Assembly: GCA_021162935.1 (NCBI GenBank)
Contig: JAGGXR010000052.1
Location: 56,631-120,630, forward strand
Reading direction: 5' to 3'
Length of the DNA stretch: 64,000 nucleotides
Origin: Deltaproteobacteria bacterium
GTDB taxonomy: Bacteria; Myxococcota_A; Polyangia; HGW-17; SLPX01
In this document: positions 1 through 64,000 of the stretch, one piece after another
How positions within the stretch are numbered: the first letter of the stretch is position 1
How the letters are laid out: the number at the start of each line of letters is the position of its first letter
Made by a program: the position numbers and the translations under genes
Notes under the pieces: model-generated
What the model was told of the DNA's origin: nothing
Databases searched by the model: none
Seen by the model: only the letters and a program-made list of their open reading frames with translations

Positions 1-552
1 CAGCAAAACAGAAAACAGAACACGGCGGAACGGTGCGGTGACGAGGCCAGCCTCTTCGATGGCACGATCGATGCCCCGCAGGCCCAACAGGGTCAGCCCC
101 GTCACTGCGGGCGCGTAGACCAGGCCGAGAACCAAAACCATACCCAAAGGCGAAAACAAAACGTTGCCGTGCCAGGAACCTGCCGGCGTCCCAGGCGGCA
201 CGAGCAGATAGAACCAACCGAGAGCGGAGAAAAACGGCGGCAAAAAGAGAGGAAACAGGTGTGCAACGAGACAGACACCTCGACCCAACACGTCGGATGT
301 CGCCAGAAACAGGGCCAGGCTCACTCCGACCATGAGCGCCACGATGGTCACCGAAACGCCCAGAACCACCGTCTTGCCCAGCAGGCTCCAGACGCGCCCT
401 CCACCGATCAGAGACGACAGCATCGAGGTCCAAGCGGGCGTTCGAAGCAGACCCACGACCAGCGCCAGAAACGGCATGAGACACAACCCGACAACGACGC
501 TCACCATCAGCCCCATGACCAACGATCGTTCGGTCTTGCGCCAGCCCATCAT
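1..552 (-). CDS. ABC transporter permease (Fe3+-type, FbpB-like), N-terminal ~184 aa only; gene continues past the window edge
   Basis: The minus-strand frame is open from an ATG ATG GGC TGG start (reverse complement of 541-552) to position 1. Translation MMGWRKTERSLVMGLMVSVVVGLCLMPFLALVVGLL...VLVLGLVYAPAVTGLTL is multi-TM and typical of ABC permeases. It lies 72 bp downstream of the Fe3+ binding-protein gene on the same strand. The six-frame track omits it because no stop falls inside the window. Confidence 0.6.
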   Translation of the reverse strand, partial: MMGWRKTERSLVMGLMVSVVVGLCLMPFLALVVGLLRTPAWTSMLSSLIGGGRVWSLLGKTVVLGVSVTIVALMVGVSLALFLATSDVLGRGVCLVAHLFPLFLPPFFSALGWFYLLVPPGTPAGSWHGNVLFSPLGMVLVLGLVYAPAVTGLTLLGLRGIDRAIEEAGLVTAPFRRVLFSVLL

Positions 553-624
553 GGCACGCCTGCCCCTGATCGAATTTCCAGGAGACACCCGTTCGAACGC
601 ACATTTCTCGACGGCATCGGCACG

Positions 625-1764
625 CTACAGGCCCGACCATTTCCGCAGAAACGACTGCATGTGCTCCAACGCGTCGGCTGCCTTTTCGTAATCCACGTTC
701 GTGCGCTTCAACGATGCGGGCCAGGAAACTCCCCGTTTCGACTTCGGCACCTTCACATCGGGTCGCAAAGGCAGATAGGACCCCGTGTCAACGAGCCGAC
801 GCTCCACGTCTTTGGACACAAGACATTCGAGGAGTTTCCGTGCCAGTTTGGCGTGAGGCGCCCCCTTGATCAACACGACAGTCGATGGCATGACCACGGT
901 GCCCATGCCCTGCTGGTCTGGAAACACGACCGCCACGTTGGCACGATCACGGACCGCCTCGGCGGCGTCCTCGGTATCCGTCAGGCCGAAGGCCACCTGG
1001 CCTGCGACCACGAGCCGTTTGACTTCCCCGTTCGATCCAACGATTTTGACGCCGTTGTCCTTGATCCTGTCCATGAAGGTCCGGGTCTTGGCCTCGCCCC
1101 ATATGGAAGCGAGGGCAGCCACGTGCATGGTCGTCGTACCATACAACGGACTGGCCATGGCCACCTTGCCCTTCCATTTTGGATCGACCATGTCCAAAAT
1201 CGACGTGGGCATCTGATCCGCCGGCACCAGTGCTTTGTTGACCAACAGGATCCTGGCCCTGGCCGCAACGCCCGTCCAGGTGCCGTCGCCAGCGCGAAAC
1301 ACACCAGGCAGATCCGACGCCGCTTTGGGTCGATAAGCCACCACGAGCCCCCGCCGCACGAGCAACGCCGACCGCACCGGATCACCAGACCAGAATAGGT
1401 CCGCCTGGGGATGATTCCGCTCCGCGATGAGCCGATTGAGCACCCCGGTACTCTTGGTCTCTTCCGTGTCGTACAGGCCGCGAACCTCAATCCCTGTCTT
1501 CTTCGAGCAGTAGCGGAAAATCGGCTGGGCATCCACCTGATCGACCGAGGTGTAGACCACCACAACCTTGTGCTGGACACAGCCGCGGCACCCAACGTCC
1601 GTTACGGACAGCAAACTCAGCGCGACCATGAGGATTGACAACGAACCAAAGCGCCGCGAGATCCTGCCTCTCAAATCTCCCACGCATGACGTCCCGCCAC
1701 GTGGAAATCCTGTCCATCGTCGTGCCTGTCGATTCATGAAGCAATGCCTCCAATTCTGTTCCAT
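625..1764 (-). CDS. Fe3+ ABC transporter periplasmic substrate-binding protein (FbpA/AfuA family)
   Basis: 379-aa ORF with a signal-like segment (MVALSLLSV...) and a solute-binding family 1 fold typical of iron(III) binding proteins (…LVVAGQVAFGLTDTEDAAEA…, …GSNGEVKRLVVAG…). A permease gene follows. The true start may be an internal Met. Confidence 0.75.
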   Translation of the reverse strand: MEQNWRHCFMNRQARRWTGFPRGGTSCVGDLRGRISRRFGSLSILMVALSLLSVTDVGCRGCVQHKVVVVYTSVDQVDAQPIFRYCSKKTGIEVRGLYDTEETKSTGVLNRLIAERNHPQADLFWSGDPVRSALLVRRGLVVAYRPKAASDLPGVFRAGDGTWTGVAARARILLVNKALVPADQMPTSILDMVDPKWKGKVAMASPLYGTTTMHVAALASIWGEAKTRTFMDRIKDNGVKIVGSNGEVKRLVVAGQVAFGLTDTEDAAEAVRDRANVAVVFPDQQGMGTVVMPSTVVLIKGAPHAKLARKLLECLVSKDVERRLVDTGSYLPLRPDVKVPKSKRGVSWPASLKRTNVDYEKAADALEHMQSFLRKWSGL

Positions 1765-1904
1765 TCGGCCTGCAGCAGCTCGTGAGATACCGCCGAACTA
1801 CGGATGATAGAAGGGCCACAAACCGATATTGACCGTCTGGGCCCCGGAATACACCGACGTGTCGCCAGCGTCGATCGACGGAGACCCAGACTTGGGCCGA
1901 TTCT

Positions 1905-1990
1905 GATCGTCACCGTCAGTCCGCCGCCACCGGCGCTCGATCGTCACCGTCAGTCCGCCGCCACCGGCGCTCGATCGTCACCGTCAGTCC
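1905..1990. repeat. 34-bp tandem direct repeat, ~2.5 copies (unit gatcgtcaccgtcagtccgccgccaccggcgctc)
   Basis: Read directly: copies at 1905-1938 and 1939-1972, then a partial third copy 1973-1990 that diverges (…gtccgtgttc). It is intergenic, between the Fe-transporter operon and the antiporter gene. Confidence 0.9.
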
Positions 1991-2250
1991 GTGTTCAACA
2001 AGGCAATTTCAAGGTCGCCCTGCCGGAGGCCCGGTTTTTGTACCCCATCTCTTTTAGCAAGTTATCTATTTTGGTTCATTTTTTTTCGAAACTTCTAGGC
2101 AAGAGGCCGGCCGGCATGGAATATGGAAAACGAATCACCTCCATACGCGAATGCAGCGACACCCGCCGCTCTCGTCTGAGGCGGACGCACTGCGACGCCG
2201 GCAGGTCCTGACTGCCGCAGCCTGCTCGGCGGCCGCCGTGCGAATCATAC

Positions 2251-4167
2251 GTGGAGGGACAAGGCGCGCGAGGGTCCATGGGACTGCAGCACATCAAAAT
2301 GCAGATTCTCGAAATGGGGCTGCTCATCCTCGCGGCGTACTCAGGGGGTAAGCTCGCCCAAAAACTGAAGATTGGCGAGGTCGTGGGCCAAATCCTCGGT
2401 GGCGTGATCGTGGGCCCACACTTTCTCGAACTGATCCACAAGATCCTCGTGCATTACGACTGGCTCCAACGCTACGTGGTGTTCAGGCCAATCTATCACT
2501 TCTATGACACGCAGTTTCCCGAATACGCCCGAGTGCTGGAAGGCTATCATTTCTTCGTATTCCTGTTCCTGGGCATCATCGCCTTCTCCATCGGCGAAGA
2601 ACTCCACCGAGATCGTCTCAGACAGGTGGGAATCGCGGCCACGATGATCTGCGTCCTGCAGGCTCTCCTCACGTTTCTCCTCGGCTTTCTCGGATTTTGG
2701 CTCATCTTCAGGTTCTCGGTCATCAATGCGCTGCTCATGGGCGCCATCGGCATCGCCACAGCCCCAGCCCTCACGTTCGTCCTCATGAACAAATTGAAGG
2801 TCGAAGGACAGCTCAAAAGCATTTTGGCAAACATCGTGGTCCTCGATGACATCATCGAGGTCGTTTTCTTCTCGGTCATCCTCGGCATCGCCCTGGCGCT
2901 CCAGCGCGGAGGCAGCATCTCCTCCACGCATCTCGCCATCGAAGTCATCAAAGAACTCCTCTTCGCAGCGGGAATCGGCGCTCTCATCTTCTTGCTCCTC
3001 AAGGTCTTCATCCGAAAGAAAATGCCCACGGAAGATGAAGTCGCAGCCGAGCCCAATTTTCTCTCCATGGTCATGTCGGAACACCCGACTCCGTCGCTCG
3101 AAATCCTCGTCGTGATCACGGGCATCGTGGCCGTCGGCCTCGCCGTCGCCATCGAATTCAATCTCCCTTTCCTCATCACAGCCGTGGTCGCCGGCTTCCT
3201 GGTTTCGAATTTCCATTCCCATGCCCTGTTCGATTCCCTGAAAATCGAAAACGTGATGCCTCTGTTCAACCTGATGTTCTTTGCGATCATCGGTTCGAGC
3301 GTCCGGGTGGAAAGCCTATCGAGCGGCGTGCTCGTCTACGTCATTGGCTACTTGGTTTTCCGGACCGTTGGAAAGCTGGTGGGAAACTGGGCCGGATGTC
3401 GACTGACGGCCCAGGACCCGAAGATCACGGCCTGCCTGCCGAAACTCATGCTGCCTCAGGCCGGCATGGCGGCTGTGGAAACCATTCTCGTGGCAACGGT
3501 CCTGAAACAATCGGGCGGGATGAAGCTTTTCAATACCATCATTCCCGCCCTGGTCGTGTTCGAACTCGTGGGGGCCTGGTTGTCGGAAAAGACCCTCCTG
3601 AAATGGAAGAGCTGGACCGTTGGCGAACGCGAAGCGCTCGACGCGCCCCACGTTGCGGGAAGCGGATTCTCTCTCCACGAACTGATCGGACAACGGATCT
3701 GCAGATTGATGGCACAGACCAGGGATGATGCCATCTTTGAACTCGGAACATTTTGCGTCAGCCAACGAATCATCCCTGAGGTCGGTATTCTAACCAACCC
3801 GGTACGGGAACGGGAAAAGCTCGCATCCACGGCCATTGGTGACGGCATCGCCCTGCCCCACTTCCGAACGGGCCTGCTCAAGCGAACCGTCGTCGTATGC
3901 GGCCTATTGCAGCATCCCGTGGACTGGAATGCGCCGGACCACCAGCCGGTGGATCTGGTTTTTCTCCTCATCAGCCCGGAACAATACCCCGAAGAGCACC
4001 TGGAAGCGATCCGCGCCATCGGTCTGGCCTTGCGGAAGCCCGACTTCCGAGACGGCCTGACACAGGCCGTCGCAGACGGCACGACCGCAGCCTATCTCAA
4101 GAGTTTCACGGAAGCGAAAAAAGACGCCCCAACCGCCGACTTCACGGGGCAAACTGCTCAAACGTGA
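2251..4167 (+). CDS. Cation:proton antiporter (CPA / Na+-H+ exchanger family) fused to a C-terminal PTS EIIA type-2 (EIIA-Ntr/PtsN-like) domain
   Basis: The N-terminal ~400 aa are multi-TM with a Na_H_exchanger-like pattern (GEVVGQILGGVIVGP, …LANIVVLDDIIEVV…). The C-terminal ~150 aa carry the EIIA-2 signature around the phosphorylatable His (…STAIGDGIALPHFRTGLLKRTVVVCGLLQHPVDW…DLVFLLISPEQ…HLEAIRAIGLAL). Start is uncertain: GTG 2251, ATG 2278 or ATG 2299. Confidence 0.75.
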   Translation: MEGQGARGSMGLQHIKMQILEMGLLILAAYSGGKLAQKLKIGEVVGQILGGVIVGPHFLELIHKILVHYDWLQRYVVFRPIYHFYDTQFPEYARVLEGYHFFVFLFLGIIAFSIGEELHRDRLRQVGIAATMICVLQALLTFLLGFLGFWLIFRFSVINALLMGAIGIATAPALTFVLMNKLKVEGQLKSILANIVVLDDIIEVVFFSVILGIALALQRGGSISSTHLAIEVIKELLFAAGIGALIFLLLKVFIRKKMPTEDEVAAEPNFLSMVMSEHPTPSLEILVVITGIVAVGLAVAIEFNLPFLITAVVAGFLVSNFHSHALFDSLKIENVMPLFNLMFFAIIGSSVRVESLSSGVLVYVIGYLVFRTVGKLVGNWAGCRLTAQDPKITACLPKLMLPQAGMAAVETILVATVLKQSGGMKLFNTIIPALVVFELVGAWLSEKTLLKWKSWTVGEREALDAPHVAGSGFSLHELIGQRICRLMAQTRDDAIFELGTFCVSQRIIPEVGILTNPVREREKLASTAIGDGIALPHFRTGLLKRTVVVCGLLQHPVDWNAPDHQPVDLVFLLISPEQYPEEHLEAIRAIGLALRKPDFRDGLTQAVADGTTAAYLKSFTEAKKDAPTADFTGQTAQT

Positions 4168-4244
4168 GTAGAGGCTCGCCCGCACGAACACACCTTCAAC
4201 GATCGAGCATGGAGGCAGGGAACATGAGCGACGACGTGATCCGT

Positions 4245-5249
4245 TCAGTGCCTGACCGGCGAGCGGGGCCTCGATGCCCCTCTCGCACCGGAGCGTACGC
4301 CGGAACGCGCCGCTGACCGCGCAGCAGGCCTCGCTCCTCCTCGCGCCGTTGACCGCGCAGCAGGCATCGCTCCTCCTCGCGCCCCTGCCTGTGCCGCAGA
4401 CAGTGATCCACTCGGTGCCGTCTTCGCATCGACAGGTGACGCCATAAAATGGTCGAAGTTGGTCCTCGCATCCGACTTGGTCCACAGTCCGACTTTGCCC
4501 GGCGCCATGAAGGTCTTGTCGAACAGGTCGAGGAGCTTCTTTCCGTCCAGATAGCACTGGATGTGAGCACCGGTCATCACGGCGCGGACCTGATGCCACC
4601 CCTTGTGGGGTCGCTTCGTCCTGGCCGATCCCAACATCGTACGCACACCGCCCTTCACGTGGTAGACGCGAAAGTTGTCTTCGAGTGGATTGTAGCGCAC
4701 CACATAATAATTCTTGCCGTCCTTGGCTCGCCAGGCAACACCACCGCCCTGATCGATCCGCCCCTTGACCGTCTTGAGCTTCACGGACAGGTCCACGTCG
4801 CCCGTCACTGGGCTGGTCGAAAGCACCACGTTGTATCGGCTGTCCGGTCCAACCCCCTGCTGCGCCAACACCTTGGGCCCCGACGGAGCCGTCCGATCCG
4901 CCACCACGGCCCACTTCCCAGAGGTCACCAGGAACCCCTTGGGCAAAGCACCCAGGGCCGCCTTCTCGAAATCCCAGGTCACCGGAGCCGTCAACCCCGG
5001 CTCAGCCGCCGCTGTCCCGCCCGCCGTTGGCACCTTCTTTGGCATTCGCGGCAGATTCGGTTTCGGACTCGACATCCCGGCCGGCCGCGCCGACGTCTTC
5101 GCCTGCTTGCTCGCCCCGGACTTTTCGACCCTACTCTTGTGGCCACAGCCGGTCCCGGCAAACACCATGCCTGCCACGCTGAACAGAACCGCAACCTCCT
5201 TCATTGCACCGATCCCCACCTCTGTTGCCTGTCTGAATCGTCTCGTCAT
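4245..5249 (-). CDS. Secreted/lipoprotein with DUF1080-like (3-keto-disaccharide hydrolase / concanavalin-type jelly-roll) domain and an Ala/Arg-rich C-terminal tail
   Basis: Signal-like N-terminus MTRRFRQATEVGIGAMKEVAVLFSVAGMVFAGTGC (alternative start 5204). The central domain matches the DUF1080 pattern (…GDVDLSVKLKTVKG…GGGVAWRAKDGKNYYVVRYNP…GWHQVRAVMTGAHIQCYLDGKKLLDLFD…GKVGLWTKSDARTNFDHF). The C-terminal ~65 aa A/R/G-rich tail is encoded by a 36-bp tandem repeat. Confidence 0.5.
   Translation of the reverse strand: MTRRFRQATEVGIGAMKEVAVLFSVAGMVFAGTGCGHKSRVEKSGASKQAKTSARPAGMSSPKPNLPRMPKKVPTAGGTAAAEPGLTAPVTWDFEKAALGALPKGFLVTSGKWAVVADRTAPSGPKVLAQQGVGPDSRYNVVLSTSPVTGDVDLSVKLKTVKGRIDQGGGVAWRAKDGKNYYVVRYNPLEDNFRVYHVKGGVRTMLGSARTKRPHKGWHQVRAVMTGAHIQCYLDGKKLLDLFDKTFMAPGKVGLWTKSDARTNFDHFMASPVDAKTAPSGSLSAAQAGARGGAMPAARSTARGGARPAARSAARSGVRSGARGASRPRSPVRH
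4308..4390. repeat. 36-bp tandem repeat (~2.2 copies) inside the 3' end of the 4245-5249 gene
   Basis: cgccgctgaccgcgcagcaggcctcgctcctcctcg (4308-4343) is followed by cgccgttgaccgcgcagcaggcatcgctcctcctcg (4344-4379) and a partial third copy. On the minus strand it encodes the repeated …ARGGA(M/R)PAARS(T/A)… peptide. Confidence 0.85.
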
Positions 5250-5874
5250 GATCGTTTCTCCCTCGGCCGACTGGCCAGGCCCTCTCGTCCCTGCCGACGA
5301 GCCTTCGAAACAATGGACCACCCGATACCAACTGCGCCCCGCACGCATCGTCCCTATTTGTATGTCGGTTCGGCGGATGGTGGAAGCAGAATTTCTTCAG
5401 ACGAACGCCATGCTACTCCGTCCGGACCCGAGCAAGGACACACAACTTCTGTTTTCGAGGGATCCGAACATTCGTTCACCGACAACGGGTACCGATACTT
5501 CGCCGTGGTCACCAACATGGACGGCGACGGCACCCAGATTATCCGCTGGCATTGGGCCAAACACGGCAGCACCGAAAACGGCCACGAAGTCGCAAAAAAT
5601 CAACTTGGCGCCGCCGTGCTGCCACGAGCAGATTCTGTTTACCCGATTACCCGACAACCCGACGATTGAGGGCCAATACCGGTCTTGCGAACCATCTCTT
5701 GGTGATCTAGTCTTCGGCTCGTCTTCGACTCGGTCATTGGCATCGATCTCGGCCAAAAGACCGATAGGAAGACCTCGTCGGAAACGGACAGGCCAACGCG
5801 GCAAAAAAGCCACTGCAACGCCACGCGGACATGCAACAGCACACTCAGAAAACGCAGAAAATGGTGAACCTACA

Positions 5875-7770
5875 GTGACACGAAAAAAGAAGCGACAGTC
5901 GTCAGGCGTGAAGCACTGGCTCACGGAAACCAAGGCAGGAAACGTAACCTGGCGAATCGGAGCGGCGCTGCTGTCGGGCTCCATGTGGTTTTTGGCCTGC
6001 GCCGACTTCGACATCTGGCCTCTGGCCTGGATTGCCATGGTTCCCACCCTTTGGGCGATTCGGGGCCAGAAGGCGAAACCCGCCTTCTGGTATGCCTACC
6101 TGGCGGGCATCGTGGCCAACGCCGGAGGCTTCTATTGGATCGTCGGTTTGCTGGAGCGATTCGGCAACATGCCGACCATTGCCGCCCTGCCCATCTTCCT
6201 TCTGATGGCGGCCTACCAAGGAATCGAGTTCGGTCTCTTCGGCTGGTGGATTTCTGTGCTGGAGCGCCGCACCCATTCGGGAGCAACCTGGTTCGCCCCG
6301 GTGCTCATGGTGGCCATCGAGCTGGTGACGCCACTCATTTTCCCATGGTACCTGGCGATCACGCAGGCCTGGGTGGTCCCGGTGATCCAGGTGGCGGACC
6401 TGGCGGGCCCGTTGGGCGTGACCTTCTTGTTGCTCGTGGCCAACGGGGCGGTCTACGACCTGCTGGATGCGGCAGCGGCACACAAAAAAATCCCGTGGCG
6501 CAGAGCGTCCATTGCGGCCGGAGTGCTCGTCGCAGCCCTTGTCTATGGTCAGATTCGTCTCCACCAGGTGCGCTCGACCATGAAGCAGGCCGAACACATC
6601 AAGATCGGAGTGGTCCAAGGCAACTTCGGAATCAATCTGAAGGGACAAAAAGGCTACCTTGCAAAACAACTCCAGGTGCACCAAGCCGTGAGCCATTTTC
6701 TCAAGGAACAGGGAGCCAAGTTAATCGTCTGGCCCGAATCGTCCTACCCCTATCCCATCGATCGAAACATCACCTCGGCGTCGGAGCTTCCTCCGGCCAT
6801 CCAGTTTGCACCTGATCTGGGCATTCCGATGATCATCGGTGCCATCACTGTGAAATGGAGCAAACAGAACCGCCCAAACAAGGTGTTCAACTCAGCCTTG
6901 ATGGTCGATGCCCAGGGACGCGTCACAGGCGTCTACGACAAGATGTACCTGCTTATTTTCGGCGAGTACATCCCGTTCCACGATGAACTGAGCTTCATGA
7001 AAAAGTTCTTCGAACATCACCGCATGTCCCATTTCGACCGGGGAAAGAAAGTGACCACCTTCCCCCTCGAATACAAGGACAACAGCTACCGAATCGGGCC
7101 GTTGATCTGCTACGAGGACATCATCACGTCATTCGGCAGGGCCCTGGCGGACCACAAGCCAAACCTTTTGGTGAACATCACGAACGACGCCTGGTTCGGC
7201 AACACGTCCGAGCCGTATGAGCACCTCGCCCTGGCTGTCTATCGAAGCGTGGAGCACCGCCTCGCCCTGGTCCGCGCCGTCAACACTGGCGTGTCCACCA
7301 TCGTGCTTCCCACTGGAAAACTCGGCCAGGAAACGCCGACGACCGGATCCAAAACTCCTCCCGGCAACGCTTTGGACCCGGCCATCGCCATGGAGACAGC
7401 GGGGTTCAAGCGACTATCCAAGGGTCTCTACCAAGCCAGGTCCTGGCCCCACCCGCATGCGCTCCTGGTTACGGCCCCCCTCATGCCAGCCCACGAAACG
7501 GTCTACGCCAAGGTGGGCGACATCTTCGGATACGCCAACCTGCTGCTGACCATTTACCTGCTCGTGTTCTTCAAACGCAAGACCTGGCGTAAACTCTTCA
7601 AGCGACAGTATGTACGATCGACAAGCGGCACTGAAACGCAGGACGAGAAAAGCAGCAAACAGGGTGGAACGAAGGCGAAAGCAGCTCTGAAAACGCCACA
7701 GAAAGGGAAAAGAAAAAAACAAACCAAAGCCCCGAAGTCATCGAAGAAGACGGGGAGGCAATCTTCCTGA
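5875..7770 (+). CDS. lnt: Apolipoprotein N-acyltransferase
   Basis: N-terminal multi-TM region followed by a CN-hydrolase domain (…KIGVVQGNFG…LIVWPESSYP…GPLICYEDII…NITNDAWFG…), with topology and length matching Lnt. The track ORF (4765-7770) carries a spurious ~370-aa upstream extension that overlaps the minus-strand gene. Start is placed at GTG 5875; alternatives are GTG 5908 and ATG 5983. There is a Lys-rich C-terminal tail. Confidence 0.8.
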   Translation: MTRKKKRQSSGVKHWLTETKAGNVTWRIGAALLSGSMWFLACADFDIWPLAWIAMVPTLWAIRGQKAKPAFWYAYLAGIVANAGGFYWIVGLLERFGNMPTIAALPIFLLMAAYQGIEFGLFGWWISVLERRTHSGATWFAPVLMVAIELVTPLIFPWYLAITQAWVVPVIQVADLAGPLGVTFLLLVANGAVYDLLDAAAAHKKIPWRRASIAAGVLVAALVYGQIRLHQVRSTMKQAEHIKIGVVQGNFGINLKGQKGYLAKQLQVHQAVSHFLKEQGAKLIVWPESSYPYPIDRNITSASELPPAIQFAPDLGIPMIIGAITVKWSKQNRPNKVFNSALMVDAQGRVTGVYDKMYLLIFGEYIPFHDELSFMKKFFEHHRMSHFDRGKKVTTFPLEYKDNSYRIGPLICYEDIITSFGRALADHKPNLLVNITNDAWFGNTSEPYEHLALAVYRSVEHRLALVRAVNTGVSTIVLPTGKLGQETPTTGSKTPPGNALDPAIAMETAGFKRLSKGLYQARSWPHPHALLVTAPLMPAHETVYAKVGDIFGYANLLLTIYLLVFFKRKTWRKLFKRQYVRSTSGTETQDEKSSKQGGTKAKAALKTPQKGKRKKQTKAPKSSKKTGRQSS

Positions 7771-7884
7771 TGGGTCACTTCTCGAGGGTCGCATCCAACG
7801 AGAACGAGGCACATCCAACCCATGGAGAAAATACAACAGACAGGCCGCATGGATAAGGCGGAACAAGAGGCATAGGAGGACATC

Positions 7885-8655
7885 ATGGACATTCGAGACA
7901 AAGTCGTGGTCGTGACCGGCGGAGCCCAAGGCATCGGGTTCGCCATCGCAGAACGGTTCGCCAAGGCCGGCGCCAAGCTCGTCCTGGGAGACATCAAACA
8001 GGACGTCCTCGACGAGGCAAAGCAGAAACTGTCGGCCACCGGAGCCAAGGTGCATGCCGTGGTCTGCAACGTGTCCAAGGAAGAAGACGCCGAGCGCCTC
8101 ATGCAGGCCGCGGTGGACGAGTTCGGACGCCTGGACGTGGCCGTGCTCAACGCAGGCATCCTGCGCGACGGTCTCCTCCTCAAACTGGACAAGGAGACAG
8201 GCAAGGTCAAGCGCAAGATGAGTCTGGAACAGTGGCAGATGGTCATCGACGTGAACCTGACCGGCGTGTTCCTCACCGGCAGGGAAGCAGCCGTCCGCAT
8301 GGCTGAGTTGGGCAACGGAGGCGCCATCGTCATGATGTCGAGCATCGCCGCCGAGGGCAACTTCGGCCAGACGAACTACAGCGCCACCAAGGCGGGGGTT
8401 CGGGCCATGGCGGTCACCTGGTCTCGGGAACTGGCTCGATACGGCGTGCGCGTCGCCGCCGTCGCGCCAGGCTTCATCGGCACCCCGATGGTCAAGAAAG
8501 ACATGAAGGCAGAAGCCCTGGAGAAACTACTCAAGATGGTGCCGGCCGGACGTCTGGGAGAGCCGGACGAAGTGGCCCACACCTGCCAGTTCATCGTCGA
8601 AAACGACTTCATCACCGGCGTCACCCTCGGCGTGACGGGCGGCATGAAGCTGTAG
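7885..8655 (+). CDS. SDR-family oxidoreductase (3-oxoacyl-ACP reductase FabG-like)
   Basis: Rossmann motif [16 protein letters not shown], catalytic N…S…YSATK (…[22 protein letters not shown]…). AGGAGG Shine-Dalgarno 5 nt upstream of the ATG. Confidence 0.9.
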
Positions 8656-8751
8656 CCACCGGGCGAAAACGTCATCCACCTGTAGCCCCCCCGGGCAAAA
8701 ACGTCTTTCTGATTTTCCTCGATGAAGGGCGCGATTCGGCTCTGAGACAGC

Positions 8752-9621
8752 CTACATGGGCTCCTGAAAGGTGCCGGTCCCAGACGACGTCTGACCTTCC
8801 ATTCCAGCCGATTCGGTGACCTGACGTTTGAGATTCCTCAGCCGAATGGCCAAAATCGTCACCAAGAACCCTAGAATCAACAGCCCAACCAGGGCGGCAA
8901 TCGCCACAACCTTGAGGGTTTGGCCAGAAGACTCCACGGGAGTCGCTTCGATCTTGCTGGCTGCAGTTCCCTGCTGGACGAGGACGCTCACGTTCTTGGA
9001 ATCCAGTCCGGCCACCGATCCTGCTACCAAGGACTGAATGGCTGCAAGCGACGCGGGCGTCTTACCCGCCTCCACCTTGAGATACACCGACGCCTTGGGT
9101 TGTGGCTTGGGCGCCTCGGGGTCGGCAAGGGGCGAACGCCGCGGCACCACGAGGTGCACGCGGGCATCGAGAACCCCGTCCATCCGCTTGAGGGTCTTGG
9201 ACAACTCACCCGACATGGCATAGACCATCTTGATGTGTTCTTCGGTCGAGGTGGGCACGAGGCCCGAACCACCGAACACCTCGCCGACGCCCTTGTCCTT
9301 GGGTCTGGGAAGATTCTCGATCAGGAGCACATCAAAGGCCTTGGACGCCTGCTTCACCGGCACGGTGATGGTGAACGCCGGTTTGCGGCCTTTTTCCTTG
9401 ACCTTGGTCGCCTCGATCCCCGCCTTGCGCAGCTTGAACACGATCAGATTCGCCTGTCGCTCGTCCAGGCCATGTTGGATCTCCGTGCCGCCGCAACCGG
9501 CAAACACACCGATGCCGGCAACCATGACCCAAAACGCCAGCCCAATGGGCAGCCAACGATGGAACTTTACGGTCCCAGCAGCGAACAGGCCACGATCGGC
9601 CCCGGACTCGGCAGCAATCAT
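8752..9621 (-). CDS. sctJ: Type III secretion inner-membrane ring lipoprotein, SctJ (YscJ/EscJ/PrgK family)
   Basis: Lipoprotein signal with lipobox (…GIGVFAGC). The mature N-terminus GGTEIQHGLDERQANLIVFKLRKAGIEA… and the second domain …DVLLIENLPRPK…EEHIKMVYAMSGELSKTLKRMDGVLDARVHLVVP align by eye with EscJ/PrgK. A C-terminal TM helix is present (VVAIAALVGLLILGFLVTILAI). Length ~290 aa, so SctJ rather than FliF. The track ORF (500 aa, 8752-10254) carries a spurious upstream extension. Confidence 0.75.
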   Translation of the reverse strand: MIAAESGADRGLFAAGTVKFHRWLPIGLAFWVMVAGIGVFAGCGGTEIQHGLDERQANLIVFKLRKAGIEATKVKEKGRKPAFTITVPVKQASKAFDVLLIENLPRPKDKGVGEVFGGSGLVPTSTEEHIKMVYAMSGELSKTLKRMDGVLDARVHLVVPRRSPLADPEAPKPQPKASVYLKVEAGKTPASLAAIQSLVAGSVAGLDSKNVSVLVQQGTAASKIEATPVESSGQTLKVVAIAALVGLLILGFLVTILAIRLRNLKRQVTESAGMEGQTSSGTGTFQEPM

Positions 9622-9821
9622 CACGACCCTTCTCCTGTCTTGCGCCCTCTTGTCTTGCGCCCTCTCCTGCCACAACGCACCCAAGGCCGATTTCTTAGCG
9701 AAAGACCGCACCCCTGGCAAGGACAATAGATGAATCCAACAGATATACCGGTCGTCCGGCTGGCTACCCGCCAACCGGACGGCCGACTGCCGACACGGGT
9801 CTCCCGGCCGTCGTTCGGTCG

Positions 9822-10247
9822 CTACATCCTGGTCTGGAGCAACTGGCGCACGGCCTGATTCGCCCGGTCGATGCTCTTCGAAAACAGGTCCATCTGCTGG
9901 GTGTACCGATACACGCTTACCTGGAGAGAAATCACCTGGTTGATGTCCAACGATCCCCGCATGGCCCGCCTGATATAGTGGTCCAGCTTGCGTTCGTCCT
10001 TCATCAAGCCTTCGACCTGCCTGCGAAGCAGGCCTGGTCCCTCCGGCTTGTCTGGCTTCGTTGCTCTCTGGGCGGCCTCTGGCCCGGTCGGGCCTTGCTG
10101 GGACACGACGCGACCGAACTCGGACTGGGCGCCGCCCTGCTCCGGCCTGATGGGGCCAACGAACCCAGGGCCATCGCCCATGGGCCCTCCTATCCTTTTC
10201 TTGGCTGCCACGTTTCCTGCGCCGCCTTGCACAGCACCAATTTTCAT
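9822..10247 (-). CDS. T3SS inner-rod/needle family protein (SctI-like; SctF not excluded)
   Basis: 141 aa with a Gly/Pro-rich N-terminus and a C-terminal segment …INQVISLQVSVYRYTQQMDLFSKSIDRANQAVRQLLQTRM that resembles the conserved C-terminal helix of SctI/SctF proteins. It sits immediately upstream of sctJ, the canonical sctI-sctJ order. GGAGGTG Shine-Dalgarno 6 nt before the ATG. Confidence 0.4.
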   Translation of the reverse strand: MKIGAVQGGAGNVAAKKRIGGPMGDGPGFVGPIRPEQGGAQSEFGRVVSQQGPTGPEAAQRATKPDKPEGPGLLRRQVEGLMKDERKLDHYIRRAMRGSLDINQVISLQVSVYRYTQQMDLFSKSIDRANQAVRQLLQTRM

Positions 10248-10502
10248 GAAACACCTCCGCGTCCTTGAAGAACGACCCCAGGCAACAAACCCGCTCCAGG
10301 CCGTTCTCTTTTCAGTTCACGCCCCCGATTGTCGACACGACAACCAAGGTTGTTGCGAAAAATCTGGTGGGAGAGTGAACGCTTCGGAAAAAAACGCGTT
10401 TTCTGGAAAAAACGATGCGAGGCGTGGAAATTCGCTCAGGGCGGGAAGGCCTTTCCACATCACAAAGATTGGAACGGATCCCGCGGCTGGCCGAAGGCCA
10501 CG

Positions 10503-11189
10503 TCACGAGGTGTTGACGACCTCCTGAAGCATCTTGATGGCACGGCCGTGGAGCCTACTCGCCCAGGACCGACTCAGCCCCATCTCCTTCCCCGCCTCGG
10601 CCAACGACTTATCCTTGAAATAGGACAACTCGATGATGCTGCGCTCCGACTCGGGCAGCGACTCGACCGCACGACGGACCACGTCGAACAATTCCACGTC
10701 TTCGACCTGGTCATAAACGGATCCAACGGACGCATCGGCGCTCTGTTCCACCGTCTCGGCCGCAAAGGCCAAGACCTCCATGGTCGCCAGGTTCGCCACC
10801 CGGTCTGCAAAGTTGGACAATGCATCTTCAAGGGCTCCGCCTGGTTGTCCGCCCTGGCCCTCTGATTCCAGGTATGAATCCACCCGTTCCTCACGCTGGA
10901 CCTTGTGCACCCTGGTCCGCGCCAGCACGCCCATGGATCGCAATCCGTCAAAAATCGCCCCGCGAATCCGATAGTACGCAAACGTGGAAAATGCGATGCC
11001 GCGCCGTGGATCATAGCGTTGAGCGGCAACCACGAGTCCTTGGTTGGCCAGGGCGACGGCCTCGTCGGTCAGGTCCTGATTCAGCCGAAGCATCCTGGCC
11101 GTCTTGATCGCAATCGACTTGGCCAGGCCCATGTGGCCCTCTATCAGGCTGTTTGCTCCTGCCGGAAGTCCTGAATCGACCATCGCCAT
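10503..11189 (-). CDS. Sigma-70 family RNA polymerase sigma factor, FliA/WhiG (sigma-28) type
   Basis: Region 2 (…VVAAQRYDPRRGIAFSTFAYYRIRGAIFDGLRS…) and region 4.2 HTH (…LPESERSIIELSYFKDKSLAEAGKEMGLSRSWASRLHGRAIKMLQ) are present. Length ~228 aa from Met at 11189 (MAMVDSG…). The track ORF begins 33 codons further upstream. Confidence 0.7.
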   Translation of the reverse strand: MAMVDSGLPAGANSLIEGHMGLAKSIAIKTARMLRLNQDLTDEAVALANQGLVVAAQRYDPRRGIAFSTFAYYRIRGAIFDGLRSMGVLARTRVHKVQREERVDSYLESEGQGGQPGGALEDALSNFADRVANLATMEVLAFAAETVEQSADASVGSVYDQVEDVELFDVVRRAVESLPESERSIIELSYFKDKSLAEAGKEMGLSRSWASRLHGRAIKMLQEVVNTS

Positions 11190-11696
11190 CCCCGAAGGTC
11201 CCAAGCCAATGGCTGCACTCTGGCAGCCGGTGGTCACGCACCACAGAGAACTACAATTGCTGTTGTGACCGAAGGGTACCGTTTCCAACTGTCCTGGTCA
11301 AGTTGAGGTCCACCTCGAACTTTCGCCCGGGAATAAGCGGCTCGAATGCCAGCACATTGCCCTCAACAGGAACCCTGACGGCATGCTGATCCGCCGCTCG
11401 TGCCAAAATCTCTGTTTGCTCTGCCCTCCGCACAGAACCAACCCTGCCCATTCATGCATCGGCCAGGGCATCGAAAATCCGGTCGGATTCCCGGGCAACG
11501 GTAGATAGCGGACCGCCACGATCCGATAGGCAGCCAGAACGAGGTCGTTGCGATTCGCCTTGCGCAAGGCAGGGCCGATGACTACATTTGGCATCTCCAA
11601 ACGGAACCGCCTCACAACATGACTGGGCACGGAATAGGTCGTCCAGGCGACACAAACTCGCAGAGGCGATGAAAATTCTCACGGGATGGAGACGAG

Positions 11697-14258
11697 ATGA
11701 TGAAGACGAGACACTTCTATGACGTGGTACCGGTGCTCCCGGATCGCATTTGGAAACTTCTCGATCTGGCCAAGAACATATACTGGTCCTGGCATCCAGA
11801 CGCGTTCCGGCTCTTCGAGCGCGTGGACCGGGCTCTATTCGAGGCCACGGGCCATAACCCTGTCAAGCTCCTGGCGACGGTGTCCCAGGCCAGGGTCGAA
11901 ACACTCGCCCAGGACGCCGGATTTTGCCACCACATGGACGAGGTGGTCGCACGATTCGAGCGGTACATGGCAGGTCCGGGATGGTATGACCGGCGAGAAG
12001 ACGGCGAGGGCGCCAAGCTCCTGGTGGCCTACTTCTCGGCGGAATTCGGTCTGGCGCAGTGTCTTCCCGTCTATTCGGGCGGCCTCGGCGTGTTGTCCGG
12101 CGATCATCTCAAGGCGGCATCGGATTTGAACCTTCCCCTGGTTGGCCTTGGATTGCTCTATCGAAAAGGCTACTTCCAACAGTATGTGAACCAGGACGGC
12201 TGGCAGCAGGAACGGTACCAAAGCGTTGATATCCACAACGCGCCGGCCACGCTGATCCTGGACGGTGGGCAGCCGCTGCAGGTGGAGGTCGCGTATCCGG
12301 GAAGGACGGTCTTCGCTCAGGTGTGGCGCGTGGACGTGGGTCGGGTGAAGCTGTACCTGATGGACACGCACGTGCCGGAGAACAACGAAGAGGATCAGGA
12401 CATCGGAGACTATCTCTATGGCGGAGGCAGCGAGATGCGCCTCAAGCAGGAACTCCTCCTCGGCGTGGGCGGCATGCGGGTCATCGAGGCCCTGGCCCTC
12501 CACCCCACGGTGTTCCACATGAACGAGGGGCATTCGGCCTTCCTGGCTCTGGAACGTATCCGTCAGACCATGACGCATCAAAATCTGGACTTCCCTGCAG
12601 CTCGGGCTGCCTGCGCCAGAGGAAACGTGTTCACGACGCACACGCCGGTCCCGGCGGGCTTCGACCTCTTCCCAGCCAACCTCCTCGAACGATATCTCGG
12701 CCCCCTGACGGAACAGATGGCCATTCCGTTCGATCGCATCGTTGCCATGGGACGAGGTGAGCCGGAAGACGCCGACGAACCCTTCAACATGGCCCTGTTC
12801 GCCGCCAGAAATGCAAACTTCGTCAACGGAGTCAGCAAGCTACACGGAGAGGTCACAAAGGAACTGTTCCATCATCTCACCCCGGATACGCCGGTCCACG
12901 AAATTCCCGTCACCTCGGTGACCAACGGCGTCCACCACCGGACCTGGTGCTCTCGGGACATGACCGACCTGTTGACGCGGTACCTGGGCGAGGGATGGTT
13001 CGACGATCCCACGAACAAGGAGACGTGGCAGCATGTGGCGGCCATCCCAGACGCGGAGCTGTGGCGGGTCCACGAGCGAGGCCGAGCTAAACTGGTCACC
13101 GTGGCCCGATCCATGCTGCGCAACCAGCTTTCGGAACGGGGTGCGACCCAACGGGACCTGGCCGTTGCCGACGAAATCCTGGACCCCGAGGTCCTGACCA
13201 TCGGCTTTGCGAGACGCTTCGCCACCTACAAACGAGCGACGCTCCTGTTCAGGGACGAAAACCGACTCAGGCGACTTCTGTCGCACCCGCGTCGCCCCAT
13301 CCAAATCGTCTTCGCCGGCAAGGCTCACCCGCGGGACGAAGCGGGCAAGCGACTCATCCAAAAAATCGTGCGATTCTCCCAGGACCCCGATGTCCGCCGC
13401 CGGATCGTGTTCCTGGAGAACTACCACATCGGTCTCGCCCGGACCCTGGTCGCGGGAGTGGACGTCTGGCTGAACACGCCCAGGCGTCCCATGGAGGCAA
13501 GCGGAACGAGCGGAATGAAGGTGGTCTACAACGGCGGGCTGAACTTCAGCGTGCTCGACGGCTGGTGGTGCGAGGGATACGGCCCGGAAACAGGATGGGC
13601 CATTGGGGCTGGCGAGGACTACGACGACAACGAATACCAGGACCAGGTGGAGTCCGAGGCCCTCTATCACACCCTGGAGAACGACATCGTTCCCGCCTTC
13701 TACGACCGTGACGAAAGCGATCTTCCCCGGGGATGGGTCTCGAAGATGAAGGCATCCATGGCGCAACTCGGCCCGTTCTTCAACACCCACAGAATGGTGC
13801 GCGACTACCACGACGAGTGCTACGCACCAGCAGCCGAAGATTCCCTACGGCTCGCCCAGGACTCGTTCTTCGAGGCCAGGCAGGAAGCTCTCTGGCGAGA
13901 ACGAATCCGGTCCTCCTGGTCCGGAGTCGAAATCCTGTCGGTGGACGTCCCGACGAACCGACAGAGCCTCCCGGTCGGGTCCTCGCTGCACGTGTCGGCC
14001 CGCGTCCGTCTGTCGGACCTTGCCACTGATGACGTATCGGTGGAGGCCTACGTCGGCCCGGTGGACGAGCACCAGCGGATCGAAAAGGGAGAGGCATTCA
14101 GCCTCGATCCAGTGGAGCACTTCGACGACGGAACCGTCCGGTACGAAGGAGACGTTCCCTGCAACCATTCGGGCAGCCACGGAATGCGAATTCGCATCCG
14201 CCCGCATCGCAGCGGCGTCCGGACCCTCTTCGCCCCGGTCCATTGGGAAAAACTGTAA
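11697..14258 (+). CDS. glgP: Alpha-glucan (glycogen/maltodextrin) phosphorylase, GlgP family with DUF3417 N-terminus
   Basis: 853 aa. Carries the PLP-lysine motif …EASGTSGMK… and conserved blocks …VAYFSAEFGL…LPVYSGGLGVLSGDHLKAASDL…, …FARRFATYKR…, …IVFAGKAHP…. Confidence 0.9.
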   Translation: MMKTRHFYDVVPVLPDRIWKLLDLAKNIYWSWHPDAFRLFERVDRALFEATGHNPVKLLATVSQARVETLAQDAGFCHHMDEVVARFERYMAGPGWYDRREDGEGAKLLVAYFSAEFGLAQCLPVYSGGLGVLSGDHLKAASDLNLPLVGLGLLYRKGYFQQYVNQDGWQQERYQSVDIHNAPATLILDGGQPLQVEVAYPGRTVFAQVWRVDVGRVKLYLMDTHVPENNEEDQDIGDYLYGGGSEMRLKQELLLGVGGMRVIEALALHPTVFHMNEGHSAFLALERIRQTMTHQNLDFPAARAACARGNVFTTHTPVPAGFDLFPANLLERYLGPLTEQMAIPFDRIVAMGRGEPEDADEPFNMALFAARNANFVNGVSKLHGEVTKELFHHLTPDTPVHEIPVTSVTNGVHHRTWCSRDMTDLLTRYLGEGWFDDPTNKETWQHVAAIPDAELWRVHERGRAKLVTVARSMLRNQLSERGATQRDLAVADEILDPEVLTIGFARRFATYKRATLLFRDENRLRRLLSHPRRPIQIVFAGKAHPRDEAGKRLIQKIVRFSQDPDVRRRIVFLENYHIGLARTLVAGVDVWLNTPRRPMEASGTSGMKVVYNGGLNFSVLDGWWCEGYGPETGWAIGAGEDYDDNEYQDQVESEALYHTLENDIVPAFYDRDESDLPRGWVSKMKASMAQLGPFFNTHRMVRDYHDECYAPAAEDSLRLAQDSFFEARQEALWRERIRSSWSGVEILSVDVPTNRQSLPVGSSLHVSARVRLSDLATDDVSVEAYVGPVDEHQRIEKGEAFSLDPVEHFDDGTVRYEGDVPCNHSGSHGMRIRIRPHRSGVRTLFAPVHWEKL

Positions 14259-14605
14259 TGACAGATGCCTGCCGCCTGTCAGTGGCCTCCCGTAAGGAGG
14301 CCTCGCCGGCCAAGACAAACGGCATCTTCATGCTATGAAAAGAATGGAGCGACCTAAATTTTCCTCGGGATTCGACCATGTAAGCAACCATTCTTGCTCC
14401 AGATGGCTCTAAGACAGTAACGATGGCCATCGAATCGACGAAATGCCGAAAAAAGGCTGAATCTTGGACCGAACCTCGTACGTTCGAGGGAGGATTCGAA
14501 AACTCGATCGAAAATCGGTCTGAACGTCGAACATGCGAATAGAATTGAACCTGATCCGGCCAGACTGCGGTCCGGCCGGGCAACACACACATTGCGGAGT
14601 GTATC

Positions 14606-15145
14606 ATGGCAAAAAGTAAGGCGGCACGAAACGCCTCCAAGAAAAAAAAGAAGAAGAAACCCACGCGGTCTGCCGGAAGTGCTCGTCCAGGTGCAGGGCG
14701 AGCGGCTCCTGAGCGACAGAGCGACGGTCCGGTCCACATCAAGTCGGTGGCTCACTTCGAACAGTACCTGGAGCGCCCCGAACCTGCAGTGGTGGACTTC
14801 TGGGCGACCTGGTGTGTCCCATGCAAAATGATGGCGCCGATCTTCGAACGCGTATCCAGGCAATTCAAAGGGCAGGCCAATTTCCTCAAGGTGAACACGG
14901 AAGAACTCGGAGCCATCTCGAACAGCTTCGGCATCCGGTCCATCCCGACCATGGTCATTTTGGTGAATGGCGACGTGGTGGACAGTCACGTGGGTGTGGT
15001 TGCAGACGGCAGCCTCGTCAAGATGACCCAACGGGCCATCGACAAGGCGCAGGGAGTCGGATTCACGGACAAGCTCAAACGATTCTTTGGTAAGGGCAAG
15101 ACTGCGGATACCACCCAAGAAACGCCCGCTGAAGAAGGCGACTGA
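14606..15145 (+). CDS. trx: Thioredoxin with an N-terminal Lys-rich extension
   Basis: Active site WCVPC within …VVDFWATWCVPCKMMAPIFE…, followed by a thioredoxin fold (…FLKVNTEEL…IRSIPTMVIL…). The N-terminus MAKSKAARNASKKKKKKKPTRS is encoded by an A-rich tract. Confidence 0.85.
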   Translation: MAKSKAARNASKKKKKKKPTRSAGSARPGAGRAAPERQSDGPVHIKSVAHFEQYLERPEPAVVDFWATWCVPCKMMAPIFERVSRQFKGQANFLKVNTEELGAISNSFGIRSIPTMVILVNGDVVDSHVGVVADGSLVKMTQRAIDKAQGVGFTDKLKRFFGKGKTADTTQETPAEEGD

Positions 15146-15274
15146 ACCGCCGACGTCCCGACTTCCGACCTCCAAATTGCACCAAGCCAAAGTGCATCAT
15201 CAACACGGTCCATCGGGGTCCTACTGGACCGGCAAGCCCGCCCTTTCTCCTTGTGGAAAATGTCGGTCCGTAGC

Positions 15275-17458
15275 CTACATATCGCCGTAGAACTTCACGC
15301 GATTCCGTCCCGTTTCCTTGGCTCGATACAACGCCTGGTCTCCAAGCTCGATGATCTGCTCCTTGCGGGTCCCATGGTCGGGATACGAAGCAACGCCAAA
15401 ACTCATCGTGCAATGGAAGGGCCCCTGCTCAGAATCGAATTCGAGCTTGGCGACCTCCTCGCGGATGCGTTCAGCCAGTTGGACCGCGCCTTGACCGTCG
15501 GTTCCCTCCAGCACGAGAGTAAACTCCTCCCCGCCGTACCGAGCCACCACGTCGATGGTCCGAACCGATGTGGCGAGCACCTGGGACACGCCTTTGAGGA
15601 CCACGTCCCCGATGGGATGGCCATACGTGTCGTTGACCTTCTTGAAATGGTCGATGTCCGTGAGCACGAACGAAAGCGGCATGCCGGATCGTTTTGCACG
15701 AGCCAGCATCTCCGACATACGATCCTGGAAGGTTCGGTGGTTCATGAGCCCGGTCAAGCCGTCGGTCGTGGCCATCTCTTCGAGTTGCTTGAGCATCAGC
15801 GCATTCTGGATGGAAACCGCGACCTGGTGTCCAATCACCCGCAACATCTCGCGACGGTTCGGTGTGAAGACCCCCGGATCGCTGCAGGCGAGAACGACGG
15901 TTCCAACGGCACGATCGCCGGCAATCAAGGGCATGACGAACATGGACTGCATGCCTTTGAACCGATGCTTCTTGTTGAACACTGGCTGATTCGCCCGAAA
16001 CCGTCCGCCCACGGGCAGATAATGACGATTCTTGACCACCATGGTCACGAGCGACGAGGTCGCGTCGGTGAACGTCAGGTCAACGATGCCTTCTGGAACC
16101 TCTCCATCGACCGCTGCCACCCGATGACGCCGTTCCGCAACGTCGTACAAGGTGATGGCGCCCGCCTGAAAATCCACGATCTGCCTCGCCGCGCGAAAGG
16201 CACTCTTCATCACTTGCTCTAGCTTCCAGGCCTGATTGAGCATCTCCGACGCGTGGAAAAAGCGCTCCTGTTCGTACTTGGATCGCTCAACGCCACAAAA
16301 AAGCTGCTCGGATTGCACCGTCCGCAAGATCTGATCGGCCGCCCGATCCATCAGGGTCACGTCCATGTCGTCGAACGGGACGGGGACCCGCCTGTCCGCA
16401 CAGATGACGCCGCGTACAAATCCGCCCTCGAGAACCGGAATTCCCAGAAAGGCCCCGACCTGTTCGGGGCCACGATAGTACGGAAAGGCCGAGGCCGGCT
16501 GCCTGACCGGACAGAGATTCAAGGTTGACCTGGTCTTGAGCACTCCACCCACGAGGCCGTGACGAGATGCCGACGATCCCTCGGTGAGCATGTCGCTATC
16601 CGACACCACCTCTCGTATCTTGAGTCTCGTTCCCGAGTCATCCAGCCACAACAGGACGCAACTTTGGAGGTTCAGGCTGTTTTTCAACATCTCCAGGATA
16701 TAGAAAAGACTCTGGTGGATCGCTTCGACCGATCCGCTCCAGAGCTTTTCGAGCTGTTTGGTTCGATCGCCGTCGCTGCCGAGGGAGGCTCCAATGAGCC
16801 GAAATTCGGCTGCTTCCACGTGAAACCTTTCGATCTCTTCGTCCAACTTGGACCGAAACTTCCGCCGAAGCCGCAGCGCCTCGGTGCGCAGAAACAGGGC
16901 GCCCACCCCGGCAAACAGGACAGCAAAGACCGCGTGGATCAGCCACAGACGTGTGCCCACCGGTTCCACCGTATGGATCACCAAAGCCTCGATGCCCAAC
17001 GAAGCGGCAATCAGGATGCCGCCGACCACCATCCCGTCGGCAGCCACCACGAAACAGGCGAGCGCATACACAAGCGGATAAAGGGGGGAACGGAGCCCTC
17101 CAGCCAACTGGATCAGGGCATGGGTCGTCACCACGAAAAGCAGACCAACTTCCACGTCGCGGGCGGCCCGTACCACTCGTCCTTCCAATGGGGTCTCGCC
17201 GGACTGTGGCCCCAGTCCGCCACTCTGTTTCAGTCTGGCCACGACTCGCGCCGCCAGAACCGCACAAAGCGCCGCTGCAACGAGAAAACGCACCGAGTCG
17301 GTGCCCGGCCGAGCCAGGTCCACGAAGAAACCCTGAACCACGAGGGCTGCAAAGGCGCCTGCTGCTGCAAAGCCCCACCACGAGGCGATCGAACTGCGGA
17401 ACTGGAAGATCGCCCGTAGCGCGTGATACCGCAGTCCTTGACTTCCCACGTCCTTCAC
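15275..17458 (-). CDS. Membrane-anchored sensor diguanylate cyclase (multi-TM N-terminus, tandem GAF, GGDEF with GGEEF active site)
   Basis: Hydrophobic N-terminal ~200 aa, two GAF-like regions, and a C-terminal GGDEF domain (…LTGLMNHRTFQ…DIDHFKKVNDTYGHPIGD…RYGGEEFTLVL…ALYRAKETGRNRV). Confidence 0.85.
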   Translation of the reverse strand: MKDVGSQGLRYHALRAIFQFRSSIASWWGFAAAGAFAALVVQGFFVDLARPGTDSVRFLVAAALCAVLAARVVARLKQSGGLGPQSGETPLEGRVVRAARDVEVGLLFVVTTHALIQLAGGLRSPLYPLVYALACFVVAADGMVVGGILIAASLGIEALVIHTVEPVGTRLWLIHAVFAVLFAGVGALFLRTEALRLRRKFRSKLDEEIERFHVEAAEFRLIGASLGSDGDRTKQLEKLWSGSVEAIHQSLFYILEMLKNSLNLQSCVLLWLDDSGTRLKIREVVSDSDMLTEGSSASRHGLVGGVLKTRSTLNLCPVRQPASAFPYYRGPEQVGAFLGIPVLEGGFVRGVICADRRVPVPFDDMDVTLMDRAADQILRTVQSEQLFCGVERSKYEQERFFHASEMLNQAWKLEQVMKSAFRAARQIVDFQAGAITLYDVAERRHRVAAVDGEVPEGIVDLTFTDATSSLVTMVVKNRHYLPVGGRFRANQPVFNKKHRFKGMQSMFVMPLIAGDRAVGTVVLACSDPGVFTPNRREMLRVIGHQVAVSIQNALMLKQLEEMATTDGLTGLMNHRTFQDRMSEMLARAKRSGMPLSFVLTDIDHFKKVNDTYGHPIGDVVLKGVSQVLATSVRTIDVVARYGGEEFTLVLEGTDGQGAVQLAERIREEVAKLEFDSEQGPFHCTMSFGVASYPDHGTRKEQIIELGDQALYRAKETGRNRVKFYGDM

Positions 17459-17553
17459 AATGCCTCCTCGGCCACAAACACTGTGTGTTTCATGACGCCG
17501 ACCGAATCCGCTGCCGACATGCCCTGGCAGGACGAACGGTCAGGGCTAACCTG

Positions 17554-17871
17554 CTACCGCCACCTGCCCTGGCGCACCACGAATACGATCTCACCGTCTC
17601 GAATCAATCCAAGCTCGTCTCTGGCGACGCGACTAATGGCCGCATCGTTCGACCTCAGGTCCTCGACCTGCCTGGTCAGCACCCGAATCTCGGCTGCTTT
17701 GCGTCGATTTCTCTCTTTGATGGTACGCAATTCGCTCTTGAGCCCGAAATATTGCATCAGCCCGTGCCTGCCCACGAATTCGAAGGGAAGCCAGGAAAGT
17801 CCCATGGCCAAAACCGCAGCAAGCAGCACCTGAGCAAAGAATCGAAACAGCCCCCCCCTCTTGCGCCTCAT
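17554..17871 (-). CDS. ftsB: Septum formation initiator FtsB/DivIC family
   Basis: MRRKRGGLFRFFAQVLLAAVLAMGLSWLPFEF… (a single TM helix) then a coiled coil …LRTIKERNRRKAAEIRVLTRQVEDLRSNDAAISRVARDELGLIRDGEIVFVV, the FtsB-family C-terminal motif. Confidence 0.7.
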   Translation of the reverse strand: MRRKRGGLFRFFAQVLLAAVLAMGLSWLPFEFVGRHGLMQYFGLKSELRTIKERNRRKAAEIRVLTRQVEDLRSNDAAISRVARDELGLIRDGEIVFVVRQGRWR

Positions 17872-18419
17872 CGTGTCTGTTCCAACGTCCTCGTTCACGG
17901 CGGTCTCGTTCCTATCTCTGGTCGATGTGGTCCCTGCAGACCATCGCGGAATCGGGTCATCCGTCCAGAGCAATCGTCTGCATGCAACCATTATAGATGG
18001 GTCCTTCCTACTGTCCAAAAATCGCCCATCTTCGCGGAACCAAACAGATCTGCTCGCAGTCACCCTCGCCTTGGATCCAAGCTTCCATTCCGTCCCTGAC
18101 GAACGTCATACCGAAAGAATCACGGCTGAATTTTCCCTTGGCAAAGCCGTCTCACGGCACAAAGCGGTGAAACGTCCCCCCATCGTTTCCACTGTCTCCC
18201 CCCATCGTTTCCATTGATCGATGGCGGACCCACTGCCATCGAGTGGTCTATGGCGCTCGCACGACTCCTGTTCCCGCTTCTCCCAAGAGTCCGCACCGAT
18301 GTTCTGGAGTTTTGGTCCACACCTGCTATCATCCCACCCAGTTTGAAATGCGGCACAGCGTCTGACATAAAGGCGTCGCCAGAGCACGGAGGTATCGAGT
18401 GCGGGGACCAAAAAAGGAC

Positions 18420-18971
18420 ATGAACGCCAAATGCACAGGGTCGCTGCCGTCTGGTCTGGCCGTCTTCGCCCTCTTCGCCGCCTCGGCGATGGCAACACAG
18501 GCATGCGGAAAAAACGTGAGCTGCAACAAGCTCTTCTCACGCAACAAGGAATGCGCCGACGCATTCGAACAGTATGTTCTCGCCCGGTCCGGATCACCAG
18601 GAGCAAGGCCTGCTGCCTCGAACCCAACCAAGTCCGGGCCCCCTCGACCAGGAAACAAAGCCAAGGATAGGTCGCAACCTGGAGAACCAACCGGCAAGGC
18701 GGCTGCACCGACCCGTTCCGCCGGTCAAACGAAGTTGCCAGCAGCACAGCGCAAGGCACAGCAACGTCGAAAGACTTTTGCGGCTGCGGCAAAACAACTG
18801 CGCAGCATCTACACATCGAAGGCCTTTCTTGGCAGATGCAACGATGCCTGGTTCGGCAACCAATCCATGGACCGTCGCTTCAAGAAGGAGGCTGCCCGGT
18901 GTCTGGCGATGAAAAGCTGTGATGCCTATGTCCGCTGTATGGTCTCCATCAGGACCCCGCAACCGCACTGA
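18420..18971 (+). CDS. Hypothetical secreted Cys-rich protein
   Basis: Signal peptide MNAKCTGSLPSGLAVFALFAASAMA. Cys pairs at both ends (CGKNVSCNKLFSRNKEC… and …CNDAWFGN…CLAMKSCDAYVRC) flank a Pro/Ala/Lys-rich linker. No homolog recognised; codon usage looks coding. Confidence 0.4.
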   Translation: MNAKCTGSLPSGLAVFALFAASAMATQACGKNVSCNKLFSRNKECADAFEQYVLARSGSPGARPAASNPTKSGPPRPGNKAKDRSQPGEPTGKAAAPTRSAGQTKLPAAQRKAQQRRKTFAAAAKQLRSIYTSKAFLGRCNDAWFGNQSMDRRFKKEAARCLAMKSCDAYVRCMVSIRTPQPH

Positions 18972-19459
18972 GCCGAAGGAATCTCGTGCGCCCTGTCCAG
19001 GTGGCCATGCCATGAATCGACGGCATCCTCCTGCAGTCCAAGGTCACCCCGTCACCTCAGATCCAATTTTCCACGAAAGGAAACAGGACGAGCGTCAATG
19101 CATCGAAATGAATGGAAAGGAATGGTGAAATGCAACGGTCTAAGGGTCCGGTTCATCTGAGAGGGAGCATGAAGGTACGTGTGCCGTCGTCGCAGTGGCA
19201 CGCGCAATACAGCAGCAGTGAACTGTCCTGGCTCGTCGGTGTCGTGATGGACGCCGCATCGGAACTCCTCATTCAATTCGATGGCGCCATCGGCCCCTTC
19301 GTCAGACTCGAAGACCTCAAGTTGACCGGCGGGCTGGATGCAGGCGACTACATCATCATCGAATCCGAAATGGTCCGCTGGGGCAAGCAGGAACGCATCA
19401 TCGCCTGCACGATCCGCCGGACCATTGCCAGGCTCCCTCAGGAGACGCCGGGAGTCAGC

Positions 19460-20377
19460 ATGGTGGCCCAGGTGCTCCCGCATCCAGTGACCGTGGCGAC
19501 CTGCCGGGTTGCAGCTACGGCCCCGGACGTTGCCACTAAGGGCCAAGGCGAACCAGCACCTCTCATCATATGCGCTGCTCCCACGGGCCATGAGGTCACC
19601 AGGCAAGACCACCCCAATGTTCCAATTACGCCCGAGGAAATCGCCGCCGAGGTTGCACGTTGCGCCGTGGAAGGTGCCACCGTGGTCCATCTCCACGTGC
19701 GAAACGAACAGGGCAGTCCCACCCACGATCCAGATGTCTTCGCCAAAGCCGTGCGTCAGATTCGTCAACGCTGCGACGTGATCATCCAGGTCTCGACCGA
19801 GGGAGACTCGAACATGGACGTGGAGACACGATGTGCCGGTCTACGAGTACCTGGCGTGGACATGGGCTCGGTGGCCACGGGCACGGTCAACCAACACGAC
19901 CACATCTACTTCAACTCGCGCCCCATCATGGAACGGGTGGGACAGGTCATCCAAGAGCACAACCTTGCCGCTGCCGTAGAAGTCATGGACCTCGGCTTCA
20001 TCGAAAACGCCAAGACAATGGCCCGAAAAGGACTTCTGAAACTGCCGACCCACTTCACCTTGATCATGGGCACCAGGGGCGGCATGGGCGCACGCTCGTC
20101 CTTCTTGGATGTCGCCGTCGACCAAATTCCTCGAGGCTCGACCTGGAGCGTGGCGGGCATCGGACGGCACCAACTCCCGATGGCGGAACAGGCCCTCGCC
20201 CTCGGCGGTCATGTGCGTGTGGGTTTCGAAAACGGACTCATCGTCTCTGGAGGAACCAAAGCCCAGGGCAATGCTGCGCTCGTAGCAGCCGTGGCGGACA
20301 TGGCGCGCCAACGGAACAGAAAAATCGCAACGATCTCTGAAGCCCGCAGCATCCTGGGCCTAGAGCAAAAGCGCTGA
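19460..20377 (+). CDS. 3-keto-5-aminohexanoate cleavage enzyme family protein (BKACE / DUF849), possibly with an N-terminal extension
   Basis: …PLIICAAPTGHEVTRQDHPNVPITPEEIAAEVARCAVEGATVVHLHVR… and …GLLKLPTHFTLIMGTRGGM… match the BKACE TIM-barrel family (~306 aa from this ATG). The same frame is open upstream to 19112 (MKVRV… ~85 extra aa), so a fusion or longer isoform is possible. Confidence 0.7.
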   Translation: MVAQVLPHPVTVATCRVAATAPDVATKGQGEPAPLIICAAPTGHEVTRQDHPNVPITPEEIAAEVARCAVEGATVVHLHVRNEQGSPTHDPDVFAKAVRQIRQRCDVIIQVSTEGDSNMDVETRCAGLRVPGVDMGSVATGTVNQHDHIYFNSRPIMERVGQVIQEHNLAAAVEVMDLGFIENAKTMARKGLLKLPTHFTLIMGTRGGMGARSSFLDVAVDQIPRGSTWSVAGIGRHQLPMAEQALALGGHVRVGFENGLIVSGGTKAQGNAALVAAVADMARQRNRKIATISEARSILGLEQKR

Positions 20378-20569
20378 CCAAGAGGCCCCGAGTCTTTAAA
20401 CTTTGCTCTAAACTTTGGCAGAAATGCCGGAAAGACTGGACATGTGCCGGAAAGCCCAAAAGAAACAAAATGGATCCGCTCATCAGGCGAAAAATGGTTT
20501 TTTGTCCCAAAAAGCGCGCAAAATGGCCAAAAAAGCGCTTTTGGTGGCTTCCAACCTGTTGGTTTTGCC

Positions 20570-20598
20570 TTGACAGTGCAAAGCATGGTCCTTAGACT
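20570..20598 (+). promoter_or_regulatory. Sigma-70-type promoter for the HU gene (TTGACA - 17 nt - TAGACT)
   Basis: ttgaca (20570-20575), a 17-nt spacer, then tagact (20593-20598), ~100 nt upstream of the HU start. The RBS AAGGAGGG lies 8 nt before the ATG at 20701. Confidence 0.55.
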
Positions 20599-20700
20599 GC
20601 TCTGTGATGTAGGCCACAAGGGCTCAATCGGGCGCTGGATGCGCCTTTGCGGGACGTAGACAGCGCTGTAGTCAGTACCAACAAAAGGAGGGTAGTACTC

Positions 20701-21006
20701 ATGACGAAAGCTGACTTGATCGACCTGGTACACAAAACTCGCGGGGCCGACCTGACCAAGAAGCAGGTGACCGAAATCGTCGACGGCGTGTTCAAGGAAA
20801 TGGGCGATTACTTCGTCAAGGCACGCGTCACCAAGAACGCCACCCCGAAGCTCACGTATCCCGGCTTCGGCACCTTCACTAAGAAGAAGCGCAATCGCCG
20901 TAAGGGACGCAATCCTCAGACCGGCGCCGAGATGGTCATTCCCGCTTCGACGAGCGTGACGTTCTCCCCTGGCTCTGAAATGAAGCGCCGCCTGAACAAG
21001 AAATAG
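20701..21006 (+). CDS. hup: HU/IHF-family nucleoid-associated DNA-binding protein
   Basis: [38 protein letters not shown]…[45 protein letters not shown], with the beta-arm signature of the HU family. Confidence 0.9.
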
Positions 21007-21037
21007 GCGAACGCACCGTACTCCAACTCATTTGCAA

Positions 21038-21100
21038 GAAGCGCATCTGATTCCCGCATGGGAACTCGCGATGCGCTTTTTGCTTTTTTGGTCTTTCCCC
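21038..21100 (+). terminator. Rho-independent terminator after the HU gene
   Basis: Stem gaagcgcatc…gatgcgctt followed by tttgcttttttgg. Confidence 0.7.
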
Positions 21101-21262
21101 CCCTCGCGCAATTCCTGGTGACCGTCTTCCTGCCACGAAGCGGCCATCAATTCTGTCTGTTTCACTTGCATAAGGGCTGTTTTTCCTTCAAAACAGCCTT
21201 CTACTGTGTATGATGACAGGCTAACTTCGTGTGAAACAAACTCTATTTCCAAAAGAGCGTTC

Positions 21263-24200
21263 ATGGAACGGTACGGTCGATTCATCTACAAACATGCCTT
21301 TGGAATCGTGGTTGCATTCCTCGCGATATCCGCGGCGACCATTTGGATTGGAGTCAACCCTGGCTCCGAAGACGACGTCCTGCGTTTTCTGCCCAAATCG
21401 AACCCTCAGGTCGGATTCTTCTATGACGTGAATCAAAAATTCGGCGCCCTCCACGTCGCCATGGTCGGAATCGAAGCCAAGGATGTGTTCACGAAGGAAT
21501 TCATCACGCGCCTCGGACGAACGACCCAATACCTTCAAGACGAAGTCAAAGGTGTCCACCGGGTGCTGAGCCTGACCAGTGTGGCGGACTTCAGCCTCAT
21601 CAAGGGAAAAGAAGGGGGGCTGCAAACCGGCCAACTCATCGACACGCAACACCTCCCCAAAACGCAGGAAGGCTGGAAGGTGCTCCGTACGAGAGTCATG
21701 TCCAAGCGACACATCGTCGGCCAATTCGTCAATCGGTCGGGAACCGCCGCGGTCATCTTGTGCTTCCTGTCGCCCAAGGGCAACGTGAACAACATCGTCC
21801 AACGAGTCAAGAAGGCGGTGCGAAAAAACTTTCCCAGCTCCAAGATCTATTGGGGGGGCACGCCCTTCATATCGTCCTATATTTTCGCCGTGACGGAAAG
21901 GGACCTGCGGCGGCTGACCCCGTGGGCAGTGGCGGTCATCGTGGTCATCACACTCCTCGTCTTCCGGGACCCGGTGGGCGTGCTGCTCGCATTCGTGGCC
22001 ACCATCTTCGGCGGCCTCGTCGCCTTCTCCGCCATGAAGCTCACTGGCGAAAAACTGAACTTGGTCTTGGGGTCCATGCCGGTCATCCTATTCGCCGTGG
22101 GAAGTGCCTACGGCATTCATTATTTGGTGCGCTACTACCACCTTCGCAAGGACCACTCCACCGAGGCAGCCGTGGCAGGAGCCTTCCGCGAAGTCGGCCC
22201 GGCGATCCTGGCGGCTGGACTGACCACCATGGCCGGCTTCCTCTCCTTCCTCGCCATGGACGTGGACCCCATGCGCAAATTTGGCATCTTCACGGCCCTG
22301 GGGATCGGGGCGGCCCTGCTCGCAGCACTTGCCGTGGTGCCCGCCATCCTCGCTTTGACGGGGCGCACCAGGAAGGAAGTCGATGCGGATAGTTGGCTCA
22401 AACACGCCATGGGGTCCGGATCCGCCTGGGCACAACAACACCGATGGCTCGTGATCCTCATCCTCGTAAGCGGTGGCACCGTTGGCTTCTACTATTCCCT
22501 TCGGGTCAAGCTGGCCGTCGAGACATCGTCCTTCTTCACAAAAGGAAGTGAGCCGGACCTGGCCGACCACTTCTTTCACGACCAATTCGGCGGATCCATC
22601 TACACGCAGCTCTACATCAAGGCCGACCTAGACGACCCCACCGTGCTGCGGGAGATTCGACGCATCTCGGAGATCATCGAGAAACAGAAACTGGTGTCCA
22701 CGGTCCAAAGCGTGGCCATTCCATACAGCCTGGTCAACGAGGCCATGGTGGAGCTGCACCGCATCCCGGACCAACGCAAGCAGGTGCAGACCCTGGCCTC
22801 CTACGTGCTGTCGGATCCCTCGTCGCGGCAGCTCATGACCATGAACCGTAAGGAAGCCCTCGTGCACATCAAGGTGACCACGAGTGAGGCGGAACGGATC
22901 AACCGCTTCATCGCGACGGTTCGCCGCATTCTGAAGAAGGAAGTCGCTCCGTTCTACGTGGCAGTGAATCTGACGGCATCCACACCCGTCAAAGAGAAGC
23001 GAATTGCGGAAAAGGCGCTGGCAGCGCAGACAACAGACCATCTGTTGGCCATCTTGTTGCGATCGGGCGTGACCCTGCCGGCTGAGGCAAGGACGAACCT
23101 GGCCCGAAACCTCAATCGTGCGCTCGCACAGGGCCGCTTCCATGCGACGAAGGCCGATGTCGAGACCGTGGCCAACAAAGTGCGCCGCTATCTCCGGTCG
23201 AAGGAGTGCGTGCTCGCTCTGCCTGCCCCAGGCCCCAAAGGCGATCCGGCCAAGGCCCTGGCGGCTGCCTTGGCGAACCTTGGCCCCGCGGCCAAGGACG
23301 ATGCCAAAGACGATGCAGGCGCCAAGGCCCTGGCGGGCGTGGTGTCCAAGGAGGATGCTTTGACTCTGGTGGCCACAGCGGACCCATACTTGGCGGATGC
23401 ATGGAAACTCCAGGAAAGCAAGAGCCTGGTCCATGCGGCCCTCCAATCCGTGGGCCTGACCCGGTCACGAATCTCCAAAACCGTGCAGAAACAGATCCGC
23501 GTGGCCCTGCTCGATCTCAAAGTACGCCGGGTCGCCGTTCCTGGATCGGTGGCGACCAAGGCCGGCATCATCGGCGAAAAAATTCCCATGCACGTGGTCC
23601 TGACGGGCATGCCTGTCCTCTACCAGGGCATGTCGAAATCGGTCCAGGCAAACCAGATCAAGAGCCTGATCATCTCAGGCATCCTGGTGCTCCTCGTGAT
23701 CGGGCTCGTCTTTCGGTCGGTACGAGCTGCCCTGGTGGGCATCCTGCCCGCAGGCATGACCCTCATGATGCTCTTCGGCTTCATGGGCTTCAAAGGTCTG
23801 TATCTGGATATGAGCACCTCGATGATTGCCTCCATCGCCCTAGGGACCGGCATCGACTATGCCATCCATTATCTCGTCTGGTGGAGGCGACATGCGAGGG
23901 CATCAGCAGGGAAACCGGTTGCCGCGGCCCTCCAGGACGCTTCGGTGGGCGCATCCCATGAGGCCGGCACCGCCATCCTGGCAAACGCGTTGATGGTGGC
24001 GGCTGCTTTCCTCATGCTCACCATGGGAGACGCAGCCCCGCTCAAGACTTTTGGGGCGATGACCGCCACCGCCATGCTCGGAGCGGCCGTTGCCACGTTC
24101 CTGGCCGTACCGGCCCTGGCAGGAAGCGATCTGATCCGTCACTGGGCATGGGTGGGACTCGATCGAAAAACAATATCCGGACATGACGACCACGGAAACG

Positions 24201-24316
24201 GACGCATCGCCTCGGACGACGGGCCTGCGTCGAAAAACGAGTCAAGCAACGAACGACACCGAGACGCCGGTGCTGCAGACCGCAGCACCGATGTGACAAA
24301 GGAGACGGAGTCATGA
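21263..24316 (+). CDS. MMPL / RND-superfamily exporter (two 6-TM bundles with large periplasmic domains)
   Basis: ~1017 aa from MERYGRFIYKHAFGIVVAFLAISA…. Two sterol-sensing/MMPL-type TM bundles (…AVAVIVVITLLVF…LAFVATIFGGLVAF… and …IISGILVLLVIGLVF…MTLMMLFGFMGF…) separated by a ~300-aa soluble region. Confidence 0.8.
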   Translation: MERYGRFIYKHAFGIVVAFLAISAATIWIGVNPGSEDDVLRFLPKSNPQVGFFYDVNQKFGALHVAMVGIEAKDVFTKEFITRLGRTTQYLQDEVKGVHRVLSLTSVADFSLIKGKEGGLQTGQLIDTQHLPKTQEGWKVLRTRVMSKRHIVGQFVNRSGTAAVILCFLSPKGNVNNIVQRVKKAVRKNFPSSKIYWGGTPFISSYIFAVTERDLRRLTPWAVAVIVVITLLVFRDPVGVLLAFVATIFGGLVAFSAMKLTGEKLNLVLGSMPVILFAVGSAYGIHYLVRYYHLRKDHSTEAAVAGAFREVGPAILAAGLTTMAGFLSFLAMDVDPMRKFGIFTALGIGAALLAALAVVPAILALTGRTRKEVDADSWLKHAMGSGSAWAQQHRWLVILILVSGGTVGFYYSLRVKLAVETSSFFTKGSEPDLADHFFHDQFGGSIYTQLYIKADLDDPTVLREIRRISEIIEKQKLVSTVQSVAIPYSLVNEAMVELHRIPDQRKQVQTLASYVLSDPSSRQLMTMNRKEALVHIKVTTSEAERINRFIATVRRILKKEVAPFYVAVNLTASTPVKEKRIAEKALAAQTTDHLLAILLRSGVTLPAEARTNLARNLNRALAQGRFHATKADVETVANKVRRYLRSKECVLALPAPGPKGDPAKALAAALANLGPAAKDDAKDDAGAKALAGVVSKEDALTLVATADPYLADAWKLQESKSLVHAALQSVGLTRSRISKTVQKQIRVALLDLKVRRVAVPGSVATKAGIIGEKIPMHVVLTGMPVLYQGMSKSVQANQIKSLIISGILVLLVIGLVFRSVRAALVGILPAGMTLMMLFGFMGFKGLYLDMSTSMIASIALGTGIDYAIHYLVWWRRHARASAGKPVAAALQDASVGASHEAGTAILANALMVAAAFLMLTMGDAAPLKTFGAMTATAMLGAAVATFLAVPALAGSDLIRHWAWVGLDRKTISGHDDHGNGRIASDDGPASKNESSNERHRDAGAADRSTDVTKETES

Positions 24317-25080
24317 GAAATTCACCGTTCACCATCAAGGCCGGCCTGACCGTGGGTTTGCTGGCCATGCTGCTGGCAGCTGCTCCGGCCAAAGCGAACC
24401 CCCAGGGGGAAAAGGTCATCCGACTCGTGGAGCAGGCCTTTTTGTCCTACAAGGACCAGTTCGGCAAATACAAGTATTTGATCAAAAACCGAGGCGGCGA
24501 CAAGATCATCAAGTTCACCCTATACAACAAGGGAACGAAGCGGCTCATCAAATTCACATACCCAGGAGACGTCCGAGGCCAGATGGTACTCATGCAGAGC
24601 AAGGACGAGATGTACATCTACCTGCCCGCCTATCGCCGAGTGCGCCGGCTCGCGGGCCACGTCCGCAACCAGGGATTCATGGGTTCCGACTTAAGCCTCG
24701 ACGACATGAGCATTGGGAGCTGGTCGAAGGACTACACCACGACCCTGGTCAAGCAGGACGCAAAGTACTGGTATCTCTCCCTGAAAAAGAAGGCGGGCCG
24801 CAACCCTCCCTATCCCAGACTCAAGATGCGGGTCCTCAAGAAGATCCACGAAGCCGACAAAATTGAATACATGAGCCGGTCGGGCCGAGCCCTGCGAACC
24901 CAGACCTTGACGGGTTGGTACTGCCAGGGCAACAGCATCATGTGTGCCGCCAAGACCATTTTGATGATCGACCATCGCCGGGGCAACCACAAGACCTACC
25001 TCTACGAGGTGGAGAGCCGCTTCAACGTGGGTATCTCGAACCGCAAATTCACGATTCGCTACCTCATGCGAGGCGGCTGA
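24313..25080 (+). CDS. Outer-membrane lipoprotein-sorting (LolA-like) protein, partner of the MMPL transporter
   Basis: Signal peptide MRNSPFTIKAGLTVGLLAMLLAAAPAKA. Size and pattern (…FLSYKDQFGKYKYLIKNRGGDKIIKFTLYNKG…MVLMQSKDEMYIYLP…) match LolA-like proteins that commonly follow MMPL genes. Start overlaps the MMPL stop (ATGA). Confidence 0.6.
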   Translation: MRNSPFTIKAGLTVGLLAMLLAAAPAKANPQGEKVIRLVEQAFLSYKDQFGKYKYLIKNRGGDKIIKFTLYNKGTKRLIKFTYPGDVRGQMVLMQSKDEMYIYLPAYRRVRRLAGHVRNQGFMGSDLSLDDMSIGSWSKDYTTTLVKQDAKYWYLSLKKKAGRNPPYPRLKMRVLKKIHEADKIEYMSRSGRALRTQTLTGWYCQGNSIMCAAKTILMIDHRRGNHKTYLYEVESRFNVGISNRKFTIRYLMRGG

Positions 25081-25231
25081 TTTCGAGAATGGATGAACCA
25101 ACGACCCGGACCATGGCGGTCGAGTTCCCGATGGAATCACGAACATCGCGAAACCATCTGCCAAGGACAAGGGCGAACAAGGGTCCCATAACTCTGCCAT
25201 AATCCCCAAACCAACCAGGGAAGGTTCTGCC

Positions 25232-27037
25232 ATGAAATGCAGCACGACAATGTGGACGGCGATCCTGATCGCCTCAATGGCATGGGCGAAAACCGCACAA
25301 GCGCAGATTGAAAAGTCCTGGACCGTGTCCATTCAGTCGGACGTGCGCTACGTGGTGCAGGAAAAGTCCACCAAGGAACTGATTCCAGCCGCCGACTTCG
25401 TGAAATATCCCTATCTGGCAGGCCACAAATATCGCAAGCTCATCTTGGTGCCCACGGGATTTTCGCGAAACGAAAACATCCTACACGTCCGTCTGAGCGC
25501 CGAGACCGACAAACTCAAAGGAGTAGCCGAAGTGGACTTCGTCTGGCTCGGCTACAGCCGGGAAGCGCAGGTCCTCCAAGACCTGACCAAACGGGAAAAG
25601 CTCCTGCCGTTCCGGCTGGAATCGAACGCCCTGTATCTCGACGTGAACGGCTTCATCTTCAAAAACCTCGACCTCCGCATCGGCCAACAGGTCATCTCGT
25701 GGGGCACGGCGGACCAGTTCAACCCGACCTCCAACCTGAACCCGCTCGATCTGGAAGACCCACTCTTGTTCGGCGAACATATGGGCGTCCCGGCGATCCG
25801 CATGGACTACGCCGTCTCGGACGACTGGACGGCGACCCTGGCCTGGGTGCCAATCTTCTTTCCTGACAACCTCCCTGCCACCGCGCCCATCGGTCTGGCC
25901 TCGCCCGACCGAATCCCAGTTCTGGACCAGAAGATGCGGTGGCAGTTCGCCGTGGATCGAGGGCTGGGCGAACTCTTGGCGAACGGTCCCACCAGGGTCA
26001 CCGAGGCCAACCTGGAAAAACCGCCCATGAACATCGGCAACTCCCAGGTGGGATTCCGCATCCGGGGCAAAATCTTCGAGCAGGACATCTCGCTCTCCTA
26101 TTACTACGGTCGTAGCGGCATGCCCCAACCGTCGGTGTCACGCGCCTTCTTCAGGCAAGATGCGAACTACATCGACACCAGGGTCAACCTCATGTATCCA
26201 CGGATGCACGTCGCGGGCCTATCTATGGCCGGCCAAATCCCATGGGCCAAGGCATTGATGAAGAAGAACCCAAAGCTCAAACCCGTGGGCTGGTGGTTCG
26301 AGGCCGCTGCCTTCTTCCCCCAAAAAATCACCATGGGAATCTACCAAAACGACTTCCCTATCGTGGGCACGGGTGAATACGATTATGAAGGCGACGGCGT
26401 CCAGGGAGGCAACCGTCCGACCATCGTGGACACCACGCCATTTTTGAAGTGGACCCTTGGATTCGACTACTCCTTTTCGAACCATTGGTACGCCAATGTC
26501 CAATGGGTCCACGGCTTCCCCGACGAATTCGGTGCAGGCGGATGGCTCTCCAACCTGTGGAGCAAACAGAAGGGCATGGTTGTGGGCAAGTCGTATCTCG
26601 ACTTCGACTACAACGACGACGGCCACAACGACACGGACATCCTGAGTTGCTATGGCTCGGGCCAGCAGGGCCGATGCGTCCACGAAATCGTTCGCCCGAG
26701 ACTCGGCGACTACATCGTGGGCGGCGTGGACTTCAAGTTCAAGAATCAGTCCATGCTCATGCGCCTCTTCTTCATCTTGGACATGAGCGGCTCCTACGAA
26801 CAGTACTGGAAGGGCTCTGCCGACGGCTCCACCGGGAAGCGTGTCAGCGTCTGGCATAACCCCTTTAGTGCCAAAGGCTTTTCCGCCATCATCTACCCAC
26901 AATTTACCTGGGCCGTCGCCGAAGGCGCCGAACTCTCCATCGGCGGTTTCCTCGCTTTGGGCAAGAGCTACAGCCGATTCGGTGACCCTGCCGTGGGCAG
27001 TTCGATGGTCTGGACACGAGGCAAGTTCACGTTCTGA
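25232..27037 (+). CDS. Putative outer-membrane beta-barrel protein (DUF1302-like) in the MMPL/LolA-like cluster
   Basis: Signal peptide MKCSTTMWTAILIASMAWAKTAQA. 601 aa with alternating amphipathic segments, rich in aromatic/Gly residues. Same strand as, and immediately downstream of, the MMPL and LolA-like genes. Confidence 0.45.
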   Translation: MKCSTTMWTAILIASMAWAKTAQAQIEKSWTVSIQSDVRYVVQEKSTKELIPAADFVKYPYLAGHKYRKLILVPTGFSRNENILHVRLSAETDKLKGVAEVDFVWLGYSREAQVLQDLTKREKLLPFRLESNALYLDVNGFIFKNLDLRIGQQVISWGTADQFNPTSNLNPLDLEDPLLFGEHMGVPAIRMDYAVSDDWTATLAWVPIFFPDNLPATAPIGLASPDRIPVLDQKMRWQFAVDRGLGELLANGPTRVTEANLEKPPMNIGNSQVGFRIRGKIFEQDISLSYYYGRSGMPQPSVSRAFFRQDANYIDTRVNLMYPRMHVAGLSMAGQIPWAKALMKKNPKLKPVGWWFEAAAFFPQKITMGIYQNDFPIVGTGEYDYEGDGVQGGNRPTIVDTTPFLKWTLGFDYSFSNHWYANVQWVHGFPDEFGAGGWLSNLWSKQKGMVVGKSYLDFDYNDDGHNDTDILSCYGSGQQGRCVHEIVRPRLGDYIVGGVDFKFKNQSMLMRLFFILDMSGSYEQYWKGSADGSTGKRVSVWHNPFSAKGFSAIIYPQFTWAVAEGAELSIGGFLALGKSYSRFGDPAVGSSMVWTRGKFTF

Positions 27038-27158
27038 TCGTTCGTTTCACCAGGGCCACAGGGCCCGTCTACGCACGAGCCAGCATCCGGACAGAAGCCA
27101 CTTCGGACATCGGGCAACCTCTGGACACCAGCCCCCTTGACGGGCTACTCTCCCCTGG

Positions 27159-27812
27159 ATGGAAATCCTCTCCGGCAAGAAACGCGTGCAACTCGACGAG
27201 CCCGGCTTCGCAGAACGGCTCGCACGACACGACGGACTCTGGATCGACCTGGGCTGTGGCGACGCCAAGTTCACCTTCCGCACCGCCATCCAGCATCCGG
27301 ACATCCTGGTCCTGGGACTCGATGCCGCCCGAGAGCCTATGGTCCCCCAAGCCGTTCGTGCCAGACGTTCCCCAAAAAAAGGCGGCGCCCCGAACCTCAT
27401 CCTCGCCGCCGCCGCCGTCGAAGACCTGCCGGACATGCTCCGCCATCGCGCCGAAACCGTCTCCATCAACTTCCCGTGGGGCAGTCTGCTCCGCGCCATC
27501 GTCATGGCCGAGCAACCGATCCTGGCCTCCATCTGCCAGCTCCTCCGCCCTGCCGGCTCCCTCGACATCCTGCTCAACGACAGCCTTTACGCCCAACCCC
27601 ACGTATATGAAAAGATGAACCTGGTCCGGATCGACCAGGAGCACCTGGAAACCATCACCGCCCCAGCCCTGACCCAATCCGATCTCGACGTGCAGGCCAT
27701 CGAGACGATTCCGAACCACGACATCCCCGTCCACACCTCCTGGGGCCGACGTCTGGCCGACTCCCACCCCGACGGGAAGACATGGCATATCAGCGCCCTG
27801 CGCCAGCCCTGA
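27159..27812 (+). CDS. 16S rRNA (adenine1408-N1)-methyltransferase family protein (NpmA/KamB-like aminoglycoside-resistance methyltransferase homolog)
   Basis: Strong by-eye match to NpmA: K-x-V-x-L…(F)DRVHIDLGTGDG versus …GLWIDLGCGDAK; KKPSKGGLSNVVFVIAAAESLP versus RRSPKKGGAPNLILAAAAVEDLP; SISILFPWGTLL versus TVSINFPWGSLL. It has a class I SAM-binding fold and is ~217 aa, as NpmA/KamB. Confidence 0.65.
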   Translation: MEILSGKKRVQLDEPGFAERLARHDGLWIDLGCGDAKFTFRTAIQHPDILVLGLDAAREPMVPQAVRARRSPKKGGAPNLILAAAAVEDLPDMLRHRAETVSINFPWGSLLRAIVMAEQPILASICQLLRPAGSLDILLNDSLYAQPHVYEKMNLVRIDQEHLETITAPALTQSDLDVQAIETIPNHDIPVHTSWGRRLADSHPDGKTWHISALRQP

Positions 27813-27976
27813 AGCCAATGGCCCCATTGCGGTGCGTTCGTATCACGAAGTCTGCTCATCGCGATTGACGATCGAGTATCTGGGACTATAATCGCGAAAA
27901 CTCGGCAATGAGCGGTCGCCGCGTCGATAAGAATGCTGGCGTCCGAACCGTTCAGCCTGTCGCTTGGTAAGGGATC

Positions 27977-30025
27977 ATGGCGAAGATCGATCGCATACGG
28001 AATATTGGCATCGTGGCTCACATCGATGCGGGCAAAACCACGGTGACCGAGCGTTGTCTGTTCTACACGGGCCGTATCCACCGCATCGGAGAGGTGCATG
28101 ACGGCGAGGCCCAGATGGACTGGATGGTCCAGGAGCAGGAACGCGGCATCACGATCACGGCGGCGGCGACGACCTTTGCCTGGGCCAAGCACGACGTGCA
28201 CCTCATCGACACGCCTGGACACGTCGATTTCACCATCGAGGTGGAACGAAGCCTTCGGGTCCTGGACGGTGCGGTGGTGGTGTTCTGCGGCCGCGGCGGC
28301 GTGGAACCCCAGTCCGAAACGGTCTGGAACCAGGCGGACAAGTTCCGCGTTCCGAGAATCGCCTTCGTGAACAAGATGGACCGGGTGGGTGCGGACTTCG
28401 GACGCGTGGTCGGTGAAATCCGAGAACTGCTCGGGGCCAACCCGATACCCATCCAAATTCCCATTGGAGCGGAGGACCACTTCGAGGGCGTCGTGGACCT
28501 GCTCACCATGGAGGCATACACCTGGACGGGAAATGACGAGGATCCGCCCGAAAAAATCGATATTCCGGCTGATTTGATGGAGCCGGCCGAACAGGCTCGC
28601 GAGGCGATGATCGAAGCGCTGGCCGACCTAGACGACGCCATTGCGGTCAAGTACCTCGAAGGCGAGGACTTGACCGTTGCGGACCTGAAGGCCGCCCTTC
28701 GAAAAGTGACCCTGTCCTACACGGCTGTGCCGGTGCTCTGTGGATCGGCGCTCAAGAACAAGGGCATCCAACCCTTGCTGAACGCGGTCATCGACTACCT
28801 TCCTGCGCCATCGGACCTTCCTCCGATTCATGGCTACGATCCCGCCACCAACGAGACGATCACCAGGAAGCCCCAGGACAGCGATCCGCTCTGCGCCATG
28901 GTCTTCAAGATCGCCATGGACAAGGGCCGCAAGATGGCCTACCTGCGCATCTATTCGGGAAAGGTCACCGAAGGCATGGAGGTCTACAACCCGAGGACCG
29001 GCCACAAGAACCGCTTCTCCAGGCTGCTCAAGATGCACGCGAACCGTCGCGAGAAGCTCAAGCAGGCAGGATCAGGCGACATCGTTGCCGGAATGGGGCT
29101 CAAGGATTTCGCCACGGGCGATACCCTTTGTGAAGCCGTAGCGCCGATTCTTCTGGAACGAATCGATTCGTACGAGCCGGTCATCTCCCAGGCCATTGAG
29201 CCCAGGACCCTGAGCGAAAAAGAAAAACTCGACTTCGCCCTGGCCAAACTCGTCGAAGAAGACCCGACCTTCCAGGTGCGTGAAGACAAAGAAACCGGCC
29301 AGACCATCATCCGAGGCATGGGCGAGCTGCACCTGGACATCATCGTGGACCGGCTCCGCAAGGAGCACAGTTTGGAGGTCCGCGTGGGCAAACCCCAGGT
29401 CGTGTACCGAGAGACCATTTCGGGCCGGGCCGACGCGGAACACGTTTTCCATCGCAAGACCGACGAGGAAGAACTCTACGCCAAGGTACGCGTCGCCGCG
29501 TCTCCGGTCGGCCGCGGCGAAGACAACCGCGTGGAACTGACCGCCGAGCTGCCGGATAACTTTCCTCAGGCCTGCACCGATGCCGCCACCGAGGGCGCCA
29601 CCACCGCACTCAACGGAGGACCGCTCGGCTTTGCCGTGCGCGACGTGCAGATTGACATCACTGACATGGATCCGGGCGAAGGCACCTGCCACGAAGGAGC
29701 CTTCCACGCTGCCTGCAGCCAGGCGGTGCGCCATGCCCTCGAACAGGCGGGCCCCCTGCTCTTGGAGCCCATTATGGATGTCGAGGTCGTCACCCCAGAA
29801 GAACTCGTGGGCGAGGTGATGGGCGACCTGAATCAGCGTCGAGGCCGAATCGAAGCATCCGAGTTCCGGGGCGGCAAGCGTATGATCAGAGCCAAGGTTC
29901 CACTCAAACGCATGTTCGGCTATTCCACGGAACTGAGATCCCTGACCAAAGGACGCGCCAACTTCACCATGACATTCTGGCAGTTCGACACCCCTGAAGG
30001 CAGCTCATCACAAAGGGACATTTGA
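27977..30025 (+). CDS. fusA: Elongation factor G (paralog / EF-G2-like)
   Basis: GTPase motifs [18 protein letters not shown]. Full five-domain length (682 aa): …[27 protein letters not shown]…. Confidence 0.9.
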
Positions 30026-30132
30026 CTCGCTGAAGGCCACGGATGACGTGAAGGCGACGGTCGGCGCCTGTCCTGCGTGCCCGTGCCTGTGGGCAGCCCA
30101 CCTGGACCTGATTGCGATGGAGACCACGAGCC

Positions 30133-30165
30133 CAAAAAACGCAACAGGCCGGCATAGGCCGGCCT
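30133..30165 (-). terminator. Rho-independent terminator of tRNA-Gly (hairpin ggccggc-ata-ggccggcc plus T-run on the minus strand)
   Basis: The minus strand reads agaggccggcctatgccggcctgttgcgttttttggg, immediately 3' of the tRNA. Confidence 0.7.
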
Positions 30166-30168
30166 CTG

Positions 30169-30241
30169 AGCGGGATACGGGACTTGAACCCGCGACTTTC
30201 AGCTTGGGAAGCTGACACTCTACCAACTGAGTTAATCCCGC
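30169..30241 (-). tRNA. tRNA-Gly (anticodon CCC)
   Basis: The minus strand reads GCGGGATTAACTCAGTTGGTAGAGTGTCAGCTTCCCAAGCTGAAAGTCGCGGGTTCAAGTCCCGTATCCCGCT. It has a 7-bp acceptor stem, a D-loop AGTTGGTAGAG, an anticodon stem TCAGC/GCTGA with loop TTCCCAA (CCC), a T-arm GCGGGTTCAAGTCCCGT, and discriminator U. CCA is not encoded. Confidence 0.85.
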
Positions 30242-30279
30242 AAACGAGGTGCTCTATACATTAGGATCGCCTCGAAAGT

Positions 30280-30440
30280 CAAGCCATTGAGGCGACATCC
30301 AAAGCCCGCTGTTCCGACCCTGGATAGGCATCGCATCCTCCAACCATTTCGACATCGAGGAGGCGCGCCGTCGTCCGACCGTCTCGACTTGGAAGAGGCA
30401 TCGCATCGTCCGGCCATTTCGACCTTGAGTAGGCATCGCG
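30280..30440. repeat. Imperfect ~60-bp direct repeats (2-3 units) upstream of tRNA-Gly
   Basis: The blocks …ggataggcatcgcatcctccaaccatttcgacatcgaggaggcgcgccgtcgtccgacc… and …ggaagaggcatcgcatcgtccggccatttcgaccttgag-taggcatcgcgtcg… share the core ggcatcgcatc…ccatttcgac. Confidence 0.6.
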
Positions 30441-30494
30441 TCGTTGGTATGCAGAAATGAGGCATGTCGATACGGGAGAAGCGAGCTGGGCACC

Positions 30495-32045
30495 ATGGCG
30501 AACGGATCGATCCATTCACGAGGAACAAGGAACATATCCTGGCTTGTGGGCAGCCCTATCCGCGGCGCCGCGGCGATCACTTCCAGGCCATCGGTGCCTT
30601 TCGTGACCGCTGCATCCCTCATCGTGGTCGGGGCGTCCCTCATCGTGGTCGGGGCCGGACCAGCCCGGGCACAACCGGCGATCAGGGACGATCATTCCCC
30701 GGCAGTCCCCCAGGCCACGTCACCCAACCCATCACAGAAGGCGTGCGATCGGCATGCGCGAATTCGTCTCCGGATTCCCGAGCAGACGGCATCTTCATTT
30801 TGGACCGGTCGATACGGCTGGCTGGACAACCCCGCGCTCCTGACGAGTCACCTCATGGTGACCGGAGGATTCCTGGCCGGCAGGCGCACGGACAGCTACA
30901 AGGGCCTCAGTCTGGATGGTGCGTCCCAGGATGAAAATTCGTCGTCACCGCCGAGTCTGGGAGGCTGGGTTGCGGTGTCGGGCCCAACCGGTCGCCCGGG
31001 CCTGACGGGGCTTCGGGCGGGAATCGGATTCTGGGAAATCGGCGACCAGGACGTCGCCTACCAGGGATCCAGTGTGATCTCCCGGTTCCTGCTGTCCCGC
31101 CTGAAGCGCCGAGAACATGTCGTCACCGCGGCCCTGGCCTGGGCCGGACGGTCCTTTTCGGTGGGCATCGCGTTCCAGGCGACGCTGGCAGAGCAACAGA
31201 TGGCCTGGAAGTTGTGGGCCGGCACCGACCCGCAATGGCCCAAGGCGGACGAGACGTTCGACCTGCCCATGCACCTGGACCTTACGGACCGGTTCATTCC
31301 AGGGGCTTCGGCTGGTCTGGCTTGGCAGCCCACGAGTCGGCTGCAGTTCCAACTCGGCTTCCGCTGGAGGGGGACCGGGCATCTCCAAGGATCGGTGTCG
31401 TCGGGGCTGATTGCCGGTCGGCCGGACATCCCGATTCAGTCGGGTCGGGCGAGCACGCTGGATCCCATGCAGTTTCGTGGCCATCTGGCGGCTCTGCTCC
31501 GTTTGGGACGGGTCCGGCTGGACCTCGCCTTTGCCGTGGACAATCTGGCGCGTCGGCAGACAGTCGCCAAACTGGGATTCAAATCCGCGTCGGGCACCTT
31601 GGACTCGAATCCTTCAGGATCGGATCCTTCGGGATCGATGAGCATGGACATGCCGAATCAGGCGGTGATTCCAGATGCCGCCATGGGAGGAGGCGTTCGC
31701 ATCGGAGGGGATACCACGGCCATCGTCTCCATCCTGCCAAACCGGCTCGCTATCGATGTGGGGATTGGCGTACGGGGTCGCGTGACCGGTCAAGACGACC
31801 CGCTGGACCGAGCCCACCCCATCGTCAGAGCCGGCCTGGCCATCCTGGTGCACAAAGGTCCGGTGAGCGCGGAACTCGGATACAGCGTTGCCTACGGCCG
31901 AATCGATGCAGATGCCGCAAGCTGGACGTCGATCAACCCCACCGGCGGCCCGGACCTGGCCGGGGGACTCGCCGGTCGAACCGCCGTGACCCACGCCGCA
32001 GTCATGACCATCAACTGGGTCTTCCCTGAACATCTGGTGAGGTGA
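30495..32045 (+). CDS. Hypothetical secreted protein, probable outer-membrane beta-barrel
   Basis: Coding-like codon usage with GC-rich third positions. Signal-like N-terminus with an internal 21-bp duplication (ASLIVVG twice). Many alternating amphipathic stretches (…AALAWAGRSFSVGIAFQATLA…, …AGLAWQPTSRLQFQLGFRWRG…, …LAIDVGIGVRGRVTG…, …HAAVMTINWVF). No family recognised. Confidence 0.4.
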   Translation: MANGSIHSRGTRNISWLVGSPIRGAAAITSRPSVPFVTAASLIVVGASLIVVGAGPARAQPAIRDDHSPAVPQATSPNPSQKACDRHARIRLRIPEQTASSFWTGRYGWLDNPALLTSHLMVTGGFLAGRRTDSYKGLSLDGASQDENSSSPPSLGGWVAVSGPTGRPGLTGLRAGIGFWEIGDQDVAYQGSSVISRFLLSRLKRREHVVTAALAWAGRSFSVGIAFQATLAEQQMAWKLWAGTDPQWPKADETFDLPMHLDLTDRFIPGASAGLAWQPTSRLQFQLGFRWRGTGHLQGSVSSGLIAGRPDIPIQSGRASTLDPMQFRGHLAALLRLGRVRLDLAFAVDNLARRQTVAKLGFKSASGTLDSNPSGSDPSGSMSMDMPNQAVIPDAAMGGGVRIGGDTTAIVSILPNRLAIDVGIGVRGRVTGQDDPLDRAHPIVRAGLAILVHKGPVSAELGYSVAYGRIDADAASWTSINPTGGPDLAGGLAGRTAVTHAAVMTINWVFPEHLVR

Positions 32046-32110
32046 CTGCGCCCACAGTCGGTGACCGCGATGACGAACGCCGGGCTCGTACGAATGCCGG
32101 ACTGCGACGA

Positions 32111-33802
32111 TCATCTATGTGAGCGTGGCCTCATCCGAAGGTGGGTCCGCCCCCTGGTTCGGGCCGATCTTCGACCTCTGGTGCGGCCTCTCGTGCGGCC
32201 ACGGAGCCGTCCCCTGGTCCGTCGGGCGTTTGTCCGACTGTGGCCGGCTCGCGCCTCGCGCTTCTTCCGCTCGGCTTCCATCCGTTGCTTCCGCTTCGCC
32301 TTGGCCCGCCCAATCCGCCGATCGAGCCTCCCGAGGGCCGCTTCAATCACATCACCTGCCGGCATGACCACCGGATGGGTGACCGTCATAGAGGCCAACC
32401 GTTCCACGAGAGGCACGGTCATGCGACGGAACGCCCCCATCTCCCGAGCAGGAATACCAGGAGCCCGGATCGCCTTGAATTTGAGCGGGTCCACGTACTC
32501 GCCGTTCACCTTGATCCCGAAGTGGAGATGCGGCCCGGTTGATCTACCCGTCGAGCCCACGTACCCGATGACCTGCCTCTGACGCACCGTGACGCCCTTC
32601 TTGATCCCGCGAGCGAACCGAAGCAGGTGCATGTACACGGTCGTAATGTTGCTCTCGTGCTCGACCACGACCATATTCCCTGCCGCCCGGTTTCTGGCTG
32701 CAAAGGCCACTTCACCGTCGGCGGCCGCCCAAACTGGGGTGCCCGATGGCGCAGCAAAGTCCACGCCGAGGTGCGCTCGGTATCGGTGCAGGATCGGATG
32801 GAATCGATGCCGGTTGAACTTCGAAGTGATCTTGGTGTAACGAAGCGGGGTCTTGATGATATTGCGCCGAAGGGAACGTCCACGCTGGTCGAAATATCCC
32901 GTTCTCCCCGATGCGGTCTGGTACCAAACTGCCGTGCTCCGCTTCGTCTTCCCCTCGTACCTGGCGGCAAGGAGACGTCCGTACCGGTAGAAGGAACCGT
33001 CGAGATACTCTTTCTCCAACACGAGTTTGATGATGTCGCCCTTGTGGAGATCCGTGTAGAAGTTAAGGTCCCAGGACAGAGCGCGGATGATGAGGCCGGC
33101 GACCGTGGGCTTTTCCCCAGATTTGCGCACCGAGGCATACAACGGCCCGGTGACCGGAACCCCCACGAGCACGATGCGACGCTCGATGGGCTTCGCCGAC
33201 CGCTCGGCCACAAGCCGGTCGCCCACGCGACGGACGAGATACACCACGGCCGGAGCCGCCCGAAACTCAAACTCGAACACGTGCTTGCCGTCACCGCTGA
33301 CACGAACAGTGAAGGTCTGCCCGGGGCGAGCCCTTCTGAAATTATAAAGAGGAGCCAAGGTGCCGACGATCCGGTCGGTCAGGTGTCGGGTCAGACCAAG
33401 TCGCTTGAACGCCGTGTACAGATTGTCGCCACGCCGGATCTTGCCGGACAGGACGCGGCTGTCCATGTCCGATAGGTCGCCATCCACATGGCTCGTCCCA
33501 TGCTGTGCCCCGCCCACGAGTGCGGCGGGAACGTCCAGATCCACCGGCGACTTTCCGCGTTTACGAAACCGCGCCGCCGCCCCGGCGTGTTTCACCGACC
33601 CGACGACCGCTCTCTTACGGACCTTGACGAATGACTTCCGCCCCCAGACGAACACCCAGAGATTCACCAACACGAGCACCGAAAACACACCAACCACGAT
33701 GAGCTTGACGCGCGTATTCCGAGCCGTCTTACCACGGGTTTTCGGAATCTTCGGTAGTCTGAGTCGGCCATGCCGTCGTGCTGTTCGCCGATTGTACTTC
33801 AT
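32111..33802 (-). CDS. M23-family peptidoglycan metalloendopeptidase with N-terminal TM anchor and Arg-rich C-terminal tail
   Basis: …HLGVDFAAPSGTPVWAAADGEVAFAARNRAAGNMVVVEHESNITTVYMHLLRFARGIKKGVTVRQRQVIGYVGSTGRSTGPHLHFGIKVNGEYVDP carries the HxxxD…HxH M23 motifs. The C-terminal RGRTRGRTRGRR tail comes from a short GC-rich repeat. Confidence 0.85.
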   Translation of the reverse strand: MKYNRRTARRHGRLRLPKIPKTRGKTARNTRVKLIVVGVFSVLVLVNLWVFVWGRKSFVKVRKRAVVGSVKHAGAAARFRKRGKSPVDLDVPAALVGGAQHGTSHVDGDLSDMDSRVLSGKIRRGDNLYTAFKRLGLTRHLTDRIVGTLAPLYNFRRARPGQTFTVRVSGDGKHVFEFEFRAAPAVVYLVRRVGDRLVAERSAKPIERRIVLVGVPVTGPLYASVRKSGEKPTVAGLIIRALSWDLNFYTDLHKGDIIKLVLEKEYLDGSFYRYGRLLAARYEGKTKRSTAVWYQTASGRTGYFDQRGRSLRRNIIKTPLRYTKITSKFNRHRFHPILHRYRAHLGVDFAAPSGTPVWAAADGEVAFAARNRAAGNMVVVEHESNITTVYMHLLRFARGIKKGVTVRQRQVIGYVGSTGRSTGPHLHFGIKVNGEYVDPLKFKAIRAPGIPAREMGAFRRMTVPLVERLASMTVTHPVVMPAGDVIEAALGRLDRRIGRAKAKRKQRMEAERKKREARAGHSRTNARRTRGRLRGRTRGRTRGRRSARTRGRTHLRMRPRSHR

Positions 33803-33886
33803 GTCTCTTACGAGACTACATCATAATGGCTGAGCGTCAATTTTACGAATGGCCGCGGAAAAATCATTCGGGAAGACGCCTCTTCG

Positions 33887-36370
33887 TCACCCTGCATTCA
33901 GACTCTCGACCGCTGCCTCGACCCCTTCGATCAGGGCCTGCTTGAGCAGGGGACTGGGCAGGCGCAAAATGCCAGCCGGCAATTCCGATGCAGCCTCACT
34001 ATCCAGGCCGCCAAGCAACACCTTGGCTTCCGGGTTTCGGCTCAAGACCCCTTCGACGAAACTCCGATAGTCAGAAAGGTCCGTGCTGGCCACCACCACG
34101 TCCACGTCATCCTGCAGGGTCTCAAAAGCACTCATGGCATCCTGAGAGCTTCCGGCTCCCACGACGGCGTAGCCTTTTTCCCTCAGCCAGCCCACGGATC
34201 GCTGTCTGGCGTCCTCGTCCGCATCCGCCACCAGGACCCACTTCCGCTCCACGGTCAGGTCCTCGACTTCATCGTTGTCCACGAGGGGCATGTGCAGGGT
34301 CCTGACAACCCGTTCACCCGAATCCTCTCGAACGAATGACTCCCCTTCCGAGAAGGGCAGATACACGATGAATCGACTGCCGACTCCGATACGACTGTCC
34401 ACCTCCACCCATCCTCGATGCTGTTCCACGATCCCATACACGGTGGACAGTCCGAGCCCGGTGCCCTTGCCGGCCTCCTTGGTCGTGTAGAAGGGCTCGA
34501 AAATGTGTTTCACGTTCTCGGGGTCGATGCCCTCGCCCGAGTCCTCCACCACCAAAACGGCGAACTCACCGACCCTGGCCTGAATGACCCGGTCCGCATG
34601 ATCGTCATCCACGTCGCGACGCCCCACCACGATACGCACCGAACCGCCCCCCGGCATGGCATCCCGCGCATTCAGCACGAGATTCAAGATCACCTGTTCA
34701 ATCTGGCCGCGGTCCGCAGAGACGGACAACCCTGGTTCTTCGACGTCCACCTGCACCTGCACCTGGTCGCCCACGAGTCGCGTCATGAGGCCCATCAAGC
34801 CATCGACCACGTCGTCCAGATCCAGCTCGGACGTCGTCATGGCCTGTCGGCGGCTGAACGCTAAAAGCTGCCGCGTCAGCTTCGCCGCCCGCTCGGCATC
34901 CTCCTGAATGCCGCCGATCGCCTTTCGTACTCCGGAATCCTCGATCCGACCGGGCCGAAGCAGCAATTCACAATAGCCCAGGATCCCGGTCATCACGTTG
35001 TTGAAATCATGGGCCACACCTCCGGCCAGCCTCCCAACCACCTCGATCGTGTGGAGCCGTTGGAGATGCTGCTGCGTCTTCTTGAGGGCCTCGGCAGCCT
35101 GTTTCCTCTGGGAAATGTCCCGAGCCATCACGCAGGCCACCTGCTTTTCGCCATATTCGACCAAACTCGTGGACACGTCCACGTCCAGGAAGGACCCATC
35201 CCGTCGCCGGTATCGCCGCTCCCCCACGAAGGACGAATGAGCACGAACCGCCAGGTCCAATTCGTCCTGGTCCGCATCCGAATCGACCACCACGAAATCA
35301 TCCAAGCTCAGGTCCGACAGGTCATCACTGTCGTACCCCAGCATGCGACGCCAGGTCTGATTGGCCTCCAAAATCTGATGCGATTCCAAATCCACCAAAA
35401 AGATCCCATCGGCACTCTGGGTCACGACCGCGCGATACTTCTCCTCACTGAGTTTGAGCGCCCGCTCGGCTGCCTCCTCTTCGGTCACATCTCGCACAAT
35501 GCCGAAGGCCCCGGAAAACTCCCCGCTCTCATCCATCCAGGGAGTCGCCGTGACCTGGAGTCTGCGAACTTCTCCATTGGGGCGACAGACCGTGATCCGG
35601 TAGGTCGACCGTTCCCCGTGGCGTCTCTTTTCCGTCTCTTGCTTCAGCCGATCGAAGTCTTCCTTCTCGACGAAATCATCCAGACAACGCCCCTGCAGTT
35701 CATTCACCGACACGCCGAACATCTCGGCGGTGATCCGATTGCACAGCAACACCTTCTCATCGGGTCCCACCAGCGCGAGCCCCTCACCCTGCCGCTCGAT
35801 GAGCGCCCGATAACGCTCATCGATCTGGTCGAGCGCCTGCTCGGCCCGTTTCTGCTCGGTGATGTCCTCGACGCTGCCCTCGAAAACCATGGGCTGCCCC
35901 GACACTCCGAAAACGACACGACAGGTCTCACGTACCCACAGAATCGAGCCATCACGACGCCGCAGGCGGACCTCGTGCTCACGAATGATGCCTCTTTGAA
36001 GCAACAGCTCCTTCCAGCGTCGGCGGTCATCGACGTCCCAATAGAACTGATCGGACCGAGCGCCCACCAGGGCCTCCGCTCGATCCCAGCCCAGCATGTC
36101 CGCCAACGTCTGATTGACCCCGACGAATCGCCCATCCACCGTACTGCGATACAGCCCGATGGGCAGGTTCTGAAAGAAGTCCCGGTACATCAGCTCCGAA
36201 GGCAACCACCCACGGCGCTGCAGCCCTTCGTGGATCCGCCCCACGGAATGCTTGATCGCCGTTGCCCACTTCTTGCGAGCCCCCGTCCATGTCCCCTCTT
36301 CGGACCGCTGCGTCGAATCATACCCCCCCTTTTCCTTCGACGCCGGTTTCTTTCCGTTCTTCTCCGTCAT
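33887..36370 (-). CDS. Multi-PAS hybrid sensor histidine kinase / response regulator
   Basis: At least four PAS-like modules, an H-box …HDFNNVMTGILGYCELLL…, an HATPase_c region (…VLNLVLNARDAMP…GTGLGLSTVYGIV…), and a C-terminal REC domain (…VLVADADEDARQRSVGWLREKGYAVVGAGSSQDAMSAF…). Start is placed at ATG 36370, which has a GGAG Shine-Dalgarno; the track ORF starts at 36421. Confidence 0.85.
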   Translation of the reverse strand: MTEKNGKKPASKEKGGYDSTQRSEEGTWTGARKKWATAIKHSVGRIHEGLQRRGWLPSELMYRDFFQNLPIGLYRSTVDGRFVGVNQTLADMLGWDRAEALVGARSDQFYWDVDDRRRWKELLLQRGIIREHEVRLRRRDGSILWVRETCRVVFGVSGQPMVFEGSVEDITEQKRAEQALDQIDERYRALIERQGEGLALVGPDEKVLLCNRITAEMFGVSVNELQGRCLDDFVEKEDFDRLKQETEKRRHGERSTYRITVCRPNGEVRRLQVTATPWMDESGEFSGAFGIVRDVTEEEAAERALKLSEEKYRAVVTQSADGIFLVDLESHQILEANQTWRRMLGYDSDDLSDLSLDDFVVVDSDADQDELDLAVRAHSSFVGERRYRRRDGSFLDVDVSTSLVEYGEKQVACVMARDISQRKQAAEALKKTQQHLQRLHTIEVVGRLAGGVAHDFNNVMTGILGYCELLLRPGRIEDSGVRKAIGGIQEDAERAAKLTRQLLAFSRRQAMTTSELDLDDVVDGLMGLMTRLVGDQVQVQVDVEEPGLSVSADRGQIEQVILNLVLNARDAMPGGGSVRIVVGRRDVDDDHADRVIQARVGEFAVLVVEDSGEGIDPENVKHIFEPFYTTKEAGKGTGLGLSTVYGIVEQHRGWVEVDSRIGVGSRFIVYLPFSEGESFVREDSGERVVRTLHMPLVDNDEVEDLTVERKWVLVADADEDARQRSVGWLREKGYAVVGAGSSQDAMSAFETLQDDVDVVVASTDLSDYRSFVEGVLSRNPEAKVLLGGLDSEAASELPAGILRLPSPLLKQALIEGVEAAVESLNAG

Positions 36371-36425
36371 GTTTGCTCCAACCGATTCGGTCTCATGCGG
36401 CCCGTGCCTCACCACCACCACAAAA

Positions 36426-38126
36426 CTACGACCCAGAACGACCTTTCAGGTTCCGCAAGAGGGCCTCCACGGATGACCGATCTGCATCTGTTCGCCCCCC
36501 CAGCAAGCGCATGTAGGTTTCCAAAAAACGCTTGGATCGCTGTCGCTCACGCAGCCTCAAAGCCGCCAATCCAGCCCATTTCCATGGCTCCGGCTCATTC
36601 GGCGCACGGCGCGATGCCTTCTTCGCGGCACGAAGCGCCAAAGCTGCATTCTTGTATTGCTTGATGAGGACCGCCGCCAGGAACACGTTGCCGTAGTAGT
36701 TGTTCGGCCGCTGCTTCAGCACCGCCCTGGCCCGCTGTTCCACCGCGCCAAACCGACCTGCAATCAGCAGGGCCCTGGTCCCTTTCAAAACCTTGGGCAG
36801 TCGCCCCTTGCCCACCGCCGCACGTGGTACCGTCCTGCGAACCAAGGGAAGCAACCGGACCGGACGGGCGCCAGCCCTTGCCCTGCTGGGACGGCGAGAC
36901 TTGACCACAGAAGGCACCCATCCGGATCCGCCTCGACTCGCAGCTGCCGGCTTCCTGACACTCAGGCCCAACAGACTCGGCCGGCCTGACCGACCCCGTC
37001 CGCTCTTGCGGACGTGGACCATGGCGGGGAGCCGGGCCTCGACCTGCTTCGCACGAACGAGCAGTTTCGCCGCCTCATCGGGCTTTCCCATGCTCTTGAG
37101 CAACGAAGCTCCGATCCGCAGGGACTTCGCACTCAACCGTCCATCCAAAGCGATATGGAGATGGAAGGCCGCGTCCTCACGTCGCCCCCGGTTCCACAAA
37201 AGAGATGCCAGGTGCATTCGTCCATCGTTGAATCGCTCCACACGCCGCAAGCCGAGCTTGAGCACCATCTGTGCTCCTGCAAGGTCCCCTGCCCTCTCGA
37301 GCACCTCGCTGAGCACCAGATAAGGCAAACCGACCCGAGGCCAGGAGCCCATGGTCTTGCGGAGCATCCGTTCCGCCCGCGCGCGGTCTCCGTTGTCGAG
37401 CACAGACAGCGCTGCAGCAACCGCCTTTCTGACCACAGCCACACCCGACGGCTCCCTGGCTTTCCCGACCGAACTTCGGGGACCTGTCCGCCTCGCCTTC
37501 AGCGCCTTTTCGAGCAGAGCCAGCCGAGTCCCTGCTCTCACAACCCACTGTCTGGCCCAGGATCGTCGCTCCAAGCTCACGTATCGGGACAGAGCCTCGG
37601 CCGCCTTGGCGTCCTTGCCAAGCGCCTGGTAGGACAAACCGAGGCCAAAAAGTGGACTCGGGTCCGTGGGGGCCAACCGAAGCGCCCGACGCGCCGCAAC
37701 AATCGAAGCACCGTGCTTGCCCTGGCCACGCAGGGCCGTGGCCAGGCAGTACCAGTACCACGCCCGTTTCGGATACTTCCTAACCATCTTCGCGTAGAAA
37801 ACCTCGGCCTTGCGATGCTGGTTGAGATGAAAATAGAGAGGCCCGATTCGAACGGCAGCCCACTGGGGGTCGACCGCAGCCACCCTCTCGTAGGCCCGAA
37901 CGGCGCGAGAAAAATCCTGTTTGAGCAGGGCTGCTTTGGCTTCCTGTTTCCAATTTTGGACGGGAGGAACTTTCGCAGCAGAACGCGCACGTTCATGCTT
38001 GGGCGCATCTGCAGCCAAGGCGGACGTCGGGCCCGTCGCCATCACCCACGCCGCGACGACGAACCAAACGGCACAGGATGTCACCTGTCGATTGAACCTC
38101 ATTCTGCTCCATCCATGCACCTTCAT
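36426..38126 (-). CDS. Secreted tetratricopeptide-repeat (TPR) protein, co-operonic with the hybrid kinase
   Basis: Signal peptide (…VVAAWVMATGPTSALAADA) and multiple TPR-like helices (…AVRAYERVAAVDPQWAAV…, …WYCLATALRGQGKHGASIVAARRALRLAPTDPSPLFGLGLSYQALG…). Its stop lies 5 bp from the kinase ORF. Confidence 0.75.
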   Translation of the reverse strand: MKVHGWSRMRFNRQVTSCAVWFVVAAWVMATGPTSALAADAPKHERARSAAKVPPVQNWKQEAKAALLKQDFSRAVRAYERVAAVDPQWAAVRIGPLYFHLNQHRKAEVFYAKMVRKYPKRAWYWYCLATALRGQGKHGASIVAARRALRLAPTDPSPLFGLGLSYQALGKDAKAAEALSRYVSLERRSWARQWVVRAGTRLALLEKALKARRTGPRSSVGKAREPSGVAVVRKAVAAALSVLDNGDRARAERMLRKTMGSWPRVGLPYLVLSEVLERAGDLAGAQMVLKLGLRRVERFNDGRMHLASLLWNRGRREDAAFHLHIALDGRLSAKSLRIGASLLKSMGKPDEAAKLLVRAKQVEARLPAMVHVRKSGRGRSGRPSLLGLSVRKPAAASRGGSGWVPSVVKSRRPSRARAGARPVRLLPLVRRTVPRAAVGKGRLPKVLKGTRALLIAGRFGAVEQRARAVLKQRPNNYYGNVFLAAVLIKQYKNAALALRAAKKASRRAPNEPEPWKWAGLAALRLRERQRSKRFLETYMRLLGGRTDADRSSVEALLRNLKGRSGS

Positions 38127-38341
38127 GTCCCACGCTCTCCTGACATTCTGGGCATATCATAAATACATCGATCCGGGAACGGATTCCATGAAATGTCGCA
38201 AAGGCGACCTGCTCCGCCTGTTTTCGAAGACTTGGTTCTGAGCCCGCTTGGGGTATACTGCAGGACAAATCATCATTGCCGTCAGACCTCCTGGGACAGC
38301 ATCGGAGCACGAGACTGACGGACAACCAGCAGGAACCGACC

Positions 38342-40348
38342 ATGAACCATGGCAGATCCACGGCAGGTCGCCGGGCCCGATTGACCAACTGGCTGCTTGC
38401 CACATCGAAGCCGTGGCTCATGCGCAGCCCAGCCATCGTGCTCACCTCCGTGCTCGCTGCCTGTTGGAGCCACAAGCCGCTGTACGAAAGCACAAAAGCG
38501 CACCCGACGACGCCAGCATCCAAGGAGATGCACAAACAAATCCGTCCGGTCCAAATCGTCATGCCTTTGCCCCCCGTCACCCTCTGCGGCGTCCTACCCC
38601 GTCCGGTCCAATTCGCCCTGCCGTTGGCCCCATGGTTCCATGGCCGTCGTTCCACGATCATGGCCAAAGCCCTGGCGAATTTTCAACGACTGGGAGGAAG
38701 GCGTCTGCTGAGACCTGCGTCGCACGCGCCATCGGCCCACACGAAACCTCCCACTGCTTTGCCGACAGACAGGCGCTTCATGCAAGCCGCCGAGGTTCTG
38801 ACTTGGGTCCTGCTCAACCACGCTAGAATCGATGCCCCGCTGCCCGGAGATGCCCTTCGATCTGGTCTCTTGAAGGTGCTCGAACGCGTCGCCCTTAGGC
38901 CTCGATCGCCGGCCTCCATGACCGGCGCCATGGCGGAACTGGCCGATCGAATGGGCGACCAGGTCACAGCAACACATCTGTATCGAATCTACCTCGAAAA
39001 GACCAACGTCCCGGCCAGACCGTCCCAGAAGGGACGTCGGTCGCCGTACTCATGGCACGGAAACCGGGTCCCGCAAAAAGGCCACCTGACGAAGAGCCAA
39101 CGCAGGGCACGAGACATCGAGCAGGGTCGAACCGTCGCACGTTTGTGGCTCGCCCAGTACTTTTTGGCCCACGGTCGTACGGCCGATGCACAGGCATTAC
39201 TGAAAACGACGCAGGCCGCGCTCTCTCCAAGAACGACGCCCAGTCGCACGGACCTCATCACGAAAGTCCTCATGGCCTGGACCACCCTGTCGTCCGACCG
39301 ATTCGTCCGAGCGCTCCATCAGATGTGGCGCGTCTATCGTCTTCAGGCAAAACATCCCGGACTGCTCGACGAAAACGACCGCCTGGCGCTTCTTCAATCC
39401 ATGGTCGTGGCCTACTCGTTGTCGGCACGGGCGGATCGTGCACGTGCCTTTTTTCAGAAAACGCTGCGGTCTGCGGACCAACCTCTCCTTGGACGGCTCC
39501 TGTGGTCCCTGCTGGAACGGTATGAGCAGCGGGGGTGCTTCGACCGGGTGATCCAACTCGGAGACCTGACCAAACTCCCGCCGGCAAAAAGAATCGGAAT
39601 CAATCCAGATCATATCCTCTTGGCGCGAGCGGAGGCATTTCTCAACCTGGCCCGCTGGCCAGACGCAATCACGTCCATCGGTCGACTCACCAACAAGTCC
39701 ATGAAATCGGCGCAACGGCTCATCTGGAGTTGGGCCGTCCTCCTCCACCAGACATTCGTCGGCAGCCTCGCGTTGCCCCAGGCCAAGGCTGCCGATGACC
39801 TGTACCGTATCTACCAACAGACTTCCGGTCTCTCCCAGAAGGAGCAGGATCGAGTTCTCAAGTATCGAGCCGCACTGACGCTCTTCAGGAAACAGGTTCG
39901 GCTAGCAGCAGCGTCGCATGAACGTCAGCCGGCCCCTCGCCCCCAAGGGGCGCTGCCGAAGAGGACCGTCGAAGCAATGCTGACCGCACGGCTCCTGCAG
40001 GCCGCCCACTGCCACGCAGTTTGGAAAAGATCTCACGCGGACGGCCCCATCTCGCTCTTGGTGGAAATGGGCATCGACCCGACCGGAACGGTCATCAGGA
40101 GCCGGATCACGGAGAAGTCCGGTCCGAATCATGCCACAAGGGCCTGCAGCCCGGAGCATACGTCCCTGTGTCATTGCATCCAGCGACGCATCCTAGGATG
40201 GCGATTTCCCTCCTATCGAGCCGCAAATGGTTCCTTGATCGTACGGATCCCTCTGCATTTCTGCCGGACCAGGCGACACGACACGAATTCGGATGGCCAA
40301 GGGAATCATCTGCAAACCACATCTCTCCGTCAGGGGAGGATCCCGTGA
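38342..40348 (+). CDS. Hypothetical protein with a C-terminal AgmX/PglI-type (TonB-C-like) domain
   Basis: Long helical, TPR-like middle region. C-terminus …GPISLLVEMGIDPTGTVIRSRITEKSGPNHATRACSPEHTSLCHCIQRRILGWRFPSYRAANGSLIVRIPLHF resembles TonB-C / AgmX-PglI C-terminal domains. Start is uncertain (38276, 38342 or 38420; possible lipobox LAAC). Confidence 0.4.
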   Translation: MNHGRSTAGRRARLTNWLLATSKPWLMRSPAIVLTSVLAACWSHKPLYESTKAHPTTPASKEMHKQIRPVQIVMPLPPVTLCGVLPRPVQFALPLAPWFHGRRSTIMAKALANFQRLGGRRLLRPASHAPSAHTKPPTALPTDRRFMQAAEVLTWVLLNHARIDAPLPGDALRSGLLKVLERVALRPRSPASMTGAMAELADRMGDQVTATHLYRIYLEKTNVPARPSQKGRRSPYSWHGNRVPQKGHLTKSQRRARDIEQGRTVARLWLAQYFLAHGRTADAQALLKTTQAALSPRTTPSRTDLITKVLMAWTTLSSDRFVRALHQMWRVYRLQAKHPGLLDENDRLALLQSMVVAYSLSARADRARAFFQKTLRSADQPLLGRLLWSLLERYEQRGCFDRVIQLGDLTKLPPAKRIGINPDHILLARAEAFLNLARWPDAITSIGRLTNKSMKSAQRLIWSWAVLLHQTFVGSLALPQAKAADDLYRIYQQTSGLSQKEQDRVLKYRAALTLFRKQVRLAAASHERQPAPRPQGALPKRTVEAMLTARLLQAAHCHAVWKRSHADGPISLLVEMGIDPTGTVIRSRITEKSGPNHATRACSPEHTSLCHCIQRRILGWRFPSYRAANGSLIVRIPLHFCRTRRHDTNSDGQGNHLQTTSLRQGRIP

Positions 40349-42072
40349 TCCCACCCGAAGACAGGCGTACCGACTCCCCAGAGACTCGAGCCGAACCGAC
40401 CCGCCCGCCGATTCTTGGTTTCCGTCGGGTCCTGAGAACCTATCACGTGGGTCTCCTGGTGCTGGCAAGCTACCTGCTGACACGGTTCCTTGCTCGTTTC
40501 GCCAAACCCACCCGGGCGGTGGGAATGTGGCAAAAGGCGCACGAACGAAACGCCCGTCGCATCCACCGGGCTATCTTGGATCTCCAAGGGTTGTTCATCA
40601 AAGTCGGACAACTCATCAGCATCCTGGCCAACGTCCTACCCGAAGGATTTCGTTCGCGACTGGAAAGCCTGCAGGACCGGGTTCCCCCGCATCCCTACGA
40701 AGACGTGGAACGCCGCATCCTGGAAGAATTCGGCCAGAAGCCCGATGCCATCTTCACCGAATTCGACCGCACCCCCCTTGCCGCCGCGTCCATCGGCCAG
40801 GTGCACAAGGCACGCCTCGAAGACGGAACCCTCGTGGCCGTCAAAATTCAGTATCCGGAAATCGACCACGTGGCGCGAGGAGACCTCAAGTTCCTGCGCA
40901 GGCTCGTGGGCTGGATGGAACGGATCTTCCCGGAACATGGCTTTCCTGCCGTGTACAACGAAATTCGGGCTATGGTCCTGGCGGAACTCGACTTCCGCCA
41001 GGAAGCGGACAACCTGACACGCATCGCCAAAAACCTGACCGAAGAACCAAACGTGGCATTCCCGGTGGTCATCGAACGGCTCACCACCAAGACCGTCCTG
41101 ACCACCACGTTCCAGGACGGCTTCAAGGTCTCCGATCACCAGGCGCTCGACGAGGCCGGTATCGACCGGACCAAACTCGCCAAACAGATCATCCATGCCT
41201 ACTGCGAACAAATCTTCGTGCACGGCCTCTACCATGCGGACCCCCATCCGGGAAACCTGATCGTCCGACCCAACGACGATGGCTCCCAAACCGTCGTCTT
41301 TCTAGACTTCGGCGCCGTGGCGACCATCTCCCAAAACATGAAGGAAGGCATCGTCTCCCTCATCATGGGCGCACTCGCCCACGACTCGACGAAAGTCGCG
41401 TCCGCCCTGAAGACCATGGGGTTCATGGCCCGATCAGCCGACCCGGAAACCTATCACCGCATCATCGACTTTTTCCATCGGAAGCTGCATCAGGAAATCC
41501 GGGTGGAAAGTTTCAGTTTCAAGGACATCACGTTCAATCGGGAACGAGGTCTCGAAGACCTCGCGGATCTGAGGAGCATGGATATCACGCTCCAGGACCT
41601 CGCCCGCCAGTTTCACGTTCCCAAGGAATGGATCCTACTCGAACGCACTCTGCTGCTGCTCACGGGCCTATGCACCGAATTGGATCCGAACCTGAACCCA
41701 TCATCGGTGGTTCTGCCTTATGTGAAGCAGAGCGTTCTCGGCGAAAAAGACACCACGACCTTCATGCTCGAAGCGGCCAAGGAGGTCGTTCTGTCCCTGG
41801 CGGCCCTGCCTGGAGAACTGCGTCAGGCCATTGCAATGCTCGAACAGGGCAAGATTTCCATGCGGTTCTCGAACCTGGAACGAAACGTCCAGGACATCCA
41901 GACCCTGGGCAGACAGTTTCTCTTCGGATTTCTCGGCCTGTCCGCCGCAGCCTTCTCCCTCGCCTTCGAGGACCGGGGCATGCACGAACAGTTCGTCTGG
42001 TCCCTGTGGCTCTCGGGTGGGTTCTTCGGCATCATGCTCGTGTCCATCCTCGGCTCCTGGCGCAGACGATAG
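40345..42072 (+). CDS. ABC1/UbiB-family atypical protein kinase
   Basis: …FDRTPLAAASIGQVHKARLEDGTLVAVKIQYPEI…HADPHPGNLIV…FLDFGAV… are the conserved ABC1 kinase blocks. The GTG start overlaps the upstream stop (GTGA at 40345-40348). There are C-terminal TM helices. Confidence 0.8.
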   Translation: MIPPEDRRTDSPETRAEPTRPPILGFRRVLRTYHVGLLVLASYLLTRFLARFAKPTRAVGMWQKAHERNARRIHRAILDLQGLFIKVGQLISILANVLPEGFRSRLESLQDRVPPHPYEDVERRILEEFGQKPDAIFTEFDRTPLAAASIGQVHKARLEDGTLVAVKIQYPEIDHVARGDLKFLRRLVGWMERIFPEHGFPAVYNEIRAMVLAELDFRQEADNLTRIAKNLTEEPNVAFPVVIERLTTKTVLTTTFQDGFKVSDHQALDEAGIDRTKLAKQIIHAYCEQIFVHGLYHADPHPGNLIVRPNDDGSQTVVFLDFGAVATISQNMKEGIVSLIMGALAHDSTKVASALKTMGFMARSADPETYHRIIDFFHRKLHQEIRVESFSFKDITFNRERGLEDLADLRSMDITLQDLARQFHVPKEWILLERTLLLLTGLCTELDPNLNPSSVVLPYVKQSVLGEKDTTTFMLEAAKEVVLSLAALPGELRQAIAMLEQGKISMRFSNLERNVQDIQTLGRQFLFGFLGLSAAAFSLAFEDRGMHEQFVWSLWLSGGFFGIMLVSILGSWRRR

Positions 42073-42103
42073 CCATCGGACGAACACGCATACAGGGCCC
42101 TAT

Positions 42104-43438
42104 TCAACGACACTGAAGATGGGGGTCGAAGCGTCGGTGGCATTTAAGACAGGTCCGCCGATTCCTCTTCACGAGCATGCGGCAACGACGCGAATGGGCG
42201 AATCCAGGCCCGTGGGGGTTCCATCCATAGCCGCCCACGCCTCGACTCGCATGACACCGGATACAGGTGGACTGCCGGTGACAGCTCACACAGGAACCGA
42301 GATTTCGACGGGCATGGATGGCATGCCGGTTGTGCGCCAGACTCCGACTGGCAGCCGAAGCCCAATTCGGTGGATGGAAATGAGCACGACGTCGGAATCG
42401 GTCGGCAGGGTGATCCGAGGTCACGTGCATTCTCCGGTGGCAGTCCAAACAGAAGCGCTGCTTGGTGTGACAGGCCTGGCACCTGCCGGGATGCGCCCGG
42501 GCATCCGACCCGTGGCGCAGCACATAGTTCCCCGGATGGATGCTCAGGACCTTGCGCTGCCCGGCGTGACACTTGAGGCAGGTGCTCTGCTCGTGGCAGG
42601 ACTGACAGGTCCGCTGGCGACTGCGGGCCGCTGCCCCATGGTGGCGCCGGAAGGTCGGTCCATGCTCGAGGAGGCCCAGACTGGCACCGGGCTTGAGGGT
42701 CCCGCGAGAAAAGTGCACACGTAAATGTCGACTATCGCGGCGTTCGTGGCAGGTGGTGCATTCGCTGGCCACCCGCCGCCTACGGTGACAACTCACGCAA
42801 GTCGCCATCTTGGGAACATGCCGCCCGCCCAGGCGGGTTTGGCCGGCCACTCCCCCATGACAGGTCGTACAGGACGCCCCGCTTTGCGTCACGTGCAAGT
42901 GATGTGGGAAGCGAATATGCGATTTCGGGTATAGGGTGGGTCTAGGAAAACCATTGGCATAATAGGACTGATGACACTTGGAACAAGTCTTGTGGCTGCG
43001 ATGCCCGGCCCTGCCGAATCCTTTGGGGATCACGGCCTCGGCATGACAGGTCGTGCAGGACGCCATCGAAACGGTCATCCGACCCGCCTTCTCCTTGTGA
43101 CAGCGCGTGCAGGCGAGGTGCATCGTGCCCACATGCAGGGCATGGTTGAATCGCAGACGGATCGTCGGCCTGGGAAACACGATGGGCGACGGGACGGCCC
43201 TGCCCCGTCTCGATGACGGGCGAGCCGGCCTGCGAGCCCACCGCAAGGCAGATCGCCGATCCCGCCGCACGACCGCTGTCGAAGCACCTCGATTCGGGCT
43301 CTTGCGCCGAGCAGGCGCAGAGGCGGGACCGGACAGGGCCACCATGGACACGAACGACAGCCCAACGACGAATGTCGGCGCCAACCACCACAGCGTCCGA
43401 GACGACCTCGGTGCCATCGAGATGCTCACCACAGCCAT
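42104..43438 (-). CDS. Putative multiheme c-type cytochrome (13 CxxCH motifs), unusually Arg/His-rich
   Basis: Signal-like N-terminus MAVVSISMAPRSSRTLWWLAPTFVVGLSFVSMVALSGPASA. Thirteen heme-binding motifs: CTRCH, CTTCH, CSKCH, CTTCH, CVSCH, CTTCH, CQSCH, CLKCH, CQACH, CLDCH, CVSCH, CIRCH, CLKCH. The gene overlaps the 3' end of the upstream beta-barrel gene. Confidence 0.6.
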   Translation of the reverse strand: MAVVSISMAPRSSRTLWWLAPTFVVGLSFVSMVALSGPASAPARRKSPNRGASTAVVRRDRRSALRWARRPARPSSRRGRAVPSPIVFPRPTIRLRFNHALHVGTMHLACTRCHKEKAGRMTVSMASCTTCHAEAVIPKGFGRAGHRSHKTCSKCHQSYYANGFPRPTLYPKSHIRFPHHLHVTQSGASCTTCHGGVAGQTRLGGRHVPKMATCVSCHRRRRVASECTTCHERRDSRHLRVHFSRGTLKPGASLGLLEHGPTFRRHHGAAARSRQRTCQSCHEQSTCLKCHAGQRKVLSIHPGNYVLRHGSDARAHPGRCQACHTKQRFCLDCHRRMHVTSDHPADRFRRRAHFHPPNWASAASRSLAHNRHAIHARRNLGSCVSCHRQSTCIRCHASRGVGGYGWNPHGPGFAHSRRCRMLVKRNRRTCLKCHRRFDPHLQCR

Positions 43439-45069
43439 CCTTTCCCACAGGTTCCCGTGCTGCACCAGTTCATCTGGAACATGGCGTAGAGACGCACGTC
43501 CGCCTTGTAAAACTCGCCGAAATTGTCCTCCACGATGAATCGGACCGAAAACCTCGGATGGAACCTCCAAAGGGCACCGGTGGCCACGCCGGCGGTGACC
43601 CCGTGCAACTGCTCCGACAGGTCGTCCGCCCAATGGATCACGGTGAGTCTCCCCTGCCAACTCAATCGGGGTCCCAAAATCTGATACTGCCAGGCCATAT
43701 CCACGCCCAGGGTCCTGCCCCCGTAACCCTCTTGCCAGTACCAGTCGACCCGCCCAGACAGGCTGTGGCCCCAATACTGGACACCGAGTCCGCCGCCCGG
43801 ACTCGGCTGCACCTTCTTGCGCTCAGCCGCACTATAGCCCTGATCGTCACCACCCTGAAACAGGCGCAGAGACGCACGCGCGTAGCCGCTCCAGGATTTT
43901 GCGATGCGCAGTTCATACCACAGCCGCGCTTCGGAGAAAGGCTGCACGTTGAACACATTGAAAATGGAATTTCCATCGAAGTCCGGTTCGTGCCGTGCGT
44001 ATTCGGCCGATATGGAATGTCGGCCCAAAATCACCTTCACCCCGGCCAGCGTCCTGGCCAGCCTGTCCGTCATGACACTGTAGGCCAACCCCAGATACGG
44101 AGTCACCCGATCGTTCCACAAACGGGCCGACAGCCAACCGGTGACCCGCTCTTCGGCCGTCGCCGTCTCGTCCAACAAACCATTGGGCTGATTCCCGTCG
44201 GGCCATGTGTAGATGGGGGCCGTGGGTGCCCGGTTTCTGAGCACGGAAAAGGACCGTCGGTAGGCCACGCGTCCATTCAGATACTTCCAATCCGAAAACA
44301 GACCCACGCCGAACATCGGCTGCCACGAAGCTGGCTCCTGCACGGTATCCGTCCCGTCCAACAAATAAATGGGCGCATCGATGGGCAGCGCTCCATCCAC
44401 CCGACGGCCCCCGAACAGGTTGATCCCCACGTGGTACGGACTCTTGATGCGTACGTCGATGCCGTCATACTGATACGCGTCCATGGCGCTCCATCGAAAC
44501 TGACGGCCCAACTTGAGTTCGAGCCAGCCACCCATGAGCCCGGTCACGCCCAAGTATCCGTACAGAAGCTGGAACACCGGGCCGGCATCCAAGTCCTGGG
44601 TGAGCAGGAACGGGTCCTTGCCCGACGAGGAAAAATTTCCAAGATCCGCATCCAGCCGAAAGGCCACCGACAGGTACATCTGCGGGTGCACCTTCCGCCT
44701 GGCCACCGGGTCCTTCGGCTCGGGCAGGATGTCGTACACATAAAGTTGGAAAAAGGTCTCGACCCTGCGCCGATTGAGCAAGCGACCATCCAGATCACGA
44801 AGCTGATACCCCTGCCCAGTCAGGTCCGCAGACACGAACGCCTCGTAGGCCGACGCCGACTCAGACCAACCCATTGCCGCCACGCCTCCGGCAAGGATCA
44901 GAGCCCATCCGGGCGCACTCTGTCGCCCGAGCGCCCTGCCCGACGAAAACACATCCGACCCGCTCCTATCGATGCGTTCGGAAAACCACCGAAAGCGACG
45001 ACGAAGAGACAAAACCGCACGCAGGGCTCGTCGAACCAAGGAGGCGAACCTGTGACCGGCGCATTGCAT
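43426..45069 (-). CDS. Outer-membrane beta-barrel protein (porin-like), co-operonic with the multiheme cytochrome
   Basis: Signal peptide (…WALILAGGVAAMGWSESASA) and ~500 aa of alternating amphipathic strands rich in Tyr/Trp/Gly (…YLSVAFRLDADLG…, …FQLLYGYLGVTGLMGGWLELKLGRQFRW…, …GWLSARLWNDRVTPYLGLAYSVM…, …RFSVRFIVEDNFGEFYKADVRLYAMF…). The track ORF carries a spurious extension to 45906 that overlaps the PLD gene. Confidence 0.6.
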   Translation of the reverse strand: MQCAGHRFASLVRRALRAVLSLRRRFRWFSERIDRSGSDVFSSGRALGRQSAPGWALILAGGVAAMGWSESASAYEAFVSADLTGQGYQLRDLDGRLLNRRRVETFFQLYVYDILPEPKDPVARRKVHPQMYLSVAFRLDADLGNFSSSGKDPFLLTQDLDAGPVFQLLYGYLGVTGLMGGWLELKLGRQFRWSAMDAYQYDGIDVRIKSPYHVGINLFGGRRVDGALPIDAPIYLLDGTDTVQEPASWQPMFGVGLFSDWKYLNGRVAYRRSFSVLRNRAPTAPIYTWPDGNQPNGLLDETATAEERVTGWLSARLWNDRVTPYLGLAYSVMTDRLARTLAGVKVILGRHSISAEYARHEPDFDGNSIFNVFNVQPFSEARLWYELRIAKSWSGYARASLRLFQGGDDQGYSAAERKKVQPSPGGGLGVQYWGHSLSGRVDWYWQEGYGGRTLGVDMAWQYQILGPRLSWQGRLTVIHWADDLSEQLHGVTAGVATGALWRFHPRFSVRFIVEDNFGEFYKADVRLYAMFQMNWCSTGTCGKGWLW

Positions 45070-45234
45070 GACCGAAGTGTGAGTCAAGCGGACAGAAGCT
45101 GTCAAGCTTCGAAGGAACCGATGAAGGCGCGCAATCACGGCCTGGACAAAACACCAGTCTGCGACTACAACCCTCAAGGCCTCGCGCCAATGTGATAGGA
45201 AGCAGCAAGGCGAGCAATCGATTTTGTGAGGACC

Positions 45235-46467
45235 ATGGTCGAACGCGCAAAAACCAATCAACTTCCCGTGCGGATCCTGGAAAATGGAAGACAGGCCTTC
45301 GACCGGATCCTGGAGCATATCAATCAGGCAAAACACAGCATCGACATGCAGTGTTTCGTGTGGCGTGACGACAAAACCGGAAACCTCATGGCGCGCCGCA
45401 TCCTGGATGCGGCGGACCGCGGCGTCCAGGTGACCATCCGGAAGGACCGAGTCGGAGCGGTGTACGAGCACTTCGACCCGAACGGATACAGCTTCTTCCA
45501 CAAGCGTCTCAGACCGGTGGAGCGATTCAACGTCGAATTCCTCCTTTTTGCCTACCGTCGCGGGCGCACGGTCAAAAAGCAGTACCCGAACCCGCTGGCC
45601 CAGCGGATGGTCGACCACCCGAACATCACGCTCCACATCGACCGACAGCTCTTCGACCACTCCAAGTTCTTCATCTTCGACGATACGACCATGATCATCG
45701 GCGGCATGGGCATCGGCGATGATTTCCGCAGCAAATGGATGGACCTCATGGTCGAACTCCCGGGGGCCGAGCACATCCATCGGTTCGAATCGCACCGTAC
45801 GGACCCGAGGCCGCCCAGTGACCACCGCCCCATCGACTTCGTGGTGAATGCCGTTCTCCCCGATGGAACGAAACGATTCGATGTCTTGCGCCGACGACAG
45901 GAACAATTCGCCCGGACACGAAAGTCACTCGTCATCGAAATGGCCTACCTGGGCGACCCAAGGATGACCGATATCCTCGTGGCTCTGCTCCGGCGCGGGG
46001 TCCAGATCACTGTGCTCCTCTCGACCCATGCAAACATCCTCCACGACCAAAACATCTGGGTCCTCGACGAGCTGTATCGACGCAGCGGCGCCCCGGATCG
46101 GCTGGAGGTCTACTTGTATCCGAACATGGTCCACACGAAGCTCCTCATTTGGGATGAAACGGTGGCCCAAATCGGTTCAAGCAACCTGACCCGCCTGTCC
46201 CACCACGGCTATGAGGAGACGGACCTGTGGATCACGGACCAGGCCACGGTGAGCCGACTTTCGGCGCTGATCATAGAACACAAGAAAACCTGTGTCCAGG
46301 TCAGCTACCCGATAGCGTACAGTCCGTTCAATTGCCTGGTGGAACGCATCCTCCAATTTCGGCACAGCAACACACCGATGGATCACCGACCTTCCGAAGC
46401 TCCCCAGGCACTCGACGTGCAAGCGCCCTCGGAAACAAACCAAGAATCGCAAACACCGACTTTCTGA
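45235..46467 (+). CDS. Phospholipase D-family protein (cardiolipin synthase-like; two HKD motifs)
   Basis: HxKxxxxD motifs: …HSKFFIFDD… and …HTKLLIWDE…VAQIGSSNL…. Confidence 0.8.
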   Translation: MVERAKTNQLPVRILENGRQAFDRILEHINQAKHSIDMQCFVWRDDKTGNLMARRILDAADRGVQVTIRKDRVGAVYEHFDPNGYSFFHKRLRPVERFNVEFLLFAYRRGRTVKKQYPNPLAQRMVDHPNITLHIDRQLFDHSKFFIFDDTTMIIGGMGIGDDFRSKWMDLMVELPGAEHIHRFESHRTDPRPPSDHRPIDFVVNAVLPDGTKRFDVLRRRQEQFARTRKSLVIEMAYLGDPRMTDILVALLRRGVQITVLLSTHANILHDQNIWVLDELYRRSGAPDRLEVYLYPNMVHTKLLIWDETVAQIGSSNLTRLSHHGYEETDLWITDQATVSRLSALIIEHKKTCVQVSYPIAYSPFNCLVERILQFRHSNTPMDHRPSEAPQALDVQAPSETNQESQTPTF

Positions 46468-46674
46468 AACGATACGAAGCACACACGGGGTCTGCTACTA
46501 TCCAGCCGGAGAAAGGCGGTAGGAACCTTGCAAACAGCCATCCCATGAGATAGCCTTTCATGACGCGGCAGGAGACCTTCGTGCGACAGGTGGTATTGCG
46601 CACGGTGGCTCCCTGCTCGGGCCAGGCATGTAGCACGTCCGCCCGAGCTGCAGCATCGAACCCCAGGAGAGGTC

Positions 46675-48510
46675 ATGGACCGTGTGCTCATGTCCCGCTA
46701 TCGACTGGTCGAGGAAATCGGCCAGGGAGGCATGGCGGTGGTCTATCGAGCCGAAGACCTGACCCTGAACAGGGAAGTTGCGGTCAAGATCCTCCATTCC
46801 TACCTGTCGGACAAAGAAGAAGCCCGCCGCCGGTTCCAGCGCGAGGCCAAAGTGGTGGCCCGCCTGCGCCACGAAAACATCCTGGAAATCTTCGATTACT
46901 CGGGATTAGACTCGAACGAGAGCTTCATCGTCACTGAGTTCATCCACGGACAGACGCTCAGTAAACTCGTCGACGAAAACCCCATCACGGTACCCGAGGC
47001 TGGAGCCCTCATCGTGGCGGAGGTCTGCAAGGCGGTCGCCCACGCCCATCGACTCGGCGTCATCCATCGCGACATCAAGCCGGAAAACATCATGGTTCGA
47101 GCCGACGGGGTTTTGAAGCTCACTGATTTCGGCATCGCCCAAATCGTGGACACCCAAAAGTTGACCCTCACAGGCCAACTGCTGGGATCGCCCGCTTTCA
47201 TGGCTCCTGAAATGGTGACGGGCGCCCCGCTCGATTTTCGGACGGACGTATTCAGCTTGGGCGTGCTCCTTTATCGGCTAGCCACGGGCGTCCTGCCCTT
47301 TTCCGGAAAGAATCCCCACGAGGTCCTCAAGAAAATTGCCGATGGCGACCACCGACTACCATCGGTCCAATACCCAGCCGTGTCGGTGGACCTGGAACGC
47401 ATCATCGAACGGGCGCTCGCCACGAACCCTGATGATCGGTTCCAATCGGTCGAAGACCTGCGCCAGGCAATCGGCGCCATCCTCAATGATTTGAGCCGTG
47501 GAGATACGGCCGAGGAGGTCAAACAGCTCTGTCGAACATCGGAGGACTATCAGCAGACCATGCGCGCCCAAATCTGCGACCATCTCCTGACTGAGGCGAG
47601 ACGGAACACCAAGGCTGGCCGTCTGTCGACCGCGTTGCGCAATCTGAACCGAGTTCTCTCCCTGCAGGAGGACAACGAAGAGGTCCCCAAGCTTCTCCGA
47701 CAGGTGGAACGACGCCAGGCCTTCAGAGACGCCATGAAGTTGGTGGCCCAGGTGGCGGTCGTGCTCGGGCTGATCGGGCTCGGCGCCCTGGGCGTATGGT
47801 CCATGAGCAAAAGCACCGAGGCACAGTCGAGCGGGTCATCGTCGAATGCCCAAGCCATCGGCCGGGCCACACAAGACAGCATGGATGCAGCTGTGGCTGT
47901 GGACGGAACGAGACGAACCGAGTCTCCCGACGCAGCCCAATCACCGCCCCCCGAGGATGGTCAGGTCCGCGTGGTGCACCGCGGCCGCCCGCGTGCCGGC
48001 CGCCAGGGACACGGCGCGCATCCCAGAAACGGTCGGCATCCGCCCACGGTTCCTCAGCAGCCTCTTGGGCCGAGGCAGTTTACCTTGTTGCCGTATCCCA
48101 CCGCGGTCAAGGTGTCCGTCGATCGAGGGCCGTCTCGGGACTACGGACCCGATCTACGCCGACTGCCCCTGGCACCGGGACCTCATCGCATTCGGCTGTC
48201 GAGTCGGTACTGTTATCCAAAGACGATCACCATCACCAAGGACCAGCCTGGAGGCATCCTGCGCCCGCATCTGACGTGGCGCTGGGCCAGCCTCAAAGTC
48301 GTCACGAATGCCTCGGCCGATGTCCAAGCGGGCCCCAGCGTAGGCAGCAGCGGTCAGGCGATTCGAATTCCCATCCCCAAGGACAGCCTCGACGGGAGCA
48401 GAAAAGTACTGGTCAAGGTCAGCGCTTCCGGCTACCATACGCTCCAACGTGAAGTGACGTTGCAGGCTGGGACGCATCGCGTCCTCAAGGTTCACTTGAA
48501 TCCATTGTGA
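46675..48510 (+). CDS. Serine/threonine protein kinase (Hanks-type) with TM segment and C-terminal extracytoplasmic region
   Basis: Kinase subdomains: …YRLVEEIGQGGMAVVYRA…VAVKIL…, …HRDIKPENIMV…, …LTDFGIA…, …GSPAFMAPE…. A TM helix (…VAQVAVVLGLIGLGALGVW…) is followed by a ~250-aa C-terminal domain. Confidence 0.9.
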   Translation: MDRVLMSRYRLVEEIGQGGMAVVYRAEDLTLNREVAVKILHSYLSDKEEARRRFQREAKVVARLRHENILEIFDYSGLDSNESFIVTEFIHGQTLSKLVDENPITVPEAGALIVAEVCKAVAHAHRLGVIHRDIKPENIMVRADGVLKLTDFGIAQIVDTQKLTLTGQLLGSPAFMAPEMVTGAPLDFRTDVFSLGVLLYRLATGVLPFSGKNPHEVLKKIADGDHRLPSVQYPAVSVDLERIIERALATNPDDRFQSVEDLRQAIGAILNDLSRGDTAEEVKQLCRTSEDYQQTMRAQICDHLLTEARRNTKAGRLSTALRNLNRVLSLQEDNEEVPKLLRQVERRQAFRDAMKLVAQVAVVLGLIGLGALGVWSMSKSTEAQSSGSSSNAQAIGRATQDSMDAAVAVDGTRRTESPDAAQSPPPEDGQVRVVHRGRPRAGRQGHGAHPRNGRHPPTVPQQPLGPRQFTLLPYPTAVKVSVDRGPSRDYGPDLRRLPLAPGPHRIRLSSRYCYPKTITITKDQPGGILRPHLTWRWASLKVVTNASADVQAGPSVGSSGQAIRIPIPKDSLDGSRKVLVKVSASGYHTLQREVTLQAGTHRVLKVHLNPL

Positions 48511-48708
48511 TTCCAGCGTCCTACAGTCTGCACGTCGAACTGCGGGTTCCGCGCAAGAACAGGGTACCGTGCCATCAGGTATGCTGGCGGATATGACCTC
48601 CGGTGGACAAGAGGGTGCGACTGTGCGAGCATCCACGACCATGGGAATCCACGGTAGTGACCGCCGCAGGGAGCCCTCGGTCTTGCGGGAACCGCTCTCG
48701 ATGGGCAG

Positions 48709-49617
48709 GTGACCAAACTTACGATGGGAAGCACCCTGTTGTCATCGAACCGGCGAACCGGCTTCTTGCTCTGCGGGCTCATCCTCCTGCTCGGACGGTC
48801 CGTTGCAGCCCACCCAGACCTGGATCGCGCCAAAAATCAGTACATCGCCCAAAACTATGCCAAAGTGATCCAACTCGTACGTCCGCTCGTAGAGCCGAGG
48901 AGCGTGCTGGCCACCGAGGACGAAGAAGCCAAGGCATACGAACTCCTTGGGCTCTCCTACTGGTGGCTCAAGAAATACAAAGCGTCCGAAGCAGCCTTCT
49001 TGGTGCTCCTCAGCATGAGGCCGAGGCACCGTCTCAACCCTGCAATCCACCCGGCCAAACTCATCCGATTCTTCGCTTGGATGCGAAAGAGAATCAAACG
49101 AAAGCCCCTCAAAATCCACCGCCGACAGCTCAAGGAACTGCGGCTCTGCCGCACCAACCTCGGCAAGGCGCACCGACGGCTTGCACGCACCAGAAAGCGT
49201 TGTGTCCACAAGGTCGTGATCAAACGGCACCTCTGGCCGAATTTTTTGCCCTTCGGCATCGGCCAATTCAACAACGGTGACCGGATCAAGGGATGGATCT
49301 TTTTCTCGACCGAACTGGCGCTCCTGCTGGCCAATGCCGGTTCCTACATCATGGCCGAAACGAGTTGGGTCCGAAACGGGCCGAATGGGACCGTTCGCAA
49401 TGACGCGACATCGATCAAGCGGGCCAGAACCGTCCAAATTCTTGAAATCACGACGGGCAGCCTGTTGGCTTCACTGGCCATCGCCGGAATCATCGAGGCG
49501 CTGGTCATGTACAAAGGGACGACGATCCGAACGGAGCCGGTCGAATGGAATACCGGACGGCTCCACCTTTCGATGGAGCCGCACAACCCACTGAAACTCA
49601 CGTGGGATTTTCGCTAA
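48709..49617 (+). CDS. Hypothetical membrane protein (signal peptide, TPR-like segment, two or more TM helices)
   Basis: MTKLTMGSTLLSSNRRTGFLLCGLILLLGRSVAA signal, then …EAKAYELLGLSYWWLKKYKASEAAFLVLL…, then TM helices …WIFFSTELALLLANAGSYIMA… and …GSLLASLAIAGIIEALVMY…. Confidence 0.45.
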   Translation: MTKLTMGSTLLSSNRRTGFLLCGLILLLGRSVAAHPDLDRAKNQYIAQNYAKVIQLVRPLVEPRSVLATEDEEAKAYELLGLSYWWLKKYKASEAAFLVLLSMRPRHRLNPAIHPAKLIRFFAWMRKRIKRKPLKIHRRQLKELRLCRTNLGKAHRRLARTRKRCVHKVVIKRHLWPNFLPFGIGQFNNGDRIKGWIFFSTELALLLANAGSYIMAETSWVRNGPNGTVRNDATSIKRARTVQILEITTGSLLASLAIAGIIEALVMYKGTTIRTEPVEWNTGRLHLSMEPHNPLKLTWDFR

Positions 49618-49628
49618 GGAGGGTACGG

Positions 49629-51437
49629 ATGGCCTCGTTACGAGTCTTGGTTCCTGGTCAGACCCCAAAGGTCTATCACCTCTACAAGAAGATCACGACC
49701 TTGGGAAAAATCGACGAAAACGACATCATCCTGCCGGACCCGCTCATCGGAGACACCCACGCACACATCCATTTCGACGGCAAGCAATACAACATCGCCC
49801 CCCTGTCTCGGCAGACCCCAATCTACGTCAACGGTCGCAAACGCCGCAAGTATCGTATCAAGGAGGGCGATCGCATCCGCATCGGCGGCATCGAGATGGA
49901 GTTCTATCTCAATGACGTGCCGGTGCCCGAAGAAGAAGGCGCCCCGACCATGCTCGAGGTCAATGCCTATCAGAAAATCTTCGAGTTTTCCCAGGAACTC
50001 CTCCAGGCCTATGAACTGGACAGTCTCCTGAACAGCCTGATGGATCGGGTCATCGAAATCACGAATGCAGACAAGGGATTCCTCATCCTCATGGAAGGAG
50101 AAGACCCCATCATCAAAGTGGCCCGCAATCTGCGCAGAGAGAACATCGCCGACGCCGTCCGGCAACTTTCGGACAGCATCATCGCCAAGGTCGTCCGCAC
50201 GAAGAAGCCACTCATCATCTCGGACGCCCTGTCGAACGAAGAATTTTCCAATTCGCTGTCGGTCATGAATCTGAAACTCTCTTCGGTCATGTGCGTCCCA
50301 CTGCTGGACCGGGGGAGTCTGATGGGCATCGTCTACGTAGGCAACGACAACATCGTGGACCTGTTCGAGGAGGACAGCATCGAGGTGCTCACGATCCTGG
50401 CCGCTCAGGCGTCCCTCCTGATTCGCAATGCACTGCTCGTCAACGAGTTGCAACTCGACAACAAACTCCTGTCCGGACGGCTGGAGAAAATGGTCTTCGG
50501 CGAGATCATCGGAGCCTGCCCCGCCATGCAGGAAATCTACCGCAAGGTGGACAAAATCGCCGGGACGGACATCTCCGTCCTGATCACGGGTGAAACAGGA
50601 ACCGGCAAGGAACTCATCGCCTCCGAGATCCACCGACGATCAAACCGATCTGATGGCCCGTTCGTGACCATCAACTGCGGGGCCATCCCCGAAAATCTCC
50701 TCGAATCCGAACTGTTCGGTCACGTCAAGGGAGCCTTCACAGGTGCGGTCGCCACGAAACAGGGGCGCTTCCAGCAGGCCAACGGAGGAACCCTGTTTCT
50801 GGATGAAATCGGGGAACTCCCACTCAACCTCCAGGTCAAACTCCTCAGGGCCCTCCAGGAGCACGTGGTCACGAAAGTGGGTGAAAACCGGGCTGAGAAG
50901 GTGGATATTCGCGTCATCGCGGCGACCAATCGAGACCTGGAGGAGGAAATCGGGAAAGGCGCTTTCCGAGAGGACCTTTACTACCGACTCAACGTGGTCA
51001 ATATTTTCCTGCCACCTCTTCGGGAGCGAGGCGAGGACATCGTCCTCATTGCCAAGTATCTCCTGGAAAAATACGTGGAAGAATTGGGCAGCAAATCCCG
51101 AGGATTTTCCCCCAACGCGATCATCGCAATGAAGAAGTTTCCCTGGCCCGGCAACATCCGTCAGCTCGAAAACCACATCAAGAAGGCGGTCGTCCTCTCG
51201 GACAAAGCATTACTGTCGGCCGAAGATCTCGGACTGACCTCGGAGGTCCTGGCGGACATCCTCCCCCTGGCACAGGCCAAAGAAGAATTCGCTCGTCGGT
51301 ATATCAACGAAATCCTAGCACGGAACAATGGCAATCGAACCAAGACGGCCCGCGACCTGGGAGTGGATCCCCGAACGATCTTTCGGCACCTGGAGAAGGA
51401 AGAGCAGCTCAAACAGGAAGAAACCGATCGCTGGTAG
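49629..51437 (+). CDS. Sigma-54-dependent transcriptional activator with N-terminal FHA domain and GAF domain (FHA-GAF-AAA+-Fis HTH)
   Basis: FHA-like N-terminus (…YKKITTLGKIDENDIILPDPLIGDTHAHIHFDGKQYNIAPLSRQTPIYVNGRK…RIGGIEMEF). GAF region. Sigma-54 AAA+ core: GETGTGKE, …ESELFGH…, GAFTGA, …GGTLFLDEIGELP… C-terminal HTH (…RTKTARDLGVDPRTIFR). The start coordinate follows the ORF-track frame; the displayed text appears 1 nt short near 49621. Confidence 0.85.
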   Translation: MASLRVLVPGQTPKVYHLYKKITTLGKIDENDIILPDPLIGDTHAHIHFDGKQYNIAPLSRQTPIYVNGRKRRKYRIKEGDRIRIGGIEMEFYLNDVPVPEEEGAPTMLEVNAYQKIFEFSQELLQAYELDSLLNSLMDRVIEITNADKGFLILMEGEDPIIKVARNLRRENIADAVRQLSDSIIAKVVRTKKPLIISDALSNEEFSNSLSVMNLKLSSVMCVPLLDRGSLMGIVYVGNDNIVDLFEEDSIEVLTILAAQASLLIRNALLVNELQLDNKLLSGRLEKMVFGEIIGACPAMQEIYRKVDKIAGTDISVLITGETGTGKELIASEIHRRSNRSDGPFVTINCGAIPENLLESELFGHVKGAFTGAVATKQGRFQQANGGTLFLDEIGELPLNLQVKLLRALQEHVVTKVGENRAEKVDIRVIAATNRDLEEEIGKGAFREDLYYRLNVVNIFLPPLRERGEDIVLIAKYLLEKYVEELGSKSRGFSPNAIIAMKKFPWPGNIRQLENHIKKAVVLSDKALLSAEDLGLTSEVLADILPLAQAKEEFARRYINEILARNNGNRTKTARDLGVDPRTIFRHLEKEEQLKQEETDRW

Positions 51438-51641
51438 ACGCGAACTCGAAGAGCAGTATGGGCCGACAATGACTCGCATGATGACGAAAGCCGATGACAC
51501 CATGCAGGACGAAAACGGGCAGTGTCTTGTGAAAATATTTCAGTAGCCCAGATCACGTCGTGACACCTTTGTCATACTTGGTGGGCAACGAATGACAGAC
51601 CGGCAAGGCAAAGTCCTTGTCATTTTTCAGGAATCCTGGAC

Positions 51642-52160
51642 ATGAAACTCTGGCGCGCCTCTTGCTTGTATTTCCTGTTGGTACCCGTGTTGGGCGGGTC
51701 TTGTGTATGGCCGACGAGGTTGGATGTGGAACCGGACAGCAAGGACCACGAACCTCGGATCGTCAGGAGCCTGACGGAACCGATGTTCGAGGCCAGCCTC
51801 CCGGTTCCCGGCCAAGACGAGCCCTCACCGGAACTGGACGTGTCCCTCTGCGTCTCGGAAGTCGACTTGGAGGACATCGTCAAACTCCGGGTGTACGTGG
51901 ACTACAGCCTGTCGCATCCAACCAAGCATGTTCAGGAAATGGACATCACTCCTGACGATGCCATGACCCGCGACCCAACCATCCGCTGCGTCACGGTCCG
52001 GCAGTCCGGTATCTGCACGGACACGACCCCGCCCAATACGGTGCGAATGGTGGACCTGGTCGTCGCATCCGACTGGGACAAGGACTCGGCTCCTCCGACT
52101 TATCGGGCGGCTCTGACCGGACACAGCGACTTGGTTCGCATCGAAGTAACATGCGAATAA
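51642..52160 (+). CDS. Hypothetical secreted/lipo-protein
   Basis: Signal MKLWRASCLYFLLVPVLGGSC. 172 aa, acidic, Cys pairs. No recognised family. Confidence 0.4.
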   Translation: MKLWRASCLYFLLVPVLGGSCVWPTRLDVEPDSKDHEPRIVRSLTEPMFEASLPVPGQDEPSPELDVSLCVSEVDLEDIVKLRVYVDYSLSHPTKHVQEMDITPDDAMTRDPTIRCVTVRQSGICTDTTPPNTVRMVDLVVASDWDKDSAPPTYRAALTGHSDLVRIEVTCE

Positions 52161-52223
52161 TGCATTCGCAGATTGAAGAGTACGTACGTGACTGGATTTA
52201 TTTTCGGACGAACTGACAAAACG

Positions 52224-54008
52224 ATGCAGAACAAAGCCACAGACTCCCGAACGCTTCACGGACGGCAAACCGTTCGATGGCAGGGACCGGCGGGGATCCT
52301 CTTGGCCTGCCTGGCCACCGTCCTTGGCGGCTGCCCCGCTGGACCAACCTACCAAAGGCCGACCCCGACCTGCACGACCGCCACCGACTGTCCGAACCAC
52401 CAGGTCTGCTCCTTGGACGGATACTGCTATGAACAGATTCCTTCGGACATGAAAATCGCCGTGGAATTGGTCCCCAAGCAGACGGTCAAAGACGGGGGCG
52501 ATACCCTCGTCCAGGTCGAGTTTCCCCCGGCCACGGTCACGCCCGACACAGACGGCACCGTCACGATGGTCTACCCCGACCCGATCCAACTCACAGGATC
52601 CGTCACGGTGACAGCCACAGCCATCAAACAATTCGATTTTGTGTCCTTCGAAGCAAAGGTCACACTCTGGCGCCCATCCCGCATCCCGGGTCGGCCCAGG
52701 GTCTCCTACACGGCCACCTTGGGCTTCGATGTGGCGAATCCGACGACAAGCCCCGACCAGAACGTCTCGTTCCAGATTGCGGTCCCACCTGGAACCGGGT
52801 ACTCAGCCCGCATCAGCCCCCTGGGCTACTTCGAAGACGTGTTTCCACCGATGCTCCTAACGGGACTCTCGCTCGCCAAGGATGGCCAACTCTCGGTCAC
52901 GTTCGGACAACAAAACCAATTCCGTGAAGTAACCGGCCAGGCCGTCGATGCCATGGGACAACCCACCGCGGGCGTTCTCGCGTATCTCGTGGACGCAGAC
53001 GGCAACAGGGTCTCGACCCAAAGCGCCCCAACATCGACCAATGGACGGTTCTCCTTCACCACAACAAACAAGTCAGGCACCTTCACCTTGATCCTGGAAT
53101 CGGCGACCGAAGACACGGTGATCCCCAAACTCTCCTTCCCTGTGGAACTGCTCATGGAGGACGAATCCGAAACCGAACTGGGAATCTTCTCCTACCCCGT
53201 GCTGCGAACCCCCTGTCAGTATCGATATCGTGTGATGGGTGCATCTCCATCGGGCACCCAGGAATCCGTGGCAGGCGCCATCGCACGATTCCAGACTGAT
53301 ATCACCATGGAACAGGGCCAGGCCACCTACGAAACTATGGCCACGGCGGACACCAACGGAACCCTGACCGCAAAACTCTTTCCAGGAACGAGCACGGAAA
53401 GCATCACCTATAAGGTCACCATCCTGCCCCCTGTCGATTCTCCTTATGGGCTCTCAAGCAAGGACCTCGAAGTCTCCCAATGCAGCGGAGTGGGGCCCGA
53501 TCTCGTGCTAGAACCTCGAATCTCCATCACCGGCACCGTATACTCCGATCTGGGCGGCACCACCCCGAACGTGCAGGTCAACGCCCGTCCCAGTCTCGAT
53601 ATCTCTCCGGAACTCGCCGTTTTTCTCGACTCACAGGGATACTCCATCTCCACGACGACCTCGTCCGACGGTCAGTTCAATCTCAACCTCGACCCAGGAA
53701 CCTATGACCTGGAACTCACTCCGCCCAAGGGCGCCCATCTCCCAAAGTGGATCGTCACCAACCTGAATGTGGACAGTGGCAACGCCCCCCACTCCATGAA
53801 TGTCACCATCCCGACGCCCACGATCTTCATGGGTCGGGTGGTCACCTCGACATCCAAGCCCCTGCACGATATGTCGGTTCGCGTGTATCTCGTCAAAGAC
53901 GAATGTTCAGGCTCTCGAGACGACTGCACGGACCAGACCGCGTACCTCCTGGGCCAGTCCGACCTGGACCAAGACGGCTTCTTCCAGGTCCTCCTGCCTC
54001 GCCCCTGA
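52224..54008 (+). CDS. Large lipoprotein with repeated beta-sandwich (carboxypeptidase-regulatory / Ig-like) modules
   Basis: Lipobox …LLACLATVLGGC. Thr/Ser/Gly-rich repeated ~80-aa modules (…GTVTMVYPDPIQLTGSVTVT…, …ITGTVYSDLGG…, …GTYDLELTPPKGAHL…, …FMGRVVTSTSKPLHDMSVRVYL…). Confidence 0.5.
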   Translation: MQNKATDSRTLHGRQTVRWQGPAGILLACLATVLGGCPAGPTYQRPTPTCTTATDCPNHQVCSLDGYCYEQIPSDMKIAVELVPKQTVKDGGDTLVQVEFPPATVTPDTDGTVTMVYPDPIQLTGSVTVTATAIKQFDFVSFEAKVTLWRPSRIPGRPRVSYTATLGFDVANPTTSPDQNVSFQIAVPPGTGYSARISPLGYFEDVFPPMLLTGLSLAKDGQLSVTFGQQNQFREVTGQAVDAMGQPTAGVLAYLVDADGNRVSTQSAPTSTNGRFSFTTTNKSGTFTLILESATEDTVIPKLSFPVELLMEDESETELGIFSYPVLRTPCQYRYRVMGASPSGTQESVAGAIARFQTDITMEQGQATYETMATADTNGTLTAKLFPGTSTESITYKVTILPPVDSPYGLSSKDLEVSQCSGVGPDLVLEPRISITGTVYSDLGGTTPNVQVNARPSLDISPELAVFLDSQGYSISTTTSSDGQFNLNLDPGTYDLELTPPKGAHLPKWIVTNLNVDSGNAPHSMNVTIPTPTIFMGRVVTSTSKPLHDMSVRVYLVKDECSGSRDDCTDQTAYLLGQSDLDQDGFFQVLLPRP

Positions 54009-54115
54009 TACCAGTCCTCCGTCCGGCCCCCAGCCTAGGAGGCTGGTCAGAATAAATCTGCCATCTGGAACGCCGCTCCATCCCTCCTGGCTTTGTCCCT
54101 CCTCAGTTGCGTACT

Positions 54116-54610
54116 CTACTCCACGTATTCTTCCAGCTCGTCCGAGTCCTCGTGGCTGCGCATTTTCATCAAGCCTCTCACTTCGAGCTGCCGGATTCGC
54201 TCTCGGGTCAGATTCAGAATCTCGCCCACCTCTTCGAGTGTGACCCCGCCGCGTTCCGCAACGTCCAGCGCGCAGGTCTCCTCCAGCTCCCACACATCCA
54301 AATCCGGGAAGTTCAACTTGATCGCTCCGGATTCCTTCACATCCAAGTACAGGTGGTACTTGCAGCTCACAAAGGGACAGGGCCGCAGACCGTGCCGGCA
54401 CTCGCTCCGAGTCGTGGGCTTCTCGTACTCGAAATCCTTGAGTTCCTCCTTGCGTCGGATCTCCTCCCTGGTCAGACGCCGCAGCGCTATCGTCCTGGAA
54501 CGGGCCCTCGTCCGCTTCCGGCTGCGCGTCAATTTTCGAGTAACAGTACCCTGCTCGCTGTTGCTTTGCCTCTTCATGGCCTGACTCCCTGCTTCGTGGT
54601 GAGACATCAA
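54116..54610 (-). CDS. Sigma-70 region-4-like HTH DNA-binding protein with basic N-terminus and Cys3His motif
   Basis: …[30 protein letters not shown] is a sigma-70 region-4.2-like HTH. Upstream of it is [17 protein letters not shown] (C-x7-C-x4-C-x2-H). Start overlaps the stop of the upstream gene (ATGA). Confidence 0.55.
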
Positions 54611-55161
54611 AAAAAGCGGCGCGAGGCCCGTGCCGCATACAACTCATCCTCATCCGACGCCGCCGCTGGCCTCGTTTCCACGAGCCTCTTCTCGACCCCC
54701 TCCAACCGGCGGATCAGCTCCTTGGCGGTCTTTCGTGCGTCCCGTAATTCGCGCGAGGCACTCTTCTTCGTCCCCGAATCGAATCTGGGGCCGTTCAATT
54801 CCTTCCCAAACTCCCCAAACAGGTCCTCCAACGACCGCTCAACATCGTCGATCCGACCGCGGAACCGCATGACCCCCCTTTGAATCTCCTCGATCGTGTA
54901 GCCCTCCTCCATCAGCACCCGAATACTCCAGACCCGCTCCAAAATCCGATGCGGATAGATACCCTTGGACCCCTTGTGTCGGCCCTTCTGTCCCACCCGA
55001 CGGCTCCTGGGCAACAAGCCGAGCTGAACGTACTTTCGGAAGGTGGACTCACTGACTTTGATGCCGTGATCCTTGAAGAATCGAATGACCTGCTGCGATG
55101 TCAAACCGTCAGGATTCAGTTCGACGATCTTCTGGAAATCTCTTTGAATTGAAGGTGTCAC
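54607..55161 (-). CDS. MerR-like HTH DNA-binding protein (hypothetical regulator)
   Basis: …[32 protein letters not shown]… resembles the MerR-family N-terminal HTH. GTG start with an AGAGGTGAT Shine-Dalgarno. It is preceded by a 400-bp AT-rich leader. Confidence 0.45.
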
Positions 55162-55210
55162 GATTCATCACCTCTGCGTTGCAATCGTACAGTCTCTACC
55201 CACTGTCTGC

Positions 55211-55233
55211 ATCTGATAACCTTATTATCAGAT
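55211..55233. promoter_or_regulatory. Perfect 9-bp inverted repeat (ATCTGATAA-N5-TTATCAGAT), candidate operator in the AT-rich leader of the 55161-54116 operon
   Basis: atctgataa ccttA ttatcagat, read directly, ~50 bp upstream of the GTG start on the minus strand. It overlaps TATAAT-like sequences (gataat). Confidence 0.5.
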
Positions 55234-55571
55234 GAATCTACTCAATGTTTGTCTCGAATATATTCCACTTAGTATATTCTCCACAAGGTTTTCTTCCCCT
55301 CGTATTTCCATCAACACCTGAACAGATGTCCTGGGTCTACGACATCTTGGGGCGCTCCGTCCCTAGACGCCCAACGAAGAGTGTTCCTCCCCACCAAAAT
55401 AAAATTGCTGTCTTGCAGTGAAAAAGTTGGATCAACGGGTGCAAAGCACCTTACTTGGGGTCGAAAAGTCGGATCAAAGGCTCACAAGGATGCCCGTATC
55501 TCGGCCATATATGCGCATTTCCGGACATCCTGCAAATATTTTACGATCTGACGCGGATCAGTTTTGCTGGC

Positions 55572-56078
55572 TCAGGAGTGCTCCAAACCATCCACAGGAG
55601 CGGCGGAGGGCTCATCGTTCTGCTGTGAAATCAAGGTCTTGACGCGGTCGAGCACACCGTTCACAAACGCAGCGGAACGATCCTGGCCGTACCGTCCGGC
55701 CAAGGAAACCGCCTCATCCATCACCACTGCAACGGGAACGCCCTGCTCGTACAGCAGCTCGTAGGCCCCCATCCGAAGGATGTTCAGGTCGATGGCCGCC
55801 ATCCGGGCCGTTCTCCACTCCGAGGATGCCTCCTCGATGACTTCATCCAACTCTTCGATGTGCTCCAGAATTCCGGCCACGAGGTGCTCCGTGTAGCGGT
55901 GGTCTTCTTTGGTTTGCCGCGTCTCGGCATCCGGATCGTCCAAATCGGGAAAATGACGACGAACGAGTTCCAGCGAGGAAGGTTCGCCCGTTCCGCCCAG
56001 GTGTCCAGCGAAAAGCATCTGGAGCGCTCTCTGCCTCGCTCTCGTCCTGCTGGATACGGACGTTCCCATAGGGTTCAC
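55572..56078 (-). CDS. nusB: Transcription antitermination factor NusB
   Basis: …[15 protein letters not shown]… N-terminus matches the E. coli NusB start …RRRARECAVQALY…, and …[17 protein letters not shown]…AAFVNGVLD… follows. It comes after ribH, the conserved order. Confidence 0.85.
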
Positions 56079-56545
56079 ACGGACAACTGCGCGTAGAGGT
56101 CAACGAGTTCCATGGCCGCCATGGCGGCGTCCCATCCCTTGTTTCCGGCTTTTGTTCCTGCCCGTTCGATTGCCTGCTCGATGGTATCCGTGGTCAGGAC
56201 CCCGAAGGTAACCGGTATCTTCGAGTCGGCCGCCAGGGCGGCGACGCCCTTGGAGACCTCGGCGGATACGTACTGAAAATGAGGAGTCGCGCCCCGAATC
56301 ACCGCTCCCAAACAAACCACCGCATCGAACTTGTCGGAGGACACGGCACGACGCGCTACCGCGGGGATCTCGAAGGCGCCCGGTGTTCTGATGACGGTCA
56401 GGCCATCGTCGTCCGCGCCGGACCGACGTAGTGCGTCGAGGGCCCCTTCGAGGAGCCTCTCGGTAATGAAACTATTGAACCGAGACACGATGAGCGCAAA
56501 GCGCTTCTGCTTTGCCCCGAGCTTACCTTCAATAAACTGCGCCAT
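56075..56545 (-). CDS. ribH: 6,7-dimethyl-8-ribityllumazine synthase
   Basis: MAQFIEGKL…[20 protein letters not shown]…[11 protein letters not shown]…[18 protein letters not shown]… GGAGGAAGG Shine-Dalgarno. Overlaps the nusB start (ATGA). Confidence 0.9.
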
Positions 56546-57812
56546 TATCTTCCTTCCTCCTTGTATCCGAGGCTTTCTTCGATTCCTCACCCTGAACCGC
56601 CCCAGGGCCGTCGGATCCGACCTGGTGCTCGCCCCTTTGTCGCTTTCGATTCAGGTAGGCCAGGTTGTGTCTCGTCTCAGGCACGGGCACGGCCACCCGC
56701 TCCACCAACTCCAGGCCGTAGCCCGCCAGCCCCACCAATCGCTTTGGATTGTTCGTCATGAGTCGGATCCGCTTGACCCCAAGGTCCATGAGAATCTGGG
56801 CCCCGAGCCCGAACCCGCGAAGCGGGTTCATCCAGTCCTGCTCTGTGTGTCTGCCGTCGTCCCGATGCAGCACATGGCCATTGAATTGCTGGGCCAAACG
56901 GATCCGATGCGGCAAGATGTACAGGAGGACCCCCTTGCCCTCATCATTGATCATCTTCAAGGAACGACGGAGCAGCGTGCCGCAATCGCATCGCTGCGAA
57001 TTGAACACATCGCCGATGCAGGCCGAGTGGACCCGAACCAGGACCGACTCCTCCGGATCCCAATTTCCCAACACGAGCGCCATAAACTCGGAATTTCCCA
57101 CGACCGACCGATATACATAGGCATGGAATTCTTCGGTCAGGCCTTCGAAGCCGGGCATGTATGGGCCGTCGGCGGCCCGCTCGACGAGCGATTCCCTCTG
57201 GAGCCGATACTCGATGAGGTCGGCGATGCTCACGATAAGCACGCCATGCTCGCGGGAAAACACTTCCAGATCGGGCATCCTGGCCATGGTGCCGTCGTCC
57301 CGCATCACCTCACAGATCACCCCGGCCGGTTCGAGCCCCGCCAGTCTGGCTAGATCCACCGAACCTTCGGTTTGCCCCGTACGAACGAGCACGCCGCCCC
57401 TTTCCGCCTTCAAAGGAAAGACGTGGCCAGGGGTGACCAGGTCGTCGGATGTTGCATCCGGAGCCACGGCCGTTCGGATCGTAGTAGCGCGGTCCGCCGC
57501 ACTAATTCCGGTGCTGACGCCCCGACGCCCCTCGATGGACACGGTAAATGCCGTGCCGAAACGACTCGTGTTCCTTCCGGTCATCATGGGAAGCTGAAGC
57601 CGTTCGCATCGATCGCCGGTCATGCTCAGGCAGATGAGGCCTCTGCCGTACTTGGCCATGAAATTGATGTCCTCGGCCCGCACCTTTTCGGCGGCCATGC
57701 AGAGGTCGCCCTCGTTCTCCCGATCCTCGTCGTCCACGAGGATGACCATCTCACCTTTGGCAATGGCCTCGATCGCCTGTTCCACTTTTGCGATGGCAGA
57801 ATCCACGGGCAC
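56529..57812 (-). CDS. ribBA: Bifunctional 3,4-dihydroxy-2-butanone-4-phosphate synthase / GTP cyclohydrolase II
   Basis: The DHBP synthase half (…[15 protein letters not shown]…) is followed by the GTP cyclohydrolase II half (…[17 protein letters not shown]…). Confidence 0.9.
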
Positions 57813-57815
57813 CTC

Positions 57816-58472
57816 CTATTGGGCCCCAAAGCCGAATCGACTTAGGGTTTCTCTATCGACTCCTGAAGATGAGTCTGCTGTGCCCCGCTCCCCCACCAAT
57901 CCTTCCACGTACTTTGCAATGACGTCCGCTTCGATGTTCACCTCGCGCCCCACGTCCAGGCGTTCCAGGGTCGTGGCCTTCAAAGTGTGTGGCACGAGGC
58001 TGACGGTGAAACTGGTCGCCGTGACACCCGCCACGGTCAGGCTCACCCCATCGACGGCGACCGACCCCTTTTCCACGATGTAGCGACGCAATGAGGCAGG
58101 CACCTCGACCTCGACCAGGACCGCCGGGCCCACGCGCCGTCCCGAACGAACACGGCCCACCCCATCCACGTGCCCCTGCACGAGATGGCCGTCGATCCGG
58201 TCTCCGACCCGCAATGGTCGCTCCAGGTTCACGCGCCCACCGACGGGCAGCCTCCCGAGCACCGTGCGGGACAGGGTCTCCGAGACGACCTCCAGGCTGA
58301 CGCGCCCATGGGTGACGTCCACTGCCGTCAGGCAGACACCGTTCACGGCGAGGCTGTCTCCGACCTTCATGGTCTCTTCGGCCAGAACGGTCGAAAGGGT
58401 CAAGGTGGCGAAGTCTCCCGCCCGACTCAGGGACAAAACCTGACCCACGTCTTGGATCAACCCGGTAAACAT
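57816..58472 (-). CDS. ribE: Riboflavin synthase (alpha subunit)
   Basis: [10 protein letters not shown]… with duplicated lumazine-binding halves (…[13 protein letters not shown]… and …[12 protein letters not shown]…). Confidence 0.85.
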
Positions 58473-58644
58473 GACACGTTCCATCTCATCGAAATGGCCT
58501 CGCCCGGCACGTCGTTCAACAAAACGCCTTACCGCGACGCTCGTCCTTCACGGACGACACGAGCCCGAAACTCGCTCAGCTTGTACCATCGGTACCGCGA
58601 CCACGCAAGGCCGACAGGCCGGTCCGATTTCCCAAAGCGGTCTG

Positions 58645-59781
58645 TCACTCTGCATCGTCCCACCTGGGCACCCCTTGTATCACCACGTCTCTGCCGAAAC
58701 GACGCACTTCCACCTCGTCCAGGTCCCTTGCCTCCTGCATGTTCTCGGCCCCGAGACCGCCGATGGCGGGCTTCGCATCCTGGCCTCCAATCACGCGAGG
58801 CGCCACGGCCACGATCAAACGATCCACGAGGCGCGCGTCCCAAAAAGCACCATGGACCGAAGCCCCGCCCTCCACGAGGAGACGAAGCACGTCTTCCTCC
58901 CCCAATTTCCGGGTCAACGCATCGAGGTCCACCTTGCCGTTCCGCCCAGGCAGACGCCACACTTCCGCCCCCAAACCCTCGACTGCAGCCACCCTGCTCT
59001 GGGCAACCTCGTCGGTCGTGGCGACCACCACGCGGGGAACACCATCGTCCGATCGCCGAAACAATCGAGCATCGGCTGGCAGGTCCAACGAACCACTCAA
59101 CACGACCCGCATGGGGTCGCGTCCGCCCCGCCTGCGACAGGTCAATCTCGGATCGTCGGTCCGAACCGTACCGGCTCCCACCAGCACGGCGTCACATTGA
59201 TCTCTGAGACGATGCGCCTCGGCCAGGAATTTTGGGCCCGAGATCCAACTACTGTGACCGGTTTTGGTGGCAATGCGCCCGTCGATGGACATGGCGATCT
59301 TCGACGTCACGTGACATCGCCCCTCGGTGATCCTTCGGGCAAAGCCCTCGATCACCCTGATGCACCGGCCCTCGGCCACGCCCGAGACCACTTCGATCCC
59401 GGCGTCCCGCAGCCGACGCAGGCCCCGGCCGGAAACCTGTGGATTCGGGTCCTGAGTGCCCACAACCACGCGTCGGATCCCCGAAGCAATGATGGCTCTC
59501 GTACAAGGAGGCGTCCGCCCTTGATGGTCACAGGGTTCGAGGGTCACGAAGAGTTCGGCGTCCCTGGCCCGCTCGCCCGCTTGCCTGAGTGCCAGCACCT
59601 CGGCATGGGGCTCTCCTGCCCGATGATGATATCCACGTCCAAGAATCTCGTCGCCACGCACCACGAGGGCACCGACGGGAGGATTTGGGCTCGTCCTGCC
59701 CAGGCCACGGCGGGCGAGCCTCAACGCCTCCATCATCAGACGTTGATCCCGAAGAGCCTGTTGCGACTGCCTACCAGCCAT
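58645..59781 (-). CDS. ribD: Bifunctional diaminohydroxyphosphoribosylaminopyrimidine deaminase / 5-amino-6-(5-phosphoribosylamino)uracil reductase
   Basis: Deaminase zinc motifs HAEV…LEPCDHQGRTPPC, plus a C-terminal reductase domain (…ISGPKFLAEAHRLRDQCDAVLVGAGTV…). Start at Met 59781 (MAGRQSQ…). Confidence 0.85.
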   Translation of the reverse strand: MAGRQSQQALRDQRLMMEALRLARRGLGRTSPNPPVGALVVRGDEILGRGYHHRAGEPHAEVLALRQAGERARDAELFVTLEPCDHQGRTPPCTRAIIASGIRRVVVGTQDPNPQVSGRGLRRLRDAGIEVVSGVAEGRCIRVIEGFARRITEGRCHVTSKIAMSIDGRIATKTGHSSWISGPKFLAEAHRLRDQCDAVLVGAGTVRTDDPRLTCRRRGGRDPMRVVLSGSLDLPADARLFRRSDDGVPRVVVATTDEVAQSRVAAVEGLGAEVWRLPGRNGKVDLDALTRKLGEEDVLRLLVEGGASVHGAFWDARLVDRLIVAVAPRVIGGQDAKPAIGGLGAENMQEARDLDEVEVRRFGRDVVIQGVPRWDDAE

Positions 59782-59824
59782 GCTGCTCCTCGCATGCCCT
59801 GTCACCCGACGCGATTGGGCGAGG

Positions 59825-60298
59825 CTATGGCTGCCCCGGGCCTTCTCGCCTGGCCAGCAGAGCCTCGAGTTCGTTGACGAATTGCGTGACATCTCGAAAA
59901 GACCGATACACAGAGGCGAAGCGCACGTACGCCACCTCGTCCATGTCCCGCAAGCGCTCCATGATCCGTTCCCCGAGGAACACCGCCGTTACTTCGCGAT
60001 CGCCGGCCTCGGCAACCTCTCGGGCCACCTCGTCCACCAGTTCCTCGATCTCGGTGACGGACACGGGACGCTTCTGGAAGGCCTTCTTCAGGCCATCAAC
60101 GATCTTCTCGCGCAGAAACGGCTCCCGACGGCCATCCTTTTTGATGACCATGGGCATCTGCTCCTCGATGCGTTCATAAGTCGTGAATCGCCTGCCACAG
60201 GCCAGGCACTCGCGACGGCGACGAATGGCCGCGCCGTTCTTGCTCAGTCTGGAATCGATGACCTTGTCCTGCAGGTCACCGCATGCGGGACATTTCAT
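59825..60298 (-). CDS. nrdR: Transcriptional repressor NrdR
   Basis: MKCPACGD…[12 protein letters not shown] zinc ribbon plus an ATP-cone (…[11 protein letters not shown]…). Confidence 0.9.
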
Positions 60299-60445
60299 GG
60301 ATCGTACTCACTCTCTGTGGACGAACCTTCCGCCGCAGGCCTTCGGCCGACTCAGGGCACCTGGTCCACCGCGGGCGTTCGTCATCGTGGAAAACATTCG
60401 CCAGAGGCACCCTACGAGAAACGTAGGGGTCGCGGGAAGGGCGCG

Positions 60446-60901
60446 TCACGGAAGCGACCCGCATTCGGCCGCGGCGATCAGATCGAGCCGCCGCTGGTGA
60501 CGACCGCCCTCGAATTCGGTTTCCAGGAAGGCCGACAAGGTGGACCAGCCCAGTTCTGGCCCGACCACCCGGCCTCCCATGCACAGCACATTGGCGTCGT
60601 TGTGCCGTCTGGCCATGGTGGAACTGTAGGGTTCACTGCAGACCGTGGCTCGAATGCCCGGCACCTTGTTCGCGGCAACGGACATGCCCAGACCGGTTCC
60701 ACAGATCAGCAGGCCAAGAGCGTTCGGGTCCGCCACGATCCGCTTGGCCACTTCGAATGCATATGTGGGATAGTCCACGGAGCGTTCGGTCTCGACTCCG
60801 ACGTCTTCGACGTCCCAGCCATCTTCACGCAACCGCGCCACGAGCGCCGCTTTGAGGGCATAGCCTCCGTGGTCGCTTCCTGCAATCACCTTGCGTTTCA
60901 T
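60446..60901 (-). CDS. rpiB: Ribose-5-phosphate isomerase B
   Basis: MKRKVIAGSDHGGYALK…ICGTGLGMSVAANKVPGIRA…. Confidence 0.85.
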   Translation of the reverse strand: MKRKVIAGSDHGGYALKAALVARLREDGWDVEDVGVETERSVDYPTYAFEVAKRIVADPNALGLLICGTGLGMSVAANKVPGIRATVCSEPYSSTMARRHNDANVLCMGGRVVGPELGWSTLSAFLETEFEGGRHQRRLDLIAAAECGSLP

Positions 60902-61044
60902 GTCCGCCTCGACCAGAAACCGTCAGGTTCCGCCATGGCCCAGTCGACAGGCGTCACTGGTCTTTGCACCGACACCCGTTCGAGGAACACATTGCACCAC
61001 AGGCAGAGCCGACCGCGAATCGTTCGACTCTCCACGCAGCCACA

Positions 61045-61233
61045 TCAGCCTTCGGACTCGATTTCCTCGATGCGACGGTCGCCGTAGTAGCCGCAGGACG
61101 GACAAATCCGGTGTGGCATGTGCCACTCGTCGCAGTTGGGACAACGGACCAGGCCCGGGGCCGCAATCCTGTCGTGTTGCGCACGCCTCTTGTCGCGACG
61201 CGCCTTGGAGGTTCTTTTCTTTGGGACTGCCAT
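61045..61233 (-). CDS. rpmF: 50S ribosomal protein L32
   Basis: MAVPKKRTSKARRDKRRA…CPNC…CPSCGYY. Confidence 0.9.
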   Translation of the reverse strand: MAVPKKRTSKARRDKRRAQHDRIAAPGLVRCPNCDEWHMPHRICPSCGYYGDRRIEEIESEG

Positions 61234-61322
61234 CTTCCTACTCTCTTCTCTGTATCTGTTTCGCTCTCGATTCTACGATTTCGTTCCAAACCCGACCGAC
61301 CATCCGGCACAGGTCTTCGTTG

Positions 61323-61877
61323 CTACTGTCCACGCTCCTTGAGGGCAGCAAGGGGCGCCCATCGTGGATCCACGACAGCTTCGGTGCCATTTCGCTCATC
61401 GTCCATCTGTGCTTCCGCCTCGATCGTAATCCGGTCACCGAACCACTCGGGCCAGCAATCGGGGCGACACAAGGGCTTCAACGGAACCGCAAGCGCAAGC
61501 TGCTCCCGAATGTAGGGAGCCAGGTCCACTTCCTGATCCGAATCATAGTAACTTACTGCCATGTCTTCTGGTTCGAGTTCCACGTCACGAGCAAGAGAGC
61601 GTGCCGCGGGACGCTTGACCAAGACGAACGACACGTAGGTGTCCACGTCCACGGAAGCCGGCCCGAGGCAGCGGCTGCACTCCACGTCGAACGATCCCAC
61701 GACGCGACCATAAATCGTTACCGTCGTACCAGACAGGGCCGCCTCGACCTCGACATAGCCCTCGCTGCGACCGTTGGCCATGATGATGCCATGCAACTCC
61801 GACTCCATCCAGGCCGTGCTCAGGTCGAAACGAACGGACACGGGAGCCCGAGACATCTCGGACAGCCGTACTATCAT
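61323..61877 (-). CDS. yceD: YceD-family protein (DUF177; large-subunit rRNA accumulation protein), upstream of rpmF
   Basis: Its position immediately 5' of rpmF is conserved. Cys pairs …CSRCLG… and …CRPDC… are typical of DUF177. Confidence 0.65.
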   Translation of the reverse strand: MIVRLSEMSRAPVSVRFDLSTAWMESELHGIIMANGRSEGYVEVEAALSGTTVTIYGRVVGSFDVECSRCLGPASVDVDTYVSFVLVKRPAARSLARDVELEPEDMAVSYYDSDQEVDLAPYIREQLALAVPLKPLCRPDCWPEWFGDRITIEAEAQMDDERNGTEAVVDPRWAPLAALKERGQ

Positions 61878-62171
61878 GTTCGTCTTGCTCACGAAAAACC
61901 TATTCTTCTTCTCTCTCGTCGCCGAGCGGCCCACAAAGCCCCTCGGTCCAAGAGCGGCCATCGGGGGTGAACCGGACACCTTCCTACACAGGCGTTTGGT
62001 GTTTACCAAAAAACACTTTCCTGTCAAGCACTTGTTTCACGATTTCCAGCATACCCGACCGCCCGGGCCCGAAATGTGGGGCCCTGTCGGCAAAAAGACC
62101 ACCAACGCACCCAAATCCAAGGCCACGACCAGCACAGCAGCCTGACGCGCCGTCCGGAAGGACGCCGAAAA

Positions 62172-64000
62172 CTACCGCTTTTTGAACAGGTCTTCGAAGG
62201 GACGATTTCCAAAACCGTCGTCCCTGTTCACGCCCTGCTTTCCCGACTGTCCATGGCTGCCGCGCCCATTGCGGGCGTCTCGGTTGCTTCGGCCATCGCC
62301 GCCGCCCGGTTGCCCGCCTCCTCGGCGCCGATCCCGTCCGTCCGACCGATCCCCGCGGCGTTCAGATCTCTGACTCCCTCCCCCGTTCCTGGACCGACGC
62401 ACCTGCCCGGAAGCAGACCGCTCGCCCGATTGGTCTCCGGCCGCATGCCGATCCACCGGTTCGGCGGTCCTGGCGGTCAGGCCGATCCGATTTCGCTCCT
62501 GGTCCACGTCCAAGACCCGAACCTTGACCCGATCGCCCACCCGCACCACCTCGTGCGGGTCGCGGACGAACTGGTCGGAGAGCTGGCTGATGTGCACGAG
62601 CCCGTCCTGATGCACACCGATGTCCACGAACGCGCCGAAATTCGTCACGTTCGTGACCACCCCATCGAGGAGCATCCCGACCTCCAGGTCATTGATGGTC
62701 TGGACGTCGTCTCGAAACTGCACCGGATCGAAGCTGGCCCGAGGATCACGGCCTGGCTTGGCCAATTCCGTCATGATGTCTTTCAGAGTGGGTTCCCCGA
62801 CGTCGGGACTCATGTATGTGCGCCAGTCGATCTTCTTGACGAGCGTCTCGTTACCGACCAGTTCGTCGAGGGCCACCCCGAGGTCCGCCGCCATGCGCTC
62901 CACCAGCCCGTAGCGCTCGGGATGCACGGCCGAATGGTCCAAAGGATTCGAACTCTCGCGCACGCGCAAGAAACCCGCCGCCTGCTCATAGGCTTTCGGT
63001 CCGATGCCCTTGACCTTGAGCAGGGCTTTCCGACTCGGAAACGGTCCGTGAGCCTCACGATGGGCAACGATGTTCCTCGCGACCGAAGAGCCGACCCCGG
63101 CCACGTGCTGAAGCAGGAACGCGCTGGCCGTGCTCAGTTCCACGCCCACCCTGTTCACGCAGCTCTCGATCACCTCGCCGAGCTTCCGATCGAGCAGCTT
63201 CTGGTCCACGTCATGCTGGTACTGGCCAACGCCAATCGACTTAGGCTCAATCTTGACCAGCTCAGCCAACGGATCCTGAAGCCGCCGAGCAATGGAGATG
63301 GCGCCTCGCACCGTCACATCGAGATCCGGAAATTCCTGACGCGCCACGTCGGACGCACTATAGACCGACGCTCCCGCCTCGTTGACCGACACGGTGACTA
63401 CGGTCTTCAACCCAGCATCGGCCAGGGCCGACTTCACAAGAGCCAGCGTCTCGCGGCCGGCGGTCCCGTTTCCGACCGCCACAGCAAAAGGATCGTGCTT
63501 GCGGCAGAACGCCACGAAATCCTCGGCCGCCTTGCTCCGCGCCTCCTTCCCCCGAGACGGATAGATGGTGATGTTCGACAGGAACCGTCCGGTTCCATCC
63601 ACGGCCACGCACTTACATCCGGTCCGCAATCCTGGATCCACACCGACCACGGGACGCGCACCAAGAGGCGGCTCCAAGAGTCGATTTTCGAGATTCTTGG
63701 CAAAGACGTCCACGGCTTCGCGATCGGCCCGGATCTTGAGTTCCACGCGAACATCCGTCTGGATGCTCGGAGACAGACGCTTTGTGAAAGCCTGCTTCAC
63801 CGAGTGACGAAAACGCTCGGCCATGGGTGATTCCTCGTTCAGGCCCATCTTGTGCTCGATCCAACCGCACTGCCGCTCCTCGTCCACCTCGATGCGCGTG
63901 GCGAGCACCCCCTCGGCCTCCCCGCGACGGATCGCCAGGTAGCGATGCGAAGGAACCTTCGCCACCGGCTCGCTGTGGTCGTAGTAGTCTTCGAACTTGG
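62172..64000 (-). CDS. tex: Transcription accessory protein Tex (YqgF/HhH/S1 domains), 5'-truncated by window end
   Basis: …FEDYYDHSEP…, a YqgF-like region, HhH, and an S1 domain (…GMLLDGVVTNVTNFGAFVDIGVHQDGLVHISQL…VGDRVKVRVLDVDQERNRIGL). Arg/Gly-rich C-terminal tail. The frame is open to the window edge. Confidence 0.8.
   Translation of the reverse strand, partial: KFEDYYDHSEPVAKVPSHRYLAIRRGEAEGVLATRIEVDEERQCGWIEHKMGLNEESPMAERFRHSVKQAFTKRLSPSIQTDVRVELKIRADREAVDVFAKNLENRLLEPPLGARPVVGVDPGLRTGCKCVAVDGTGRFLSNITIYPSRGKEARSKAAEDFVAFCRKHDPFAVAVGNGTAGRETLALVKSALADAGLKTVVTVSVNEAGASVYSASDVARQEFPDLDVTVRGAISIARRLQDPLAELVKIEPKSIGVGQYQHDVDQKLLDRKLGEVIESCVNRVGVELSTASAFLLQHVAGVGSSVARNIVAHREAHGPFPSRKALLKVKGIGPKAYEQAAGFLRVRESSNPLDHSAVHPERYGLVERMAADLGVALDELVGNETLVKKIDWRTYMSPDVGEPTLKDIMTELAKPGRDPRASFDPVQFRDDVQTINDLEVGMLLDGVVTNVTNFGAFVDIGVHQDGLVHISQLSDQFVRDPHEVVRVGDRVKVRVLDVDQERNRIGLTARTAEPVDRHAAGDQSGERSASGQVRRSRNGGGSQRSERRGDRSDGRDRRRGGGQPGGGDGRSNRDARNGRGSHGQSGKQGVNRDDGFGNRPFEDLFKKR

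Follow-up and report, generated by a model that had tools for sequence, protein, structure and literature searches.

A CPA2-like antiporter fused to a PtsN-like EIIA domain, and its putative control in cis by histidine phosphorylation

To our knowledge, every case of cation homeostasis under PTS-Ntr control documented so far comes from Proteobacteria and involves contacts that EIIA-Ntr (PtsN) makes in trans, with TrkA, KdpD and YcgO. One gene in the 64-kb stretch of DNA analysed here (the window) encodes a multi-domain protein that raises a different prospect: are a cation/proton exchanger and an EIIA domain truly joined in a single polypeptide, and, if so, would the phosphorylation state of the second govern the activity of the first? 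We find that the fusion is real, and we favor, with moderate confidence, a reading in which antiport is switched in cis by phosphorylation of a histidine in the C-terminal, PtsN-like EIIA domain.

A single gene for both domains

The preliminary description of this locus proposed that one open reading frame unites a CPA-type exchanger with an EIIA type-2 domain and suggested a domain scan; the scan found Na_H_Exchanger at aa 28-408 and PTS_EIIA_2 at aa 486-607, both above their Pfam cutoffs. The uninterrupted frame runs from 2251 to 4167 on the forward strand and comprises 638 aa when counted from a GTG at 2251. Agreement with NCBI protein P0001 and with the N-termini of homologues makes an ATG at 2278 (Met10) the likely true start, giving a protein of 629 aa. 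The gene is therefore placed as follows:

2278..4167, forward strand: gene for the CPA-EIIA fusion protein, stop codon included (frame from the open reading frame list, start from P0001 and homologue N-termini)

With metagenome-derived sequence there is a general risk that two separate genes have been linked by a frameshift, by mis-assembly or in a chimeric contig, and nothing beyond this general risk speaks for such an artefact here. The identical gene, together with its upstream region, is present on four contigs that come from independent metagenome assemblies of ENA and JGI. Full-length homologues with the same two domains number more than 100, and proteins of 590-640 aa with this layout run into the hundreds. 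Some are encoded on complete chromosomes, for instance those of Cloacimonadales (OY771587.1, OY762964.1), and the junction between the domains is conserved in their alignment. The artefact explanation is effectively refuted, with a negligible chance of being correct, and no frameshift or stop separates the two domains.

The confirmed fusion is nevertheless only moderately surprising. The rarity that the earlier description implied does not hold up, as the architecture occurs widely and automatic annotation already records it. The family is present in Myxococcales, Cloacimonadota, Delongbacteria, Spirochaetes and Fusobacteria, so that its carriers, mostly uncultured bacteria, span several phyla, and there are further CPA-EIIA families, of which some contain two EIIA domains. 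(When the EIIA domain alone was the query, a word-indexed search returned short proteins only and missed the fused ones; it was left out of the architecture counts.) Nothing is overturned by this protein: domain databases already show its architecture, and the idea behind it is not without precedent. A full-text literature search found no paper on a CPA-EIIA fusion and no experimental study of a family member.

The genes on both sides of the fusion gene lie on the opposite strand, and it thus looks monocistronic. A scan for sigma-70 promoters upstream of it found none, and terminator-like matches that fall within the reading frame were disregarded. No flanking gene is common to the window and the loci of the closest relatives, L001 and L050. 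When a two-gene form of the fusion was sought, the closest free EIIA (P0121, 61% identity) had no adjoining antiporter, and the same was true of the free EIIA at P0123.

The membrane domain as a CPA2-type antiporter

The features of the membrane domain, with conservation counted in an alignment of 115 family members from several phyla (identity down to 46%), are:

2332..3474, forward strand: Na_H_Exchanger (CPA) membrane domain, aa 28-408 (Pfam; predicted NapA-like fold)
2749..2766, forward strand: G167-I-A-T-A-P172, a break between two short helices (conserved in 107-115 of 115; helix break in the model)
2845..2850, forward strand: D199-D200, an Asp-Asp pair on predicted TM-5 (D199 in 105 of 115, D200 in 112 of 115)
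3361..3375, forward strand: R371-x-x-G-K375 on predicted TM-10 (R371 and K375 each in 115 of 115; model helix 349-376)
3451..3465, forward strand: L401-P-Q-A-G405, a second conserved helix break (P402 and A404 in 115 of 115, Q403 and G405 in 113 of 115)
3505..3663, forward strand: last TM helix, predicted by AF2 to run on as a long cytoplasmic helix (aa ~419-464), then a linker (aa ~460-471)

The Pfam match to Na_H_Exchanger is strong (E 1.8e-31, 109.8 bits against a cutoff of 26.2), and an AF2 model of the fusion protein, with a pLDDT of 77, is most similar by Foldseek to NapA (5bz2; E 5e-10, TM-score 0.75 normalised to NapA), with PaNhaP, NHA2, SLC9C1 and KefC also among the top matches. Helix breaks at GIATAP and at LPQAG (the latter separating model helices 381-390 and 396-408) fit the prediction of an NhaA/NapA-type fold, in which two discontinuous helices cross. 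Residues G167-P172 would then form the unwound TM-4 crossover, at positions 1-4 of the CPA motif, and L401-G405 the unwound TM-11 crossover. Beyond the membrane the model continues as a helix at residues 410-455 and falls below a pLDDT of 50 at 451-462, both in model numbering (query residue = model residue + 9).

In the CPA motif as defined by Masrati et al. (2018, PMC6181914), the CPA2 branch is marked by the lack of Glu at position 5, four residues before the acidic pair of TM-5. In the window protein this residue is Ile195, an isoleucine in 104 of the 115 members, which places the protein on the CPA2 side; N194 and E203 are invariant. D199 and D200 are predicted to be the ion- and proton-binding pair at positions 6-7. 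Electrogenic, NhaA/NapA-like members of CPA2 combine such a pair with a Lys at position 8 on TM-10, while an Arg at that position would suggest the electroneutral behaviour of NHA2 (PMC6181914); R371 and K375 are both candidates for position 8. The resemblance to Thermus thermophilus NapA, a CPA2 Na+/H+ antiporter, extends from the fold to the Asp-Asp pair on predicted TM-5 (positions 6-7) and the basic residue or residues on TM-10. NapA differs in that it has no cytoplasmic regulatory domain, identity between the two is only ~20%, with sequence searches aligning the first helix only, and the TM-4 motif of the fusion protein reads A-T-A-P. The NCBIfam model TIGR00932 (2a37, CPA2) falls well short of its cutoff (38.7 bits against 238.3), which indicates a divergent branch. 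Taken with the modelled fold, these features make a CPA2-type monovalent cation/proton antiporter with a NapA-like fold the most likely identity of the membrane domain. As for the cation, Na+ may be guessed by default from the fold, and the linkage of relatives to ammonium transporter (Amt) genes, described below, suggests K+ or NH4+.

The EIIA domain and its phosphorylation site

The C-terminal part of the protein contains the following features, counted over the same alignment:

3673..4113, forward strand: EIIA type-2 domain with a PtsN-like fold, aa ~475-621, Pfam core 486-607 (Pfam, PDB matches, Foldseek)
3811..3816, forward strand: R521-E522, invariant active-site Arg-Glu pair (each in 115 of 115)
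3859..3861, forward strand: His537 in G-I-A-L-P-H-F-R, predicted phospho-acceptor equivalent to PtsN His73 (alignment with PtsN structures)
3913..3915, forward strand: His555 in Q-H-P-V-D-W, a non-conserved residue (His in 29 of 115; Glu in Burkholderia PtsN)
3997..3999, forward strand: His583 in P-E-E-H-L-E, canonical second active-site His (aligned with the "AHLE" His of Burkholderia PtsN)

PTS_EIIA_2 is matched at aa 486-607 with E 1.8e-20 (73.9 bits against a cutoff of 27). The assignment to the EIIA-Ntr type that had been proposed for this domain agrees with both profile score and fold (about 2 Å rmsd): in a PDB profile search, PtsN structures scored 71-77 bits as against 37 bits for EIIA-Mtl, and Foldseek aligned the model with 3urr (TM-score 0.79, rmsd 2.2 Å) and 1a6j (TM-score 0.82). 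Among solved structures PtsN is its closest relative, by sequence as well as by fold, and the Arg, phospho-His and second-His positions of the E. coli (1a6j), Burkholderia (3urr, 4gqx) and Neisseria (2a0j) proteins are kept. It is not PtsN proper. Free-standing PtsN proteins measure about 150-165 aa and are usually encoded beside rpoN and ptsO, whereas this domain is attached to a transporter; no ptsO was found in the window, nor an RpoN domain among its 30 largest ORFs. The NCBIfam equivalogs for PtsN are missed (TIGR01419, 61.1 bits against 138.7; NF008145, 48.4 against 221), as is the fructose IIA model, whose 72.7 bits (cutoff 103.5) lie slightly above the PtsN-equivalog score.

The proposal that GIALPHF holds a phosphorylatable histidine is well supported. 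In alignments with PtsN structures His537 falls on the His of GVAIPHG, and H537, P536 and A534 are invariant in all 115 members, so that the domain, when properly aligned, keeps the residues of phosphorylation. R521 aligns with what we take to be residue 57 of E. coli PtsN, residues 57-124 of which align by tblastn with window positions 3811-4011. The second histidine, in contrast, had been misplaced: His555 of QHPVDW, near an invariant Trp559 (115/115), is no conserved functional residue, and the canonical one is His583, presumably equivalent to E. coli PtsN His120, which is His in 93 and Tyr in 21 of the 115 members. The residue that follows the phospho-acceptor is Phe in the window protein as against Cys in 105 of 115.

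Control in cis and its alternatives

The natural reading of this architecture is that the exchanger is controlled in cis by its own EIIA domain, and two known systems bear on how this might occur. In E. coli, the K+/H+ antiporter YcgO is bound and inhibited by PtsN in its unphosphorylated form, by way of the face that bears His73; this residue lies within the interface, and the H73E substitution abolishes binding (PMC11808508; bioRxiv 10.64898/2026.08.14.744764). YcgO (CvrA) thus resembles the fusion protein in being an antiporter of the CPA superfamily whose activity is set by the phosphorylation state of PtsN, with the His face as the switch. Unlike YcgO, the fusion protein is CPA2-like (Asp-Asp, no Glu at position 5) and has its EIIA domain covalently attached. 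YcgO is a CPA1 protein with RCK and CorC cytosolic domains, and the separate PtsN binds CorC; a Pfam scan of the fusion protein detects only Na_H_Exchanger and PTS_EIIA_2, with neither RCK_C nor CorC, so that the site at which PtsN docks on YcgO gives no direct guide to docking here. The lactose transporter LacS of Streptococcus thermophilus offers a precedent for the covalent arrangement, being a secondary transporter with a fused C-terminal EIIA-Glc-like domain that is phosphorylated by HPr and modulates transport in cis. It differs in belonging to the Glc-type EIIA superfamily (not Fru/Mtl/Ntr type 2), in its GPH transporter (not CPA) and in its sugar substrate.

By analogy with PtsN and YcgO, the unphosphorylated His537 face may dock on the cytoplasmic surface of the transporter, or on the partner protomer, and restrain the elevator-type movement, with phosphorylation freeing the transporter; the reverse polarity can also be imagined. 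Phosphate would pass from PEP to EI or EI-Ntr, from there to HPr or NPr, which we infer to be the donor, and finally to His537. Cation/H+ exchange would then follow the PEP:pyruvate status of the cell, and also its nitrogen status where EI-Ntr is the donor. Two observations speak against this scheme: the Phe that follows His537 in the window protein, where Cys is usual in the family, and the occurrence in Psychromonas of natural homologues that lack the EIIA domain, which indicates that the transporter can work without it.

A further weak point is the donor. Neither the 64-kb window nor the adjoining 8 kb to its left yielded a gene for EI, HPr or NPr, HprK or a free PtsN (ptsP, ptsO, ptsH, ptsI, ptsN), by tblastn with E. 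coli and B. subtilis probes and then with the actual EI and HPr sequences from loci L034 and L023, or by Pfam scans of the 30 largest window ORFs and of those 8 kb; no sigma-54 (RpoN) domain appeared among the Pfam matches of the 30 ORFs. A donor in the host organism is therefore an assumption. Elsewhere in the family a possible donor is closer at hand: at the loci of two relatives, an HPr gene with an intact His15 motif lies 2-5 kb from the fusion, with EI near one of them, and the nearby genes in Fusobacteria and Spirochaetes carriers are ordinary HPr or EI genes. Given these neighbours, the missed PtsN equivalogs and the slightly higher fructose IIA score, the nitrogen PTS that the earlier description named as the source of phosphate is no more than a candidate.

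It could be argued from the lack of donor genes in the window that the EIIA-like domain is never phosphorylated and has another task in the cytoplasm, be it structural, in dimerisation or in ligand sensing, as the EIIA-like cytoplasmic domain of the eukaryotic band 3/SLC4 anion exchangers does without phosphorylation. The missed NCBIfam cutoffs for both PtsN and FruA-IIA, and the Tyr that replaces the second active-site His in 21 of 115 members, point the same way. We nonetheless regard this as quite improbable. His537, Arg521, Glu522 and the motif G-x-A-x-P-H-x-R are invariant or nearly so across several phyla, at identities down to 46%, which makes phosphotransfer hard to dispense with; such strict conservation is not expected of degenerate, non-phosphorylated EIIA domains and supports the phospho-switch. 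Both EIIA copies of the tandem variants keep the P-H motif, as does a distant paralogue of 735 aa.

A phosphorylated domain could also act chiefly on other proteins, such as an adjacent Amt or K+ uptake systems, as a membrane-tethered output regulator of the PtsN type for which the antiporter is mostly an anchor or a co-regulated partner. Free PtsN does act on several partners, and an Amt gene lies directly upstream of the fusion, in both orientations, in 14 of 48 related loci, with no GlnK/PII gene within 10 kb at these Amt-linked loci; this linkage is seen in more than one clade and also beside a distant paralogue. However, neither the window gene nor its closest relatives (L001, L050) have an Amt neighbour, some other members sit in citrate-lyase operons, and intramolecular regulation is the simplest account of a covalent fusion. 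This role thus seems unlikely as the main one, and the preferred reading remains a switch of antiport in cis.

The conserved covalent joining of a PtsN-like domain to an antiporter is "Rosetta-stone" evidence for regulation of antiporters by EIIA, and suggests that such regulation is ancient and reaches well beyond Proteobacteria, to Cloacimonadota, Spirochaetes, Fusobacteria and Myxococcota. A system contained in one polypeptide would also provide a simpler route to understanding how a phospho-His switch gates an elevator-type transporter. It is tempting, if doubtful, to go further and imagine CPA-EIIA as the core of a PTS-gated module for ammonium and cation homeostasis that replaces the PII (GlnK) partner of Amt in the GlnK-less loci of Cloacimonadota and Delongbacteria: the antiporter would swap K+ or NH4+ for H+ beside Amt, phosphorylation of the EIIA His would report C/N status to the antiporter, to Amt or to both, and the orphan copy in the window would be a dispersed member. 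The adjacency of Amt in the absence of GlnK points to a connection of the PTS with ammonium handling that can be put to the test. The other neighbours in the Amt clusters (MFS, Fic, CitMHS, YceG, RuvX and a Tle1-like protein) proved to be unrelated genes.

The fusion gene

The gene runs uninterrupted through both parts of the fusion, as the preliminary description had proposed, and a Pfam scan of the 638-aa ORF matched both domains with scores well over the gathering scores. Residue numbers below refer to this ORF.

625-1764, strand opposite to the fusion: solute-binding protein gene
2251..4167, + strand: CPA-EIIA ORF, uninterrupted, 638 aa counted from GTG
aa 28-408 of the ORF: Na_H_Exchanger (Pfam E 1.8e-31)
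aa 486-607 of the ORF: PTS_EIIA_2 (Pfam E 1.8e-20)
4245-5348, strand opposite to the fusion: gene for a secreted 3-keto-disaccharide-hydrolase-like protein

Translation more likely begins at ATG 2278 (Met10), giving a 629-aa product, because this start equals that of NCBI protein P0001 and agrees with the N-termini of homologues. Since both neighbours lie on the opposite strand, the gene appears monocistronic. An assembly artefact can be ruled out in practice: the gene and 380 nt upstream are identical in four contigs of separate ENA and JGI assemblies, and the fusion thus survives the check for a frameshift. Within the intergenic region, at 1905-1991 and ~290 bp 5' of the antiporter start, 2.6 copies of a 34-bp unit (GATCGTCACCGTCAGTCCGCCGCCACCGGCGCTC) form a perfect tandem repeat, and the four independent assemblies agree in its copy number.

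Conserved residues of the two domains

Sequence and profile comparison gave minimal alignment of the membrane domain with solved antiporters, NapA being matched over the first helix only. An AlphaFold2 model of the fusion (input alignment of 34 sequences; pLDDT 77, pTM 0.62) found its best structural match in NapA (5bz2, E 5e-10, TM-score 0.75 normalised to NapA), followed by PaNhaP, NHA2, SLC9C1, SOS1 and KefC. Residues were judged by the eight-position CPA motif of Masrati et al. 2018 (PMC6181914) and counted over the query and 114 full-length homologues.

CPA motif in the fusion family (counts out of 115 aligned sequences)
Positions 1-4 (unwound TM-4): A-T-A-P inside G167-P172, nearly invariant
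Position 5: Ile195, 104/115
Positions 6-7: D199, 105/115; D200, 112/115
Position 8 (TM-10): candidates R371 or K375, each 115/115

The absence of Glu at position 5 is the CPA2 pattern (PMC6181914). The NCBIfam CPA2 model scores 38.7 bits against a cutoff of 238.3, which marks the protein as a divergent, CPA2-like branch. As R371 and K375 are both candidates for position 8, the antiporter may be electrogenic (NapA/NhaA-like) or electroneutral (NHA2-like).

The top PDB matches of the EIIA domain are the PtsN proteins 4gqx, 3urr, 2a0j and 1a6j; the family profile gives 71-77 bits with PtsN and 37 bits with mannitol EIIA, and the model superimposes on PtsN with an rmsd of 2.2 A (3urr) and a TM-score of 0.82 (1a6j). 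The NCBIfam PtsN equivalog (61.1 bits, cutoff 138.7) and fructose IIA (72.7 bits, cutoff 103.5) models both fall below cutoff, the latter scoring slightly higher. Judged by such scores, the fused EIIA is a member of the Fru/Ntr branch not assignable to PtsN proper. The R521-E522 ... G-I-A-L-P-H537-F-R stretch aligns with the phosphorylation site of PtsN, and R521, E522, A534, P536 and H537 are invariant (115/115). The phosphorylatable context claimed for the His of GIALPHF is thus upheld. A second His had been placed in QHPVDW, and this assignment falls: H555 is His in only 29/115 sequences and Glu in the aligned Burkholderia PtsN, the canonical second His being H583 of EEHLE (His in 93/115, Tyr in 21/115).

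Free EIIA proteins of ~135-215 aa, many of them labelled nitrogen-regulatory IIA at source, are the nearest relatives that lack a fusion. One of these, P0121 (140 aa), shares 61% identity with the fused domain and is encoded at a locus without a neighbouring antiporter (L060 1639-2061, 3' of a gene for a beta-helix, NosD-like protein); it may represent the donor lineage or a copy escaped from the fusion.

Distribution and genomic surroundings

The CPA-EIIA fusion is not rare. Both domains occur in nearly all homologues among the 120 matches listed. A reference-genome scan gave 59 loci, the carriers being one Myxococcales MAG, many Cloacimonadota, Delongbacteria, Coatesbacteria, Neomarinimicrobiota, Spirochaetes and Fusobacteria (Ilyobacter, Propionigenium maris, Psychrilyobacter). 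A junction-spanning query retrieved 20 representative clusters at E <= 1e-30 out of 1.84 billion; ten longer matches were scanned, and seven combine Na_H_Exchanger with a single EIIA domain or a pair (868-896 aa in three of the seven), so that several CPA-EIIA families exist. In the family of the window protein, 771-aa members carry two tandem EIIA domains with the P-H-C-R motif in both. Tandem variants include L026 3416-5731, P0014-P0016, P0178, P0182 and P0192, with lengths of 771 aa in this family and 868-896 aa in others; P0016 keeps the phospho-His motif intact in each copy, and a separate gene for a 155-aa EIIA (L069 3047-3514) comes after that for P0182. A Psychromonas homologue without EIIA (453-454 aa, ~50% identity; L054 4176-5540 and L055 10001-11362) shares the NIVVLDDIIE motif and falls inside the fused-family tree, which suggests secondary loss of the domain.

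Across related loci only one neighbour recurs, the ammonium transporter Amt (Pfam E ~1e-117), which lies immediately 5' of the fusion in 14 of the 48 loci whose upstream sequence extends 1.5 kb or more.

Loci with adjoining Amt: L010, L011, L017, L018, L020-L022, L024, L025, L035, L036, L041, L053, L056

The genes are co-directional (gaps of 25-206 bp) or divergent (~300-400 bp), and the linkage recurs across several separate clades and beside a distant 735-aa CPA-EIIA paralogue. In Delongbacteria (L025 4058-10730) the order is Amt, this distinct paralogue (motifs IIDDV and GIAMPHAR), Amt, a 630-aa CPA-EIIA and an MFS transporter. The 10 kb around the fusion contain no PII/GlnK homologue at any of the 59 genome-scan loci; that a PTS-gated Amt/antiporter module stands in place of GlnK is a doubtful reading. 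Neither the window gene nor its closest relatives (L001, L050) has an Amt neighbour, and the window shares no flanking synteny with them. In one 10-Mb genome the citrate-lyase operon is duplicated, and each copy has a fusion paralogue at its 3' end. Genomic context is therefore lineage-specific. These paralogues (L067 3958-11854 and L068 3956-11908, on one 10.1-Mb contig) follow citD, citE, citF, citXG, citC and an AbrB-family gene after a 30-bp gap, with TctABC tricarboxylate transporter genes nearby.

Possible control by the PTS and other window genes

With the two-domain architecture, predicted folds and conserved ion-binding and phosphotransfer residues established here, His537 would receive phosphate from HPr or NPr, and its phosphorylation state would gate antiport inside one polypeptide or dimer. 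We regard such gating in cis as reasonably probable. Regulation in trans and in cis each has a precedent. YcgO is bound by unphosphorylated PtsN (Kd 188 nM), His73 packing on the CorC domain and H73E abolishing binding (PMC11808508; bioRxiv 10.64898/2026.08.14.744764); there the regulator acts in trans, whereas the window protein carries its EIIA fused. LacS resembles the window protein in having an EIIA-type domain fused to a transporter, this one EIIA-Glc-like and phosphorylated by HPr (PMC10710835). The EIIA could instead be a tethered PtsN-type regulator of other proteins, such as Amt, which we consider unlikely, and a structural or sensing module without phosphorylation is less likely again, being disfavoured by the invariant His and Arg. 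Neither the 64-kb window nor the 8 kb past its left edge holds a gene for EI, HPr/NPr, HprK or free PtsN; HPr genes whose His15 motif is intact occur near the fusion at two related loci only (L023 and L034), the latter with an adjacent EI gene. Among the papers searched, none describes the CPA-EIIA fusion; the domain pair is already apparent in automated annotation, some homologues being named "IIA component (Ntr-type)/NhaP-type Na+/H+ antiporter" by JGI.

Other genes in the window are as follows.

8752-10254 and 10503-11288, both - strand: YscJ/FliF-family lipoprotein and sigma-70-family factor genes
21206-27037, + strand: cluster of MMPL/RND-type transporter (1036 aa), LolA-like protein and DUF1302 outer-membrane protein
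42104-43774, - strand: multihaem cytochrome c7-like gene
46675-48510: Ser/Thr kinase gene
49545-51437: FHA-GAF-sigma54 activator gene

The YscJ/FliF-family lipoprotein, whose gene lies near that for the sigma-70-family factor, is of the type III secretion or flagellar ring type. At this site the longest ORF is extended N-terminally by a long Arg-rich stretch that probably goes untranslated; the gene as called encodes 289 aa. The 21206-27037 cluster looks like an export module for lipid or lipoprotein. Near the last three genes, several large ORFs of 435-826 aa (at 38276-42116, 43213-45906, 58471-61087 and 62076-63965) have no Pfam match, and some of them overlap on opposite strands.

Follow-up and report, generated by a model that had tools for sequence, protein, structure and literature searches.

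The window, the whole 64-kb stretch of DNA that was analysed, carries at 8752-11189 on the minus strand three co-directional genes, for a sigma factor, a SctI-family protein and a SctJ lipoprotein, as the earlier note had described and the ORF calls agree. The block lies between lnt and an SDR gene on one side and glgP on the other, flanks that had also been named before and were recovered in a Pfam scan of the neighbouring ORFs, and its intergenic gaps are 255 nt (sigma/sctI) and 200 nt (sctI/sctJ). The features of the block are:

10503..11189, minus strand: sigma factor of the FliA/WhiG type (sigma-28-like, group 3), 228 aa; Pfam, TIGRFAM and PDB relatives
10329..10357, minus strand: promoter-like bipartite motif; sole match in 64 kb, kept in relatives
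9822..10247, minus strand: SctI-family protein (inner rod / FliE-position), 141 aa; PF17001 and locus position
8752..9621, minus strand: SctJ inner-membrane ring lipoprotein, 289 aa; PF01514, TIGR02544 and AF2 fold

An ORF at 11298-11630, 5' of the sigma gene, was considered and set aside as non-coding, being without a family match, an annotation call or similarity in relatives. RNA elements with an Rfam match are absent across 8500-11800.

The ring lipoprotein is identical to database protein P0001, and its proposed identity as SctJ agrees with a PF01514 score of 99.7 bits (cut-off 24.4) and with 151.1 bits on TIGR02544 (cut-off 161.95) against 60 bits on the FliF model TIGR00206 (cut-off 129.75). 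In the HMM searches on the three proteins that the earlier note had called for, PF01514 was matched above its cut-off, while PF17001 and FliA/WhiG were matched below theirs. Searched against the PDB, the SctJ family profile retrieved Aquifex FliF RBM1-2 (4e-26), PrgK (8e-23), MxiJ (8e-21) and EscJ (1e-18). The protein has a signal peptide with a lipobox, read as ...GVFAGC(43)GG, whose Cys43 (9493-9495) is invariant among 13 homologues, and a C-terminal transmembrane helix (residues 236-261; 8839-8916) followed by a 28-aa cytoplasmic tail. Its AF2 model (pLDDT 78) comprises two alpha-beta-beta-alpha-beta ring-building domains and a helix at 232-274; Foldseek searches with this model matched PrgK, MxiJ and EscJ at TM-target 0.59-0.66 as well as FliF RBM1-2, and a FliF-type RBM3/collar is absent. 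A sporulation-type ring (SpoIIIAG/AH) was rejected, with zero such matches and with SctJ/FliF profiles and folds dominating. In a neighbour-joining tree, the clade of the window SctJ joins the SctJ of Myxococcaceae short loci, apart from canonical injectisome SctJ. As judged by these comparisons, the window ring protein is SctJ-like but basal.

The 141-aa protein, identical to NCBI MCD6497858.1 / J7M25_06065, had been described as SctI/SctF-like; the SctI-type assignment stands, with 13 of 16 family members matching PF17001 (best E=1.3e-6), and the SctF-type assignment falls away. The window protein itself matches PF17001 at 20.5 bits (E=7e-4), short of the gathering score of 32.4. The family was assembled from neighbouring loci, and a homologue search with the 141-aa sequence alone returned only the self-match. 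Against the PDB, the family profile gave a marginal match (E=0.083) to Shigella MxiI (8axk_M) over the C-terminal 56 residues. Disorder and a Gly/Pro-rich composition mark the roughly 70 N-terminal residues, and conservation is highest in the C-terminal 65 or so, which are helical. The structure prediction proposed earlier, a low-confidence single-sequence model, likewise placed helices at 71-97, 102-118 and 124-140 (pLDDT 70-86) and left residues 1-70 unstructured; a fold search with it found generic helical bundles only. A signal peptide is absent (N-terminal hydropathy maximum 0.63 vs 2.29 for SctJ), and a ribosome-binding site, GGAGG, lies 7 nt 5' of the ATG. The gene is immediately 5' of sctJ, a position constant in all loci, and its product aligns with the protein encoded just ahead of sctJ in the short T3SS loci of Myxococcaceae; for the Myxo loci that protein is the inner rod protein according to Abby and Rocha (PMC3459982). 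A FlgM-like anti-sigma identity was rejected for this small protein, whose family matches SctI and is present in Myxococcaceae loci that have no such sigma factor.

The sigma factor contains Sigma70 regions r2 and r4 by Pfam, with no Pfam match for Sigma70_r3 at E<=1, and its length and its alignment to FliA/WhiG cover the whole protein. The FliA/WhiG type given to it by the earlier note is upheld by its best subfamily, TIGR02479 FliA_WhiG (88.3 bits); because this score is far below the cut-off of 189.6, we name the protein FliA/WhiG-like, not FliA. The nearest solved structures are WhiG (6pfv, 1e-16) and FliA (6pmi, 4.5e-14). At its longest the ORF reaches 11288, and 11132 is the start chosen by some gene callers (209 aa); the start is best put at 11189 because the conserved N-terminal helix of homologues, 'LIEGHMGLAKS', precedes the 209-aa start. 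Orthologues occupy the same position in L005, L007, L010, L015, L016, L019, L039, L045, L047, L057, L102, L110, L164 and L167 (L numbers label loci of relatives, each read to +-10 kb around the match), and more than 20 loci, drawn from several clades, have the sigma gene immediately 5' of sctI or sctJ.

Canonical sigma-28 promoters read TAAA-N15-GCCGATAA. The motif at 10329..10357 reads CGCAAC-N16-TCGACAA, follows a T-tract and lies about 82 nt 5' of the sctI-like start; its -10 half is similar to GCCGATAA, the sigma-28 consensus. A canonical promoter (TAAA-N13-17-GCCGATAA, up to two mismatches) is absent from the window, so that the sigma-28 promoter search suggested for the region 5' of 10247 yielded the -10 and not the canonical TAAA -35. 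The general form, CGCAAC-N15/16-YCGANAA 5' of the sctI-like gene, was derived from L005, L007 and L010, where its position is equivalent, while the match in L016 is independent; the window contains a single match, against 0.12 expected in 64 kb. The L015 counterpart is GAAAC-N15-GCCGATAA, and a relaxed form occurs directly 5' of sctI in L060, L029 and L031 and directly 5' of sctJ in L011. The loci share a -10 half of the form (G/T)(C/T)CGA(T/A/C)AA, whereas the -35 half is CGCAAC or GAAAC in place of the canonical TAAA; the window copy has the weakest -10 of the set and a spacer one base longer. Consensus scans for sigma-70 promoters and terminators stayed at chance level. From this pattern we infer a candidate promoter for the FliA/WhiG-like sigma factor.

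The arrangement had been called non-canonical, and the three genes indeed stand without other sct genes in the window, on which a Pfam scan of ORFs and tblastn agree. Pfam found no other T3SS gene across the 40 further candidate ORFs of the 64 kb (61323-62027 excepted), the sole 'Yop-YscD_cpl' match lying in a sigma-54 activator (49545-51437), on its FHA domain, and no match to lineage-specific SctD/L/N/O/P/Q/R/S/T/U/V, FliG-like or accessory proteins came from tblastn over the whole window. No other T3SS genes were found in the 9.4 kb beyond the window's left edge (about 73 kb of the genome read in all), and none of the loci in the window's clade has one at 10 kb or less from the block. The accessions compared tied no SctN or SctV to the MAG of the window or to other genomes in the clade, and among the matches listed in the SctJ scan no assembly occurs twice.

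Conservation of the block in related genomes, another of the checks put forward earlier, was found: at least eight lineages keep the sigma-sctI-sctJ unit whole (the window, L005, L007, L010, L015, L016, L102 and L167), at protein identities of 35-59%. Of these loci, L010 is from assembly GCA_054026275.1, L015 from CAZIJS01 and L016 from JAABSF01. The lnt gene is usually convergent and 3' of the unit, and the downstream (SDR)-lnt synteny is kept across relatives; as judged from gene order, this split layout, with lnt lying downstream, is old and stable. The window sctI and sctJ have their orthologues at the head of the 'short' needle-less T3SS locus in Myxococcaceae, and in Pyxidicoccus the orthologous sctI-sctJ pair is followed directly by sctQ-R-S-T-U-V. 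The genes sctRSTUV occur with an orthologous sctJ in L014, and sctRSTU in L163, where sctV was not seen. Elsewhere the unit runs on as sigma-I-J-FliG-like-SctL-SctN (L019, L029, L031, L039, L110) or is followed by a SctD-like FHA protein (L045, L057). The longest cluster, from uncultured Myxococcota, reads sigma-I-J-FliG-like-L-N-O-x-Q-x-R-S-T-U and was reconstructed from two contigs with identical SctN, namely L164 (sigma-I-J-L-N, where a single 512-aa ORF call covers sctJ and the FliG-like gene) and L163 (I-J-FliG-like-L-N-O-x-Q-x-R-S-T-U, with the sctI start 188 nt from the contig end).

Other relatives carry complementary pieces. An isolated FliG-like-L-N-O-P module lies among housekeeping genes in L095, as does an L-N-O module in L165 with sctQ 9 kb away, and since such modules stand alone in other Myxococcota, dispersal is common in the group. 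The sctI-sctJ pair occurs without the sigma factor in the Myxococcaceae short loci (L014, L017, L041), Ser/Thr kinase and SctJ genes are paired in more than 40 loci of Sandaracinaceae/Polyangiales, and a sigma gene is paired with SctJ, in the absence of sctI, in L011, L129, L130, L132, L135 and L139; with so many lone SctJ genes in fixed contexts, the ring gene is often retained without neighbouring T3SS genes. Contiguous clusters and isolated modules together indicate that T3SS genes vary in this group between contiguous and dispersed layouts, of which the window, as judged from gene content, has the most reduced form.

The block is therefore best explained, at a probability of roughly 70% and on comparative sequence evidence, as a satellite of a Myxo-type T3SS with dispersed genes, a module that has a sigma factor of its own. 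The earlier note had listed a distant satellite of a T3SS encoded elsewhere among its options, and this option gains support from relatives, in which the unit heads clusters and complementary modules stand alone. On this explanation, a needle-less, flagellum-like T3SS of the Myxococcota type would have had its sctI-sctJ module separated from the other T3SS genes in the window lineage, and the genes for the gate, ATPase complex and C-ring are predicted elsewhere in the genome. The sigma factor would bring RNA polymerase to the conserved sigma-28-like -10 promoter 5' of the sctI-like gene, and the candidate promoter would drive sctI and probably sctJ too. Family knowledge and the fold suggest that SctJ leaves the cytoplasm through Sec, receives its lipid at Cys43 and uses its C-terminal helix as an anchor, and that its oligomers form a periplasmic ring around the SctRSTU/V export gate. 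The SctI-like protein has no signal peptide and SctJ is periplasmic, so their meeting would require type III export; the SctI-like protein may leave via the type III gate and cap it as the first rod layer.

An alternative, which takes in the earlier note's third option of a different envelope-spanning structure, is that gate and ATPase were lost and that the three genes are self-sufficient, the sigma-28-like factor turning on an SctJ ring re-used in another envelope structure, as a machine or scaffold, or in a sensor, signalling or checkpoint device. The block is alone in every locus of the window's clade, lone SctJ genes (kinase-SctJ and sigma-SctJ pairs) are very common in Myxococcota, and Abby and Rocha report the Myxo T3SS only in Cystobacterineae (PMC3459982). 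However, a SctI-like protein without a signal peptide would have no route to a periplasmic ring without a type III gate, its most conserved part is formed by polymerization-type C-terminal helices, dispersed complementary modules exist in related genomes, and sctV and sctR have been reported in genomes across Myxococcia and Polyangia (PMC11509652). We regard such autonomy as unlikely; if it were true, the Myxococcota kinase-SctJ and sigma-SctJ pairs would be more cases of ring re-use.

Less likely still is that the sigma factor is an unrelated neighbour and that only sctI and sctJ belong together, under housekeeping promoters. The sigma-less pairs of the Myxococcaceae short loci, gaps of 255 and 200 nt that permit independent transcription, and the non-canonical -35 half of the motif all fit this idea; against it, the sigma gene keeps its place directly 5' of sctI/sctJ in the more than 20 loci, some of which have sctJ as the only other constant, and a sigma-28-like -10 lies between sigma and sctI/sctJ in many loci. 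That the block is a decaying relic of an earlier T3SS cluster, kept by chance, as the earlier note had allowed, is very improbable: FliG-like, sctL, sctN and sctQ-V genes found 3' of sctJ in relatives are missing in the window, and there is precedent for degenerate T3SS loci in E. coli ETT2 (PMC3459982), but the three full-length ORFs, with the invariant lipobox Cys, conserved ring-building motifs and a conserved SctI C-terminus, are maintained in the same eight or more lineages, whose divergence has reached about 50% identity, and the intergenic promoter motif is conserved too.

As a satellite module, the block can be set beside known systems. The Myxo needle-less T3SS*, described from short and long loci (PMC3459982; PMC10433427) and functional in M. 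xanthus predation (PMC10433427), has orthologous SctI and SctJ adjacent in the same order and, like the window, has no secretin or needle gene nearby. It differs in that the window pair is cut off from sctQRSTUV and set between housekeeping genes, in that Myxococcaceae loci do not have the FliA/WhiG-like sigma factor that precedes the window pair, and in that T3SS* is described as being without FliG, whereas relatives of the window form carry a FliG homologue. In Chlamydiales, T3SS core genes are spread over several small scattered loci (PMC3459982), and such small loci among housekeeping genes occur in relatives and are the layout proposed for the window genome; however, the chlamydial system belongs to another T3SS family, with needle and secretin, and all of its parts are demonstrable in one genome, while for the window genome the dispersed set is only predicted.

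The flagellar fliE-fliF-fliG-fliH-fliI operon with sigma-28 (FliA) offers a further parallel: its order is copied by the relatives' sctI-sctJ-FliG-like-FliH/SctL-FliI/SctN-FliJ/SctO...FliM/N-FliP-Q-R-FlhB, the sigma factor has WhiG and FliA as its nearest solved relatives, and the -10 element is GCCGATAA-like. In contrast, the window ring is a 289-aa lipoprotein with RBM1-2 and one C-terminal helix where FliF has about 550 aa, rod, hook, Mot and filament genes were not seen, and canonical FliA drives late genes whereas the window sigma gene precedes basal-body genes. Alternative sigma factors are also encoded inside T3SS clusters, as with HrpL of plant pathogens and BtrS of Bordetella. There too a dedicated sigma factor adjoins, and presumably controls, T3SS structural genes, although HrpL and BtrS are ECF (group 4) factors and the window factor belongs to group 3.

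If confirmed, the satellite reading would mean that the myxobacterial needle-less T3SS reaches well past the cultured Cystobacterineae and is split into small modules in many uncultured Myxococcota, where cluster-based detectors would miss or mis-score it. The FliA/WhiG-like sigma factor with its recognizable promoter would be the first candidate regulator of a needle-less T3SS, and the promoter could serve to delimit the regulon and to locate the missing modules and cargo. The flagellar gene order of the relatives, with a FliG homologue beside an SctJ-type ring, would bear on the proposed flagellum-to-injectisome transition.

The three co-directional minus-strand genes that the earlier note had placed at 8752-11189 are also seen in our gene calls, flanked by lnt and an SDR gene on one side and by glgP on the other. 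The features are as follows (L-numbers denote homologous loci in other Myxococcota genomes or metagenome contigs).

10503-11189, minus strand: FliA/WhiG-like sigma factor, 228 aa, proximal gene
10329-10357, gene strand (minus): promoter-like motif, 82 nt upstream of the start codon of the sctI-like gene
9822-10247, minus strand: sctI-like, 141 aa, middle gene; GenBank hypothetical protein J7M25_06065, 'Deltaproteobacteria bacterium' MAG
8752-9621, minus strand: sctJ, 289 aa, distal gene; identical to database protein P0001
L019:10801-11871, L039:10858-11877, L163:1858-2922 and L095:8121-9146: FliG homologue, in related loci and not in the window

The distal product scores 99.7 bits against PF01514 (YscJ_FliF), 151 bits against the NCBI SctJ model TIGR02544 (cut-off 162) and 60 bits against the FliF model. 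It opens with a signal peptide and the lipobox GVFAGC, whose Cys43 is invariant in 13 homologues, and closes with a membrane helix (residues 236-261) and a 28-residue tail. The AlphaFold model (13 homologues, pLDDT 78) has two ring-building motifs, and its predicted fold resembles PrgK, MxiJ, EscJ and the RBM1-2 part of FliF; the family profile matches Aquifex FliF RBM1-2 (4e-26) slightly better than PrgK (8e-23). Given these scores, the lipobox, the fold and the profile matches, the protein is a ring lipoprotein of the SctJ type, from a lineage near the flagellar root. The sctJ leader carries a tandem 15-nt repeat (GAGGGCGCAAGACAA / GAGGGCGCAAGACAG; 9630-9662, minus strand) just upstream of the ribosome-binding site.

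Taken alone, the middle product matches PF17001 (SctI) below threshold (E=7e-4). When the family was built from neighbouring loci (alignment A4, 16 members), 13 members matched PF17001, the best at E=1.3e-6, and Shigella MxiI was a marginal match of the family profile. The conserved region is the C-terminal ~65 residues (…LQVSVYRYTQQ.DL.SK.VDRA.QAVKQ.LQTR.), residues 1 to ~70 are variable, Gly/Pro-rich and predicted to be disordered, and no signal peptide was found. A weak hairpin (9747-9760) lies past the stop codon.

The sigma factor contains sigma-70 regions 2 and 4, and its best start, 11189, coincides with that of the earlier note and retains an N-terminal helix conserved in all homologues. 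FliA/WhiG is its best subfamily, but with a score far under the model cut-off; among solved structures it is nearest to Streptomyces WhiG and E. coli FliA. Scanning the 64-kb window with the strict sigma-28 consensus gave no match. Alignment of the sigma-to-sctI spacers of the stand-alone-block clade that contains the window (clade A1) revealed a common bipartite element, an A/T tract, CGCAAC, 15-16 nt and (C/T)CGA(A/T/C)AA. The pattern CGCAAC-N14-16-YCGANAA, derived from L005, L007 and L010, occurs once in the 64-kb window (0.12 expected), again at the corresponding position in L016, a locus outside its sources, and only twice more across all other loci. The L015 spacer has GAAAC-N15-GCCGATAA, with a perfect sigma-28 -10, and relaxed versions stand just upstream of sctI in L060, L029 and L031 and upstream of sctJ in L011, where sctJ directly follows the sigma gene. 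The -35 half is non-canonical for sigma-28, and no other site of the set is as weak as that of the window. The pattern supports, without proving, control of the sctI-sctJ module by the neighbouring sigma factor.

Gene-calling by codon-position GC yielded 43 candidate ORFs in the window, and a Pfam scan of 40 ORFs beyond the block's three (candidate ORF 61323-62027 left out) detected no T3SS families. Whole-window tblastn with lineage-specific SctD-like, FliG-like, SctL/N/O/P/Q/R/S/T/U/V and accessory queries found nothing else, and no T3SS genes lie in the 9.4 kb left of the window in another assembly of the same organism, all of which bears out the earlier statement that the block has no further T3SS genes nearby. 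The one 'Yop-YscD_cpl' match, which could be taken for SctD, falls in the FHA domain of a transcription factor, an FHA-GAF-sigma-54 activator (49545-51437, plus strand). The ORF at 27159-27812 (plus strand), adjoining EF-G in this environmental MAG, scores 190 bits on PF24675 (cut-off 60), the NpmA-type 16S rRNA (adenine1408-N1) methyltransferases, which are of the pan-aminoglycoside-resistance type. Four large ORFs (435-826 aa; 30444-32045, 38276-40348, 43426-45906 and 59780-61087) have coding-like GC3 and no Pfam match. Over window 1-7702 there is 100% identity to a JGI contig of the same sample, Ga0187538_107000, which past this breakpoint inside the lnt 3' end continues into an enolase fragment rather than SDR-sctJ, either through a strain-level rearrangement beside the block or through an assembly chimera.

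Around SctJ homologues 47-59% identical to the window's, the same sigma/SctI-like/SctJ unit recurs in the metagenome contigs and MAGs of clade A1 (L005, L007-9, L010, L015, L016, L102, L167), with no other T3SS genes within 10 kb. Most of these loci have lnt, or SDR (window 7885-8655) and lnt, convergent downstream. The lnt gene (window 5908-7770) converges with sctJ in the window, L005, L007, L010 and L016 despite only ~50% identity between these lineages, which may reflect old synteny or a functional link.

Among cultured relatives, Myxococcaceae are the closest. The short Myxo T3SS locus of Pyxidicoccus opens with orthologous SctI-like and SctJ genes, followed by sctQ-R-S-T-U-V, whereas the window has the pair without these neighbours. 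This locus is the needle-less system of Abby & Rocha (PMC3459982), for which later work showed a role in contact-dependent prey lysis (reviews: PMC10433427, PMC10849154). In a neighbour-joining tree, all Myxococcota SctJ form one clade separate from canonical injectisome SctJ, and the window's SctJ clade adjoins the short-locus proteins. Judged by orthology and phylogeny, the block's structural genes belong to this known needle-less family.

Clustering the neighbours of 80 genome loci, with Pfam added, revealed longer arrangements (letters denote SctI to SctV, x another gene). In other uncultured Myxococcota, sigma-I-J is followed by FliG-like-SctL-SctN in L019, L029, L031, L039 and L110, and in L045 and L057 by an FHA protein that is SctD-like. 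Contigs L164 (sigma-I-J-L-N, where a single 512-aa ORF is called for sctJ plus the FliG-like gene) and L163 (I-J-FliG-like-L-N-O-x-Q-x-R-S-T-U, its sctI start 188 nt from the contig end), joined by an identical SctN, reconstruct the run TPR-x-sigma-I-J-FliG-like-L-N-O-x-Q-x-R-S-T-U, in which the flagellar fliE-to-flhB gene order is kept. Isolated pieces also occur amid housekeeping genes: FliG-like-L-N-O-P in L095, whose first gene (341 aa) is 45% identical to the L039 FliG-like gene, and L-N-O in L165, with sctQ 9 kb off. Because both longer clusters and isolated complementary pieces occur, T3SS gene organisation in the group ranges from contiguous to dispersed, and the window is cut directly after sctJ. 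The FliG homologue stands directly after SctJ or first in a separate FliG-SctL-SctN-SctO-SctP module; FliG_M is found in all six family members and FliG_C in five, and the profile matches exclusively FliG in the PDB (best 1.2e-11). The Myxo T3SS has been stated to lack FliG (Abby & Rocha, PMC3459982).

Lone sctJ genes have their own contexts. In many loci (L013, L018, L020-L028, L032-L034, L040, L042-L044, L048-L053, L106-L144) the gene immediately upstream, which often overlaps sctJ, encodes a Ser/Thr protein kinase of ~650 aa, and the 10 kb around contain neither sctI nor the sigma factor nor any further T3SS gene. On the complete 9.07-Mb chromosome OZ245758.1 (L046), tblastn found a lone sctJ. 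The same sigma factor as in the block directly precedes sctJ, with no sctI-like gene between, in L011/L012, L129, L130, L132, L135 and L139; L011 has pspA downstream and a CAAC-N16-CCGATTT motif in its 57-nt sigma-sctJ spacer.

We put at roughly 0.7 the probability that the block is a satellite of a dispersed T3SS, because relatives demonstrably carry the sigma-I-J unit within T3SS clusters, related genomes have complementary modules in isolation, the SctI-like protein would reach the periplasmic SctJ ring only via a type III gate, and the reported range of sctV and sctR extends over Myxococcia and Polyangia (PMC11509652). An autonomous module is unlikely; what keeps it in play is the large number of lone SctJ genes that have fixed neighbours outside any T3SS locus, namely kinase-SctJ pairs at >40 Sandaracinaceae/Polyangiales loci and sigma-SctJ pairs lacking sctI, and it keeps this standing because gate or ATPase genes were linked neither to the window's genome nor to any A1 genome (±10 kb around the SctJ and SctN matches listed), none of the SctN accessions checked belonging to the window's MAG. 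A relic, one option of the earlier note, is very unlikely, because three intact genes, the invariant lipobox, the ring-building motifs, the SctI C-terminus and the promoter element persist across lineages only ~50% identical.

The Myxococcota needle-less T3SS family of the structural genes is known already. Three aspects, for which we found no literature descriptions, appear to be new: an sctI-sctJ module detached from the other T3SS genes; the close association of this module, in many loci, with a FliA/WhiG-like sigma factor and a sigma-28-like promoter; and the clusters of flagellar gene order in relatives, where SctJ is immediately followed by a FliG homologue. These FliG-containing clusters of the relatives are more striking than the window block itself.

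Follow-up and report, generated by a model that had tools for sequence, protein, structure and literature searches.

A divergent Kam/NpmA-family 16S rRNA (adenine1408-N1)-methyltransferase homolog with a native chromosomal setting in uncultivated myxobacteria-like bacteria

Could a small chromosomal gene, lying between an envelope export module and a gene for EF-G, encode an enzyme of the kind that makes ribosomes insensitive to aminoglycosides? If so, is it a mobile resistance gene, the self-protection of an antibiotic producer, or an old possession of its lineage? These questions arose from a first-pass annotation of the 64,000-nucleotide stretch of DNA analyzed here (hereafter, the window), which had assigned the gene product by eye to the NpmA/KamB family. 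The features of the window that bear on the answer are collected in Table 1.

Table 1. Positions of the methyltransferase gene and of the features around it in the window
Feature	Position	Strand	Basis or remark
Upstream module MMPL/LolA-like/DUF1302, whole	21263-27037	+	
MMPL/HAE3-type RND exporter	about 21263-24316	+	Pfam, NCBIfam; context
LolA-like protein	24313-25080	+	Pfam, NCBIfam; context
DUF1302 protein	25232-27037	+	Pfam, NCBIfam; context
Gap between DUF1302 and methyltransferase genes, 121 nt	27038-27158	+	Neither promoter, terminator nor regulatory RNA recognised
NpmA/Kam-family 16S rRNA (adenine1408-N1)-methyltransferase homolog, 217 aa	27159-27812	+	ORF, Pfam, PDB, AF2 model
Near-consensus sigma-70-like promoter, TTGACG-16-TATAAT, 11/12	27865-27892	+	Consensus match only
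EF-G gene	27977-30025	+	TIGR00484; downstream neighbour in the window's own population only
Terminator-like hairpin by tRNA-Gly	30165-30146	-	
tRNA-Gly(CCC)	30168-30241	-	ARAGORN; Rfam RF00005, 70.8 bits

Family assignment and predicted fold

The open reading frame begins with ATG, and this start at 27159 is supported because the N-terminal residues MEILSGKK align with the N-termini of the homologs. Searched against Pfam, the protein scored 190.5 bits with the NpmA family PF24675 (E = 3e-56; cut-off 60), the match extending over residues 3-203 of the protein and positions 2-203 of the 214 in the profile, whereas the second-best family, Methyltransf_4, reached 28.5 bits. Similarly, the best sequence matches in the PDB were m1A1408 methyltransferases without exception, with chains of this family matching at E values of 1.9e-36 to 2.4e-18: Kmr (4rwz, 1.9e-36), CacKam (4x1o, 9e-36), NpmB1 (7ehf, 4e-32), NpmA (8.5e-22) and KamB (1.7e-19). 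The first family outside these enzymes, TrmB, appeared at E ~0.01. Identity to Kmr, CacKam, KamB and NpmA is 26-36%, in the same range as among the characterised members themselves (28-37%). The sequence blocks that had suggested NpmA by eye (HIDLGTGDG, KKPSKGG, AAAESLP and FPWGTLL) were verified in NpmA itself in an alignment with PDB 3mte/3p2e, and their counterparts in the present protein read WIDLGCGDA, RSPKKGG, AAAVEDLP and FPWGSLL.

The protein fell far under the cut-off of every NCBIfam allele-specific model that was compared, namely those for KamB (114 bits; cut-off 350), NpmB (105 bits; cut-off 460), WarA (101 bits; cut-off 305) and NpmA (71 bits; cut-off 470). It is a divergent member of the Kam/NpmA family and none of the named resistance alleles. 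Four other contigs, which come from two sample sets, contain independent assemblies of the same locus.

The AF2 model of the protein (pLDDT 95.7, pTM 0.92) shows the fold of the family: a class I SAM core, an N-terminal beta-hairpin (strands E2-5 and E8-11) and the beta5/6 and beta6/7 linkers, all superposable on the solved members. When the model was compared with the PDB by Foldseek, the 19 best matches all belonged to the m1A1408 family (TM 0.75-0.92), after which the E value jumped from 4e-16 to 1e-10 and generic methyltransferases followed at a TM of ~0.6. The top match was CacKam (5bw4_B; TM 0.90, E = 1.3e-23). Taken by enzyme, the TM scores were 0.92 for NpmA, 0.91 for KamB, 0.85-0.90 for CacKam, 0.79-0.88 for Kmr, 0.83 for NpmB1 and 0.75 for UncKam, so that NpmA and KamB resemble the model to much the same degree as CacKam. 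The Pfam score well over threshold, the restriction of the best structural matches to the m1A1408 family as opposed to generic class I methyltransferases, and the retention of the key residues described below bear out the original assignment to the NpmA/KamB family.

Functional residues and comparison with characterised enzymes

Does the protein retain what an A1408 methyltransferase needs? Mutations that abolish activity are on record for KamB, NpmA or CacKam (PMC2995053, Table 2; PMC4705659), and we found equivalents of the activity-critical residues in D30, D55, E88, W107, N140, T193/S194, W195, R198 and K37; the catalytic and substrate-positioning residues of the NpmA type are all kept. 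The SAM-binding set, in which the Asp, the GxGxG motif, the Glu and the Thr/Ser before the second Trp have described roles (PMC4705659, PMC2995053), is represented by D30, G32-C-G34-D-A36 (GxGxG, residues 32-36), D55, E88 and T193/S194. The Trp pair, W107 and W195, aligns with W107/W197 of NpmA, W105/W193 of KamB and W113/W203 of CacKam. In an alignment of 22 relatives, D30, G32, G34, D55, W107, T193 and W195 were invariant, with E88 and R198 conserved in at least 90% of sequences. When 60 sequences were aligned, G32, G34, D55, W107 and W195 remained invariant and D30, E88 and R198 were conserved in at least 90%, while T193 dropped off the conserved list.

The basic surface by which these enzymes dock onto the 30S subunit is also present. 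With K37, K67, K71 and K74 of KamB and R43, R73, R76, K77 and K80 of CacKam as references, the beta1/2 and beta2/3 linkers supply K37, R67, R70 and K74, together with the additional R69 and K73. The protein has S71 where CacKam has K77, a residue critical in that enzyme (PMC4705659), and where NpmA and KamB have K71; this serine is flanked by the basic R69 and K73. The change from RKPxKGG to RSPKKGG in the beta2/3 linker is a clade-wide swap that leaves the net charge unchanged.

In the beta6/7 linker, the Arg three residues after the second Trp, which is needed to stabilise the flipped nucleotide (KamB R196, CacKam R206), is found as R198, preceded by R197. A second downstream Arg (KamB R201, NpmA R207), critical in those two enzymes, is absent: MAFFT places H203 at the position of KamB R201, within the clade-specific segment DSHPDGKTW (DSHPDGxxW across the clade). 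No basic residue of this segment is conserved across the clade. The NpmA fragment that was aligned ended at residue 202, before R207. CacKam has an Ala at the KamB R201 position, yet is active and confers resistance (PMC4705659). Similarly, in Kmr no one basic residue of the beta6/7 linker proved essential, yet this enzyme is active and confers resistance (PMC4705659), and it lacks the Arg pair at W+2/W+3 in our alignment. Because CacKam and Kmr are active without such an Arg, the second downstream Arg does not define membership of the family.

Among the solved structures, the best sequence match was Kmr of Sorangium cellulosum So ce56 (PDB 4RWZ/4RX1; 36% identity over 194 residues). A distance tree without bootstrap support, which serves as an indication of placement only, also put Kmr closest among the characterised enzymes. 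Its gene is likewise chromosomal and from a myxobacterium, one described as a cellulose degrader and not as an aminoglycoside producer (PMC2995053). Kmr shares D30, D55, W107 and the second Trp with the present protein but has Q88 in place of E88 and Q196/H197 in place of R197/R198, and it is without the C-terminal DSHPDGxxW segment. CacKam, from the actinomycete Catenulispora acidiphila (PDB 4X1O, 5BW4, 5D1N), is 35% identical and aligns free of gaps over the first ~190 residues. Its D36, D61, E94, W113 and S201/S202 correspond to D30, D55, E88, W107 and T193/S194, and its W203, R205/R206, R43, R73 and K80 to W195, R197/R198, K37, R67 and K74. Like the present protein, it has no Arg of the KamB R201 type; on the other hand, the extended beta6/7 linker that sequesters W203 is a feature of CacKam alone.

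NpmA (acquired pan-aminoglycoside resistance; PDB 3MTE, 4OX9) and KamB (producer self-resistance; PDB 3MQ2), although only 26% and 28% identical, have the same fold, SAM-binding residues and Trp pair, and the present protein presumably catalyses their reaction, methylation of A1408 at N1 in the assembled 30S subunit (PMC4705659). UncKam (PDB 7JLZ) and NpmB1 (PDB 7EHF), functional-looking and structurally solved members from uncultured or environmental bacteria, lie on different branches of the family, at 22-30% identity in a structure-based alignment.

Could a true member of the family nevertheless have changed its activity in this clade? The clade's enzymes might be low, tightly gated or conditional in activity, or act on another nucleotide or RNA, and so confer no meaningful resistance. 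Such a reading, which we regard as unlikely, draws on the clade's own changes in two 30S-contact regions, the RSPKKGG exchange and the replacement of 'GSxR' by 'DSHPDGxxW' after the beta6/7 linker. Furthermore, the control of activity varies within the family, in which Kmr binds no SAM without the 30S subunit and CacKam sequesters W203 (PMC4705659). The methyltransferase also diverges faster than the neighbouring genes (39-50% identity across lineages, compared with 52-73% for the neighbours), which suggests weaker constraint. Against these points, the clade and the wider family alike keep R198, the residues that bind SAM and the two Trp residues that would sandwich A1408, superposition of the model on NpmA and KamB gives TM 0.91-0.92, and no Kam/NpmA member with a different target is known from the literature consulted (including PMC4705659 and PMC2995053).

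Chromosomal setting and descent

What is the gene doing at this place in the chromosome? The envelope export module that the first-pass annotation had seen beside it is indeed there: Pfam and NCBIfam identify an MMPL exporter, a LolA-like protein and a DUF1302 protein. In all 8 related lineages, the methyltransferase gene follows immediately after this module. More distant relatives (L096, L097 and Polyangium aurulentum) carry the module but no methyltransferase beside it, and we therefore rejected the idea that the gene is an integral part of it. The distribution comes from a protein search and contig look-ups; scanning metagenome contigs with an alignment of DUF1302 brought up just 3 weak loci and was uninformative. 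Because the module also occurs without the methyltransferase in distant relatives, the data fit a single ancient insertion with vertical inheritance from then on. Furthermore, the identity of the methyltransferase tracks that of DUF1302 from lineage to lineage (Spearman 0.98, n = 7 lineages).

The gap between the DUF1302 and methyltransferase genes held no promoter-like site, no terminator-like site on the + strand and no Rfam family. A regulatory RNA or leader before the methyltransferase was rejected, as Rfam matched just the tRNA and the fold of the 128-nt region upstream of the gene did not stand out from those of shuffled sequences (z = -0.93). Such a gap would allow transcripts of the upstream module to read through into the methyltransferase, and the two may be co-transcribed in this lineage.

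The gene carries none of the marks of an acquired or mobile element. Its GC3 of 0.80 lies within the 0.70-0.81 of the neighbouring genes, and its GC is also native, so that composition gives no sign of recent horizontal transfer. No homolog was found by tblastn in 72,556 plasmids, a search that relatives as distant as npmA could escape, and no transposase, integrase or recombinase domain was found by Pfam among the main ORFs of the window. Nor was there a patchy spread of near-identical copies, the closest non-self relative being just 50% identical. The earlier view of the gene as native to the chromosome and not mobile is thus upheld by the synteny in 8 lineages, the co-divergence with DUF1302, the native GC3 and the plasmid search.

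A self-protection function, proposed in the first-pass annotation as an alternative, found no support. We consider it very improbable that the gene protects an aminoglycoside producer in the way that KamB does in Streptoalloteichus tenebrarius. KamB-type enzymes do serve this purpose in actinomycete producers, and an exporter module stands directly upstream of the present gene; however, Pfam found no aminoglycoside biosynthesis genes among the main ORFs of the window, including 2-deoxy-scyllo-inosose synthase and a sugar aminotransferase/glycosyltransferase cluster, and the ORFs there are housekeeping, signalling and envelope genes only. The exporter, with its MMPL/HAE3 RND, LolA-like and DUF1302 components, belongs to a module type tied to lipids or other hydrophobic compounds, and relatives carry this same module without the methyltransferase. 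The downstream neighbours, moreover, vary from lineage to lineage (a PAS histidine kinase, an AbgT transporter, or an RsmD-like gene with CoaD).

The downstream adjacency of EF-G and tRNA-Gly, to which the first-pass annotation had drawn attention, is true of the window but of its own population only, as judged for EF-G by tblastn of the window neighbours at 90 loci. The promoter-like site between the methyltransferase stop and the EF-G start suggests that EF-G may form a transcription unit of its own. The adjacency is functionally meaningless because it is specific to one population and EF-G has this near-consensus site. EF-G as a functional partner was accordingly rejected. We give hardly any credence to a ribosome-targeting pair, such as a co-regulated translation-protection module, to which the 164-nt spacing, the shared strand and the ribosome-acting products of both genes might point; besides the points above, EF-G passes the canonical TIGR00484 equivalog model (855.6 bits; cut-off 659.4) and fails the Tet ribosomal-protection model (392; cut-off 775).

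tRNA genes are common integration sites, and one lies 2.3 kb downstream of the methyltransferase. That a resistance gene with the potential to move was acquired recently, maybe by integration near this tRNA-Gly, has next to no likelihood even with npmA itself described as mobile in Gram-positive bacteria (PMC12271512), since to the native composition and the lack of mobile domains and plasmid homologs must be added an insertion point after DUF1302 that is identical in 8 lineages and a tRNA and EF-G that adjoin the methyltransferase in no other lineage. NpmA is mobile and KamB comes from an antibiotic producer, whereas the present gene is neither.

Proposed function and its meaning for the family

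On the whole, we judge it probable that the gene encodes an m1A1408 methyltransferase that provides intrinsic resistance and that it is an old, vertically inherited chromosomal gene, neither mobile nor the self-resistance gene of a producer. By analogy with the characterised enzymes, intrinsic m1A1408 methylation with resistance of the kanamycin/apramycin type is its most likely function; the authors of PMC2995053 warn that, in a family of such low identity, A1408 activity is not to be inferred from sequence. The analysis shows the family membership, the fold, the conserved residues, the synteny and the vertical descent of the gene; the A1408 target, the catalytic activity and the resistance phenotype are inferred. 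As a Kam/NpmA-family enzyme, the protein would be an active SAM-dependent methyltransferase (class I) and, like NpmA, KamB, Kmr and CacKam, would dock onto the mature 30S subunit through the basic surface formed by K37, R67, R69, R70, K73 and K74. A1408 of helix 44 of 16S rRNA would be flipped out and its base gripped by W107 on one side and W195 on the other, while R198 would steady the flipped backbone. SAM, held by D30, G32-x-G34, D55, E88 and T193, would then donate its methyl group to N1 of A1408. m1A1408 blocks the binding of aminoglycosides of the kanamycin, neomycin and apramycin types, so the modification would make the organism intrinsically resistant. The gene itself would have entered once, at the 3' end of the MMPL/LolA-like/DUF1302 block, and would have been passed on vertically in the chromosome of one sub-lineage of uncultivated, myxobacteria-like 'Deltaproteobacteria' for a long time.

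Could m1A1408 even be a constitutive, lineage-wide trait, long inherited and maybe read through from the envelope lipid-export operon? We offer this as a speculative possibility, about which we are rather doubtful. If true, these bacteria would possess an ancient ribosome that is intrinsically insensitive to aminoglycosides as a class, and the gene would not be what is usually meant by a resistance gene. Such ribosomes would then occur in organisms of sedimentary or hydrothermal-type habitats, with no producer genes nearby, and the RSPKKGG and DSHPDGxxW changes in the 30S-contact loops could mark a distinct mode of 30S recognition.

The protein is a new but ordinary member of a known enzyme family, and it leaves the understanding of the family's mechanism unchanged. 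The m1A1408 methyltransferase family nevertheless gains a well-supported divergent branch that covers at least 8 lineages of uncultivated myxobacteria-like bacteria and within which the gene behaves like an old chromosomal gene handed down vertically and not like a mobile or producer self-resistance gene. Allele-based tools would overlook the gene, since all of the allele-specific models score it under their cut-offs, and it is a candidate entry for resistome catalogues. By a single peptide pattern, relatives are found in 436 species-level genomes, mostly of Acidobacteriota, Actinomycetota, Patescibacteria and Chloroflexota. Together, the new branch and these relatives reinforce the view that pan-aminoglycoside resistance by way of A1408 methylation is an old and widely distributed capability of environmental bacteria.

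Family assignment of the methyltransferase

Family membership of the 217-aa methyltransferase (the query) was established by sequence and by predicted structure. The Pfam NpmA model, PF24675, matched residues 3–203 at 190.5 bits, well above its gathering score of 60, in agreement with the NpmA/KamB-family homology proposed in the first-pass annotation; the second-best Pfam family, Methyltransf_4, reached only 28.5 bits. The ten top matches among all PDB sequences were all 16S rRNA A1408 methyltransferases, followed by a gap and then TrmB at E~0.01. The NCBIfam allele-specific models KamB, NpmB, WarA and NpmA all matched, all far under their cut-offs. These results indicate that the query is a family member and no named resistance allele. 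Its identities to Kmr, CacKam, KamB and NpmA are comparable to those among these four enzymes (28–37%), so the query is no less typical of the family than they are. The blocks recognized earlier by eye (HIDLGTGDG, KKPSKGG, AAAESLP and FPWGTLL) are indeed present in NpmA (PDB 3mte/3p2e alignment), and the alignment gives WIDLGCGDA, RSPKKGG, AAAVEDLP and FPWGSLL as their counterparts in the query.

The fold was established with an AlphaFold2 model built from a 60-sequence alignment (mean pLDDT 95.7, pTM 0.92), which contains the N-terminal beta-hairpin, the family's extension of the class I core. The top 19 Foldseek PDB matches were m1A1408 methyltransferases only, after which the scores fell abruptly (E=4e-16 to 1e-10, TM~0.6) to generic small-molecule methyltransferases; the best match is therefore not a generic class I family.

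Matches of the query to A1408 methyltransferases of known structure (E, query against PDB sequences; identity, MAFFT alignment; TM, Foldseek with the AlphaFold2 model)
Enzyme (PDB)	E	Identity	TM
Kmr (4rwz)	1.9e-36	36%	0.79-0.83
CacKam (4x1o)	9e-36	35%	0.85-0.90
NpmB1 (7ehf)	4e-32		0.83
NpmA (3mte)	8.5e-22	26%	0.92
KamB (3mq2)	1.7e-19	28%	0.91
UncKam (7jlz)	2.4e-18		0.75

Functional residues and putative activity

A residue checklist drawn from published mutagenesis of CacKam, compared there with NpmA, KamB and Kmr (PMC4705659), and of KamB (PMC2995053, Table 2) was mapped by MAFFT alignment, with numbering that reproduces the published positions. The SAM-binding residues (D30, G32-x-G34, D55 and E88) and the Trp pair for the flipped A1408 (W107 and W195) are all kept, as are the SAM-carboxylate residues T193/S194, N140 (KamB N138), R197/R198 (KamB R195/R196, CacKam R205/R206) and the 30S-docking residues K37, R67, R70 and K74. 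Among 22 relatives no variation occurs at D30, G32, G34, D55, W107, T193 or W195; E88 and R198 reach at least 90% conservation. In the 60-sequence alignment, G32, G34, D55, W107 and W195 are still invariant and D30, E88 and R198 at least 90% conserved, while T193 drops off the list.

Two regions that touch the 30S subunit in NpmA carry signatures of the query's clade. Position K71 (CacKam K77) is Ser in the query, with extra basic R69 and K73 present, and the replacement of RKPxKGG by RSPKKGG (region of residues 69–74) is common to the entire clade. The Arg matching KamB R201 is absent; MAFFT places H203 there, within an inserted clade-specific segment, DSHPDGxxW (region of residues 200–209), that stands where the others have the R201-bearing GSxR. 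No basic residue is conserved across the clade in this segment, and NpmA R207 lies outside the aligned NpmA fragment, which ends at residue 202. CacKam has no Arg at the R201 position either, and the Arg pair at W+2/W+3 is absent from Kmr, yet both confer resistance (PMC4705659); we therefore take the missing Arg for a putative mark of the subfamily and not for a sign of lost function.

On the model of NpmA (PMC4705659), the basic beta1/2 and beta2/3 surface would, by homology, most likely be the docking face on the mature 30S subunit. A1408 would be flipped from helix 44 and gripped by W107/W195 while R198 steadies the backbone, and its N1 would be methylated with SAM as the donor, so that the ribosome would no longer respond to aminoglycosides of the kanamycin, neomycin and apramycin types. 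We consider it probable that the query is such a Kam/NpmA-family enzyme, methylating A1408 and conferring intrinsic resistance from a vertically inherited chromosomal gene. Target, activity and phenotype are inferred by analogy, and the authors of PMC2995053 caution explicitly against such inference in this low-identity family. A reading in which the activity of this family member is weak, gated or altered is distinctly less likely.

Genomic context and alternative origins

Features of the window
Feature	Position	Strand	Basis
MMPL/HAE3-type RND exporter, LolA-like and DUF1302 genes	21263-27037	+	Pfam/NCBIfam
Methyltransferase, 217 aa, ATG start	27159-27812	+	ORF call
Predicted sigma-70-like promoter, near-consensus TTGACG-16-TATAAT, between methyltransferase and EF-G	27865-27892		consensus match
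EF-G gene	27977-30025		canonical EF-G equivalog model, 856 bits (cut-off 659)
tRNA-Gly(CCC)	30168-30241	-	tRNA search and Rfam
533-aa ORF	30444-32045	+	no Pfam or NCBIfam match
M23 peptidase	32111-33802	-	Csd3-like domain
Long ORFs of 690, 607 and overlapping 660/826 aa	38276-45906		no Pfam match
556-aa protein	42104-43774	-	cytochrome c7-like multihaem domain
Eukaryotic-type Ser/Thr kinase and FHA-GAF-sigma54 activator	46675-51437

The ORF was called exactly where the first-pass annotation had put it, and the export genes, EF-G and tRNA-Gly around it also agree with that annotation. Its start is supported because the N-terminus, MEILSGKK, lines up with those of homologs (MELLAGKK, MEALLGKQ, MEVLQGKK). 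The NCBI record of the identical protein reads 'MAG: hypothetical protein J7M25_06125 [Deltaproteobacteria bacterium]'. Independent assembly of the same locus in four further contigs, which come from two sample sets, shows that it is not an assembly artefact.

A DUF1302 gene lies directly upstream of the methyltransferase, across gaps of 27–160 nt, in every one of the eight lineages with a DUF1302 sharing 52% identity or more with that of the window (the window and, among loci from other genomes or contigs, L005, L007, L008/L009, L010, L011, L094 and L095), and the order BKACE, HU, MMPL, LolA-like, DUF1302 precedes it wherever contigs reach. Identity to the window is 39–50% for the methyltransferase and 52–73% for the more conserved neighbours, and DUF1302 and methyltransferase identities co-vary (Spearman 0.98, n=7). 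The kept position and this co-variation bear out the native chromosomal context suggested earlier. Where DUF1302 identity is 41–48%, at L096, L097 and L098 (Polyangium aurulentum CP079217), the module exists without the methyltransferase, which rules out the latter as its integral part. The evolutionary history established here is most simply read as one ancient insertion at the block's 3' end in one myxobacteria-like sub-lineage, followed by vertical descent. Since nothing resembling a promoter or terminator, no Rfam family and no fold of unusual stability lies in the 121-nt gap upstream of the methyltransferase, read-through transcription from the export module is possible. As a module in its own right, the MMPL/LolA-like/DUF1302 trio is widespread among Myxococcota-like genomes, with 640 homologs of DUF1302 at E<=1e-30, and the exporter's best NCBIfam matches (HAE3, MMPL and HpnN-like lipid transporters) are each below cut-off.

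Self-resistance in an aminoglycoside producer is very improbable, as Pfam scans of the main ORFs in the 64-kb window identified no aminoglycoside biosynthesis genes. The other genes they identified have ordinary chromosomal functions, including Lnt, glycogen phosphorylase, a sigma factor, a GGDEF protein, a BKACE enzyme, the M23 peptidase, a PAS histidine kinase, a PLD-type enzyme, the Ser/Thr kinase, the FHA-GAF-sigma54 activator and ribD/ribE/ribBA. Such kinases and activators are common in Myxococcota, and the pair would be in keeping with DUF1302 homologs of Polyangia affinity. Other assemblies call the 533-aa ORF at 516 or 508 aa, and in one of them, L002, it is 98.5% identical; this suggests that the region varies within the population. 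At its C-terminus the peptidase carries a long low-complexity tail rich in Arg (…RTRGRLRGRTRGRTRGRRSARTRGR…), and the multihaem protein is flanked by the Pfam-less long ORFs.

Could the adjacent EF-G be a functional partner? The first-pass annotation was right about the adjacency in the window, but as a shared feature it is confined to the window's own population; the downstream gene differs among lineages each time (PAS histidine kinase, AbgT transporter, or RsmD-like methyltransferase with CoaD after it). Furthermore, a promoter-like site intervenes, and EF-G passes its canonical model and fails ribosomal-protection models, which makes such a pairing very improbable, and we rejected it. The EF-G gene sits outside any str-operon context and is called as 676 or 682 aa in other assemblies, with one residue differing. 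At L008 (2343-4321, GCA_053940445.1), an RsmD-like (Cons_hypoth95) 16S rRNA methyltransferase gene starts 13 nt after the NpmA-like gene and is followed by coaD, placing two rRNA methyltransferase genes back to back amid housekeeping genes.

Recent mobile acquisition is the least likely origin: as first proposed, mobile-element signatures are absent, with no transposase or integrase among the main ORFs of the 64 kb, no homolog in 72,556 plasmids, uniform GC over the window and a GC3 of 0.80 within the neighbours' range (0.70–0.81).

Place within the family

The family is widespread: scanning with one peptide pattern turned up relatives in 436 species-level genomes, for the most part MAGs of Acidobacteriota, Actinomycetota, Patescibacteria and Chloroflexota. 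Beyond its own population, the closest relative of the query is only 50% identical. By sequence and distance tree, the closest characterised enzyme is Kmr, likewise chromosomal, from Sorangium cellulosum, a member of a related group of bacteria; this host is described as a cellulose degrader, not as an aminoglycoside producer (PMC2995053). A family member from uncultured bacteria, UncKam (7jlz), already has a solved structure. The identification is thus correct, and the query adds a divergent new member to the known m1A1408 methyltransferase family. It brings nothing against current understanding; its evolutionary history is tidy, and two of its 30S-contact loops bear a signature specific to its clade.

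Follow-up and report, generated by a model that had tools for sequence, protein, structure and literature searches.

The locus consists of two adjacent genes on the minus strand of the window, by which we mean the whole 64-kb stretch of DNA that was analysed. The first gene encodes an outer-membrane beta-barrel protein and the second a c-type cytochrome. Both open reading frames (ORFs) are located where an earlier note on this DNA had placed them, and the pair is isolated as described there, with a divergent gene on one side and a convergent gene on the other. The following features are distinguished.

45226-46467, plus strand: PLD/cardiolipin-synthase-like gene, the divergent flank
44953..45069, minus strand: in-frame extension upstream of the barrel gene, from the ATG at 45069 chosen in the earlier note
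43426..44952, minus strand: outer-membrane beta-barrel gene, 508 aa, MCD6497879.1, GenBank label 'hypothetical protein'
44848..44952, minus strand: signal peptide of the barrel protein, predicted from sequence (MFSSGRALGRQSAPGWALILAGGVAAMGWSESASA YEAF..., with cleavage before YEAF)
43951..43986, minus strand: barrel motif of highest conservation, P323-D-F-D-G-N-S-I-F-N-V-F334, located in the loop that joins strands 13 and 14
43426..43438, minus strand: gene junction, where the barrel stop codon TGA (43428-43426) overlaps the cytochrome start
42104..43429, minus strand: 13-heme c-type cytochrome gene, 441 aa, MCD6497878.1, GenBank label 'hypothetical protein'
43328..43429, minus strand: N-terminal hydrophobic export segment of the cytochrome (…RTLWWLAPTFVVGLSFVSMVALSGPASAPA…), from sequence
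43187..43327, minus strand: low-complexity, Arg-rich linker (~47 residues, 30% Arg, net charge +14) that joins the export segment to the first heme module
42137..43111, minus strand: heme-binding core with 13 CxxCH motifs, from a motif scan
ending at 42072, plus strand: ABC1/UbiB kinase gene, the convergent flank

Start sites and gene junction

The earlier note had described a signal-peptide-bearing barrel protein of ~547 aa. The signal peptide and the barrel are retained in our analysis, and the length is probably 508 aa, with translation starting at the GTG codon at 44952. An AGGAG sequence is present 10 nt upstream of this codon, a standard signal peptide follows (...SESASA/YEAF), and the NCBI model uses the same start. 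A conserved A-[YF]-[ED] motif marks the corresponding start of the mature protein in barrel homologues P0001-P0020. The in-frame region at 44953..45069 is probably a non-coding 5′ untranslated leader, because no Shine-Dalgarno sequence precedes position 45069 and the N-terminus that it would encode is Arg-rich and non-homologous. Like the NCBI model, most full-length barrel homologues have their start at the signal peptide or shortly upstream of it; a few homologues are annotated with a longer N-terminus, and there are several truncated gene models.

The cytochrome ORF, which ends at 42104, has two candidate start codons. Use of the ATG at 43438 would yield 444 aa and a 13-nt overlap with the barrel gene, and use of the GTG at 43429, the start in the NCBI and JGI models, would yield 441 aa and a 4-nt overlap (GTGA). 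A GGAAAGG sequence is located upstream, and the overlap of start and stop codons suggests translational coupling. In homologous loci, the two genes overlap by 4 nt or directly abut (L001, L007, L008), or they are separated by 14-41 nt. A promoter and terminator scan revealed nothing above background.

The beta-barrel protein

The amino acid composition of the barrel protein (G 11.2%, Y 5.1%, W 4.1%, F 4.7%) is that usual for outer-membrane proteins, and the protein contains no CxxCH motif. Its AlphaFold2 model predicts 22 strands without a plug. No sequence relative was found in Pfam, NCBIfam or the PDB, MtrB included, and neither Pfam nor the AlphaFold2 model gives any indication of POTRA, plug or usher accessory domains. 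The best Foldseek matches are FimD ushers at a low TM-score of 0.43-0.45, and the structural matches are generic, including the substrate-specific porins Occ/OprD, AlgE and a sucrose porin. Two better-known barrel types were considered and rejected. A TonB-dependent transporter such as FhuA does not fit a protein that has no plug, no TonB box, no Pfam TonB_dep_Rec or Plug match, and only 8% identity. Likewise, a fused cytochrome-porin of the Cyc2 type does not fit a barrel without CxxCH whose cytochrome is encoded by a separate gene.

The most conserved segment of the barrel is the loop from P323 to F334, which is modelled at pLDDT <50. Five of its residues (P323, F325, S329, I330 and F334) are invariant in alignment A1, and in alignment A3 P323, I330 and F334 are still invariant while F325 and S329 are nearly so. 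If the N-terminus is periplasmic, the model would make this segment extracellular loop L7, and we regard it as a candidate contact with the partner protein. A search with the loop pattern recovered 465 species genomes, and the motif is also recognisable in the distant porin-like protein of locus L090.

The 13-heme cytochrome

The cytochrome carries exactly 13 CxxCH motifs and no variant motifs, in agreement with the earlier note, which had described 13 such motifs in a secreted protein of ~445 aa (here 441-444 aa). Approximately 0.16 motifs would be expected by chance, as computed from the protein's own composition, and no other ORF of ≥150 aa in the whole 64-kb window contains one. In 444-aa numbering, the first Cys residues of the motifs are at positions 110, 128, 152, 190, 214, 227, 278, 287, 320, 330, 383, 392 and 430. 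Hemes 1-6 form an ActA/c7-like module, and hemes 7-12 are arranged as three close CxxCH pairs that are followed by one more heme.

Among 74 non-redundant cytochrome sequences, every one of the 13 motifs shows 100% conservation, and so do Cys 419 and His 99, 102, 179, 182, 259, 267, 301, 309, 355, 372 and 409; for Met 211 and Cys 443 the value is 99%. Thus, a count of heme motifs against possible ligands, as the earlier note had proposed, gives 11 conserved His and one Met besides the motifs themselves. The concern that the CxxCH-rich frame might be an out-of-frame artefact can be dismissed, given these invariant motifs and the many homologues and invariant columns of both ORFs: 42 homologues were found for the cytochrome, and the barrel has 20 in a word-indexed search and 956 clusters in an exhaustive one. 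The long antisense ORFs, such as that at 43213-45195 on the plus strand, are by-products of high G+C content.

Judging by its sequence, the export segment could be a Sec signal peptide or else a signal anchor that is not cleaved. In more distant homologues, clear cleavable signal peptides are seen, and a lipobox is lacking. The Arg-rich linker of the window cytochrome is absent from most homologues.

Pfam matches are to Cytochrome_C7 (7e-11) and Cytochrom_CIII, and the MtrC/MtrF domain II/IV model scores 30.1 bits, with its cutoff at 30. A search with the family profile matched the pentaheme ActA subunits of Alternative Complex III (8k9e_A at 1.4e-17, and also 6lod_A, 6btm_A and 6f0k_A). The AlphaFold2 model has a pLDDT of 57, too low for shape analysis, and of <50 for residues 1-84; its sole Foldseek match is 6f0k_A. 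Local module likeness extends to MtrA (6r2q_A, 1.6e-6, 30-bit) and MtrF (9e-8). Although ActA (8K9E, 6LOD, 6BTM, 6F0K) is the best sequence and structure match for the N-terminal heme module, the likeness covers only ~135 residues (5-6 hemes), and the cytochrome described here has seven more hemes and a barrel partner. Assignment to Alternative Complex III was therefore rejected, since only the N-terminal module matches and no actB-F genes are nearby, the neighbours being the PLD-like and ABC1 kinase genes.

The pair as a conserved module

In 75 of the 76 Myxococcota genome loci that could be tested, the barrel gene is immediately followed by an ORF that has 11-13 CxxCH motifs, and the two proteins diverge together (r = 0.95). 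Synteny and co-divergence of the pair are thus strict across Myxococcota. The orthologue adjacency that the earlier note had suggested checking is therefore present, and the contrary possibility raised there, that the barrel belongs to an unrelated outer-membrane protein family lacking a cytochrome partner, is not borne out, because no known family matches and the partner is retained. One apparently cytochrome-less barrel, P0020 (L005/L006), was rejected as an exception; a 13-CxxCH ORF at 9425-10774 had been missed by the gene caller. The only true orphan barrel, at L016, appears to reflect a deletion or misassembly, because its context matches that of L001 (kinase fragment, CcmF).

The carriers that could be identified belong to Polyangia, Haliangiales, Kofleriaceae and Nannocystaceae, together with unclassified metagenome-assembled genomes (MAGs). 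Uncultured species of Myxococcota that carry the pair number in the hundreds, and their sources are soil, peat, freshwater and marine sediment. A further word-indexed protein search with a broader barrel alignment added only six proteins, none with an informative name or from a cultured organism, and cluster look-ups returned metagenomic members only. A literature search found no published description of this barrel and cytochrome family. According to one preprint, many novel multiheme-cytochrome clusters occur in Myxococcota MAGs (10.1101/2022.03.26.485925).

Genes flanking the pair differ among the loci examined and include no respiratory genes. Within ~5 kb on either side, a further multiheme cytochrome is absent from most related loci. 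Strongly acidic lipoprotein multiheme cytochromes occur nearby only at L001, L011 (513-2387) and L012 (2384-4555), and sensor kinases are close by in some loci.

These observations bear on two alternatives to an electron conduit. In one, the barrel is a substrate porin that admits Fe(II), Mn(II), chelated metals, sulfur species or quinone-like organics, and the cytochrome, not inserted in it, is a wholly periplasmic 13-heme redox enzyme or relay. One of the 13 hemes has no conserved distal ligand and could be an open catalytic site, which would suit an enzyme, as would the substrate-specific porins among the generic barrel matches and the lack of an encoded outer-surface cytochrome in most loci. 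However, a plug-free barrel of 22 strands is far wider than substrate-specific porins (16-18 strands), and the strict one-to-one pairing, start/stop overlap and co-divergence are tighter than is usual for a porin and a periplasmic enzyme. Moreover, comparison of the cytochrome with the catalytic multiheme families NrfA and HAO revealed nothing above the level of heme motifs. We consider this explanation unlikely.

In the other alternative, the pair serves envelope redox buffering, detoxification or sensing, for example by electron dissipation or oxidant reduction, without energy conservation in otherwise aerobic Myxococcota. The carriers are mostly soil and sediment lineages of the Polyangia type, whose cultured relatives are aerobes, and both the freely variable flanks devoid of respiratory genes and the occasional neighbouring sensor kinases are consistent with such a role. 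Yet this proposal differs from an electron conduit only in purpose, as it invokes the same heme chain embedded in a barrel, and a 13-heme chain would be costly for a purely protective function. A dedicated protective role accordingly seems improbable.

Charge of the cytochrome

The earlier note had described the cytochrome as unusually basic. This is true of the window protein (R 15.3%, H 9.2% with 41 His, D+E 2.9%, pI 11.7), and the extreme basicity is real, but it marks one clade rather than the whole family. Core charge is +33 to +70 in the basic clade and 0 to +18, or near neutral, in most members, with L007 as a near-neutral example. Compensation of this charge by the barrel was not found (r = 0.26). 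An explanation of the basicity as a purely genome-wide trait is only partly true: other exported proteins in the window are likewise very basic, while at L001 the neighbouring exported proteins are acidic and the cytochrome is still strongly basic. The positive charge may raise heme potentials or promote docking to anionic partners.

A third alternative takes the high charge as its starting point. Here, the barrel would be an usher-like or two-partner-like translocator that exports the cytochrome, which in the basic clade would then bind anionic surfaces, matrix or minerals outside the cell. The FimD ushers at the top of the Foldseek list, low as their TM-scores are, the uncompensated charge of the basic clade and the disordered Arg-rich linker of the window cytochrome all lend themselves to this idea. 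Against it, the barrel has none of the accessory domains of such translocators, and charge-driven surface binding cannot be the function of the whole family because most members are near neutral. In addition, folded holo-cytochromes are not known to be substrates of simple barrel translocators. Secretion of the cytochrome through its partner is therefore very improbable.

Relationship to known porin-cytochrome systems

Porin-cytochrome complexes (Pcc) have been defined by a porin-like protein with 18-22 predicted strands and a periplasmic multiheme cytochrome with 5-14 hemes and an export signal (PMC4245776). The barrel, with a signal peptide and 22 strands in its AlphaFold2 model, falls within this range, as does the adjacent cytochrome with 13 hemes, an export segment and no lipobox. 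The pair has no outer-membrane lipoprotein cytochrome, a component that is present in the Geobacter type and absent from the two-gene type. The latter is known from Anaeromyxobacter spp. and Ca. Kuenenia, where a porin-like gene accompanies one 12-14-heme cytochrome gene and no outer-membrane cytochrome gene, and where the cytochrome has been proposed to span the membrane alone (Shi et al. 2014, PMC4245776). The present pair shares this gene arrangement, and with Anaeromyxobacter also the phylum Myxococcota. Compared by description, the two-gene Pcc cytochromes are 338-344 aa long, whereas those of the present family are ~380-445 aa with exactly 13 invariant hemes. No Anaeromyxobacter protein is among the named matches of either protein.

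The OmbB-OmaB-OmcB system of Geobacter sulfurreducens has the same order of porin followed by periplasmic cytochrome and a barrel of ~20-22 strands. It differs, again by description, in having the lipoprotein cytochrome OmcB and in having 8 rather than 13 hemes. Distant relatives of the cytochrome are found in three- and four-gene Pcc-like clusters (P0052 and P0057 among them), and at L089 a porin gene is followed by genes for a 12-heme cytochrome and a 12-heme lipoprotein, which is the three-gene OmbB-OmaB-OmcB arrangement. Alignment of the barrel with hhalign gave 93.6% probability for the Pcc-like porin of L090 and only 4.7% for that of L089.

Shewanella MtrAB(C) and PioAB/MtoAB (PDB 6R2Q) embody the same principle of a heme-dense, rod-like cytochrome passing through a large barrel, and PioAB and MtoAB are likewise two-gene modules. 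In these systems the barrel has 26 strands and the cytochrome 10 hemes, compared with 22 and 13 here, and the gene order is reversed, the barrel gene being first in our pair. Searches of Pfam and NCBIfam yielded no match to MtrB_PioB or to the decaheme-associated outer-membrane protein and DmsE/MtrA models, which we take to represent the MtrB/MtrA families, and no MtrB sequence match was found in the PDB. The adjacency and co-inheritance typical of MtrAB are present (75 of 76 loci, r = 0.95), but the missing family matches and the different strand and heme numbers exclude membership in MtrAB/PioAB/MtoAB. Thus, of what the earlier note had proposed, the gene logic of a porin-cytochrome conduit is upheld, with its function suggested by analogy, and kinship with the MtrAB family is not. 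The pair is closer to the Pcc systems of Geobacter and Anaeromyxobacter, in the two-gene form without an outer-membrane cytochrome, than to MtrAB.

Proposed mechanism

Both genes are real, their heme motifs and ligands are conserved, and distant relatives occur in multi-cytochrome Pcc-like clusters. On the basis of synteny, the modelled plug-free fold and analogy, we infer that the pair functions as a conduit, and we favour, with somewhat better than even confidence, its identification as a porin-cytochrome complex of the Pcc type, in a minimal form with two components, rather than of the Mtr family. In such a complex, both proteins would be exported by Sec, and in the periplasm the cytochrome would have its 13 hemes attached by the Ccm system. 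The 22-stranded, plug-free barrel would insert in the outer membrane, and its lumen would be filled by the cytochrome, which is thin and densely packed with hemes (~28 residues per heme). The periplasm and the cell exterior would then be linked by an unbroken chain of hemes, most of them with bis-His ligation, which would carry electrons across the membrane, with the ActA-like N-terminal six-heme module as the likely periplasmic entry point. Given 13 hemes, compared with 10 in MtrA, the chain could emerge on both sides of the membrane, and therefore a separate outer-membrane cytochrome would not be needed.

A broader proposal can be advanced only tentatively, and we hold it to be rather less than an even prospect. 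The pair might be a family-specific, two-protein outer-membrane wire on which uncultured Myxococcota of the Polyangia type (at least 465 species genomes) rely as their standard device for extracellular electron transfer. Its one 13-heme cytochrome would accept electrons in the periplasm, relay them across the membrane and also provide the terminal site outside the cell. In one clade, a charge swing of ~+50 would have re-tuned this cytochrome, either to operate at high potential or take up electrons, or to dock electrostatically to surface cytochromes that are strongly acidic.

Significance

The porin-cytochrome idea is already known, and the family presented here has not been described before. 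To a specialist the concept will be unsurprising, since new porin-cytochrome families are regularly reported from other phyla (e.g. bioRxiv 10.64898/2026.05.27.727921). Annotation by Pfam and NCBIfam misses the pair because neither library has a model for it, and one gene caller left the cytochrome uncalled. With a profile for the pair, Myxococcota could be covered in surveys of extracellular electron transfer. The two-gene module also offers a compact part for bioelectronic engineering, and the natural occurrence of near-neutral and strongly basic versions of one scaffold provides a comparison of charge tuning in a heme wire.

If our inference is right, the pair would be among the simplest outer-membrane electron conduits, consisting of two genes only. 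None of its carriers is now counted as electroactive, and if the wire reading is true, a phylum seen as one of aerobic predators and decomposers would be broadly electroactive.

Two adjacent genes encode a beta-barrel and a 13-heme cytochrome

Two ORFs, both on the minus strand, occupy the interval in which an earlier note had placed a beta-barrel gene followed by a gene with 13 CxxCH motifs. Both are present, with exactly that number of motifs, and the flanks are as described there, with a PLD gene diverging upstream and an ABC1 kinase converging downstream.

Features of the locus (window coordinates)
42104-43429, minus strand: cytochrome ORF, 441 aa from GTG 43429 (the NCBI and JGI choice) or 444 aa from ATG 43438; exactly 13 CxxCH, no variant motifs
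43426-44952, minus strand: barrel ORF, preferred reading from GTG 44952, 508 aa
43426-45069, minus strand: barrel ORF, long reading from ATG 45069, 547 aa
45226-46467, plus strand: PLD/cardiolipin-synthase-like gene
ending at 42072, plus strand: ABC1/UbiB kinase gene

The longer barrel reading was that of the earlier note. GTG 44952 is the better start: it has an AGGAG 10 nt upstream, yields a normal signal peptide (ending in ASA, ahead of YEAF) and agrees with the GenBank model. The barrel stop codon (43428-43426) and GTG 43429 form a GTGA overlap, with GGAAAGG upstream. The barrel protein is rich in Gly and aromatic residues, in keeping with outer-membrane proteins. The cytochrome contains 15.3% Arg, 9.2% His (41 residues) and just 2.9% Asp plus Glu, for a pI of 11.7. 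Among the remaining ORFs of 150 aa or more across the 64-kb window, none contains a CxxCH.

The pair is conserved

A word-indexed search recovered 20 barrel homologues, and an exhaustive profile search yielded 956 clusters at E ≤ 0.001 and 232 at E ≤ 1e-30. In neither set is there a Pfam domain, and all entries, where named, are called "hypothetical protein". The possibility that the CxxCH-rich ORF is an unconserved artefact is countered by 42 cytochrome homologues, with exactly 13 CxxCH in 22 of the 24 closest; the other two have 11 and 9 in short gene models that are apparently truncated. A scan for the barrel's signature peptide, using one genome per species, found a relative encoded in 465 genomes. 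Each of the best 80 is a MAG, assigned by its label to Myxococcota, Myxococcales, Polyangia, Haliangiales, Kofleriaceae or Nannocystaceae or given a generic delta- or proteobacterial label.

Among these 80 best loci, 76 include sufficient DNA downstream of the barrel, and in 75 of the 76 a same-strand ORF with 11-13 CxxCH follows. The genes are real, they stay adjacent in orthologous loci to the point that pairing is obligate, and the two proteins co-diverge (pairwise identities, r = 0.95, n = 78). The distance from barrel stop to first CxxCH is 38-132 codons (median 71; 81 loci), which leaves space for no more than an export signal plus a linker. Flanking genes vary across the loci for which gene tables were inspected. 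Even cytochromes at only ~35% identity are preceded by barrels matching the profile (99.9% and 99.2% hhalign probability).

Locus L016 (barrel at 3361-5118) is the sole testable barrel homologue without a cytochrome gene. Its surroundings mirror those of locus L001, with a histidine-kinase fragment and CcmF on the opposite strand, and because the context otherwise matches, a deletion or a misassembly seems to have removed the cytochrome and adjoining genes. Barrel homologue P0020 (loci L005 and L006) was rejected as a second such case, since a complete 13-CxxCH ORF lies downstream at 9425-10774. The source's gene caller had left this ORF uncalled, splitting it into short fragments. The cytochrome family is easily overlooked by automated annotation.

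In part of the clade with basic cytochromes, the module lies within a few kb of CcmF/CcsA-like genes for cytochrome c maturation and of two-component regulators; the window contains neither.

CcmF/CcsA-like or regulator genes near the module
L001 2220-2915 and 14965-17523, minus strand
L016 7151-9814, minus strand

Barrel model and conserved loop

AlphaFold2 with the family alignment predicts a 22-strand barrel without a plug (pLDDT 74, pTM 0.69), whose mature chain opens directly with strand 1. The long low-confidence loops all fall between odd and even strands; on our reading of the topology these loops are extracellular, provided that the N-terminus faces the periplasm. Foldseek returned generic barrel matches only (TM < 0.5). 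Pfam and NCBIfam gave no match, and PDB sequences no relative even at E ≤ 10. The most conserved element, PxFDG[DN]SIFNxF (P323-F334; window 43951-43986, minus strand), lies not in a strand but in the poorly modelled loop joining strands 13 and 14. Its high conservation together with low monomer confidence suggests that this loop may contact a partner. That the two proteins form a dedicated secretion pair is very improbable.

Hemes, ligands and export of the cytochrome

An alignment of 74 non-redundant sequences shows 100% conservation of every one of the 13 CxxCH and also of His 99, 102, 179, 182, 259, 267, 301, 309, 355, 372 and 409 and Cys419 (444-aa numbering); Met211 and Cys443 are 99% conserved. 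Counting motifs against distal ligands, as the earlier note had proposed, thus bears out every heme motif but gives only 12 conserved candidate ligands (11 His and Met211) for 13 hemes. The heme-binding core spans 42137-43111 (minus strand). Two extra conserved cysteines, Cys419 and Cys443, may be joined in a disulfide or may provide the ligand still lacking.

Heme density is ~28 residues per heme across the 360-residue core, and that of MtrA is ~33. Against the family profile, ActA of Alternative Complex III, a pentaheme subunit, scores best (8k9e_A, 1.4e-17; also 6lod, 6btm and 6f0k), followed by high-molecular-weight cytochromes, MtrF, c7 cytochromes and MtrA (6r2q_A, 1.6e-6). All of these matches are confined to approximately profile positions 38-203, in the N-terminal portion of the core. 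With a poor cytochrome model (pLDDT 57), Foldseek matched only 6f0k_A.

Family members begin with an export signal and lack a lipobox. In the window cytochrome, a long hydrophobic segment followed by a 47-residue Arg-rich linker makes signal cleavage uncertain. A porin accompanied by a periplasmic redox enzyme is an unlikely description of the pair.

Basicity is a clade trait

The earlier note was right to call the cytochrome unusually basic, although the property is limited to one clade rather than shared by the whole family. For most orthologues the core carries a net charge (R+K-D-E) of 0 to +18, and this rises to +33 to +70 in a subset comprising the window (+53), L001/L002, L009, L010, L011, L012, L013, L023, L047, L082 and L088. 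Most of this subset makes up the clade in which barrel identity to the window protein is 38% or higher; in the protein set, pI ≥ 10.4 occurs only in P0021-P0029. Barrel charge does not offset cytochrome charge (r = 0.26).

Other exported or envelope proteins of the window are extremely basic too, and EF-G and other cytoplasmic proteins are acidic, which suggests that the envelope proteome is basic throughout this organism's lineage. In L001, exported neighbours are acidic, yet the cytochrome is strongly basic.

Basic envelope proteins (window) and acidic lipoprotein multiheme cytochromes (other loci)
24313-25080, plus strand: LolA-like protein, pI 10.2
32111-33802, minus strand: M23 peptidase, pI 11.8, C-terminal tail of RGR/RTRG repeats
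36426-38126, minus strand: TPR protein, pI 11.7
L012 2384-4555: 13 hemes, net -60, directly upstream of the barrel
L011 513-2387: 10 hemes, net -47
L001 692-1384, minus strand: 8 hemes, pI 5.3

Since these strongly acidic cytochromes lie near basic-clade modules, they may be charge-complementary outer partners that dock to the basic cytochrome. The 64-kb window contains no such acidic cytochrome. The LolA-like gene belongs to a cluster at 21206-27037 (plus strand) that also encodes an MMPL/RND-type transporter and an outer-membrane protein of the DUF1302 family. This is a module for handling envelope lipids or lipoproteins and has no connection with the pair.

Relationship to known porin-cytochrome conduits

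Distant cytochrome relatives (26-29% identity across 70-77% of the query) are encoded directly 3ˊ of porin-like genes, in clusters with more multiheme cytochromes. In one cluster (L089) a porin-like gene is followed by a 12-heme cytochrome gene and then by one for a 12-heme lipoprotein, the arrangement of Geobacter Omb-Oma-Omc; its porin-like protein falls below significance against the barrel profile. Another (L090) has genes for two large cytochromes as well as those for a porin-like protein and a 14-heme cytochrome. There the porin-like protein matches the barrel profile (93.6% hhalign probability), signature motif included, and the motif is still discernible despite the great distance.

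Two-gene porin-cytochrome (Pcc) clusters in Anaeromyxobacter and Kuenenia consist of a porin and a 12-14-heme cytochrome, without an outer-membrane cytochrome; such cytochromes were proposed to cross the membrane unaided, and the strands predicted for Pcc porins number 18-22 (Shi et al. 2014, PMC4245776). The pair fits the operational definition of such a cluster. The earlier note's conduit-like gene logic holds, and the pair is closer to the two-gene Pcc type. It is not a member of the MtrAB/PioAB family: tests against the models of that family, of the number of strands and of the number of hemes all went against membership.

No description of this family was found in the literature. Myxococcota MAGs carry many unclassified multiheme-cytochrome clusters (preprint 10.1101/2022.03.26.485925), and comparable new porin-cytochrome architectures are appearing in other phyla (e.g. 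10.64898/2026.05.27.727921). The hemes and ligands are conserved, the modelled barrel has no plug, and relatives occur in Pcc-like clusters. The best-supported mechanism is that the pair is probably a two-component conduit of the Pcc kind. A redox or detoxification role outside respiration, with the same molecular mechanism, is improbable. We infer the insertion of the cytochrome, electron transfer, its direction and its physiological role: the cytochrome would fill the plug-less barrel, where it would pass electrons between periplasm and cell exterior.
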